Shown here: positions 1 to 36,095 of the stretch, piece after piece
Position numbering within the stretch: position 1 is the first letter of the stretch
Layout of the letters: each line of letters opens with the position of its first letter
Source of the DNA: a virus
DNA: 36,095 nt
IMG/VR virus record: IMGVR_UViG_3300045988_138052
Span: 1 to 36,095 of that record
Direction: 5' to 3' (one strand)
Notes under the pieces: model-generated
Told to the model about the DNA's origin: nothing
The model's database searches: none
The model's input: only the letters and a program-made list of their open reading frames with translations
Made by a program: the position numbers and the translations under genes

Positions 1-44
1 TGTTGTGGTGGACAATCGTAGTTATGGGGAGGCGCACCTCACCA
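1..44. repeat. 44-bp terminal direct repeat, left copy (identical to 36052-36095). Candidate att core (attL) or circular-assembly overlap.
   Basis: Base-by-base identity of TGTTGTGGTGGACAATCGTAGTTATGGGGAGGCGCACCTCACCA at both ends of the window. Confidence 0.95.
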
Positions 45-77
45 AGTTCCTGCGATCAAAGTAGAGCGTAACCTTTC

Positions 78-110
78 AAGATCCTGACGTTAGTCGGGAT
101 CTTTTGTTGT
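78..110 (+). terminator. Rho-independent terminator (first of a tandem pair).
   Basis: 11-bp stem 78-88/93-103 (AAGATCCTGAC/GTCGGGATCTT, one G.U), GTTA loop, then TTTTGTTGT. Confidence 0.75.
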
Positions 111-116
111 ATAGCA

Positions 117-157
117 GAACCCGCTGGAGGTAGATGGCCAGCGGGTTCTTCTGTTTG
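117..157 (+). terminator. Rho-independent terminator (second of the tandem pair).
   Basis: Perfect 11-bp GC-rich stem GAACCCGCTGG (117-127) / CCAGCGGGTTC (138-148), followed by TTCTGTTTG. Confidence 0.75.
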
Positions 158-190
158 AAGAGGTTAGCAATATGACATTGATAACCTCTT
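158..190 (+). promoter_or_regulatory. Hairpin whose loop and 5' arm (159-183) are complementary to the 5' end of the 34041-34100 mini-transcript. Candidate antisense-RNA target or operator.
   Basis: 9-bp stem AAGAGGTTA (158-166) / TAACCTCTT (182-190). Positions 159-183 are the reverse complement of 34040-64: 18 nt exact, plus 5 nt exact, with the 2 intervening positions able to form G.U at RNA level. Confidence 0.5.
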
Positions 191-350
191 GTAGACAGAA
201 TAACTACACTGGTCACGGTTGGCGTGATGTTTATCTTACGGCCTAACAATAGCGAGAATAGAGGTGACGGAGAAGATAAACAAAATGCTCATGTGAATAA
301 GCCAGAAAATGATCTTTAACAACTTAGTCGCGAAAACATCATACATAGTT

Positions 351-437
351 AAGTGCTGTACAGGTGCGTGCTTTTGGAGCCTCTTTCAAGTAGTAATTTG
401 GAATATACAACCACACGCACCCACCTGCGCAGTACTT
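351..437 (+). other. Long imperfect hairpin in the 5' leader of the first early gene.
   Basis: AAGTGCTG/CAGTACTT, CAGG/CCTG and TGCGTG/CACGCA segments pair 351-370 with 414-437 (about 18 bp with bulges). It ends 30 nt before the ATG at 467. Confidence 0.4.
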
Positions 438-466
438 AACGTTTTAACATAAACAGGAGAAAACAA

Positions 467-640
467 ATGCAAAAGAAAAATATTAACTGGAAGCAACTTT
501 TTGAAAAAGCAAAGTCAATACTACTAATTATTCTCATTACAGCCGCCGTTGCCTTTTATGCCGGCATACACTACCAGACGAATAGATCAGCAGAAATTGA
601 CAGCAAGATCAAGCAAGCGACTTCACAGTCAAAACAGTAG
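467..640 (+). CDS. Small membrane-anchor protein (57 aa). Possibly the N-terminal part of a frameshifted anchor-SLT fusion.
   Basis: ATG preceded by AGGAGA with good spacing. Hydrophobic segment ILLIILITAAVAFYAGI. Below the ORF-track length cut-off and translated by hand. Confidence 0.5.
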   Translation: MQKKNINWKQLFEKAKSILLIILITAAVAFYAGIHYQTNRSAEIDSKIKQATSQSKQ

Positions 641-750
641 CTCGGAAACCTGCAGCTATTTCCGAGAATAAGCAAATTGCTGCAAAGCCAGTTCATAATG
701 TCGAACCAACCGTACTACAACCAAAATCAGCTGTAGTATCGGGCTGCGAA

Positions 751-1053
751 TTGGTTCGACAAGAGCTGGTTAAGTATCCAAAATGGGATATACGCATAAT
801 GATGGCTATCGCCAGAGCAGAGAATAGAAATTGCGATCCGCTAAAACATAACCTAACTAATACTGAGAATCACGGAGTATGTGTCGGTAGTTACGGTGTG
901 CTTCAAGTGGCTTGTGTGCATTTTCAGCCTGGTGAAGATAGAAATGATACGGCAACAGTTGTAAAAGTTGCATATCGTGTCTGGCAGTCTGGAGGGTATA
1001 AACCATGGAGCACATTCACTAACGGAAGCTATAGGGAGTATTTACATGGATAA
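751..1053 (+). CDS. SLT-type lytic transglycosylase / lysozyme-like domain protein.
   Basis: Motifs AIARAENRN (catalytic Glu context), GVLQV (GLMQ-like) and AYRVW. The only in-frame start is TTG at 751, but the frame is open from 601. Confidence 0.6.
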   Translation: MVRQELVKYPKWDIRIMMAIARAENRNCDPLKHNLTNTENHGVCVGSYGVLQVACVHFQPGEDRNDTATVVKVAYRVWQSGGYKPWSTFTNGSYREYLHG

Positions 1054-1213
1054 CCAAGAAGGTAAATCGCTACTTGATGACATACCTCTTTACTATGAAA
1101 GACTAGATAGTGATGATTATGTACTCAGAAGAATTCGTAATTGGCGAGCGCGATTGAAGCGCCGCAAAGAGAGGAAGGCACAACGTCGTGGTTTACGTAA
1201 AAATAAATCATAA
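1046..1213 (+). CDS. Hypothetical small basic protein (55 aa, Arg/Lys-rich C-terminus).
   Basis: ATG at 1046 with AGGGAG 7 nt upstream. Overlaps the stop of the preceding gene. The longer track ORF (968) overlaps the SLT gene. Confidence 0.35.
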   Translation: MDNQEGKSLLDDIPLYYERLDSDDYVLRRIRNWRARLKRRKERKAQRRGLRKNKS

Positions 1214-1223
1214 GAAGTTTGAC

Positions 1224-1751
1224 ATGAACGATGTGCGATCTGTCGCATCCTGTCCTGATTGTCAGTCAAAACATTTGATGCTTTCCCTTGGCAGGCTCAC
1301 CTGTCGTAACTGCGGTGCTGAGATTGGCAGAATTGGCAAAACGAACAAATACGGTGCAAAACGCACTGAGATGAATGGTAAGATCTACGATTCAAAGTTT
1401 GAAGCGCAAGTAGCTGCTGAGCTAGATATCGAGAAGAAGCTAGGCCAGATAAAAGACTACGACACTCAATATCGAATTGAGGGTTGGGTATATGACGAAA
1501 ATGGCAATAAAGCATTCCCGTATCGCCACAAGGTAGACTTTAGAATCCATAACCTTGATGGCTCGTTTACTCTACGAGAAGCTAAAGGTGTTGAAACTGA
1601 CGACTATAAGTGGCGTCGAAAGATATTGGAGAATGTTTGGCTACCAGCTCATCCTGAATATACATACGAGGTAGTGTTTCAAAGAGGTAATAAACGAACT
1701 CGTAAGAAGGGGGTGTATGACATCCGCACAAAAAGAAAGATTGATATTTAG
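1224..1751 (+). CDS. Zn-ribbon plus DUF1064-like (endonuclease / Holliday-junction-resolvase-like fold) protein.
   Basis: CPDC...CRNC zinc ribbon. Then KYGAKRTEMNGKIYDSKFEA...YRHKVDFRI...REAKG, matching the DUF1064 pattern (KYGAKKT..G..FDSK.EA...DF...E.KG). Start chosen at the internal ATG. Confidence 0.6.
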   Translation: MNDVRSVASCPDCQSKHLMLSLGRLTCRNCGAEIGRIGKTNKYGAKRTEMNGKIYDSKFEAQVAAELDIEKKLGQIKDYDTQYRIEGWVYDENGNKAFPYRHKVDFRIHNLDGSFTLREAKGVETDDYKWRRKILENVWLPAHPEYTYEVVFQRGNKRTRKKGVYDIRTKRKIDI

Positions 1752-1908
1752 GCTAGAAAACCTATATGACAGCATGGGTAATACAGTGGATATACTCGTC
1801 TCCCACAGGGACGAGGTCCCGGAAGTTGATCAATGGGTAGATGACCTAGAGTCAGATATGGGAATCATCACTGAGTGGATCGATTTTCTTCGCGACTACG
1901 ACAACTAA
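1717..1908 (+). CDS. Hypothetical acidic protein (63 aa).
   Basis: ATG with AAGGGGG RBS. Compact overlap with the upstream gene. Confidence 0.5.
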   Translation: MTSAQKERLIFRLENLYDSMGNTVDILVSHRDEVPEVDQWVDDLESDMGIITEWIDFLRDYDN

Positions 1909-2067
1909 TGACCTGGTGCCTAATTCTATGCTTTGCCCTATTTTCATAGAATATTGATCGGTTAAATGACTAGATTCCATGTCTTTAATAAACTTTAAAT
2001 TCTAGTAACAGCCAGGCCCTACCCTAAATATATAAACGAAACTAATAGTGACAAGGAAAGGTAAATC

Positions 2068-2283
2068 ATGAAAAAACCAGTAGCAGAAGTAAATATCAAG
2101 ATATTTAGTGGAGATGGTCATCACAGAGCTGACACTGTCGTCAAACTAAACTCTAACAATCCAAATACTGTTATCGCTACGCTAGAGGCTCTTGAGGATA
2201 CCCAAAAGAAAATTGCCAAGAAGGAATCTAAAAAGGTAGCAAAGAAATTGATCAAAGAGTTGGAAGATATTTTTAAGGATTAA
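2068..2283 (+). CDS. Hypothetical protein (71 aa, Lys-rich C-terminus).
   Basis: ORF with AAGGAAAGG RBS. Confidence 0.55.
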   Translation: MKKPVAEVNIKIFSGDGHHRADTVVKLNSNNPNTVIATLEALEDTQKKIAKKESKKVAKKLIKELEDIFKD

Positions 2284-2291
2284 TAAGCTCT

Positions 2292-2480
2292 ATGGGTATA
2301 CCAAACGATACTAAAATATCAGCAGAGAAAACTGGACAACCACATGTTGTAGATGTTACTCACCTTAGGTATCGAGATATACACGGGCGTGAATTTACAC
2401 AATATATCATAGTGTTTTCAGACGACTCTTACTGTTGGATTAGGAAACCTAAAGACGAGGAGGTATTAAGAGATGTCTAA
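2292..2480 (+). CDS. Hypothetical protein (62 aa).
   Basis: ORF in tight operon spacing. Confidence 0.5.
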   Translation: MGIPNDTKISAEKTGQPHVVDVTHLRYRDIHGREFTQYIIVFSDDSYCWIRKPKDEEVLRDV

Positions 2481-2715
2481 TAAAGAACAAGAATTAAAGC
2501 AACTCGCGTCTGACTTAGCAGCAGGCTCAAACGGCTGGTTGGCGTTAGAGTATTGTAGACTTGTCAACAACGACAATGCGTTTGAGATTGTTTATAAAAC
2601 CTCAAAAGATGGACATATAACCATTAGATTAGAAAGCAGCTCAGGCATAGACAATCTAAAGTCTGAGTTAATAAATAAACTAGCACTGTTAGGATGGAAC
2701 CATGAAACGTTATAA
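2473..2715 (+). CDS. Hypothetical protein (80 aa).
   Basis: ORF with GAGGAGG RBS. Overlapping start/stop with its neighbours. Confidence 0.5.
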   Translation: MSNKEQELKQLASDLAAGSNGWLALEYCRLVNNDNAFEIVYKTSKDGHITIRLESSSGIDNLKSELINKLALLGWNHETL

Positions 2716-3310
2716 ATTGCTTAAAGATTTGCCGACGTTCAAAGCTGGGCAATTAGCCTACATCTCTGAGCGAGGGAACCTTATCGCTGGTACACCAGAT
2801 AACCCAGAGACTACAGACGCTAGAATACAGCTGATGATGTATCATAAACAAACCATTGATAAGTTTCCAGAAATCCTCACAGAGTGGTTTGAGGAAGTCA
2901 AAGAACCGACAGACAGTATCCACTGGAATCCTAGTATTGGCGAAAAATGTTTTATTCTTGAGAATACCAATATAAGATCAACATTTTATACTGGAATGCT
3001 ACGTGATTACAATGCTTGGCGTACTGGCAAAATATTCCGCACTAAAGAAGAATGCGAGAAAGCCCGTGACCGTGAATTAGCTGAAATCAGACTACGCCGA
3101 ACATCAACATTTAAGCCAGATTTCAAGAATGATAGAGGTGGCTATGTCGTTTTTTACAACCCAGAAGAAGATAAGCTCGAAACACATAATGTTTATTGTT
3201 ATGACTACGGAGAAATTGTACGTTACGAGACCGTAGAAGAAGCTGAAAAATCCATCAAAGAAAACCGAGAAGACTGGTTGATTTATTTTGGAATTAAGGA
3301 GGAGAGATAA
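2702..3310 (+). CDS. Hypothetical protein (202 aa).
   Basis: Long ORF, translationally coupled to its neighbours. Confidence 0.65.
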   Translation: MKRYKLLKDLPTFKAGQLAYISERGNLIAGTPDNPETTDARIQLMMYHKQTIDKFPEILTEWFEEVKEPTDSIHWNPSIGEKCFILENTNIRSTFYTGMLRDYNAWRTGKIFRTKEECEKARDRELAEIRLRRTSTFKPDFKNDRGGYVVFYNPEEDKLETHNVYCYDYGEIVRYETVEEAEKSIKENREDWLIYFGIKEER

Positions 3311-3786
3311 TGTCAGCAAAGAAATTCAAGGTCGGTGATAAAGTCAAGATACGCAAGGGGCTTACTGATAGTAGCCTCTATAATCACGCTTACATAGAGA
3401 GAGGAGTGGAACTGTTTGGTGGTAAGACACTCACGATAAAAGAGGTGAGGGATGACTTTTACTTCGTTGAAGAGAACTGTTGGGCTTGGGATGACAAAGT
3501 ATTAGAGGCTGCTGGGGAACCCTTAGATAATTTTTGCGTTGGGGATGATATTTCTAGGGGCTCTGGCGTCAGAAGGATCCTAGCGGCAGTAGATGGTTGC
3601 TATCTATTGAGCAATACAGATGAATATACCGTCGCCAACGATTGGTACACGGCCGACGAGCTGAAACAAATTGGTTATCAAGTGTTACCGCCAGGGCATT
3701 CAATAACCCTCATCGAAATAGATGGCAAGAGGTACGATGAGGCTGAGGTTAAGAAAGCTATTAAAGACCTAGAGCCGATTGACTAA
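3310..3786 (+). CDS. Hypothetical protein (158 aa).
   Basis: Long ORF, AAGGAGGAG RBS, ATAATG coupling. Confidence 0.65.
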   Translation: MSAKKFKVGDKVKIRKGLTDSSLYNHAYIERGVELFGGKTLTIKEVRDDFYFVEENCWAWDDKVLEAAGEPLDNFCVGDDISRGSGVRRILAAVDGCYLLSNTDEYTVANDWYTADELKQIGYQVLPPGHSITLIEIDGKRYDEAEVKKAIKDLEPID

Positions 3787-3831
3787 GCAATGACCTACCA
3801 CATGTCAATAAACTGGGTGCACATTAGCATC

Positions 3832-3983
3832 ATACATACACACTAGGCCGCCCACAAGTGCCTTGAGCAAGCATTCTGAGGAAACTTGAGCGACGCGGTA
3901 TCAGCTGTATCCGTTTAGCAACAAAGCCACTGCGCTTACAGTGGAGCTGAGACGAGATTGTGGGCAGGCTTGTGTGTATGTAT
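3832..3983 (+). ncRNA. Candidate structured RNA of about 150 nt: a long closing helix around a roughly 100-nt branched interior. Class unknown.
   Basis: 12 perfect bp ATACATACACAC (3832-3843) / GTGTGTATGTAT (3972-3983), plus about 10 more bp (3848-3857 / 3958-3968). Inner hairpin CCACTG-CGCTTA-CAGTGG nested in TCAGCT/AGCTGA. No ORF. Confidence 0.45.
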
Positions 3984-3984
3984 A

Positions 3985-4000
3985 TCAACCGCATAACTGG
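3985..4000. repeat. 16-nt perfect inverted repeat, left copy (partner 4482-4497).
   Basis: TCAACCGCATAACTGG is the reverse complement of CCAGTTATGCGGTTGA at 4482-4497. The pair brackets the tRNA-like element and the AACTGG cluster. Confidence 0.85.
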
Positions 4001-4002
4001 GT

Positions 4003-4080
4003 AGATGATTATAGCTCAGCTGGTTAGAGCGTGGGACACATGAGCCTGAGGTCGGTGGTTCAATTCCACCCTATCGTCTA
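4003..4080 (+). tRNA. tRNA-like element, anticodon CAU (Met/Ile2-type body), non-canonical. May be a degenerate or embedded tRNA.
   Basis: Textbook D arm TAGCTCAGCTGGTTAGAGC and T arm GGTGG-TTCAATT-CCACC, with standard arm spacing and variable loop AGGTC. However, the anticodon stem is weak (2 GC, 2 GU, A.G), position 33 is A rather than U, and the canonical acceptor register gives only 5/7 pairs. Confidence 0.55.
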
Positions 4081-4083
4081 CTC

Positions 4084-4350
4084 AACTGGACAGATGATAT
4101 GCACAACTCCTTTCAGGTAGCGCGCCACCGGCGCGTCATCTAAAAATCGTGAAACGTTGTGAGTCGGCTCATATAACCGCAGTGCAGCGTGTATCGTCTG
4201 TTCAACTGGTAACACCAACGCACCTTTTATTTTCGGGAAATATATGTACTCAAAAAATCGAAAACAACTATCATTTGGTGTTACCAACTGGCAACATCAT
4301 CAAGAACAAATTAACCATATTAGTGCTTTACGAATGGTGTTGTCAACTGG
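4084..4350 (+). repeat. Cluster of YCAACTGG repeats with nested inverted repeats around an AT-rich core. Candidate iterons/origin or helices of a large structured RNA.
   Basis: AACTGG at 4084, 4204, 4286 and 4345, also at 3811 and 3995, and inverted at 4482. 11-nt IR GGTAACACCAA (4208-4218) / TTGGTGTTACC (4275-4285) flanks a 56-nt AT-rich stretch. 12-nt IR 4349-4360 / 4469-4480. Confidence 0.6.
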
Positions 4351-4481
4351 CTATATAAGCAGTGAACTAGCAGTCGCTAGTCCCTCATCGCAGTAAGTGT
4401 TTTTCTAATAGCACTAGCTGGTAACGGGCAGATGACAAGTTAAGCCCCGTGTGAGTTTATTCCTGGTTGCTTATATAGCCA

Positions 4482-4497
4482 CCAGTTATGCGGTTGA
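4482..4497. repeat. 16-nt perfect inverted repeat, right copy (partner 3985-4000).
   Basis: CCAGTTATGCGGTTGA, 29 nt upstream of the ATG at 4526. Confidence 0.85.
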
Positions 4498-4525
4498 ATT
4501 AAATAATGAATGGATGGTATGAACT

Positions 4526-5119
4526 ATGACGAATGACAACACAGTAGATGAGCGAACGCTAAAAATAGTTGAGCTCGCTAGAGCTGGTATAGGCGGCGAG
4601 AAAGAAGCCGCCCAGCGTATCCTACAAAGGATCTGCGCCAAGCAGGGGCTATCATACGAGGATCTTATCAACGATACCTCAGAAAAATGTAGCGAACACC
4701 TAATTGTAACGGGCAAACTAACCAAAAGCGAGCAAACAATAGCGGCACAGGTTATGTATAGATTTGCAACCAGTAAAGAGCACCCCGAGCTATGGACGTC
4801 GAGGAGTAGACACAACCGCGCCCTAAAAGGCTTTATAGCCGTATGTACCCCAGCCCAGGCAGCAGAAGCACAATACGCCGTAGATCTATTCCTGAGAGCC
4901 TATCGTGCAGAGTTAAAGCGAATACAGCGTGAAACTAATATTGCATTTGTAATAAAGCATAGACTGTTCGCACAGTACGAGACAGAGGGCGACAACAACG
5001 AAGAACTAACAGAGGAAAAACGTGCAGAACTAACCCGAGCCCAGCTAGCTAGCTACAATATGGCAGAAGTGCCTATGCATAAAGCAATAGAGCAAGGTAA
5101 TGCAAGACAGGATGAATGA
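4526..5119 (+). CDS. Hypothetical protein with a DUF2786-like N-terminus. The function call is weak.
   Basis: The N-terminal LKIVELARAGIGGEKEAAQRILQRICAKQGLSYEDL resembles the DUF2786 pattern (K...LLALA....EAE.A..KA..L). First gene after the non-coding island. Confidence 0.6.
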   Translation: MTNDNTVDERTLKIVELARAGIGGEKEAAQRILQRICAKQGLSYEDLINDTSEKCSEHLIVTGKLTKSEQTIAAQVMYRFATSKEHPELWTSRSRHNRALKGFIAVCTPAQAAEAQYAVDLFLRAYRAELKRIQRETNIAFVIKHRLFAQYETEGDNNEELTEEKRAELTRAQLASYNMAEVPMHKAIEQGNARQDE

Positions 5120-5186
5120 TTGGTAAACGACTAATATCAACTAAACCACTAATTTTGTGGACATAGATAAAGGAGATCAATTCATC

Positions 5187-5438
5187 ATGACACACAAAGA
5201 ATCCAAGTCAAGTGAATCGGCACAAAAGCCTAAGCTAGTATTTCCGTGGTCAACGCAAGATGGCTATTTTAACGGTGATATGTTTGAAGACTGGCTCAAT
5301 TCAAAGCTCGATCCTGACGATCCATACTTTAAGTTGCAGCGAATGATCAAAGCCAGAGAGACAGCCATTTATAGCCAGTTCGTAGATGAAGCTACCAGGA
5401 TATTAAAAAAATCAGTGCTGGATAGAGGGAGGGTCTAA
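5187..5438 (+). CDS. Hypothetical protein (83 aa).
   Basis: Internal ATG at 5187 with AAAGGAGA RBS. The track ORF starts at a GTG at 5157. Confidence 0.55.
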   Translation: MTHKESKSSESAQKPKLVFPWSTQDGYFNGDMFEDWLNSKLDPDDPYFKLQRMIKARETAIYSQFVDEATRILKKSVLDRGRV

Positions 5439-5439
5439 T

Positions 5440-5847
5440 ATGGAAACATTTGAACTATGCAAAGAGCTACATGAGCTAAAACCTGATTGGCAAGGCATTA
5501 CTGGCTGCAAGCATCTCATCAAGTTTAAAGCTCCTAAATCACATATCTATCCTGAGGATGTAAATCGACCCTTCTACGATTGGGCACCAGAATACACACT
5601 GGAATACTTGCTGGATAAGTTGCCAAAAACTATTGATGGTGGCTCTGATGATGGCATATTAACATTGGCTACTGACGAAATTGAGTACAAAGAAGGTAGT
5701 TGGGGGTGGGGCTGGAGAGCGTCTTATGATACAGTTGATGGCCGTTTAGCAGATGATTTAGTTCATGAGGCAAAAAACCCGCTACACGCTGTATTAAAAC
5801 TAGCCATAGCGGTGGCAGAAATGGAAAGGAAAGGAATTATAAAATGA
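5440..5847 (+). CDS. Hypothetical protein (135 aa).
   Basis: ORF tightly coupled to its neighbours. Confidence 0.6.
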   Translation: METFELCKELHELKPDWQGITGCKHLIKFKAPKSHIYPEDVNRPFYDWAPEYTLEYLLDKLPKTIDGGSDDGILTLATDEIEYKEGSWGWGWRASYDTVDGRLADDLVHEAKNPLHAVLKLAIAVAEMERKGIIK

Positions 5848-6185
5848 AAATCATAGCAGAAAATCCAGCTGAAGAAGCCCTACTGTGGCGCATTAAAGCC
5901 CTGAGTGACGAGCTGGTCAATCAAGACAATCGATGCACTAGTATGCCGGTGTGGACGATCCTAGATAATAACAAAGCTGGCAAAGACTACGGTGCGGTCA
6001 TGTACTTCACCGGCAAAGCCGCCGAGCGGCACATCGAGGAAAACGATCATCATTACGATAATCCAACGATATATATTCGTAGCGCTCAAGCCAACCGAGA
6101 ATTAAAAGATGTTGTTCACCTACTCATTCTAGCTGGTGGCAACGAAATACCAAGTAACCATTATGGGGTTTTGAGAGATGCGTGA
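5844..6185 (+). CDS. Hypothetical protein (113 aa).
   Basis: ORF with ATGA overlap to the upstream gene. Confidence 0.6.
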   Translation: MKIIAENPAEEALLWRIKALSDELVNQDNRCTSMPVWTILDNNKAGKDYGAVMYFTGKAAERHIEENDHHYDNPTIYIRSAQANRELKDVVHLLILAGGNEIPSNHYGVLRDA

Positions 6186-6594
6186 AATAAAGTTTAGAGT
6201 CTGGGATAACATAGAAAAGGCTTACCTTAACGAAAAAGACATAGCTATAAACAATCTGAACAATATATTTATATTTGAGATATACGATAAAAATGACACT
6301 GACTTGTGGTATACGCGATTGTTACCAGACCCAGACAACAAGCGGCATGTTATCGAGCAATACACAGGGCTAAAGGACAAAAACGGTACAGAGATTTATG
6401 AGGGTGATGTTGTTAAATATTCAAACGGCATAGGCAAGGTTTATCACGACAATGACAGTGCTTGTTTTAATGTGTCAGATTTTTATGATAGGCATCAAGA
6501 CTATCCAACATTAGCGTTTAGCGAAAACGGTAATGCTGCTATGGAGGTCATAGGGAGTATTCACGAAAACCCTGAGCTGCTGGAGGAGAAGTAA
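6178..6594 (+). CDS. YopX-family phage protein.
   Basis: MREIKFRVWD..., QYTGLKDKNGTEIYEGDVV and IGSIHENPELLE match the YopX signature. Confidence 0.75.
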   Translation: MREIKFRVWDNIEKAYLNEKDIAINNLNNIFIFEIYDKNDTDLWYTRLLPDPDNKRHVIEQYTGLKDKNGTEIYEGDVVKYSNGIGKVYHDNDSACFNVSDFYDRHQDYPTLAFSENGNAAMEVIGSIHENPELLEEK

Positions 6595-7334
6595 TGTTGT
6601 ATTGTGAGAAATGTGGTGAGTGGGTGGAGTATTATCCTATGCTTGGGCGTAAACAGCACTGTCTTATATGTAATAGTAAACTGCGTAAAGAATTTAAGAT
6701 TAAGATTGATATATCCAAATTAGAAAAACAGATGAGAATAAGAGACGCCTTGGCTGAGAAACCAGATATACAACCATCTATCCAGTGCGACAAGTGTCAT
6801 AAATGGATAGAATACAACTACTGCTCTGGTTACAGTCATCGCTGCAGTGGGCGTGCAGATGAGATTCGTAGAGCCGCGCATAAAAGATTGTACTCTACGA
6901 AATCCCTTAAAAATCGTGATGCTCAAATTTTTGAAATGTATAATCTTGCTAACGATTTAGACTCTGCAAGCGTAGTGTACGACCCAACAGCCAATAAACC
7001 ATCAAGAAAGGATGTTGAAATGAATAATCGCAAAAGAGAACAAGTTAAGCAATTGGTAATGGCAATTAACTATGCAAAAGAAAGAATATTGTATCTCGAG
7101 AGGCTCAAACGGAAAGACGATTACGATATTCTCATAAAAGACAACACAAATAATACAGAGCCTGAAGTGATCGAAAATGGGTATGAAATCATAAACCAAA
7201 TCATTTATAGTTATAAACAAAGTCTTGAAAATTATAACAAAGAACTGGATGAGCTGCTCACTCCAGAGACTACAGGAAACGAGCAATATGTGCCACCCAA
7301 GGACAAGAGATGGTTTTGGGGGAAAGGAGCTTAA
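6594..7334 (+). CDS. Hypothetical protein with two Cys-rich ribbon-like motifs and a coiled-coil C-terminal half.
   Basis: CEKCGEWVEYY...CLIC and CDKCHKWIEYNYC...HRC. Confidence 0.6.
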   Translation: MLYCEKCGEWVEYYPMLGRKQHCLICNSKLRKEFKIKIDISKLEKQMRIRDALAEKPDIQPSIQCDKCHKWIEYNYCSGYSHRCSGRADEIRRAAHKRLYSTKSLKNRDAQIFEMYNLANDLDSASVVYDPTANKPSRKDVEMNNRKREQVKQLVMAINYAKERILYLERLKRKDDYDILIKDNTNNTEPEVIENGYEIINQIIYSYKQSLENYNKELDELLTPETTGNEQYVPPKDKRWFWGKGA

Positions 7335-7338
7335 TGTA

Positions 7339-7761
7339 ATGGATAGATGTGGATTCCTTAGTCTTAGACTATTCGTTTACTTTGTAGCCATGATGATAGT
7401 AGGGCTGTTCTTACAATATTCTGATATTGGAGTAGCTTTAATGACATTTGCTGTATTTTTAGGTCCTTGGGTCGTATCAATAGAGCTTAGAGAGTATAGC
7501 GACAGCCTAATAGAAGAACGATGGAAAATATTCAAACCTGGTATATTGGAGATAATATTGATCGTATTGTTCATTGGTTGGTTTGCTTTTATAAGTAGCC
7601 TACATCTTGAGCATAAGCGACCAGAACAAATAGAACAAGAGTATCAGAATCGCTGCAAACAGTTGTATGGAACTGAAGCTGGAGTGTTTACGGAGCGCAG
7701 ACATTCGAGTATATATCGCTATTGTTACGACGCTAATGGCGACGTAAAGGTGTTTCATTAA
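7339..7761 (+). CDS. Hypothetical integral membrane protein (about 140 aa, 3-4 TM segments).
   Basis: ATG at 7339 with AAGGAG 9 nt upstream. Hydrophobic segments LRLFVYFVAMMIVGLFL, VALMTFAVFLGPWVV and ILEIILIVLFIGWFAFI. The longer track ORF overlaps the upstream gene. Confidence 0.6.
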   Translation: MDRCGFLSLRLFVYFVAMMIVGLFLQYSDIGVALMTFAVFLGPWVVSIELREYSDSLIEERWKIFKPGILEIILIVLFIGWFAFISSLHLEHKRPEQIEQEYQNRCKQLYGTEAGVFTERRHSSIYRYCYDANGDVKVFH

Positions 7762-7783
7762 AGATAAGTATGGCGAGGATTAT

Positions 7784-8083
7784 ATGTTGATAGATAAATA
7801 TCTTACGAATGTTAGAAAAGAAATAAACTTCAGCTATAAAGGATACGATGTATCAATGACTATCACTGTTAACGGAGGATCGTGCAAGGTGTTTAAGGAC
7901 GGCAAATTGCAGCGTGGAGATATTGTATTCTCCTATTTTGCTCCTCCGAAAGATCTCTTAGAGGCTACGGAACGAGGTGTGTATGCGGTATTAAATATTA
8001 TGAATACTATAGAAAATATTATCAGATATAATTATGATCCATCTCAATCGGCTAATCGACTGCCTGGAGAAAGATATGAGTAA
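7784..8083 (+). CDS. Hypothetical protein (99 aa).
   Basis: ORF with GAGGA RBS. Confidence 0.55.
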   Translation: MLIDKYLTNVRKEINFSYKGYDVSMTITVNGGSCKVFKDGKLQRGDIVFSYFAPPKDLLEATERGVYAVLNIMNTIENIIRYNYDPSQSANRLPGERYE

Positions 8084-8777
8084 AAATACCATAGTGGGCT
8101 TTCGCCCGTCAGGTAGATTGCATTTAGGACATTATGTCAGCGTGATAAAACCAGCGATAGAATACAAAGCAGACATCCTGATAGCTAAACACCACGCGCC
8201 ACTGTCAGAACCTGAATATGAGGAACAAGCGTTGAGTGTACTCAGAATGTTTAAGCTGAGTAGTCAAGTCGTCGAGCAGAGATTAGATGTCGCTTTACTA
8301 GCCAAGCTGTTAGCCGTAACACCTAGTCACTTACTGAATGCCATGCCACAGTATAAGGCTAAAGAAAAGACTGCGCTAATGTACGTATACCCAGTGATGA
8401 TGTCTCTAGATATTACAGGCTACGATAGAGTAATTGTTGGTGAAGACCAGCGTCCTCATATCGAATTTGCAAGAGACATCCTGCCGCGTGTTGGATTGAA
8501 GTGCCCAGACCCAATTTATACAGAAGCCAAGATCATGGACTTAAGGCATCCTGATCGTAAGATGAGTAAGTCTGAGCCAAAGTCGTGTTTATTCCTGGAT
8601 GATGAAGATTATGAGCGCAAGATCATGAAAGCAGTTACCGATGACAAAGGACTAGTAAATTTGAGAAACATCTATACGGAGTTGGGTGGTCGGTCTGATA
8701 TTGAAAACATGAGCAACTACGATCTAAAGCGAGCGATTGTAAAATTATATAAAACACTAGTGAATCGGCAAAGATAA
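8076..8777 (+). CDS. Truncated tryptophanyl-tRNA-synthetase-like class I aaRS (about 233 aa, against about 330 aa for bacterial TrpRS).
   Basis: GFRPSGRLHLGHY (HIGH region), YPVMMSLDI...VIVGEDQRPHIEFARDI (TrpRS core GEDQ.QH.E..RD), KMSKS at 8559-8573, and KIMKAVTD / NIYTEL as in TrpRS. Only about 67 aa follow KMSKS. Confidence 0.7.
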   Translation: MSKNTIVGFRPSGRLHLGHYVSVIKPAIEYKADILIAKHHAPLSEPEYEEQALSVLRMFKLSSQVVEQRLDVALLAKLLAVTPSHLLNAMPQYKAKEKTALMYVYPVMMSLDITGYDRVIVGEDQRPHIEFARDILPRVGLKCPDPIYTEAKIMDLRHPDRKMSKSEPKSCLFLDDEDYERKIMKAVTDDKGLVNLRNIYTELGGRSDIENMSNYDLKRAIVKLYKTLVNRQR

Positions 8778-8803
8778 TTAAGAAACAATATGAGAGTATA
8801 ATA

Positions 8804-8832
8804 TTTACAATGCTCATGCTTTCCTGTATAAT
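8804..8832 (+). promoter_or_regulatory. Sigma70-type promoter ahead of the packaging/structural operon.
   Basis: TTTACA (8804-8809), 17-nt spacer, TATAAT (8827-8832). Confidence 0.55.
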
Positions 8833-8883
8833 ATAGGACAATAAGAGGTCCTTTAGCAGTATATTCCTTGCGAGGAATTTTTA

Positions 8884-9414
8884 ATGGCAAAAACAGCCGC
8901 TAAAGATAAACCTAAATCTTCTAAAGTGCCACCAAAGAAAACGCCCAAAAAGAACGGGCGTCCTTCAAAGTATACCGATAAACTAGCTGATAAAATTTGT
9001 CAAATGATTGCTCAAGGGCAATCGGTCCGTTCTATTTGTGCAAAAAAGGACATGATCTCTATGCAGACGTTTTTCCGCTGGCTGCGAGAAAATGATAAGT
9101 TTCGTGAGCAATACGCGCGTGCGTGTGAGGAGCGGTCGTATATGCACGCCGAAGACATCATTGAGATTGCCGACAACGCTAGTAATGACTATATGGAAAA
9201 GTTGGAAGGTGACGGCTATATATTCAACAGCGAAAACGTTCAGCGGTCACGTCTGCGGATTGATACGCGTAAATGGTTGATGTCTAAGCTAAACCCGAAA
9301 GTCTACGGCGACAAGCTAGATATGACGACAAACGGTAACGATATAGGAGTGACGCTAAGTGCAAGCCAAGCCGAGCAGCTGCTTAACGCAAGAGCAAATC
9401 GTCGGGATTCTTAG
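8884..9414 (+). CDS. terS: Terminase small subunit.
   Basis: GRPSKYTDKLADKIC...QSVRSIC (HTH) and RLRIDTRKWLMSKLNPKVYGDK, typical of this TerS family. Immediately upstream of TerL. Confidence 0.75.
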   Translation: MAKTAAKDKPKSSKVPPKKTPKKNGRPSKYTDKLADKICQMIAQGQSVRSICAKKDMISMQTFFRWLRENDKFREQYARACEERSYMHAEDIIEIADNASNDYMEKLEGDGYIFNSENVQRSRLRIDTRKWLMSKLNPKVYGDKLDMTTNGNDIGVTLSASQAEQLLNARANRRDS

Positions 9415-10864
9415 AGAATCTGCTGAAAATGGTTCTTTCGCCGAATACTGTATTGCTATTGATCCAGATTATCAGCTGAAATGGTTTCATGCTGAGATTG
9501 CAAACAAATTAGAGCAAGGGTTCTACAGGCTGATGGCAGGTGAAGATGTACGCCTGATAATCACTATGCCACCGCGTCACGGTAAGAGTGCTATGGCTAC
9601 GCAGAAATTTACGTCGTGGGTTTTGGGTAAAGTGCCAAATATGCCAATTGCAGTGACATCATACAATGCCGATTTGGCGACTGATTTTGGACAAAACACC
9701 AGGGATATTATGAAATCTAGTGCATACCGAGCAATGTTTCCAACACGCCTGCGTGCGGACGCCCGTGCGAAAGGTCGCTGGATTACCAAAGAGGGCGGTG
9801 CATACACGGCAGTTGGTGTTGGTGGTGCGCTGACAGGACGAGGTCTTAAAATTGGTATTATTGACGACCCATTCAAAAATGATGAAGAAGCAAACAGTCC
9901 TGTTATACGTGATGCCAGATACTCCTGGTATCGCTCAACATTTGCAACTCGTGAAGAGGGAAATTCCATGGTAGTGTTGATATTGACGCGTTGGCATGAG
10001 GACGATTTAGCAGGTAGGATATTAGCCGCCGCCGCTGACGCTAAAGCTAAGGGTGAGCCGCATGACGATTGGGAGGTGATTGAATTCAAGGCTATTGCCG
10101 AAAAAGATGACGAGCATCGCAAAAAAGGCGAAGCTCTATGGCCAGAGAAATTTTCAATTGAAAAACTGCGGAAAAAACAAACAGAGATAGGCAGTTATGC
10201 ATTTTCGTCACTTTACCAACAAAGCCCAATCAATGAGCAAAATCGTAAGTTCAAGAAGGCATGGTATAGATATCGTGAATTTAGCAATGTATTACAGCTT
10301 GATACCTACAACGTTATGACTATTGACCCGCGCGGTAAAGATGATATTGATCAAGGTACCGACTACATCGGTATAACCCTTAACTTTATCGACCGCGAAG
10401 GAAAGTGGAACGTGATATGTTACCGCACGAAGCTATCCGCGACTGACCTAGTAGACCTCATGTTTACCAACTGGAAGCGGTACAATCTACACAAGATTGG
10501 TATCGAGGATAACCAGTTTACTCAAGCTCTGAAGTCTGTTTGGGAAGAGGAGATGTTACGTAGAGGTGTCTATATGGATGTCGAGCTACTGAAACATGGC
10601 GGACACAGTAAGGCGCTGAGAATTGAAGCTCTAGTTCCACGATACGAACGTGGCGGCATCTATCACATTAAACACGGTGATACGAATTTCTGTAAAGACC
10701 TAGAAGGTGAACTCAGTATGTTTCCTAAAGCCACCAACGATGACGCAAGCGATTCATTAGCATATCAAGTACAGCTAGCTCAACGCCCAGAGGACGATGT
10801 CGGTAGCGGCGAGGTATACAATCAATCACTTACAGATAGAGACATAACAGCAACATGGAATTAA
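9359..10864 (+). CDS. terL: Terminase large subunit.
   Basis: Walker A-like PPRHGKS, Walker B-like IGIIDDP, a C-terminal nuclease half and synteny with the portal. GTG start with AGGAG 9 nt upstream, overlapping terS. Confidence 0.85.
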   Translation: MQAKPSSCLTQEQIVGILRESAENGSFAEYCIAIDPDYQLKWFHAEIANKLEQGFYRLMAGEDVRLIITMPPRHGKSAMATQKFTSWVLGKVPNMPIAVTSYNADLATDFGQNTRDIMKSSAYRAMFPTRLRADARAKGRWITKEGGAYTAVGVGGALTGRGLKIGIIDDPFKNDEEANSPVIRDARYSWYRSTFATREEGNSMVVLILTRWHEDDLAGRILAAAADAKAKGEPHDDWEVIEFKAIAEKDDEHRKKGEALWPEKFSIEKLRKKQTEIGSYAFSSLYQQSPINEQNRKFKKAWYRYREFSNVLQLDTYNVMTIDPRGKDDIDQGTDYIGITLNFIDREGKWNVICYRTKLSATDLVDLMFTNWKRYNLHKIGIEDNQFTQALKSVWEEEMLRRGVYMDVELLKHGGHSKALRIEALVPRYERGGIYHIKHGDTNFCKDLEGELSMFPKATNDDASDSLAYQVQLAQRPEDDVGSGEVYNQSLTDRDITATWN

Positions 10865-10874
10865 GGAGGGAGTT

Positions 10875-11150
10875 GTGAAAACAATCGAGCCAGCAAATCA
10901 TCAAGTCTTTGCAAAGAGAATCGAAGCATCAGAGCAGACAGCTAGTGGTATATTTGTACCTAAGAATGCGGTAGACAACCTATCTCAGGCGGAAGTTATT
11001 AATGTCGGTGCTTTGGTTAAAGATTTTAAGCAACATGATCAGATTATTTATCGAGAGTATGCAGCGACAGAGACGAAGCTTAATGATAATGAATATCTGT
11101 TGATATCAGATGAAGATATTCTAGGTAAAATCATCGAGGTGGAGGGTTAG
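10875..11150 (+). CDS. GroES/Cpn10-like co-chaperonin.
   Basis: 91 aa. The pattern P...VFAKRIE..EQTASGIFVP......QAEVINVG......D.IIY.EY..TE.KL...EYLLISDEDILGKI matches Cpn10. Confidence 0.65.
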   Translation: MKTIEPANHQVFAKRIEASEQTASGIFVPKNAVDNLSQAEVINVGALVKDFKQHDQIIYREYAATETKLNDNEYLLISDEDILGKIIEVEG

Positions 11151-11151
11151 T

Positions 11152-11472
11152 ATGAAAAAGTTTGTACCAGAGTTTGGTAAAGTGAAAGAGAAGCAGCAGC
11201 TAGATGACAATACTATGGTTGAAGTTGAGAAGAATTATCAAAACCACAACATCATTGGAACAAAACTACATTTTGAGGAACGCTTCCGTGTTGGATCTAT
11301 GGCTGAGGCACGAGATAAAGTTGACGAACTCACTATGAGGATTGAGAAGGATGAAGGCTTAATCAACCCATCAATACAATATGATGGCAGGGCCAAGATG
11401 GTGTATAAAGGATCATTTGATGTCGTCTTTAAATACACAAAGCTTGGAGCGCAACGGAATATTTCCCAATAA
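11152..11472 (+). CDS. Hypothetical protein (106 aa).
   Basis: ORF coupled to the upstream gene. Confidence 0.55.
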   Translation: MKKFVPEFGKVKEKQQLDDNTMVEVEKNYQNHNIIGTKLHFEERFRVGSMAEARDKVDELTMRIEKDEGLINPSIQYDGRAKMVYKGSFDVVFKYTKLGAQRNISQ

Positions 11473-11481
11473 ACATAATTG

Positions 11482-11490
11482 TGATATAAT
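11482..11490 (+). promoter_or_regulatory. Extended -10 promoter element (TGaTATAAT) ahead of the portal gene.
   Basis: TG at 11482-83, TATAAT at 11485-90, in an intergenic position. Confidence 0.35.
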
Positions 11491-11555
11491 ACAAGCGTAA
11501 ACCACTGAAAACAACCAGAGTTTACTGCAAATAACAGTAATCTTTGGAGTAATCA

Positions 11556-13487
11556 GTGGCTTTTTCTTTTCTAACAGAGAAAAACATCTTTGACCTATAC
11601 GGTACTGCTAAAGAGCAGACCGAACTGCTGACCGAGCCGTTTTCGGAGTTTTCTCGTATTGCCCGAAATAAGCCACACCCGAAAATCCCGAAGGCATTTC
11701 CGAAGACTACCGACGGTACAGCATCTTCAATCATCATCAAATCGCCGCGACGCACGATTCAGCAGCTACCAACCGGCGTCGTTAGTACTGTCGATGAGAA
11801 CAGTCCATGGCCGATTATCGCCGAGTTTGCCTACCTAGAGAATATTCTACCGAACGCCAACACCGAATACGACTTGATTCATAAGAGCTGGATGACAGTA
11901 GAGGGCGGCCAGACGTTTGGCTCGGTAGCGGTATACACACCAATGCTATATAACGACGATGAGCTCCTGCCAGACTACCTGATCGTATCCTGGCGAGATA
12001 TTTCTATTCAACCAGGTAAGAAATCTGCTAGTGATTGCAGTTATGTATTCATGCGTTCATGGTGGCAAGAGGCTGACGTCGAGCAGCTTATTGACGCTGA
12101 AAAAGAACGCCGCCGCAAAGCTAAGGAAGAGAATGCAGAGTATGAACCGTCATGGGATTTGGAAGCTTTGGAGGAAATCAAGGACGCTATTATCAGCAAA
12201 GATGATAAAGCACAGAATGAAGCTGAGCAGGAGCGGTCGCTTGACCCATCAGGTATTGAAATTGTAACCGGTTTTCAGGTTGGTGTTGGTGCAACGTTCT
12301 ATACCTTTAATCCTGCTACTGAAAAGATTGTGCGACGTAAGCAAAATAAAGACCCACGTGGCAAGATGCCTATCTCTTGGTATTTCTATGACGCCGATGG
12401 TGCAAACCCTCTTGGGCGTAGCGTATTGGAGCTTATTGGTCCTCTTCAGAATCTTATTGACAGCGATATGCAGGCGTATCAGTACAACCGCGCTGTAGCG
12501 TTGCAGCCAACCATTAATGTTTTTGGTAACGTCAACGAGCGCCGGCTCAACTTTGGCGCTAACGCCGTTAACAAGATTCAAGATCAAAATGCGCGCATCG
12601 AGCCGATGAATATCGACACGACCGCCCTACGCGAATATCCAAACCTGTACGGATTGCAAAAGTCGCAGATGCTCAACCTGGTCAACAGTCCAGACACCTC
12701 AATCAGTGCTGAGGTTGGCAACCCTGGGTTTGGCAAGACACCGCAAGCCTTGAAGACTCAACAAGCACAATTATCCATTGATGATAACGCCCTCCGCAAA
12801 GGCTTTGAAGCATTCTTTGAAGAATGGAGCGAGACAGCTATCAATCTCTACTTTGCTGAGCGTAGTGGAGTGGAGAAAATGCAGCTTGATGATGAAACAG
12901 CCGAGAAGTTGCGAACATTGGAGCGCGATGGTCATGAGCTGGACGGCGTTGAACTAGATGAAAATAACGTAGCAACTATTGATTTCTCTAAAGCACAAGG
13001 CGTATTGAAGTTTAAGATTGACGCTTCAACCACCAAAGTCAACAGTGAAGCGGCACAGCTTGATGCACTAAAAACCCTGATTCAGACATTAGACTCAAGC
13101 CAATCACTCAACCAAGTTGTGCCAATCAAAAAGAAGCTGGCAGCGTGGAACGCAATCGTCGCCAACTCTGGAATTGATGGATTAGACGAGCTGAAAGTTA
13201 CTGAAGAAGAAATGCAGGAGGCACAAACTCAAACTGCAATTCCTGCTACTGATGAAACAGCCGCAGAAGAAACGGCCGAACAGCCAGTAGAAGATGGGGT
13301 ACAGGTTACTGAAACCCCTGTAGAGCCACAAGAAGATGCAGAGCCAAGCATTGTGAGCGAATTGCGTCAGATTGGCACACCTGAAGACTTAATCGCGGAA
13401 GTACCAAGCATGATTGAAAAAGGTTTTACCGAAGAGGAGATAATCACCTCAATTATGGGCGTTATTCAGAAAGAGGAGGATGAATAA
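11556..13487 (+). CDS. Portal protein.
   Basis: 643 aa, located after TerL and before the scaffold and capsid genes, with an acidic C-terminal tail. GTG start with GGAG RBS. Confidence 0.75.
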   Translation: MAFSFLTEKNIFDLYGTAKEQTELLTEPFSEFSRIARNKPHPKIPKAFPKTTDGTASSIIIKSPRRTIQQLPTGVVSTVDENSPWPIIAEFAYLENILPNANTEYDLIHKSWMTVEGGQTFGSVAVYTPMLYNDDELLPDYLIVSWRDISIQPGKKSASDCSYVFMRSWWQEADVEQLIDAEKERRRKAKEENAEYEPSWDLEALEEIKDAIISKDDKAQNEAEQERSLDPSGIEIVTGFQVGVGATFYTFNPATEKIVRRKQNKDPRGKMPISWYFYDADGANPLGRSVLELIGPLQNLIDSDMQAYQYNRAVALQPTINVFGNVNERRLNFGANAVNKIQDQNARIEPMNIDTTALREYPNLYGLQKSQMLNLVNSPDTSISAEVGNPGFGKTPQALKTQQAQLSIDDNALRKGFEAFFEEWSETAINLYFAERSGVEKMQLDDETAEKLRTLERDGHELDGVELDENNVATIDFSKAQGVLKFKIDASTTKVNSEAAQLDALKTLIQTLDSSQSLNQVVPIKKKLAAWNAIVANSGIDGLDELKVTEEEMQEAQTQTAIPATDETAAEETAEQPVEDGVQVTETPVEPQEDAEPSIVSELRQIGTPEDLIAEVPSMIEKGFTEEEIITSIMGVIQKEEDE

Positions 13488-13789
13488 TGGAAGACAATCT
13501 ATACCCACGTAGTACCGAGTACTTTGTGCCAAATGCTGACATGGATGAGCAGCGCGAAAAAGCCAAGCAGGCAGAGGAAGAGGCTACAAAAAAGGATCTA
13601 CATAAGTTGCAGCAAATTGTAGACCGATGGAACGAGCGGATCGATTTCTACAAGTCAGTTGATGCTATCCCAGAAGGGGCTATTGCCGATAAAGAGCAGC
13701 TGGCGATTTACATGTTGGCACATAAGGAAGTTGTGCGGATTTTACGAGAGGAAAGGAGTGCATTGGAGAGTATCATCGACCCCATTTAG
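13487..13789 (+). CDS. Hypothetical head-module protein (100 aa, coiled-coil).
   Basis: ORF with ATAATG coupling to the portal gene. Confidence 0.55.
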   Translation: MEDNLYPRSTEYFVPNADMDEQREKAKQAEEEATKKDLHKLQQIVDRWNERIDFYKSVDAIPEGAIADKEQLAIYMLAHKEVVRILREERSALESIIDPI

Positions 13790-13801
13790 GGAGGTGTGTT
13801 G

Positions 13802-13838
13802 CTTTGGTTGGCTAATCCTCGCTAGTAGCTAACCAAAG
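13802..13838 (+). other. Stable hairpin between head genes. No T-tract, function unknown.
   Basis: 13-bp stem CTTTGGTTGGCTA / TAGCTAACCAAAG (one G.U). Confidence 0.4.
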
Positions 13839-13911
13839 GAGCGCATCTCACGCAGCCCAGGTTCGTCACCTGTGATCGACGCTTAAACAATTTAATGAGA
13901 AGGAGGGTGCT

Positions 13912-14826
13912 ATGCCGCAAACAGAAGCGGAAAGCCAAGAAGTCGTAAATACCGAGGTGGAGCAGGAGTCTACCCAAGCTGAGTCGACGGCAGCTGAAAC
14001 ACAAAACTCTGAGGCTTCGAGCGAGCCAGACACCAAAGCGGTTATTTCAGATAGCGGTGAGGTGGTACGTGTCAAAGTCGATAAGTCCAAGGAGGAGGAC
14101 AAAGAGGGCGAATCCGAGGACGAGTCAGACAAAGACCCGAAGCCGAAACGGGGCAAGGAAGCCCGCCAAGAGCAACTGGAACGCGAGTTGGACGAAGACA
14201 ATCGAGCTATCCGTGAATTGGTTGCCAGGCGAAACCAAGCGAGAGCTACCCGTCAACAGTTGGAGCAAGAGCAGGCACAGCAATATCAGGAGACACCGCC
14301 TGAAATGCAAGACCAGCCGCTACCAACGTTAGAGCAGATTATGCAGACGGAGAATCCAGAAACTGGAGACTTCTTCACTGAATTTGAAGCTAAGGCGGTG
14401 TTGCAAAACCTACAATTGCAACAGCAAATAACGGTTATGCAGCAAGCTCAAGAGCAAGCGGCTTACGAAGCTCAAGTCAGTGCATCAATTAGCGGTATGT
14501 CGTCAGATGCCGATCGGGCACTCAGAGATTTTCCAGAGTTCGACCCAGAATCTGACAAATACGATGCGGAGCTTGATGCCGAAGTGGATAAGTTCCTACA
14601 AGGAATGCTTATTTACGACAATGCTGGCAATCTTATTGGTTCGCGAGAAAGTATATATCAACTGTATCAAGCTTTCCATAAAAGCAGAGGACGCGCTAAT
14701 AAGAAGAAAGTTATTAGCGGCGGTGCAGATGTTATTGGCTCAGGCAAGGTGTCGAAGACATTCGACAAAATGTCTCGGAGTGAACAGCGTGCCAAGCTCA
14801 TTCGCGAAGGAAAGCTAGAAAGCTAA
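13912..14826 (+). CDS. Scaffolding protein.
   Basis: Highly acidic, Gln/Glu-rich and coiled-coil. Sits directly upstream of the major capsid gene. GAAGGAGG RBS. Confidence 0.65.
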   Translation: MPQTEAESQEVVNTEVEQESTQAESTAAETQNSEASSEPDTKAVISDSGEVVRVKVDKSKEEDKEGESEDESDKDPKPKRGKEARQEQLERELDEDNRAIRELVARRNQARATRQQLEQEQAQQYQETPPEMQDQPLPTLEQIMQTENPETGDFFTEFEAKAVLQNLQLQQQITVMQQAQEQAAYEAQVSASISGMSSDADRALRDFPEFDPESDKYDAELDAEVDKFLQGMLIYDNAGNLIGSRESIYQLYQAFHKSRGRANKKKVISGGADVIGSGKVSKTFDKMSRSEQRAKLIREGKLES

Positions 14827-14834
14827 GGTAACTT

Positions 14835-15758
14835 ATGGCACTAATTACAACCGTCAGTATGGACAAAGAGTTAATGAAGTTTTTGGACTCTGAGTTCTTG
14901 GATCGCAGTGAAGCATTGCTTATTCACGGCGAAGGTGCGAAAAAATCACATTTGAAGCAAAATCACGGTAAAACATACACCTTTACCAAACGAGATCCGA
15001 AGCAAGTAGCCACCACGCCACTTACCGAGGGTGAAAACCCAGCAGAGTCAGGCAAGTCCAGCGGACAGGTCACTGCTGAGTTGAAAACGTATGGTGACTG
15101 GGAGAAAATCAGCTCGCTATTTAAAGAGACCTCAATCGATAAGGGGCAGCAAGAAACTATTGAAGTGTTGGCGCAGCAGGCTGCAGAAACCATCGATGCA
15201 CTCATTCGCAATGCTCTGCACGCTGGTGCAACAACCATGTTTGCTAACGGTAAAGCGGCGCTGTCTAATCTAACCAACGATGACGTCTTGACGCTAAAAG
15301 AGGTTAAGAAGGCAAAGCGTGACCTGAAAAAGCGCAACGCTAAGACCTATGGCGATGGCTACTACATCGGCAAAATTGGTCCAGATACCGCCTACAACTT
15401 GATGAATGACGGTGCATGGATCGAGGCGCAGAAGTATACTGGCCGCAAAGAGCTATACAAGGGTGAAATCGGTACAATTGCTGGTGTTCGCTTCCTGGAA
15501 TGCTCAAGCAACCAGAAAACCGAGCAGGCTGGTTCAGTAACCGTGTACTCAAACTTCATCCACGGTCAGCAAGCGTTCGGTACGATTGCCTTGGAGGGCA
15601 TCAATGAGACGAAGCTCATCATTAAAAACCCAGACAAGCATGACACCAGCAACGCCTTGAACATGTTCTCAACCGCTGGTTGGAAGGCCGAGGCGTTTGC
15701 GGCCGCAGTGCTTGATCCAAAGTGGATCATTAACATTAAGACAGGTGCTAAAGACTAG
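14835..15758 (+). CDS. Major capsid protein (probably HK97-fold).
   Basis: 307 aa. Called from its position after the scaffold gene and its composition. No motif-level proof. Confidence 0.7.
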   Translation: MALITTVSMDKELMKFLDSEFLDRSEALLIHGEGAKKSHLKQNHGKTYTFTKRDPKQVATTPLTEGENPAESGKSSGQVTAELKTYGDWEKISSLFKETSIDKGQQETIEVLAQQAAETIDALIRNALHAGATTMFANGKAALSNLTNDDVLTLKEVKKAKRDLKKRNAKTYGDGYYIGKIGPDTAYNLMNDGAWIEAQKYTGRKELYKGEIGTIAGVRFLECSSNQKTEQAGSVTVYSNFIHGQQAFGTIALEGINETKLIIKNPDKHDTSNALNMFSTAGWKAEAFAAAVLDPKWIINIKTGAKD

Positions 15759-15822
15759 TAACTAGGATTAGCAACTAGTAATTGGGGCGGCTCAGGTCGC
15801 CCCACCAAAGAAAGGTAAGAAT

Positions 15823-16194
15823 ATGGCAGATAAAACTACACCGAAACCAAAGCCGGCTACAGCAGAAGCTCCAGATAACATTGAGGCGCAAATCGCCGCA
15901 GCAAAGAAAGAAGCTGAGGCTAGTGCTGCCGACATCATTGCACAGGCTAAAGCAGAAGCCGAAAAAATCATTGCTGATGCCAAGGAAGCTAGTGCAGACG
16001 ACGTCGTTGTATCACAGAAAGTTACTAAAAATCAGCTTATTGATGCATACGACAGCGGTATGAGCCATCTTGAGATTGCCAAGAAATTCTACGGTAGTGC
16101 GTCTGAAGAGCATGTCGCGTCTGTAGCAAAGGTTATTAACCCACATTTTGACATCACTGACGGTGACATCCACGAGGACGCACCAGAGGAATAG
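15823..16194 (+). CDS. Hypothetical Ala/Lys/Glu-rich head-associated protein (123 aa).
   Basis: ORF with AAAGG RBS directly after the capsid gene. The competing frame 15782-16063 is low-complexity. Confidence 0.5.
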   Translation: MADKTTPKPKPATAEAPDNIEAQIAAAKKEAEASAADIIAQAKAEAEKIIADAKEASADDVVVSQKVTKNQLIDAYDSGMSHLEIAKKFYGSASEEHVASVAKVINPHFDITDGDIHEDAPEE

Positions 16195-16197
16195 GCG

Positions 16198-16443
16198 ATG
16201 GATGGGACACGAGAGGGTGAATTAAAGCGGCTACACGAGGTGTTTAATGACCCTCTCAAGTCCCTTCATGAGCGCAGATTAGCCCACGACACATTCAACA
16301 AGATATTGCGCCAAGTAAAAGATAAACACCTCACTGAATTACGTCGTAGGCTAATCCGAGCCCATAATGCTGAAGATGTGGATGCCGCCGAAAAAATAAC
16401 CAATGAGATAGATGAGTACTCGCGGTGGATGGGATACAAATAG
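16198..16443 (+). CDS. Hypothetical protein (81 aa).
   Basis: ORF, last gene before the terminator at 16466. Confidence 0.5.
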   Translation: MDGTREGELKRLHEVFNDPLKSLHERRLAHDTFNKILRQVKDKHLTELRRRLIRAHNAEDVDAAEKITNEIDEYSRWMGYK

Positions 16444-16465
16444 CGACTACAGCATAAACATACAG

Positions 16466-16500
16466 ACCATTTCGTTCACGTCAACGAAATGGTTTTTTTA
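16466..16500 (+). terminator. Rho-independent terminator ending the head operon.
   Basis: Perfect 11-bp stem ACCATTTCGTT / AACGAAATGGT, followed by TTTTTTT. Confidence 0.85.
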
Positions 16501-16509
16501 TTTGACTTA

Positions 16510-16518
16510 TGCTATAAT
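16510..16518 (+). promoter_or_regulatory. Extended -10 promoter (TGcTATAAT) starting the moron cassette.
   Basis: TG at 16510-11, TATAAT at 16513-18, immediately after the terminator. Confidence 0.5.
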
Positions 16519-16805
16519 AGCCTTACAATTAAGCACGAAGTGTGACTCTAAAGAGACGAGAGCGCGTTGTGATCCAAACAGATGGAAGCGTGCGTCGCAG
16601 CGTTGTATAAGTAGTAATCCGAGGTTATCGCTAAAGAAATGCGAAACCGCCCAAGCCAGTACGGAGCGAAGGATTAGGCCCCCTGAGCGACCAGACAACA
16701 GACGAGAACTCTTATCCAATTTAATAGTAGTTTCACAATTTGGAGATTTGGGGTTTGTGGTGTATGCTAAAGGTACTTTAGTAATAAATAGGGAGTCTTA
16801 CTAAG

Positions 16806-17279
16806 ATGGGAACAAAACCACAAGTCGTCAAAGGCGTCATCGGCGCCGCTGTTGGTGTTGCCGCGTTGGCTGGCATCGCTGGAGCAATGGGTAACGGTCA
16901 GCAACAACATGCAGCACCGGCACCAGTAGCTCAGCCTGTAACCTATTCAGACTGTAGAACGGAAGAAATACCGTTTGAAACACAGTATGAAGGCGATACG
17001 GGTCAATATGGCTATACAGAAACAGTCAAACAGCAAGGTGTTGTCGGAAGCAAAAAGATTTGCAAACCAAGCAAATCGGGATATGAGGATAAGGTAGAGG
17101 TCATAACTCAGCCAACAACTCATATCGTTGTCCGTACGCCAAAGCCAGCACCACAGCCGGTTCAACAACAAGCAACCCATAGGGTCGGAGCGATCTGTCG
17201 TGATGGTTGGCGGTCATACGCTACCGGAAGAGGGGCTTGCTCGCACCATGGTGGTGTAGGCGAGTGGCTGTATGAGTGA
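16806..17279 (+). CDS. Exported protein with a G5-like middle region and a DUF3761-like C-terminus.
   Basis: N-terminal hydrophobic VIGAAVGVAALAGIAGAMG. The C-terminal GAICRDGWRSYATGRGACSHHGGVGEWL matches the DUF3761 pattern C.DG..S.....G.CS.HGGV..W. Confidence 0.65.
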   Translation: MGTKPQVVKGVIGAAVGVAALAGIAGAMGNGQQQHAAPAPVAQPVTYSDCRTEEIPFETQYEGDTGQYGYTETVKQQGVVGSKKICKPSKSGYEDKVEVITQPTTHIVVRTPKPAPQPVQQQATHRVGAICRDGWRSYATGRGACSHHGGVGEWLYE

Positions 17280-17625
17280 GGGTACGAAAGATAAGGTCAT
17301 CGACTTTCTTGCTGGCGTATTGACGGTAGGAATGGCAATACTTGTAGCGTATGCGTGTAGCTATTACTTTAGCAATTCTAGCAAGACAAAATCAAACCAT
17401 ACCCAACGCAAAAGCAGTAGTTCTTCAGGTATTACCAACCCAAGCAGTAGGTATTACGATCCTATTGATGAAGACGAACCTAGTGAGGATGACGTATACT
17501 ACGAAAATTGCTCTGAAGCTCGTGCAGATGGTGCAGAATCAATACGAGAAGGTGAGCCTGGTTATAGGGAAGAGCTTGACCGAGATGGTGATGGTATAGC
17601 ATGTGAACCATGGCACGGTAGGTGA
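17272..17625 (+). CDS. Membrane-anchored Excalibur calcium-binding domain protein.
   Basis: TM segment FLAGVLTVGMAILVAYA. YENCSEARADGAESIREGEPGYREELDRDGDGIACE matches the Excalibur motif. Confidence 0.7.
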   Translation: MSEGTKDKVIDFLAGVLTVGMAILVAYACSYYFSNSSKTKSNHTQRKSSSSSGITNPSSRYYDPIDEDEPSEDDVYYENCSEARADGAESIREGEPGYREELDRDGDGIACEPWHGR

Positions 17626-17654
17626 TTGACATTTCACCTCTGTTGTGCTACAAT
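17626..17654 (+). promoter_or_regulatory. Near-consensus sigma70 promoter placed for a leaderless CAP-gene transcript.
   Basis: TTGACA (17626-31), 17-nt spacer, TACAAT (17649-54). The ATG at 17661 lies 6 nt after the -10 element, and no Shine-Dalgarno sequence is present. Confidence 0.6.
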
Positions 17655-17660
17655 GTAAGC

Positions 17661-18227
17661 ATGAAAAAGGCTATAGTCATCACCGCCATTGTAGCCCTCG
17701 CAGTAGGCGCTGGTGGTGGTATATGGCTAAAGACTCATCTAGATGATCAGGCGACTGCCAAGGCGGATCAGGAGCAAGTGCAGTCAACGCCAGAACCAAA
17801 GAAGGATAAATACGATGTCGGTCCCGCGGACGCTGGCGAAATCCTGGAATTGGTCAATGCCGAACGCGCGCGGATCGGCGTGGCGCCATTAATACATGAT
17901 GATAACGTGCGTATGAGCGCACAGCTAAAATCTGACGATATGTTAGCTAAGGGATACAAACAGCACAATATACCAGGTACAGATAATTGGTATTCATTAG
18001 AGATGGCTAACCTAATGAGTAAAGCTGGCTGCCGTACGGTTAGTGAAAATTTTTACTGGGCTGGTTTTGAGGCGACAAGTAGAGATGCCTTTAACCAGTG
18101 GATGAATTCAGAACCACACCGCAAAGCGATACAAGACCCAGAGTATACAAAAATTGGGCTTGGCATTAGTCGCAACAGTGACAATAGCAAAACATACGCA
18201 GTTCAGCATTTTTGTATCTCAAGATAA
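17661..18227 (+). CDS. Secreted CAP/SCP (PR-1, YkwD-like) domain protein.
   Basis: Signal/TM segment MKKAIVITAIVALAVGAGGGIW. LELVNAERARIGVAPL...ENFYW...NQWMNSEPHRKAI..PEYTKIGLGIS matches the CAP domain. Confidence 0.7.
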   Translation: MKKAIVITAIVALAVGAGGGIWLKTHLDDQATAKADQEQVQSTPEPKKDKYDVGPADAGEILELVNAERARIGVAPLIHDDNVRMSAQLKSDDMLAKGYKQHNIPGTDNWYSLEMANLMSKAGCRTVSENFYWAGFEATSRDAFNQWMNSEPHRKAIQDPEYTKIGLGISRNSDNSKTYAVQHFCISR

Positions 18228-18251
18228 CAGTTAGCATATAGCGCAAACCCC

Positions 18252-18283
18252 AAATCTCCTTATTAACAAGGAGATTTTTTCTT
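18252..18283 (+). terminator. Rho-independent terminator closing the moron cassette. Its 3' arm contains the RBS of the next gene.
   Basis: 10-bp stem AAATCTCCTT / AAGGAGATTT plus TTTTTCTT. AAGGAG (18268-73) lies 10 nt before the ATG at 18284. Confidence 0.75.
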
Positions 18284-19459
18284 ATGAACGGAAATGCATC
18301 ACTTCGTCAGTATTTGCAGTACCACGCCAACAATAACCCTGGCGGAGTTAGGCGCTCAGAAGCTCAAGCCCTACTAAACAAGGTTGGTGATGATGGTAGA
18401 TTGGACGGCAACTTCTTAATGGGTCAGCGCGGTGGATTCTTAGGACTGGGGACTCGCGAGCAAACATCAAACGGCTATACCGCATCAGCCCTTAATCGAA
18501 ATGTTCTTCCATGGTGGATTAACTCGTATAACAGCTGGAGGAACAGTCAAAACCAGGGCCAAGGCAATACTGGCAATCAGAACCTCAACCTCGGCTACTA
18601 CGGTGGTGGTGGAGGTGGCTACTATGGCGGTGGTAACCGCGCCAGTGCTGCTCAGTTAGCAGAATATGATCAAGGTATTGGTCAGCTTGAGCATGGCTTA
18701 GGTCGTATTGACACTCAATTAGGCGTACGCCTCGGTAATATCAACAACCAGTACAACACCAAGAAAAATGAATTACGCAGTTCATGGAACCGTGCTGAGG
18801 GTCAGTTCAACGACCAGACACGCCAAAATCAGCAGCAACGCCGTACCAACATCAACAACATCAATGACCGCTCTTCTGTCGGATTACGCGGACTACTTCG
18901 TTCGCTTGGCAGTATGGGTGCCGTTGGCTCAGACATGCAACTAGCAGGCCGTGCTGTACAAAATCAAGCTAGCCAACAGCGTTCTGGTGCTGGTCAAACC
19001 TATGCACAGAACCAAAAGCAAATTGACACAACATGGGGTCAGTTTAAGAACGATTACGCGGATGAAGATAAAAAGCTTAACGACTGGAAGGCAAATGAAG
19101 ATAGCGCGGCACGTCAAGCGTCCCAAACTACGCGTCAGAATCTATTGACACAATTAGCTCAGATGAAGAGTCAAAAGGCTGCCGCACAAGGCGCTAACGG
19201 TGCTAATGCCGCACGTGCAGACCTTGGTCGCGCAAATGCTCTATCAGGTGAGATTGATAACCTAGGGCGTCAGCAGTCTACCTACAGTGGTAACAAGGTG
19301 GAATACAAGGCTAAAGATCTAGACAGCTATAAGGTAGGGGGAGACACCTCAGTTGGGGTATCTGATCCAGCTAGCCCTGGAAGTGATCCAACACTGAGTA
19401 TCTACAACACCCGCCTCAATCAAGAGGAAGAGCGTAAACGTCAAAACCAATACCTATAA
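18284..19459 (+). CDS. Q/N/G-rich virion-associated protein (391 aa), function unknown.
   Basis: Low-complexity GYYGGGGGGYYGGGN plus Gln/Asn-rich coiled regions. Lies immediately upstream of the giant virion protein. Confidence 0.6.
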   Translation: MNGNASLRQYLQYHANNNPGGVRRSEAQALLNKVGDDGRLDGNFLMGQRGGFLGLGTREQTSNGYTASALNRNVLPWWINSYNSWRNSQNQGQGNTGNQNLNLGYYGGGGGGYYGGGNRASAAQLAEYDQGIGQLEHGLGRIDTQLGVRLGNINNQYNTKKNELRSSWNRAEGQFNDQTRQNQQQRRTNINNINDRSSVGLRGLLRSLGSMGAVGSDMQLAGRAVQNQASQQRSGAGQTYAQNQKQIDTTWGQFKNDYADEDKKLNDWKANEDSAARQASQTTRQNLLTQLAQMKSQKAAAQGANGANAARADLGRANALSGEIDNLGRQQSTYSGNKVEYKAKDLDSYKVGGDTSVGVSDPASPGSDPTLSIYNTRLNQEEERKRQNQYL

Positions 19460-19481
19460 ATATCGAGGAGGGGATTAGGAT

Positions 19482-22400
19482 ATGGACTTTTTTCAGAGAT
19501 TAGGTAACTTTTTTGGAGGAAAAGGTTGGGTTAATGATGAGGAGAAACGGCGTAAAGAGCAACAGGCTCAGCCACAACCAATACGGCAGCCGCAACCTCA
19601 ACAGGTCCAACAGCCTCAGTTAAATGGACAGTCGACATTACAAGTACGACCAAATATACCGTGGGCCAATCAAAATAGTGGGCTCAACCAGTCTCAACCA
19701 AAAGTCAATCTTAATCCCCTTGAACAAGCCAATCAGGCAAATCAACAATTAAATCAAAACAACCAACCAAAGCCGCAAGTTACAACAAATGACGCTCCTA
19801 AAATGCTTACCCCAGAAGGTCAACAAGACTGGGTTAATAAACAAAACCAGCAGATTCAGATACAGAACGCAGTCAAGCAGCCAATCCAGCAGCAGCCTCA
19901 GCCTATTCAACAGCCAAAACCGCAACCAGTACAACCTCAACAGGTCCAACAACCAAAGCCTGAACTACAATCAACAGTAGCCAGTCCATATCGTAGTTCA
20001 GTGCTTAACTCTCAAGGGGATAGTATAGCCCGTGCTTTAGACGCAGTAAATAAGAATATTGCTCAATATAAGACAGAGCAAGCGACTCGTAATGACGCCA
20101 TTGATAATAAATTGCGTGCCCGCGGTGTTTCTGAGCCTGAAATCCTTAATAAACGTCAAGAGCGTATTCGTTTAGAGAATGAGGCGCATGTTGCTGCAAA
20201 TGAAGCTCGCCAGTCACAAAACATGGCAAACATGCTAAAGCCTGTAGCTGCAATAGCTCAGCCGATCGATAGCGCAAGGCGTGCTGTAGTTAAAGGAATG
20301 GATAACGTCAATAAATGGATTGATTCATATGATGATAAGGCGGGATTTCAAGTCGATAGCCCAGGTGATTATGTAAGGTTTGCGGGTAAATTAGTGCCTG
20401 GAATGATTCAGGGAGCTGCGGAAGGGCCGGAAAAGCTTGCGTCCGCTGTTGTTGGTAAGCGCATGACGGAGGATGGTAGAGTAGAAAACCTCAATGGCAT
20501 GCAGCGGCTTGGTAGTGCTGCTGATGGTGCCATTGACCTATTTGGTGTACCATTCGGTGCATCAGGCCAGCTAGTTAAGTCCGCATTGAAGCAAGGCGGT
20601 AAAGAAGTCGCCAAAGAGGCAGTAGATCAAGCTGTACGTAAGAGAATATTAGGCGCAGCGAAGAACATTGCCACCGGTGCTATTAAAGAGGGTGCTGAAG
20701 AAACAGTTCAATCTCTTGCTGGCGACCTAGCAGATGATGGCAAAATTAATACTGACTGGAAGCAGCACGCACAGGCTGGTGCTCTAGGTGCACTGGGCGG
20801 TGCTATGATGGGTGCTGGTGGTAAAGCAATCAGCACATTACGAAACCGATCAGCAAGCGTCCAACCCAATCAATCTTTAGAAGTACCAAGTACTACTATA
20901 GGTAAAGTACAAGCAGTGGAGCAGGTCCAGCCAACAGCGACCAACACTACACAGCCTGCTGGTTACTCAACCTTCTACCGTAGGCCAGTAAACACAGCAT
21001 CGCTACGCCAAGCAGCAGAGGTTAACACAGTCAATACACGAAATAATCAGGCTCACCCAATCCAGTCAATCAACGTTAATCAGACAGTAGAGACTGCCAT
21101 ACCAAACGCCAGTCCTGCTCTCAAGCAGGCTGTTAGTCAGAATATGTCAGACATTCAACGCGGTGATGTCAAAGCCGTAGCATCCCGTCAGCAGACCACT
21201 GGCAAACTAGAAAGCTATCTTGTCGAGCAGGCTACCCAGGGTGTACAAAACCGAGTTGCACAGGATGTGAGGTATAAGATGATACAGAATGGGACAAATC
21301 TATATCACGGCTCACCGCATAAATTTAATAAATTCTCTACTGATAATATTGGCTCTGGTGAGGGCAACCAGTCCTTTGGGTGGGGTCTATATTTTACTGA
21401 TAATAAAGGTATTGGCGAGCACTATGCAGATATTGGCAACAACAATAATCGTGCGCGTATAAAAAATGACTTAATCTCTGGGGAATTCAGGGATAGTCTG
21501 TATGTAAATAAAGACACTATGTCCGATGAGCTTCAGCGTTTCTTATCTAAAAACGGGTACAATATTACAGCCAATATGAACCCAGATGAATTAGCCCAAC
21601 AGGTTGATTCATTGCGACAGCAGAGTCAGTATTATGGCAAAAAGGCAGACGAGATGGCCGGAACTGGTTTCGATAGTGATTTTATAGCAGCATCCGAAAA
21701 GTACAACAATCTTGCTAGCGAACTAGAACAGATTGTGCGCAATAGCTCAGAAAAGAGACGTCTTGCCGAGGAAGAGATCAATCAAAGAGTTAATGATGTT
21801 GGTAATAGCAGAAACTTGTATAACGTGGATCTTGCTAGTAGTGATGGTCGTGACTTTGATTTCTTAAGTTGGTATGACACTGTTGATCCTGAGCAAAAAC
21901 ATAAGATAAAACAACAAGCTCTTGCTGAGAACTTAACCGACAAATGGGGAACTAGCGTAAGAGATACCGAGAGTTACCCTAATTCAATCCCATTCGACAC
22001 TGATGAGTCTGGTGCGTCCATATATCACAAATTACAAAGTGAGTGGGGTATGACACCAAAAGAAACCTCTATGTTCTTAAGCCGTGCCGGTATCGACGGA
22101 ATTATTTATCCGGCAGATTCTCTATTTAATGCTAATAATCGAGACCTTGGTAGGGCAGAGAGTACCAACTATGTGGTGTTTGATGAGAATAACGTAAAAG
22201 TACGAGATTACGTAAGGTATAAGCGTCAGGCAGATGCTCAAATGCAGGAGCTAACTAGCCAAAGTAGCCTCCTAGCACGCCACCTACAACTAACAGGTGA
22301 TGAGCGCCTTGTATTCAATGAGTGGCAAAATGAAATGCAAAGAAAAGCACTCGGCTATTACGATCCAAATACCGACAAAATAAACCTGAACAAGCTGTCT

Positions 22401-25400
22401 GAAGACACTCTAAACCATGAATTGGGACACAAGCTCTTGGAGCGTGCAGACAATAAGCAGGAGCTTCTAGACACTATCCGCGAGTCTTATGGTGATGACT
22501 ATCTCATTAGTAAGTACAGCAAAGAATATGGGGATGGTGACATTAACCTGCTAGCCGAGGAACAACTAGCTGACGGATTCAGTGATTACTATAACGGAAT
22601 ACTGAACGGTGAAAATAAAGTACGTCTAGGTGCTAGATTAGGTGTTCCTCAGAAGGTCCTAGCAGTATATGACCGGATTACTGAAGCTATTATGGGACTT
22701 GTCGGCAAGCAAGACGCTATTAAGCAATTCTATGCTCAAATGGAGACCGGGAAATTTAAGAACGCCAAACAGCAAACACCTGGCGGCGATGGACGGGTGA
22801 GGACGATGAGTATTGATCCTGAAAGAGCACTCCATGCAATTAAAGGTATTGATGACCTAGCAAATAGTCGCCGTGCACTATTCACACTAGTACGTGTATC
22901 TGATAACTTGGCAAACAGGATAAAAACAGAGACTGGCATATCAATAAGTAAGGATGCACGTATCGTCATGGATAGGAGCGGCGCTGTTCATATGCTATCT
23001 ACTCATGGGCAAGGCGGTAAAAAACCAGCCAATCCGTTGACCGACGCTGACTTGGGCAGGCTGCCATACGTTTTGGAAGATCCAGATGTGATTATTAAAG
23101 GTAAACCAGTACGAAACACGGAGCGCATTCGTATGGAGCGTAACCTTGAAGGTAATAAAATTGCTATTGTCGAAGTAATTAAAAAAGGCAACGAACTACG
23201 AGTCGTCACCTACTTTAATGATTCGTCATCTGGCCGCACCAATCCTGCATATAATATGTCGAGGCTTGATGATACGTCCGAAACGGGGCAATTACAGTCC
23301 ACGAATCTTAACGATAGTGTAGCAAACAACACCCAAAATGTCAATACAAATAATCGTTACCAGCACCCTCTTCAAGAAACTATTAATGACATCCAAGATA
23401 ATCCAAAGCCAAAGATGACCAAGGAGTTGCGTCAAGCTATTGATGCACGAATAGCAGAGACCAACCCAGAGTTGTTTGCGGATCAAGAAACTAATATCAT
23501 GGGTGGTGACACAAATTGGAATATACCACGCATCCATGTTGATGATCTAAAACACTACCTAGGAAACCTAATAGAAGACATACCAGTTGCCTACAGGCGT
23601 CGTACAGGCAAGCGTGATATTGACACTATTGCTCAGGAAATGGGCTATGACGAGATCGATGGCTTTGTTCAAGAGCTACAGCGTGCTGCCGAATCACGCC
23701 GTCGAGTACGTGAAAATAAGCAAATGCTTGCCGAATTACGAAAAGATCCAGAAACTATTGCTTTAGCCCAGCAGGATGTTGAACAGGCAACACAGGAGCG
23801 TGTTCGTGTAGCTAAAGAGACAAAAGAAAATGCATGGAATGAGCTCAAGGATATCATAGAATATCGCAAAGCGGCTATGATGGATGGCAACAATCAAGAT
23901 GTAGCAGACGCAAATCGGGAAATCACTAGGATTGCCCGCCAGGCAGGACTTAAGCGGCAAGAGCTACAGCAATTTATTAGAAAGCACAGCGCTAATGTGA
24001 TACCTAATACGAATACCGCGCCTCAATCAGCAGAATCTGGTGCATTCACTAATGTGCCGATGGAAGACGGACATCTGTTGACCAAAGGTAATTTATATGA
24101 ACAGACCAAGTCTGGAATACTAGATAATTGGACGAAACCGTTTAGGGACGGAGATTATGAATACCGCGTTCATACAAAACGTGGTCGTGGCGGTAAAAAG
24201 AGCTTTACTAACTTTGAGCGGCGTTATGTTGGGGATAATGGAGAACCTGGTGACTGGACACCGACCTCACGAGCGGCTTATATCTGGAAGAGTCAGACAA
24301 ACAGTATTAATAAGGTAGGCAGAAACGAGGCAATCCTGAAAGCCCTAGAAGCAGCTAAACAGGATGGCGAGGTCCAGGAATTCATGGCTTACAAAAACCC
24401 CGATAGTGCTGGTGGAGTCGCTGTCGTTCCTTTAGTAGGTGAACATTCAATCGATGGTGGTTTTGTGCGTAACCCAAGGACTGGTGAAATTGAAGGTAAC
24501 TACATCCAGGTAACACCATTTGGAGTGGTTCATCAAGTTAATGGCAAATTTGATGTGGTAGAGGCTGATCATCTGACAAACTCATTAGATAAAAGTAAGG
24601 GCGGTATCACGGATACCTTTAACCGCCTTGTTGAGAAGAATATTCAGGATAAGGTGGGCCAAAAACTGCTTAAAGACCTTTACTACCAAAAAACTGAAGC
24701 ATACGCTAACTATGCTGATGAAATCGAGAACCTGCTAGGTAAACATGCTGCACTAGCTAAGCATATCGATAAAGCACGTCCGCGCTTTGCAAAGAGCAAA
24801 AAGTTCTGGGAAGATGTTGGTTTGTATACTGAGGGTAAGTTCCCTGTAGGTAGTGCTGATGAAAATATGAACGCTGCATTTGCAAAGAAGTATGGTAGCC
24901 GAGCAGCTGAGCGCGTCAAAGAGTATAACACATTCATGCGTAATAATTATGACGCCTTAATTTCAAACCTCAACTCGATTAGGCGTATGTATGGCAAGGA
25001 AGAAATCCCATACCTCAAGAACTACATGCCACATATTCAAAAGCGAAGCAATATCTTAGGCAGAGCCGTGGATAAGCTGTTGGCTGCCGTTCCAACAGGC
25101 GTGAGAGGGGATATGGAAGGTCAAGCCCGTGGTGAAATACCAGCCTCAATTGCTGGTTTATCTGCAGATTTTAAACCAACTCATAAGTTCAATGCTAATG
25201 AGAAGCGTCGATTTGGCGGTATGGTGAGCTATGAAAAAGATCCGCGTAAGGCTTTTGAATATTATGCAGATGTTATGCTATATAACACTCATATGGAACC
25301 GGTCATTGCTCGCGGTAGGCAAATAGAGTCATCTATGCGTGCAATCGATATGGCTAAAAAGAGCGGTACTAACATCGACCCAGACAGTAATCTAGCTAAA

Positions 25401-27587
25401 GGTGATAAGATATCCAGCAAGGCTACTATTGCTGTACAGAACTTTGTCAATGAAATGGCCGGCAAAAGTAGTTCTCTAGACAGGCCATTCATTGACCAGA
25501 CCAACAGAGGCGTTCAGTTCATTCAACGACTAGAGAGTATCAATGGTGCTAATAAGATTTTAGGTAATTTATCATCAACCCTAGCACAAACATTAAACTT
25601 ACCAGAAACGGTCCGAGATAATGGATTGCGTAGTACGGGTCATGCTTTTTTGACGGCATTTGATAAAAGCACTAAAGAGGCAATGCGTAAATCCCCATTC
25701 TTGCGTGAACGCTACACGGATACTGACGGTAAATTTACTAAGTCTAAATACCAAAAGTTTACAAACGGTGTTAGCGTTGTTTCTGGTATGAATATGGTAG
25801 AGAAAAAATTCATACAGCTAAACTGGGCCGCTAACTACTACAGTGCTCAGAGAAAAGGGCTAACAGGATACCAGCTGATAAAAGCAGCCGATCAGGCGAC
25901 CGAACGTGCTGTTGGTGGACGTGGTGTTGGTGCTATGCCGCAAGTATATAAATCAACTTTGGGCAAAATGTTCTTGCAATTCACCTATGAAACTAATGAA
26001 AGCTGGAAAAATAATGTTGCAAACGTAAAGAGGTTTGGCTCTGAGATACGAGGCTTACAGTTCAAGGACGCGGGCGGCACGGCAACACGAGCCGCAGAAG
26101 CGTTTGCAGTTGCCTACGGGATGAATATGTTGATGAAGCTAGCAACCGGTAGTGAACCATTGGCTAATATGTATGATGCTATTAAGGACGTGCTGAGCAA
26201 TGATGCGGATGATGATGGTGAAGATGACAAACTAGGACAAAAAATGGCTCGAGTTGGCTCAGAACTTGCAAAATTAAATCCGATTGCGTCCGCATCGCTT
26301 AATATGGTACCTAAATCTGAACGTGAAAAGATATTTGGTAAGACAAGTGATCTAGGGCGATTTGATGGTGCTACCGGAGTAGCGCAGACAGTAGCTAACC
26401 TTATAGGTGCTGGATACTACTCAACCCAGGGCGACAATGAGAAGGCACAAAAAAACTTGCAGGGGCTCATCCCCGTAGGCAATCAAATAAAGAAAACCAC
26501 GAGTGGCATAAAGGTCCTACAGGACGGTGGAGATGTCTATACTGACAAGAATGGTAAGGAGCATACAAACTTTGAAGTAGACTCTGGAAATGCATGGAAT
26601 CAAGCTAAGGCTCTACTATTTGGCAAGAATGCATTGCGTCCAGACGAAAAATCAGCCACTACATCGACTACTGGTGATGATACAGGCAAGACCATTAAAG
26701 ACTTTGAGCGTGGGCTTAAAAAAGGCACATACAAGATCCAAGACGGCTTATTGGTTAATAAGAGCGGTAATGTACAGAGAAGCTACTATAAGTCTCTAGC
26801 AGAGGGTCAAGGTGTCAGTGACGAGGCCTACTATAACTGGATGAAAGCGTATAACATTGATAATGCTTCAACTACCAAAAAAGAGTTCAACTCATCTAAT
26901 GATATCCTTAATAAGCTGGAAAATGGTGAGAAGAAGGTCAATAAAGCAAAGAGTGCCGTAGACATCCTCATGGGCAAACACAAGGATTTGCCAGATTGGG
27001 TACGGGAACGTTACTATCAAGAGTCTGGCTATACTAAAGAGCAGATTGAGTACGGGGCAATGACCACTCATAAAGAAGTGAGTTTGATGGATAATTACTG
27101 GAGGCAAAAGGCACAAGAATCGTCCCATGAAGAGTTAATGCAAGCACTTACTAATGGGCGACGTAAAAGTATTACTGGGCAGATGTTTGCTAAGAACGGC
27201 GTCGTCAATAAGTTACGCGCTGAGGGGTATATCACTAAGTGGGAAGCACGAGCCCTCAACGCTGCTCAGTTTGATGTTGACGGTAATAGGATTACTAAAG
27301 AGGGGTCTGGTAGCAGCAGCCGGGGTGGCTCGGGTCGTGGCCGAGGTGGTCGTAGTGGTCGGTCCGCTAACTCTGGCGTTGCTTCTATAGGAATAAAGGC
27401 CGCAGCAAATATCTCATCGTCAGCGCCAAAGGCCAGTCAAACGTCAGTTGGGGGTATGAGTATCAATCAGATAGGACAAAACCTGATTAGTAAAATGAAT
27501 ACTCAAAAGCAGGTGAATGCAGCCATCAAAAAGTGGAACACTAAAACTAGTGGAAAAAATACACGAATACGCACTAAAAAAGCATAA
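19482..27587 (+). CDS. Giant (2701 aa) polyvalent virion / tape-measure-like ejection protein with embedded enzymatic domains.
   Basis: Single uninterrupted ORF with GAGGAGGGG RBS. P/Q-rich N-terminus, Gly-rich hydrophobic GALGALGGAMMGAGG, ART-like, HExxH and nuclease-like segments, a long helical C-terminal two-thirds and an RGG-rich tail. Confidence 0.85.
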   Translation: MDFFQRLGNFFGGKGWVNDEEKRRKEQQAQPQPIRQPQPQQVQQPQLNGQSTLQVRPNIPWANQNSGLNQSQPKVNLNPLEQANQANQQLNQNNQPKPQVTTNDAPKMLTPEGQQDWVNKQNQQIQIQNAVKQPIQQQPQPIQQPKPQPVQPQQVQQPKPELQSTVASPYRSSVLNSQGDSIARALDAVNKNIAQYKTEQATRNDAIDNKLRARGVSEPEILNKRQERIRLENEAHVAANEARQSQNMANMLKPVAAIAQPIDSARRAVVKGMDNVNKWIDSYDDKAGFQVDSPGDYVRFAGKLVPGMIQGAAEGPEKLASAVVGKRMTEDGRVENLNGMQRLGSAADGAIDLFGVPFGASGQLVKSALKQGGKEVAKEAVDQAVRKRILGAAKNIATGAIKEGAEETVQSLAGDLADDGKINTDWKQHAQAGALGALGGAMMGAGGKAISTLRNRSASVQPNQSLEVPSTTIGKVQAVEQVQPTATNTTQPAGYSTFYRRPVNTASLRQAAEVNTVNTRNNQAHPIQSINVNQTVETAIPNASPALKQAVSQNMSDIQRGDVKAVASRQQTTGKLESYLVEQATQGVQNRVAQDVRYKMIQNGTNLYHGSPHKFNKFSTDNIGSGEGNQSFGWGLYFTDNKGIGEHYADIGNNNNRARIKNDLISGEFRDSLYVNKDTMSDELQRFLSKNGYNITANMNPDELAQQVDSLRQQSQYYGKKADEMAGTGFDSDFIAASEKYNNLASELEQIVRNSSEKRRLAEEEINQRVNDVGNSRNLYNVDLASSDGRDFDFLSWYDTVDPEQKHKIKQQALAENLTDKWGTSVRDTESYPNSIPFDTDESGASIYHKLQSEWGMTPKETSMFLSRAGIDGIIYPADSLFNANNRDLGRAESTNYVVFDENNVKVRDYVRYKRQADAQMQELTSQSSLLARHLQLTGDERLVFNEWQNEMQRKALGYYDPNTDKINLNKLSEDTLNHELGHKLLERADNKQELLDTIRESYGDDYLISKYSKEYGDGDINLLAEEQLADGFSDYYNGILNGENKVRLGARLGVPQKVLAVYDRITEAIMGLVGKQDAIKQFYAQMETGKFKNAKQQTPGGDGRVRTMSIDPERALHAIKGIDDLANSRRALFTLVRVSDNLANRIKTETGISISKDARIVMDRSGAVHMLSTHGQGGKKPANPLTDADLGRLPYVLEDPDVIIKGKPVRNTERIRMERNLEGNKIAIVEVIKKGNELRVVTYFNDSSSGRTNPAYNMSRLDDTSETGQLQSTNLNDSVANNTQNVNTNNRYQHPLQETINDIQDNPKPKMTKELRQAIDARIAETNPELFADQETNIMGGDTNWNIPRIHVDDLKHYLGNLIEDIPVAYRRRTGKRDIDTIAQEMGYDEIDGFVQELQRAAESRRRVRENKQMLAELRKDPETIALAQQDVEQATQERVRVAKETKENAWNELKDIIEYRKAAMMDGNNQDVADANREITRIARQAGLKRQELQQFIRKHSANVIPNTNTAPQSAESGAFTNVPMEDGHLLTKGNLYEQTKSGILDNWTKPFRDGDYEYRVHTKRGRGGKKSFTNFERRYVGDNGEPGDWTPTSRAAYIWKSQTNSINKVGRNEAILKALEAAKQDGEVQEFMAYKNPDSAGGVAVVPLVGEHSIDGGFVRNPRTGEIEGNYIQVTPFGVVHQVNGKFDVVEADHLTNSLDKSKGGITDTFNRLVEKNIQDKVGQKLLKDLYYQKTEAYANYADEIENLLGKHAALAKHIDKARPRFAKSKKFWEDVGLYTEGKFPVGSADENMNAAFAKKYGSRAAERVKEYNTFMRNNYDALISNLNSIRRMYGKEEIPYLKNYMPHIQKRSNILGRAVDKLLAAVPTGVRGDMEGQARGEIPASIAGLSADFKPTHKFNANEKRRFGGMVSYEKDPRKAFEYYADVMLYNTHMEPVIARGRQIESSMRAIDMAKKSGTNIDPDSNLAKGDKISSKATIAVQNFVNEMAGKSSSLDRPFIDQTNRGVQFIQRLESINGANKILGNLSSTLAQTLNLPETVRDNGLRSTGHAFLTAFDKSTKEAMRKSPFLRERYTDTDGKFTKSKYQKFTNGVSVVSGMNMVEKKFIQLNWAANYYSAQRKGLTGYQLIKAADQATERAVGGRGVGAMPQVYKSTLGKMFLQFTYETNESWKNNVANVKRFGSEIRGLQFKDAGGTATRAAEAFAVAYGMNMLMKLATGSEPLANMYDAIKDVLSNDADDDGEDDKLGQKMARVGSELAKLNPIASASLNMVPKSEREKIFGKTSDLGRFDGATGVAQTVANLIGAGYYSTQGDNEKAQKNLQGLIPVGNQIKKTTSGIKVLQDGGDVYTDKNGKEHTNFEVDSGNAWNQAKALLFGKNALRPDEKSATTSTTGDDTGKTIKDFERGLKKGTYKIQDGLLVNKSGNVQRSYYKSLAEGQGVSDEAYYNWMKAYNIDNASTTKKEFNSSNDILNKLENGEKKVNKAKSAVDILMGKHKDLPDWVRERYYQESGYTKEQIEYGAMTTHKEVSLMDNYWRQKAQESSHEELMQALTNGRRKSITGQMFAKNGVVNKLRAEGYITKWEARALNAAQFDVDGNRITKEGSGSSSRGGSGRGRGGRSGRSANSGVASIGIKAAANISSSAPKASQTSVGGMSINQIGQNLISKMNTQKQVNAAIKKWNTKTSGKNTRIRTKKA
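21279..22206 (+). other. H-Y-E class ADP-ribosyltransferase-like domain within the giant protein.
   Basis: LYHGSPHKFNKF (the YHGS histidine strand, as in diphtheria-toxin/PARP-type ARTs), GWGLYFTD (G.G.YF strand), GIDGIIYPA and ESTNYVVFDENNVKV (Glu strand). A large insert separates strands 2 and 3. Confidence 0.5.
22300..22700 (+). other. Zincin-like metallopeptidase segment within the giant protein.
   Basis: HELGH (HExxH) at 22416-22430, preceded by GYYDPNTDKINLN. Confidence 0.45.
22806..23223 (+). other. Barnase/EndoU/colicin-RelE-like (PBECR-type) putative nuclease segment within the giant protein.
   Basis: The pattern ...IVMDRSGAVHMLSTHG......LTDADLGRLPYVLEDPDVII.G........I.M......NKIAIVEVIKKGNELRVVTYF resembles the toxin-like modules found in MuF/polyvalent phage proteins. 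Confidence 0.4.
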
Positions 27588-27590
27588 ATG

Positions 27591-27599
27591 TGTTATAAT
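27591..27599 (+). promoter_or_regulatory. Extended -10 promoter element (TGtTATAAT) after the giant gene.
   Basis: TG at 27591-92 and TATAAT at 27594-99, 4 nt after the stop codon. Confidence 0.35.
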
Positions 27600-27630
27600 A
27601 GTAAGCGAGAAAACAGCGTGACCTAAAAAA

Positions 27631-27671
27631 ACACGGAGCGTCTGGCAATAATAAGCCGGCTCCGTGTTTTT
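27631..27671 (+). terminator. Rho-independent (potentially bidirectional) terminator.
   Basis: 9-bp stem ACACGGAGC / GCTCCGTGT, flanked by an A7 run upstream and a T5 run downstream. Confidence 0.7.
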
Positions 27672-27687
27672 AATTTAGGAAAACGCT

Positions 27688-28353
27688 ATGAACACTACAC
27701 AGCTTGTATCAGCAGTCATGCTAAAAGCTACTGGTAAAGTACGAAACCTACCAGAAACCGACAAGAAGTACCAGAAAATATTAGGTATTGCTAATATGTA
27801 TATTCCTGTATGGCAAAGTGAGCCAAATGTTGATTGGCAATCCCTTTATGAGCCGTCATATACCGTTGGTATTTTATCGCTAGAACAAGCATATGAGATC
27901 GATACGACTAAGGTTTTCAAGGTTAGCGATACCCTAGGAGATGCTGTCAAAGTTGTAAAAAGTGGACAGGTGCGAGAGTACACTACAGTGCCTCCAGAGC
28001 AAGCGGGAATGTACAAGGGACAAAATTGCTGCACTATTGCTAGCAACAAACTGGTGTTTGTCGACATGATTAGAGAGGATGATCCCATGCTTGATGGGAT
28101 TATTAACGTCCCTGTTTACCTGCGTGCTCCATTACTTACCAAAGCGGATAGCATTGTACCTGTAGATAATCCAATGTGGCTAGTGACAATGTGTGCGGCT
28201 GAATACGCTCGTAACGATATTCTCCTACAGAATCAATATAGTAATCTCATCGCTGAAGCAAACCAGTTGATGCAAAAGATGATTGAAAATAACGCTGCCC
28301 AGGCGAGCTATCGGCCACTACACATGGTCCCGGGGGTGTCTGACATATGTTAA
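27688..28353 (+). CDS. Putative tail/adaptor structural protein (221 aa).
   Basis: Called from position in the late module only. Confidence 0.5.
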   Translation: MNTTQLVSAVMLKATGKVRNLPETDKKYQKILGIANMYIPVWQSEPNVDWQSLYEPSYTVGILSLEQAYEIDTTKVFKVSDTLGDAVKVVKSGQVREYTTVPPEQAGMYKGQNCCTIASNKLVFVDMIREDDPMLDGIINVPVYLRAPLLTKADSIVPVDNPMWLVTMCAAEYARNDILLQNQYSNLIAEANQLMQKMIENNAAQASYRPLHMVPGVSDIC

Positions 28354-30365
28354 AGCCTTCTAACAACATGAGGGCACCAAAAATACAGCGTTTGGCAGTT
28401 CAAGACTGGCAAAATGGTGTGGTAACGGCATTTGATGATGGCCGTACGCCACTAAGGGGTCTACGATCGTCTGAAAACCTCATCCTAGATCAAGACTCTG
28501 TTATAACAAATCGACCAGGTACAGCTAAATATGGCCCGCAGCCAAAAGGCATGATATTGGGAGAGCTAGCTGAATTCCGGAGTACGACGAGAGAAGGCAC
28601 GGTCAACTGGCTAGCGTGTCTTCAGCGAATTAACGGCAAGACAAGGCTTTGCATTGCACGTGGTGAAGATGAAACCTGGAAAGTGGTAGAAGGTAAAGAC
28701 TACCACAGCACCGCCCGCGGACATTTTAAACAAATACGAAATAATCTGCTCATTATGAACGGCGAAGATACGCTAAGTTATCTAGATATCGCTAATTCAA
28801 AGATTGTAGCATTTAGAGAAATCGCCAACCCGACAAAACCCACCCTGGATAAAAACACTGGCCTTGACGGCACTGGCTTTAAGGCCTTTTACGCAGTTAC
28901 GTTTAACTCTACCGTAGGAGAGACTGCAGGCTCACCGATTTTGCAACAATCAATCTCTACTGACCGTGATATGTGGAATAGTGAAAAACATAGCCTAGCA
29001 ATCAAACGACCTGACAGCACAGAGGCTAAATCATGGAATATTTATTGTGGTGTTGGTGTCGATGGCGGCGGCGACCCAACCCTTTATCGTCTCGCTACTG
29101 CACTGCCAATGGATCAAACAACCTTTGTTGACAACGGCTCACGTAGTCTAGATGTATCGGTCCCACTGCCCAAAGATAATAATACTGCAGGTCCAACAGC
29201 AACCCGAGCAGAGGTTATTAATGGTCGAGTTTGGCTAACTGGTGATAAGAAGAATCCTTTTTATGTATGGCGTGGTGGTGATTATGGTCATGAGCTTGAT
29301 TTTTCACCTGGTTACGGTGGAGGATATACACCAGTCGGTAATGGTACAAAGGAAATACCATATGCTGTAGCACCGTATCGCGACGGTAAAGGTGATCCTA
29401 AAGCCACCGTGCTCAGCCAAGGTACAAACGGTACTGGAAAACGTTTTTACATCACCCCAACAAATATTACATATGGTGAGGAGACTATTACTGTTTGGCA
29501 GGTTCAAGAGGACACTGGCAATGACGGAACTGATAGCCCTGACGCCCTAGTTATCTACAATAATGACCTGCTATATCCAAGTCGTGGTGGATTTAACACG
29601 ACAGGAACTCTTCCGCAGCTGCAAAACGTTCTGTCTACGCGTCGTATTACAAATACCATCCAAGATGCTATCACCAACCTTAATAACAAGACTATGGACA
29701 AAGCCGTAGGTGTTGCGTTTGAAGGGCGTGTTTATTGGGCACTGCCAGTAGCTGCTGATTACAATAACCAGATATGGGTTTATGACACCGATCGTAAAGG
29801 TGCATGGATGAAGCCTTGGAATATACGCTGCGATTGGATGACGCTATATAACGATAACTCTGGCATTACTCATCTATTAATAGTCCAAGGGGACAAGATT
29901 GTTGAATTGTCCAAAGGAGCTAAAACGGTTGACGATGGTAAGCCTTTTAGTACGAGTGCTTTGAGTGGTCAATTGCGGTTTGAGGAGACGGGTCGAGATT
30001 GGGCACGCGTTTTACGAGCAATCTTTATTATCTTGCGCCCACAAGGGAGAATCACGGTCACTGCTACTGCAAAAACAGAGGATGGTCTACAGACCTTTTC
30101 TGAAACTAGGTATTTTGGTGCAACATCAAGCCGTACTGGCTGGAGTGAACCAGGAGTTCATTGGAGCACCCCGAGAGCTGGATGGAGCTACGTCAGGACT
30201 GTTCCAAAGAACTTTAACTCTGCAAGCGAGGAGGTGGAGCTGGAGATAGATGAGGATGCCCAATGGATTCAGTACGGATGGTCTTCATCTGATCCAGGAG
30301 TGAGTTATGCAATGTCACGTGTCGTGTTCGAGTACGTCAATATTGGCACGAAGGATTTAAGTTAA
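28347..30365 (+). CDS. Putative tail structural protein (672 aa).
   Basis: Large late ORF, translationally coupled. No diagnostic motif recognised. Confidence 0.6.
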   Translation: MLKPSNNMRAPKIQRLAVQDWQNGVVTAFDDGRTPLRGLRSSENLILDQDSVITNRPGTAKYGPQPKGMILGELAEFRSTTREGTVNWLACLQRINGKTRLCIARGEDETWKVVEGKDYHSTARGHFKQIRNNLLIMNGEDTLSYLDIANSKIVAFREIANPTKPTLDKNTGLDGTGFKAFYAVTFNSTVGETAGSPILQQSISTDRDMWNSEKHSLAIKRPDSTEAKSWNIYCGVGVDGGGDPTLYRLATALPMDQTTFVDNGSRSLDVSVPLPKDNNTAGPTATRAEVINGRVWLTGDKKNPFYVWRGGDYGHELDFSPGYGGGYTPVGNGTKEIPYAVAPYRDGKGDPKATVLSQGTNGTGKRFYITPTNITYGEETITVWQVQEDTGNDGTDSPDALVIYNNDLLYPSRGGFNTTGTLPQLQNVLSTRRITNTIQDAITNLNNKTMDKAVGVAFEGRVYWALPVAADYNNQIWVYDTDRKGAWMKPWNIRCDWMTLYNDNSGITHLLIVQGDKIVELSKGAKTVDDGKPFSTSALSGQLRFEETGRDWARVLRAIFIILRPQGRITVTATAKTEDGLQTFSETRYFGATSSRTGWSEPGVHWSTPRAGWSYVRTVPKNFNSASEEVELEIDEDAQWIQYGWSSSDPGVSYAMSRVVFEYVNIGTKDLS

Positions 30366-30375
30366 AGGAGGTATT

Positions 30376-31434
30376 ATGGCAAGCATAAAAGATAAAATCA
30401 CTAGAACAACAGACGGCTCTTCTTATCCAAATGTCGCACGAGTTGTCAGCCCGCGGGCGCCAGGGTCTGACACATTGCTGGTAGATGGATTGAGTGGATG
30501 GAGTGAAGATACTGCAATGCATTTTATATCATATCGCTTAGATTCAGCGGAGAAGGTAGTCGAGGGGAGTGTTCGTGACTGTATAGGAGTTGCTAACAAG
30601 GGGACAGGTAACATTGTTGGCTTCAAGGTACTGCTAGGTGGCAATGATGAGGGCAATAAGGTCGGAGATATTATCCAGCCAGGTCCATCTACGCTATGGA
30701 GTGATTATTTAGCTCAAGCATTACTAAATCTTCACAACTCAGACGGCACACTTAAACCTGAATCAGTATCGTATGAGGCGTTAAATTCTGCTACTGAGTT
30801 CGTAGAACAAGGCTCGAGCATTGATTTCAATGATGCTCGCTTGTTCAAATTTGGTAAATGGGTATTTCGAGAAAACGATGTAATTAAAGCTTGTGCTAAC
30901 CGCCCATCAGATAACCCGGGATGGCTCATCTCCACACCGCTCAACCCTGCTGTTATACCAGGCTCGCAAGCAAAAGGTTACGTCAAGCAGCAATATGCCG
31001 ACATTGAAGGGAATTTCTATACCCGTATCATCAAAAGTGGAGATACAGCTGCCCCTGTCACTTATGGTGAGTGGATGCAAGAAGCTAAGGATTATCCTGA
31101 CGTAAAGACCGCCAAGGAGGAGGACGTGCAAATCGGTTGGGGGATGATACTGAAGCTTACTCGAATTGGCAATACAGTTTCAGCTCGAATTGACCAAATT
31201 AACGAAATTCCAGCAGGCGTATTTTCACCTAGTGAAAAAATACCAAAGAAATATAGACCAATCAACAATACGAACATGCTAATCACTGGTATTAACTCAG
31301 GGCGATATGCAGGCAATACCATGTACAGGTTTGCTAAGGATGGCTCTATAACCGGACATTCTGCTATCCCAGGACGGCAAGAGTGGTACGGGTCAGCAAC
31401 TTGGTTGACAGATCAGCCATGGGAGAAATCATGA
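30376..31434 (+). CDS. Putative tail fiber / receptor-binding protein (352 aa).
   Basis: Last structural-size ORF before the lysis cassette, AAAGGAGG RBS. The call is positional. Confidence 0.5.
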   Translation: MASIKDKITRTTDGSSYPNVARVVSPRAPGSDTLLVDGLSGWSEDTAMHFISYRLDSAEKVVEGSVRDCIGVANKGTGNIVGFKVLLGGNDEGNKVGDIIQPGPSTLWSDYLAQALLNLHNSDGTLKPESVSYEALNSATEFVEQGSSIDFNDARLFKFGKWVFRENDVIKACANRPSDNPGWLISTPLNPAVIPGSQAKGYVKQQYADIEGNFYTRIIKSGDTAAPVTYGEWMQEAKDYPDVKTAKEEDVQIGWGMILKLTRIGNTVSARIDQINEIPAGVFSPSEKIPKKYRPINNTNMLITGINSGRYAGNTMYRFAKDGSITGHSAIPGRQEWYGSATWLTDQPWEKS

Positions 31435-31814
31435 GCAGTACAGACGTATCAGCAAAAGAATTCGGCGCGCTACAGGCGAATGTTGAGCATATTAAAGAAG
31501 ATGTCATTGAAATTAAAGACATCGTGCGCAATCAAGATTCTGTTAGCCGGCGAGAATATCAAAAGTTGGCTGACCTCGTTGAGCAACAATCTGGGCGCCT
31601 CAATACAATTGAAAAGAACCTAGGTATCAATGAGGCTACTTTTACTGGGCAAGTGAAGCGGTTTATGGATAAGAATGTTGCGGCTGCATTTAGTAGTGCG
31701 TTGGTGCTTGTCGTTATTTGGGCGTTATATGTAACACAATCATCGCAAATCGAGCGGTTGAAAACCGATTTGAACATAACAAACGAAACTGTTCGGTCAA
31801 GAGAAAATAAATGA
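31431..31814 (+). CDS. Coiled-coil protein with a C-proximal TM segment (127 aa). Possible lysis-cassette component.
   Basis: ATGA overlap with the upstream stop. TM segment AAAFSSALVLVVIWALYV. Confidence 0.55.
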   Translation: MSSTDVSAKEFGALQANVEHIKEDVIEIKDIVRNQDSVSRREYQKLADLVEQQSGRLNTIEKNLGINEATFTGQVKRFMDKNVAAAFSSALVLVVIWALYVTQSSQIERLKTDLNITNETVRSRENK

Positions 31815-31828
31815 CAAGGAGGTCAAAT

Positions 31829-32074
31829 ATGAAACTAGAAAAGAAAACTACAAGGCAGCTGTCTATCGCGGTTGGTTTGCTGTCATTCGGCGCGTTCGTT
31901 GTGCAGGGTCTGGGCGATATCTGGGGCTTCCAGGCAATCGCCAAACAACTCACCGCAACTGCCCTATTAGTCGCAGGTGCTGTGAACGTACACTTCTCAG
32001 GTGTTACCAGCGAGAAGAACAGGCAAGACAAAAAGATGGCTCGAGAAATCCAAGCTAAAGAGGTGGAGAAATGA
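31829..32074 (+). CDS. Two-TM holin-like small membrane protein (81 aa).
   Basis: ATG at 31829 with AAGGAGG 5 nt upstream. TM segments LSIAVGLLSFGAFVVQGL and ATALLVAGAVNVHF, with a charged C-terminus. Immediately upstream of the endolysin. Confidence 0.55.
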   Translation: MKLEKKTTRQLSIAVGLLSFGAFVVQGLGDIWGFQAIAKQLTATALLVAGAVNVHFSGVTSEKNRQDKKMAREIQAKEVEK

Positions 32075-33195
32075 AAAAAGTAATTTCAAATCTGAAAAAC
32101 TTCATCATCAATCGGGTAGATGTGTTGATAGTTGCAGGCGTTATCATCATATCATCTATATTTTTAATTATAGGTAAGCCCTCAGAGGACGGCAGTATCA
32201 CCCTTGACGGCTCAAAAGCCAAGTACTCTAAAACAACCGAAAAAGCCTTGTGTGAGCTAGCCAAAAAGCGTGAGACGGCAATCGCTGGCATTATGGGCCT
32301 AGACGTACCACAAGATAAAGGATCAGGTTGCGACCCTGTGGACAAAGAATTGGCTCAAATGGGGTCAGGTGTCTATTACAAGACCGACCTGTCCAGTCCT
32401 GCTGCTTTTGTAAACGCCATGAATGGCCGCGGATTTAATGAGGGCTACGGCTTACAGTGTGTGGCAGGCTTCAAGCAGTTCATGTTCAGCTTGAGTGGAC
32501 GTGTCGTGGCTACCCGTACGGGTGGAGCGAGTGGATACGCAAACCAAGTCGGCGAAATCCAAGCACTCGGCTTTACCTGGCACGCTGGGCAAGCTGGTAT
32601 GAAAGATGGCGACTGGGCAATCTTTGGCGGTGGAACGTATGGACATGTGGCTATGTATTATCAGGGCAAGTTCTTCGGTCAAAACCAAGGCTCAGGCAAT
32701 ATCTATGTCGGTAACGCCTTTAACTTGATGGACTTAGGTGGCTATCGCAATTCAATCATCGGTTACTATCGCCCGAATATCTGGGCAAATGGTAGCACTG
32801 CTAGCGCGCCAGCAGCTCCAGCAGCCAGCTCAAAAGCAGTGAATGACCAAGTGGTGGCAGATGTCTTGCGTGGTGTGTACGGTAGTGGCAACGACCGCGT
32901 AGCACGGTTGCAAGCCGCCGGCTACAATCCAGCCGAGGTTCAATCAGCTGTCAATTCACGTGTAGCAGCACAAGCACCGCGAATCAGCGCGCCAGCTTCG
33001 ACAGGCTACGTTCAGCGAAGCACTGGCGGTTACGTTGTGCGTCGCGGGGACACGCTCGGCGACATCGCACTGCGTAACGGCTGGCACGGCACCAACGGGC
33101 TATTCGGTAACTCTGGCTATACACAGCGGCTGGCTGAGCGAAATGGGATTGCTAATCGCGGACTGATTTATCCAGGGCAAAGGATCAATCCATGA
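32071..33195 (+). CDS. Endolysin: N-terminal membrane anchor, then CHAP amidase/peptidase, a CW_7 (Cpl-7-type) repeat and LysM.
   Basis: TM segment VLIVAGVIIISSIFLIIG. CHAP Cys/His context GLQCVAGFKQF...YGHVAMYY. CW_7-like VADVLRGVYGSGNDRVARLQAAGYNPAEVQSAVN. LysM YVVRRGDTLGDIA...GLIYPGQRI. Confidence 0.8.
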   Translation: MKKVISNLKNFIINRVDVLIVAGVIIISSIFLIIGKPSEDGSITLDGSKAKYSKTTEKALCELAKKRETAIAGIMGLDVPQDKGSGCDPVDKELAQMGSGVYYKTDLSSPAAFVNAMNGRGFNEGYGLQCVAGFKQFMFSLSGRVVATRTGGASGYANQVGEIQALGFTWHAGQAGMKDGDWAIFGGGTYGHVAMYYQGKFFGQNQGSGNIYVGNAFNLMDLGGYRNSIIGYYRPNIWANGSTASAPAAPAASSKAVNDQVVADVLRGVYGSGNDRVARLQAAGYNPAEVQSAVNSRVAAQAPRISAPASTGYVQRSTGGYVVRRGDTLGDIALRNGWHGTNGLFGNSGYTQRLAERNGIANRGLIYPGQRINP

Positions 33196-33440
33196 ACCTC
33201 CAGAAAATAACCATCACCAAGTCCAGCTTGTTTTTTCGCGATTGCAAAGCCTGCGGTTGCGTAACACTACATATCGGCAAAACTACGCCGCAGATGACAC
33301 CAGGCTCGACATATAATGACTGCCTGCAATGCCTGGTTGACGCACACAGCGTCCCAGGCTTGAGTCGCTGGCACGATTTGAAAACTGGTAAGTTGTTAAC
33401 TGAGCCACGCGGCAAAACACCGCCGGCTCTAAGAAGCTGA
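33192..33440 (+). CDS. Hypothetical Cys-rich small protein (82 aa).
   Basis: ATGA coupling to the endolysin gene. CKACGC...CLQC. Confidence 0.45.
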   Translation: MNLQKITITKSSLFFRDCKACGCVTLHIGKTTPQMTPGSTYNDCLQCLVDAHSVPGLSRWHDLKTGKLLTEPRGKTPPALRS

Positions 33441-33448
33441 GGACGCAC

Positions 33449-33640
33449 ATGGAAGACTTGACGTTGCTAAGTGATACAGAGCTAGTCGACGAGTATCGGC
33501 TAGCCCTGCAGCAGCAGGCAGAAGTAAACGAACGCATTCTAACGCTAGAGGACGAACATTTTAATCGTACATGTGGTAAAACGGCCCTCAGGTGGTTAGT
33601 GAGAGAAGGAGAAAAGAATGAAGTCATTAGAAGCACTTAA
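33449..33640 (+). CDS. Hypothetical acidic small protein (63 aa).
   Basis: ORF in the lysis cassette. Confidence 0.45.
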   Translation: MEDLTLLSDTELVDEYRLALQQQAEVNERILTLEDEHFNRTCGKTALRWLVREGEKNEVIRST

Positions 33641-33875
33641 GAATATCAACTACAAAGACGTAATCGTACGTGCGTTGTGGACATTTGTGCAGACGTTTAT
33701 CGCAACGTTCTTGCTGGCGGGTGTCAATCTCGTAAATTTGCTGTTCTCGGCAAGCTGGCGTGAGCTGTGGGCTCTAGCACTAGCTACGACGCTATCTGCG
33801 ATTGCTGCTGGCTTGTCGGCTGCTAAAACAGTGATCGTTGGATTGATTCGCGAGATGCAAAACGCCGTTGAGTAG
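33618..33875 (+). CDS. Holin (LL-H / phi LC3-like pattern).
   Basis: 85 aa with AAGGAGAA RBS. YKDVIVRALWTFVQTFIATFLLAGV and LWALALATTLSAIAAGLSAA TM segments are typical of this holin family. Confidence 0.6.
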   Translation: MKSLEALKNINYKDVIVRALWTFVQTFIATFLLAGVNLVNLLFSASWRELWALALATTLSAIAAGLSAAKTVIVGLIREMQNAVE

Positions 33876-33891
33876 TTCGGAAATACCGAAC
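33875..33891. repeat. 17-nt site GTTCGG-AAATA-CCGAAC (copy 1). It is an inverted copy of 33987-34003 and each copy is itself a hairpin/palindrome.
   Basis: Exact reverse-complement identity with 33987-34003. The local 9-bp hairpin 33872-33894 overlaps the holin stop codon. Confidence 0.8.
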
Positions 33892-33896
33892 TACTG

Positions 33897-33928
33897 AAAA
33901 CCGCCTCGATAAGCTCCGAGGCGGTTTT
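33897..33928 (+). terminator. Rho-independent (bidirectional-type) terminator ending the late/lysis operon.
   Basis: 8-bp GC stem CCGCCTCG / CGAGGCGG, flanked by AAAA and TTTT. Confidence 0.8.
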
Positions 33929-33986
33929 CGAACTGGAAAGAAATCCTTTATAGTTGAGTTAGTAAGAATCATTTACAGACTGAACT

Positions 33987-34003
33987 GTTCGGTATTTCCG
34001 AAC
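33987..34003. repeat. 17-nt site GTTCGG-TATTT-CCGAAC (copy 2), abutting the -35 of the 34006 promoter.
   Basis: Reverse complement of 33875-33891. Local 10-bp hairpin 33983-34007. Confidence 0.8.
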
Positions 34004-34005
34004 AG

Positions 34006-34034
34006 TTGACTTAATGCAAATATTTTGCTAGACT
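34006..34034 (+). promoter_or_regulatory. Candidate sigma70 promoter of a very short transcription unit.
   Basis: TTGACT (34006-11), 17-nt spacer, TAGACT (34029-34). Confidence 0.45.
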
Positions 34035-34040
34035 AAATGT

Positions 34041-34100
34041 ATCAATGTCATATTGCTGGCCTCTACCGAACCTTGTTTCGGTCGGGGCCACTTTTATTTT
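34041..34100 (+). ncRNA. Candidate sRNA of about 60 nt: an antisense seed followed by an intrinsic terminator.
   Basis: Seed 34040-64 is complementary to 159-183. Terminator hairpin 34058-34089 (outer GGCCTC/GGGGCC, inner ACCGAA/TTCGGT), then CTTTTATTTT. No ORF. Confidence 0.4.
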
Positions 34101-34277
34101 GGTCCAAAAACACGAAAAATAGGATTTTCTTGTCAAGCCCTAAGCACTGCGGGTTTGTGGAAAACTCCTCAAACAGGTAAAACACCCTAATCTAGTGATG
34201 GTGCTAGTTAGATTTGGGTTTAAATTTAGGGATTTTACTGGGGTAGCGATTTTGGCACTAAACTAATCATTGTCAAT

Positions 34278-34333
34278 CTCAATCCCAATCTCAATAGATT
34301 TCAACAAAGAAATCCTCAATCCCAATCTCAATA
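34278..34333 (+). repeat. Two exact 19-nt direct repeats CTCAATCCCAATCTCAATA (34278-96, 34315-33), built from CAATCY hexamers. Candidate operator or iterons upstream of the gene at 34365.
   Basis: Exact identity by inspection, 37-nt periodicity, about 30 nt upstream of the ATG. Confidence 0.8.
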
Positions 34334-34364
34334 ACAATTGTTTAGTTATGGAGGGTAACCAAAC

Positions 34365-34571
34365 ATGGACAAGTGGCAAAAGGTAAAGCGCACTGAATCG
34401 ATTGCGTATCAGTTAGCAGACAAGTTCAACAATCACAAGTATTTTTCCTTCTACTACAAGGTGGCAGCTAAACTACCAGAACAGAGGGTTTGGCAATTGG
34501 TGGAGGAGGCACAACATGGACAACAACCAGCTCGATTGTTCTCATTTCTTTGCAAGAAGGCTGGAGTATGA
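34365..34571 (+). CDS. Hypothetical small protein (68 aa). Possibly a helical DNA-binding regulator (weak).
   Basis: ATG with GGAGGG RBS. First gene of the int-proximal module. No clear HTH motif recognised. Confidence 0.5.
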   Translation: MDKWQKVKRTESIAYQLADKFNNHKYFSFYYKVAAKLPEQRVWQLVEEAQHGQQPARLFSFLCKKAGV

Positions 34572-34846
34572 CAACACTCAACACTAAGTCACTACGCGGT
34601 AAGCTTGTGGATAGGATAAATCGAGCTAAAGCTGAACGAGATCAGCAAAAATTGTTCGAGAAGAATAACGGTAACATCTGTGAACATGAGTGGAAAACGT
34701 ATAAGCAGATTATCAAGATCGATTACTCAGTTACTGTATTAAAGAACCAGATGCGTGAATATAATGGTCCAGCTGCTCCGTATTTCATCGTCAGAGGTTG
34801 TCATAAATGCAAGTCAAAGCACTATGTCGATATGCGCAGTAGCTAA
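34568..34846 (+). CDS. Hypothetical small protein (92 aa) with a CEHE...CHKC motif.
   Basis: ATGA coupling to the upstream gene. The longer track start (34490) lies in a Gly/Thr low-complexity overlap. Confidence 0.45.
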   Translation: MTTLNTKSLRGKLVDRINRAKAERDQQKLFEKNNGNICEHEWKTYKQIIKIDYSVTVLKNQMREYNGPAAPYFIVRGCHKCKSKHYVDMRSS

Positions 34847-34867
34847 TCAAATAACAGTAGTTAGAAT

Positions 34868-34903
34868 AGAGGGTAAATAAATTAGAATATTGCCCTCTTT
34901 TTG
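34868..34903 (+). terminator. Rho-independent terminator.
   Basis: 8-bp stem AGAGGGTA / TGCCCTCT (one G.U), followed by TTTTT. Confidence 0.65.
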
Positions 34904-34937
34904 CTTGAATAAGGATAAGCGTTATGACAAAATAATG

Positions 34938-34951
34938 CTTGAGTACTCAAG
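34938..34951. promoter_or_regulatory. Perfect 14-bp palindrome CTTGAGTACTCAAG upstream of the integrase. Candidate operator.
   Basis: Self-complementary by inspection, about 50 nt before the int start. Confidence 0.4.
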
Positions 34952-35001
34952 TTTCTACGTAGGTAAAATAAAGTATTGATCACTACTGGAGTTTGGAGTT
35001 T

Positions 35002-35919
35002 ATGAACGCAACAATGACGGCTACCCAAGCGGCAGCTTTATTTTTTACTAAACCAAAAACAATTGACAGTGCAAGGAGTATCACTATTGCGAGACTAGCT
35101 GATAACTACATACGGCACTGTACATACGTTGACACTATGTCACCAACCACCATATCAACGAGGCGAACACATTTGAAACAATTCATCGAATTTTGCAGAA
35201 GTAACAATAAACTATATGCCGAGGATCTCACTATCAACTGGCTTGACTTTTATTTCTATGAATTTGCTAAGACCCACGCACCGTCAACTACAAATACCAC
35301 TAAACGTATCTTAAAATCATTCTTCCGCTACATAACAGATAGAGCCGAAATAACTACCGTCAATCCTGACATCATCAAATCACACAAGAATATGAAGCCT
35401 CGACCGCATTACATCAACCACGACACTATCGATTATGTCATTCAGAGAACTACTGATCCACACACTAAAATGCTCATAGATTTCATGTATGAAACAGGCC
35501 TCAGAATCACTGAAGCCTGTCAGATCACTTACCGGGATATTGATGACCTGCGGGTATATGTGCTGGGTAAAGGAAACAAAGAACGCACCGTCTATCTCAC
35601 ACCTGAAGTACGACAACGCCTTGACGATTATATCGATGAATGGGGCCGTCAGAGCGGCACACTATTCAGAGCTAACACCAAGACTGCACGGCTGTGGATC
35701 CAGCGAGCGTTTAAGAAGTATGCTGGCATTCATATCACACCACATCAGCTACGCCATAGCTACGCAGCAAGGCTACTGCTCAACGGCTGTGACATAGCTT
35801 CAATCCAAAAGCTGCTTGGCCATTCAGACATCTCAACCACCATGATTTACCTACAGCTCAAAGATGAGGCCGTAGAGAATCAGTACTATAAAGCCAGGAA
35901 TAACGCTCAAGGATATTGA
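35002..35919 (+). CDS. int: Tyrosine recombinase / phage integrase.
   Basis: ETGLRITEA (Arg I), HQLRHSYAARLL (H-x-x-R) and LLGHSDISTTMIYL (His and the catalytic Tyr). ATG at 35002; the track start TTG at 34993 is also possible. Confidence 0.9.
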   Translation: MNATMTATQAAALFFTKPKTIDSARSITIARLADNYIRHCTYVDTMSPTTISTRRTHLKQFIEFCRSNNKLYAEDLTINWLDFYFYEFAKTHAPSTTNTTKRILKSFFRYITDRAEITTVNPDIIKSHKNMKPRPHYINHDTIDYVIQRTTDPHTKMLIDFMYETGLRITEACQITYRDIDDLRVYVLGKGNKERTVYLTPEVRQRLDDYIDEWGRQSGTLFRANTKTARLWIQRAFKKYAGIHITPHQLRHSYAARLLLNGCDIASIQKLLGHSDISTTMIYLQLKDEAVENQYYKARNNAQGY

Positions 35920-35944
35920 CATATTTAACCGACTTTGCTATACT
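35916..35944 (+). promoter_or_regulatory. Near-consensus sigma70 promoter overlapping the integrase stop codon and reading towards the 44-bp repeat.
   Basis: TTGACA (35916-21, containing the int TGA), 17-nt spacer, TATACT (35939-44). Confidence 0.6.
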
Positions 35945-35973
35945 AAGGGCAGTTGAGAAAGGCAATTGCCCTT
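35945..35973 (+). other. 5'-proximal hairpin of the transcript from the 35916 promoter.
   Basis: 11-bp stem AAGGGCAGTTG / CAATTGCCCTT (one G.U), loop AGAAAGG, T5 run 8 nt downstream. Confidence 0.55.
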
Positions 35974-36051
35974 CCAAGCATTTTTACACCAAAAATTGTG
36001 CCATCTACCTAACGTTGAGTAGAGGTATGCAATATGCCACCAAAACGGAAT

Positions 36052-36095
36052 TGTTGTGGTGGACAATCGTAGTTATGGGGAGGCGCACCTCACCA
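36052..36095. repeat. 44-bp terminal direct repeat, right copy (attR core or assembly overlap).
   Basis: Identical to 1-44. The integrase ends 132 nt upstream. Confidence 0.95.

What the first reader, a model, noticed from the sequence alone, without database searches (positions are those of the whole stretch)
3985..4497. A 513-nt ORF-free island closed by a perfect 16-bp inverted repeat, with seven AACTGG motifs and nested long-range helices: large structured RNA or iteron origin
- **Closing repeat:** TCAACCGCATAACTGG (3985-4000) is the exact reverse complement of 4482-4497.
- **Motif enrichment:** AACTGG occurs six times in direct orientation (3811, 3995, 4084, 4204, 4286, 4345), mostly as YCAACTGG, and once inverted (4482). 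About 0.3 occurrences would be expected by chance in about 700 nt.
- **Nested inverted repeats:** GGTAACACCAA/TTGGTGTTACC (4208-18/4275-85) surround a 56-nt AT-rich stretch. GGCTATATAAGC/GCTTATATAGCC lie at 4349-60/4469-80. Small hairpins lie at 4120-4136 and 4367-4382.
- **Competing pairings:** the single CCAGTT at 4482 can pair with several AACTGG copies, so alternative structures are possible.
- **Context:** a tRNA-like element sits at the 5' edge, and together with 3787-3984 the non-coding tract is about 740 nt.
- **Reading (a):** a large ornate ncRNA of the kind seen in phages next to or containing tRNAs, such as the GOLLD and ROOL classes.
- **Reading (b):** a DNA-level origin, with iterons, an AT-rich unwinding element and an adjacent gene (4526) as a possible initiator.
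Basis: partly seen in the sequence, partly recalled or inferred. Interest (0 to 1): 0.72.

Follow-up and report, generated by a model that had tools for sequence, protein, structure and literature searches.

The report
Modular structured-RNA cassette array in phage
The 513-nt "island" is a transcribed RNA element of a phage of Saccharibacteria: one conserved long-range helix encloses a string of interchangeable hairpin-closed RNA modules, one of them a tRNA-Met. It matches no described RNA family and is not a replication origin.

Summary
Six + strand AACTGG copies in 540 nt has P about 1.5e-8.

AACTGG is not an iteron. It is the seam YCA-AC-UGG: the end of one helix, a 2-nt linker, and the start of the next. 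P1 (3985-4000/4482-4497) encloses five arms, each closed by an 11-15 bp stem.

I recovered 142 distinct P1-framed arrays of 139-862 nt, from IMG/VR phage contigs plus this window. Five more lie in Candidatus Saccharibacteria genome bins. P1 and an ordered set of closing stems are conserved. The arm interiors differ even between phages whose neighbouring gene is at least 96% identical.

Pairing is strand-specific:
- **Closing stems:** 265 G·U against 14 A·C.
- **Variable stem positions:** 93% paired, against 45% with permuted partners.
- **P1 position 10:** U-A in 46 arrays and G-C in 32, a compensatory switch.

Rfam finds only tRNA, so there is no GOLLD or ROOL match. The origin reading fails on every test I could run.

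The element is most likely a modular RNA holder or precursor, framed by a leader-trailer helix. Its function is unknown.

The parts
3787..3831 (+). Conserved leader (..GACCTACCAYAYGTCRAWAAACTGGGYG..). It holds the first AACTGG copy (3811).
   Evidence: The same leader precedes most arrays in relatives. A variant leader reads AAACTGCTY at this point, so this copy is not a helix seam.
3832..3983 (+). Upstream 'slot 0' cassette: a 152-nt element closed by a 26-bp stem (3832-3857/3958-3983). It is inserted into the leader just before P1.
   Evidence: I1 (26 nt, 88% complementary). The fold has z = -3.1. It is present in L002/L067, L059, L080 and L090. It is absent in most relatives, where GAACATTAACAAT abuts P1 directly.
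3985..4000 (+). P1, 5' strand (TCAACCGCATAACTGG)
   Evidence: It pairs perfectly with 4482-4497. It is conserved in 142 arrays, with a compensatory U-A/G-C switch at position 10.
3998..4084 (+). Arm 1: tRNA-Met (CAT), 4004-4079, sitting on an extended stem (4001-4009/4073-4081). UGG 3998-4000 can alternatively pair with UCA 4082-4084.
   Evidence: ARAGORN. Rfam tRNA at 35.4 bits, with two non-standard pairs in the acceptor stem. No CCA is encoded.
4082..4089 (+). Seam 1: UCA-AC-UGG
4087..4204 (+). Arm 2: a 118-nt non-tRNA module. Its closing stem (4087-4100/4191-4204) is a paralogue of the tRNA arm's stem.
   Evidence: D2 and D5 (87-89% identity to the tRNA arm's flanks). There are 37 distinct homologues. 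RNAalifold predicts 31 pairs, 8 with compensatory changes.
4202..4209 (+). Seam 2: UCA-AC-UGG
4207..4286 (+). Arm 3: a 12-bp stem (4207-4218/4275-4286) around a 56-nt AT-rich interior
   Evidence: I7. The interior is replaced by unrelated sequences of about 30-190 nt in relatives that keep the same stem class.
4284..4291 (+). Seam 3: CCA-AC-UGG
4289..4345 (+). Arm 4: a 57-nt hairpin (stem 4289-4300/4334-4345, with one U·G).
   Evidence: There are 18 distinct homologues.
4343..4350 (+). Seam 4: UCA-AC-UGG
4348..4481 (+). Arm 5: a 134-nt branched module closed by a 15-bp stem (4348-4362/4467-4481). It abuts P1 with no linker.
   Evidence: I4. This is the most widespread slot, and it has at least two unrelated interior types.
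4482..4497 (+). P1, 3' strand (CCAGTTATGCGGTTGA). It ends 28 nt before the ATG of ORF 4526-5119.

Best explanation
The region is one transcribed, + strand, non-coding RNA locus. It is built as a frame that holds independent structured-RNA modules.

**Anatomy.**
- The frame is a conserved leader-trailer helix (P1, 16 bp) plus an ordered series of conserved closing stems of 11-12 bp.
- The stems are joined end to end by the seam YCA-AC-UGG. The seam is the last 3 bp of one stem, a 2-nt linker and the first 3 bp of the next. This is why AACTGG recurs.
- The closing stems are paralogues of the extended acceptor stem that carries the tRNA-Met. The modules therefore look tRNA-derived, and in this window one of them still is a tRNA.

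**Proposed mechanism (inferred, not shown).**
1. The array is read through with the flanking early genes.
2. P1, stacked coaxially on arm 1 or arm 5, acts like the leader-trailer stalk of rRNA/tRNA operons. It brings the ends together and is cut by an RNase III-type enzyme, which releases the array from the mRNA.
3. The arms then act as separate modules, each protected from exonucleases by its long closing stem. They may stay tethered or be cut apart at the AC linkers. Where an arm is a true tRNA, RNase P/Z-type trimming would finish it.

The conserved 22-24-nt blocks that span each seam also provide homology for recombination. That would explain why related phages swap module interiors while keeping the frame.

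**What the payloads do is unknown.** Rapid turnover between near-identical phages suggests accessory, conflict-related RNAs such as tRNA supplements, mimics or decoys.
For: **Shown.**
- The minimum-energy fold of the + strand is P1 plus five arms: -182.3 kcal/mol, z = -6.6, against z = -4.9 for the - strand.
- The same architecture is predicted for a relative with other modules, and for a 139-nt minimal array with z = -9.0.
- 142 distinct arrays share P1 and the seam.
- In 140 distinct arms, the first 11 stem pairs are WC 1223, G·U 265, A·C 14, other 38.
- The four variable stem positions are 93.2% paired, against 45.1 ± 3.5% with permuted partners. None of 2000 permutations reached the observed value.
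- Conserved wobbles lie at stem pair 3 (G·U in 129 of 140) and pair 9 (U·G in 89, C-G in 43).
- P1 was sampled through a search key outside P1: WC 1225, G·U 44, A·C 8, other 3. Position 10 is U-A in 46 and G-C in 32, with 2 broken.
- Arm 2 has internal compensatory changes.
- Arrays point the same way as flanking ORFs in 81 of 86. I judged the other 5 to be arrays I had mis-oriented, from their reversed arm-5 signature.
- No + strand sigma-70-type promoter or terminator lies beside the array.
- Eight phages whose downstream gene is at least 96% identical carry eight different module sets.
- P1 is retained almost unchanged (one C-to-U giving U·G at most) where the upstream protein is only 44-53% identical.
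- Some arrays hold real tRNAs. In three, the CCA of a tRNA-Tyr is the CCA of P1's CCAGUU.
- One locus type adds an outer helix beyond P1 and is followed by two canonical tRNAs.
Against: - There is no transcript or cleavage data of any kind.
- P1 is 16 bp (17-19 in many relatives), which is short for a classical RNase III site unless coaxial stacking counts.
- The 2-nt linkers and the 6-7 bp extension below the tRNA acceptor stem are poor substrates for RNase E, P or Z. This favours an uncut multi-arm RNA.
- P1 and the seam are conserved in sequence, not only in pairing. Something sequence-specific reads them, and I have not identified it.
- Only 4 of 86 arrays hold a tRNA that ARAGORN calls, so tRNA supply cannot be the general purpose.
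- G·U asymmetry would also be seen for strand-specific single-stranded DNA hairpins.
Confidence: 0.55

Rival explanations
1. One intact large RNA. P1 and the short AC linkers lock the arms into a compact multi-way junction. This works as a single ornate RNA, possibly oligomeric like the GOLLD and ROOL nanocages, with tRNA or tRNA-like arms displayed on it and never released.
For: - Linkers are invariably 2 nt and the helices are flush.
- The frame keeps its order while the interiors vary.
- Most arrays lack any canonical tRNA that would need release.
- There is precedent: GOLLD is encoded in phages near tRNAs and sometimes carries tRNAs in its variable linker region (PMC12286853).
Against: - Arm number ranges from one to about seven. 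Some arrays are just P1 plus one arm, so no fixed junction or tertiary core is conserved.
- No arm is universal.
- There is no match to any large-RNA model in Rfam.
- Embedded tRNA-Tyr genes with an encoded CCA look made to be released.
Confidence: 0.22
2. A DNA-level cassette platform or mobile element. P1 would be a pair of terminal inverted repeats, and the seams would be recombination sites for a recombinase, so that modules are inserted and excised as DNA as in an integron. Any RNA structure would be secondary.
For: - P1 and the seams are conserved in sequence, not just in pairing.
- The element is present or absent at the same site in relatives. One empty site (L019) keeps a single copy of a TGAAC that flanks the filled sites.
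- Some contigs carry two arrays.
- Some seams fit the attC core pattern RYYYAAC by eye (sequence only).
- A tyrosine integrase is encoded in the window at 34993-35919.
Against: - No recombinase or transposase is linked to the arrays. The 30 commonest flanking-gene clusters show nothing of the kind, by inspection of their sequences.
- The integrase lies 30 kb away and is an ordinary phage integrase.
- The conserved block extends upstream of the left repeat, so the repeats are not terminal.
- The modules hold no ORFs.
- Internal module helices covary, and real tRNAs occupy slots, which demands an RNA product.
- The TGAAC observation rests on one locus.
Confidence: 0.08
3. One reading: a replication origin. 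AACTGG would be iterons, 4219-4274 the unwinding element, and ORF 4526-5119 the initiator.
For: A short motif is repeated in direct orientation, an AT-rich stretch is present, and the region is non-coding with an adjacent gene of unknown function.
Against: - The conserved core is 8 nt. Spacings of 89, 120, 82 and 59 nt are not helically phased.
- Every copy coincides with a helix seam of a strand-specific fold carrying G·U pairs.
- Copy number varies from 1 to 7 between close relatives, and the AT-rich loop is replaced in them.
- The ORF is absent beside the array in L015-L017, L020-L022, L025 and L027. It has no family or structure match.
- The element is absent from five related loci.
- Cumulative GC skew is monotonic.
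Confidence: 0.03
4. A decaying tRNA gene cluster. One live tRNA-Met would be followed by eroded tRNA pseudogenes with no function of their own.
For: - The closing stems are paralogues of the tRNA arm's stem (D2 and D5).
- Several slot-1 modules score as weak tRNAs at 35-42 bits.
Against: - Pseudogenes would not keep 93-97% pairing with compensatory changes.
- They would not keep P1 and the seams almost unchanged across phages whose proteins are about 45-50% identical.
- Many interiors are much larger than a tRNA and have their own conserved helices.
Confidence: 0.05

Closest known systems
GOLLD and ROOL large ornate RNAs of phages and prophages
   Same: All are phage- or prophage-encoded, hundreds of nucleotides long and richly base-paired. 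All are found beside tRNAs or containing them. GOLLD has a variable region that can hold tRNAs (PMC12286853). Function is unknown in every case.
   Different: Neither Rfam model matches, even at E ≤ 10. GOLLD and ROOL have a fixed conserved core. Here only a closing helix and short stem/seam blocks are conserved, and the arms are exchangeable and vary in number.
Leader-trailer (processing-stalk) helices of bacterial rRNA/tRNA operons
   Same: A long-range helix forms between sequences that flank the mature RNAs and encloses them. The leader-trailer helix of rRNA operons is the subject of PMC10250234, which I saw only as a title and abstract. RNase III cleavage of such stalks is textbook knowledge.
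   Different: P1 is only 16-19 bp and nearly invariant in sequence. It encloses a variable set of small modules rather than an rRNA. Cleavage is untested.
Phage tRNA clusters that also encode small stable RNAs (phage T4 tRNA region with species 1 and 2 RNAs; from my own knowledge, not tested here)
   Same: tRNAs and non-tRNA structured RNAs are co-transcribed in one precursor in an early or middle region of a phage genome.
   Different: To my knowledge those clusters have no enclosing helix and no repeated seam motif. They have no paralogous closing stems and no modular turnover.
tRNA
   Same: Arm 1 passes the Rfam tRNA threshold and ARAGORN. The closing stems of the other arms are paralogues of its extended acceptor stem.
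   Different: The other four arms do not match the tRNA model. A look-alike arm-5 variant in a relative does not either. The tRNA-Met has two non-standard acceptor pairs, no encoded CCA, and 6-7 extra base pairs below the acceptor stem.
Integron cassette arrays
   Same: Both are an ordered string of exchangeable units separated by short conserved sites that lie at the base of hairpins. Content differs between close relatives.
   Different: The units here are non-coding hairpins, not ORFs with attC sites. There is no linked IntI-type integrase, attI or Pc. The evidence points to RNA-level selection.

Membership tests
tRNA (Rfam tRNA model) | Cloverleaf covariance-model score at or above the gathering score | tested here: met
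   4005-4078 scores 35.4 bits against a gathering score of 29. ARAGORN calls tRNA-Met (CAT) at 4004-4079. This applies to arm 1 only; no other arm matches at E ≤ 10.
tRNA (Rfam tRNA model) | Regular 7-bp acceptor stem with single-stranded flanks and a 3' CCA, either encoded or added | tested here: inconclusive
   The alignment marks two non-standard acceptor pairs. No CCA is encoded, and the stem continues for 6-7 bp below position 1. Whether the tRNA is matured and charged cannot be told from sequence.
GOLLD RNA | Match to the conserved GOLLD covariance model (conserved 3' domain) | tested here: not met
   cmscan against all 4227 Rfam families found nothing but tRNA. I ran it at gathering scores on the window and on 34 related loci, and at E ≤ 10 on 3600-4700.
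GOLLD RNA | Phage or prophage location next to tRNAs, or containing them | tested here: met
   The genome is a temperate phage. A tRNA lies inside the element.
ROOL RNA | Match to the ROOL covariance model | tested here: not met
   Same searches as for GOLLD.
Iteron-type replication origin | Iterons: direct repeats of about 17-22 bp, several copies, regularly spaced | tested here: not met
   The conserved core is 8 nt. Spacings are 89, 120, 82 and 59 nt. Copy number ranges from 1 to 7 in close relatives.
Iteron-type replication origin | A cognate initiator gene consistently adjacent | tested here: not met
   ORF 4526-5119 has no Pfam, PHROG, NCBIfam or PDB match. It is not next to the array in L015-L017, L020-L022, L025 or L027.
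Iteron-type replication origin | A conserved AT-rich unwinding element, and presence in all related genomes | tested here: not met
   The AT-rich stretch is the interior of arm 3 and is swapped for unrelated sequence in relatives. The element is absent downstream of the homologous gene in L018, L019, L023, L024 and L026. GC skew shows no inflection.
Iteron-type replication origin | Replication initiates there | not testable with these tools
   This needs marker-frequency or 2D-gel mapping.
Leader-trailer processing stalk (rRNA/tRNA-operon type) | A long-range helix between the sequences that flank the mature RNAs, kept by covariation | tested here: met
   In 80 arrays found through a key outside P1, P1 pairs are WC 1225, G·U 44, A·C 8 and other 3. 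Position 10 is U-A in 46 and G-C in 32.
Leader-trailer processing stalk (rRNA/tRNA-operon type) | Cleavage of the helix by RNase III | not testable with these tools
   This needs in-vitro cleavage or mapping of RNA ends.
Integron cassette array | A linked IntI integrase with attI and Pc, and cassettes made of an ORF plus attC | tested here: not met
   The 30 commonest flanking-gene clusters show no recombinase, by inspection of their sequences. The only integrase lies 30 kb away and is of the ordinary phage type. The modules contain no conserved ORF.

The most novel reading that the evidence does not exclude
A natural 'RNA cassette platform'. The frame would be a conserved leader-trailer helix plus tRNA-acceptor-derived slot stems joined by a fixed UCA-AC-UGG seam. 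Phages of Saccharibacteria would swap dozens of unrelated structured-RNA payloads into it. This would be an RNA counterpart of an integron or anti-defence island. Its payloads (tRNAs, tRNA mimics, decoys) would serve the phage-host conflict over tRNAs and translation. The same genome also carries a BECR-fold RNase in a polyvalent protein and a truncated TrpRS-like enzyme.
Probability: 0.3. Interest if true: 0.85.

Novelty: new variant of a known kind. Interest (0 to 1): 0.68.

Why it matters
Phage-encoded large RNAs next to tRNAs, such as GOLLD and ROOL, are abundant and structurally spectacular, yet they have no known function. This locus is a third, unrelated solution in phages of an ultra-small episymbiont lineage (Saccharibacteria/TM7).

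It also comes with an unusual natural experiment. There are 142 variants in which a fixed frame carries different payloads. That separates what the frame needs (P1, the seam, two conserved wobble pairs) from what the payloads do. It supplies ready-made covariation data for dozens of new structured RNA modules. It may also show how phages package, stabilise and exchange small RNAs.

If the frame is a processing or stabilising scaffold, it is a natural analogue of the engineered tRNA scaffolds and tRNA-spaced arrays used to express RNAs.

Tried and rejected
- **GenBank phages.** A nucleotide search found no relative of the window. Only the tRNA part hits Bacillus phage tRNA-Met genes.
- **Rfam.** Searches at gathering scores and at E ≤ 10 found only tRNA. 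The snoRNA and miRNA hits are chance.
- **tRNA-Leu resemblance, withdrawn.** By eye, an arm-5 variant in relatives (GTGGCGGAATAGGTAGACGC, plus a T-arm-like hairpin) looked tRNA-Leu-like. The tRNA model does not match it at E ≤ 10.
- **Promoters and terminators.** The sigma-70 scan found nothing convincing on the + strand. Reading the conserved leader by eye as a promoter gives wrong hexamer spacing.
- **Antisense targets.** Array sequences have no significant match in the rest of the window.
- **A protein partner.** Clustering ORFs within 5 kb of 86 arrays gave only ordinary early genes, by my reading of the sequences (for example YopX-, DUF1064- and SSB-like, and a methylase-like ORF). Nothing RNA-specific appeared. 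The TrpRS-like gene lies near arrays in only four fetched loci from three contigs.
- **ORF 4526-5119 as an initiator.** It has no family or structure match.
- **Literature.** I found no description of this architecture. A catalogue of about 10,000 candidate structured RNAs from IMG/VR (PMC10690425) may contain individual modules, but I could not check this.
- **Other families.** I considered CRISPR, retron and ToxI-type repeats and rejected them on anatomy. The repeat core is 8 nt, there is no RT or Cas gene, and the units are unrelated to one another.
- **Terminal inverted repeats with a target duplication.** This rests on one suggestive empty site (L019, TGAAC). The conserved block extends beyond the left repeat.
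Full report

Yes. TCAACCGCATAACTGG (3985-4000) is the perfect reverse complement of 4482-4497.

AACTGG occurs on the + strand at 3811, 3995, 4084, 4204, 4286 and 4345, and inverted at 4482. From the rate in the rest of the window, 0.15 copies are expected in 540 nt of one strand, so P(≥6) = 1.5e-8.

The inner inverted repeats and the two small hairpins are present. A tRNA-Met (CAT) lies at 4004-4079, inside the closing repeat. Only short mechanical ORFs of 50-69 aa overlap the region.

**2. Anatomy in the window**

The minimum-energy fold of the + strand (-182.3 kcal/mol; z = -6.6; - strand z = -4.9) is a closing helix P1 that encloses five arms:

| Arm | Span | Closing stem | Content |
|---|---|---|---|
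| 1 | 3998-4084 | 4001-4009/4073-4081 | tRNA-Met |
| 2 | 4087-4204 | 14 bp | 118-nt non-tRNA module |
| 3 | 4207-4286 | 12 bp | AT-rich interior |
| 5 | 4348-4481 | 15 bp | branched; abuts P1 with no linker |

The key point is that AACTGG is not a free-standing motif. Each copy is the seam YCA-AC-UGG: the last three pairs of one stem, a 2-nt linker, and the first three pairs of the next stem.

The stem that closes arm 2 (ACAGATGATA/TATCGTCTGT) is a paralogue of the extended stem that carries the tRNA (D2 and D5).

Upstream, a conserved leader (3787-3831) holds the first AACTGG. A further 152-nt hairpin-closed element (3832-3983) is inserted between the leader and P1 (I1).

**3. Relatives show a frame with exchangeable contents**

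The window has no near relative among GenBank phages. IMG/VR holds many.

- Homologues of the two flanking genes brought in 28 loci.
- An independent scan keyed on the arm-2 seam brought in 95.

In all I recovered 142 distinct arrays of 139-862 nt, counting this window.

What is conserved:
- the leader;
- P1;
- an ordered series of closing-stem classes: RYAGAYRAT, ACAGATGAT, TAGCAC, CRACATCA, CTATATAAG;
- the seam.

What is not conserved is the interior of the arms, or their number, which ranges from one to about seven.

Eight phages whose downstream gene is 96-100% identical carry eight different module sets. Conversely, P1 is retained almost unchanged (one C-to-U giving U·G at most) where the upstream protein is only 44-53% identical. 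Some interiors occur behind more than one stem class.

Minimum-energy folds of a relative with other modules, and of a 139-nt minimal array, reproduce the P1-plus-arms design.

**4. RNA or DNA?**

*Closing stems.* A logo of 161 internal seams shows that all closing stems are paralogous 11-12 bp helices. Their pattern is U-A, G-C, G·U, N-N, N-N, R-Y, S-S, A-U, Y-G, N-N, A-U.

In 140 distinct arms, the first 11 pairs are WC 1223, G·U 265, A·C 14 and other 38. G·U on the + strand would be A·C on the - strand, so the pairing is strand-specific. It sits on the strand of the tRNAs and of the genes.

At the four variable positions, 93.2% of cells pair, against 45.1 ± 3.5% when 3' strands are dealt to other arms. 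None of 2000 permutations reached the observed value.

*P1.* To avoid circularity, I tested P1 on the 80 arrays found through the arm-2 seam. Pairs are WC 1225, G·U 44, A·C 8 and other 3. Position 10 is U-A in 46 arrays and G-C in 32, with 2 broken.

*Arm 2.* This family has 37 distinct sequences. It shows 8 pairs with compensatory changes, including an inner hairpin that switches G-C/A-U and C-G/U-A.

These results argue for selection on an RNA. Formally, a single-stranded nucleic acid of + polarity would give the same pattern.

**5. Context**

- **Phage type.** The window is a temperate tailed phage. It encodes a small terminase (8884-9414), a large terminase (9359-10864), a capsid protein (14835-15758), a lysin (32071-33195) and a tyrosine integrase (34993-35919). 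All long ORFs lie on the + strand.
- **Host.** In the genome collection, arrays occur only in five Candidatus Saccharibacteria genome-bin contigs of 25-148 kb. All other hits are single chance 16-mers. The host is therefore most likely Saccharibacteria (TM7). This rests on metagenomic binning.
- **Orientation.** Arrays point the same way as flanking ORFs in 81 of 86 cases. I judged the other 5 to be arrays I had mis-oriented, from their reversed arm-5 signature.
- **Transcription signals.** No + strand sigma-70 promoter or terminator lies beside the window's array.
- **Dispensability.** The element is accessory. Five loci with the homologous upstream gene lack it. Some contigs carry two arrays.
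- **Flanking genes.** They are ordinary early genes. No conserved partner emerged.

**6.

(a) 'Large structured RNA containing a tRNA' is right in kind. The element is not GOLLD, ROOL or any other Rfam family. Its variable arm number also argues against one fixed ornate fold.

(b) The origin reading fails each test I could run:
- the repeat core is 8 nt and unphased;
- every copy is an RNA helix seam;
- copy number and the AT-rich stretch are not conserved;
- the neighbouring ORF is not a constant neighbour and resembles nothing known;
- the element is dispensable;
- GC skew is monotonic.

**7. How it most likely works**

*Shown:* a conserved frame holds independently folding, exchangeable RNA modules on the transcribed strand.

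*Inferred:*
1. The array is read through with the early genes.
2. P1 stacks directly on arm 1 (3985-4009 is one continuous strand) or on arm 5 (4467-4497 likewise). It acts like the leader-trailer stalk of rRNA/tRNA operons and is cut by an RNase III-type enzyme.
3. The modules, each capped by a long stem, then persist as stable RNAs, either tethered or cut at the AC linkers.

Real tRNAs in some slots support release. The clearest case is a tRNA-Tyr whose CCA is the CCA of P1's CCAGUU.

Three things argue against routine cutting: the 2-nt linkers, the 6-7 bp extension below the tRNA acceptor stem, and the fact that only 4 of 86 arrays hold an ARAGORN-grade tRNA. So an uncut multi-arm RNA remains a serious rival.

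The near-invariance of P1 and the seam in sequence, together with the two conserved wobble pairs, implies a sequence-specific reader. I could not identify it.

The 22-24-nt conserved blocks across each seam offer homology for the recombination that shuffles the interiors.

What the payloads do is unknown. Their turnover resembles that of accessory, conflict-related loci. The same genome encodes a BECR-fold RNase domain (PBECR3) in a 2701-aa polyvalent protein and a truncated TrpRS-like enzyme. That link is speculation.

**8. Comparison with known systems**

- The element works most like a cross between a phage tRNA/small-RNA cluster and a leader-trailer-framed operon.
- It shares ecology with GOLLD and ROOL: phage-borne, tRNA-associated, large and of unknown function (PMC12286853).
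- It is a member of none of these. Arm 1 alone qualifies as a tRNA.
- The resemblance to integron cassette arrays is organisational only.

I found no description of this architecture in the held literature.

**9. Verdict**

This is a real, strongly supported structured-RNA locus of a new design. I rate it a new variant of a known kind. There is a fair chance (about 0.3) that it represents a distinct principle, namely a scaffold for swapping RNA payloads.

Interest: 0.68.

Noticed in passing
window 8034-8777 (+): A 247-aa truncated class I aminoacyl-tRNA synthetase paralogue of the Trp/Tyr type. It matches Pfam tRNA-synt_1b at E = 9e-27 and the TIGR trpS model at 96 bits, far below that model's cut-off of 177. 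HLGH and KMSKS motifs are visible, but it is too short to hold an anticodon-binding domain. In L025 its homologue lies a few hundred bases downstream of the array.
   Followed up: partly
window 19482-27587 (+): A 2701-aa 'polyvalent' protein. It carries a PBECR3 domain (Barnase-EndoU-ColicinE5/D-RelE-like RNase, E = 2e-11) and an ART-PolyVal ADP-ribosyltransferase domain (E = 5e-7). Together with the tRNA-like array, this suggests the phage invests heavily in RNA/tRNA conflict.
   Followed up: no
window 34993-35919 (+); loci L147, L154, L193, L194, L255: A tyrosine integrase (Phage_integrase, E = 7.5e-32) marks the phage as temperate. Arrays of the same kind lie in five Candidatus Saccharibacteria genome-bin contigs of 25-148 kb, so the host is probably Saccharibacteria (TM7).
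   Followed up: partly
window 5130-5190; also just downstream of arrays in L015, L019, L021, L023, L026: A conserved intergenic block, CAACTAAACCACTAATTTTGTGGACATAGAKAAAGGAG, sits directly before a start codon. In L015 and L021 it follows P1 directly because ORF 4526-5119 is missing. It is a candidate promoter or operator plus ribosome-binding site.
   Followed up: no
L019 3490-3520 compared with filled sites such as L017: In an 'empty' site the leader's AAACTGG is joined to TTGAACCCGTAG. Filled sites have TGAAC on both sides of the leader-P1-array-P1 block. This could be a microhomology deletion or a target-duplication-like footprint. It rests on a single case.
   Followed up: partly
L094 (3828-4136 and 8980-9216); L047 (two arrays): Some contigs carry two P1-framed arrays at separate loci. 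L094 comes from a 74-kb contig and L047 from a 34-kb contig.
   Followed up: partly
L131 12228-12379 and 12480-12860 (- strand); likewise L046, L142: A second locus type. The P1 array is nested inside a further outer inverted repeat (..AATCAGAGCAAAACGA.. / ..TCGTTTTGCYYTGATT..). It is followed about 140 nt later by two canonical CCA-encoding tRNAs (63 and 69 bits; Asn-GTT and Met-CAT by my reading of the sequence). Those tRNAs lack the AACTGG seam.
   Followed up: partly
L016 4200-4370, L017 3620-3740, and upstream of P1 in L049, L068, L084, L098, L100: Another recurrent 'slot 0' cassette of about 150-190 nt, closed by TTCAAGTGCAGAATGC.../...GCATTCTGCACTTGAA. Its interior is conserved (..CCGTTGCAACGGCGCCGCAAGAGCGCAAAGAGGGAAAACCCGAG..). 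It has no Rfam match.
   Followed up: no
window 8884-9414 and 9359-10864 (+): The ORFs for the small terminase (Sf6-like, E = 3e-42) and the large terminase overlap by 56 nt as listed. The true start of the large subunit is probably downstream of the listed GTG.
   Followed up: no
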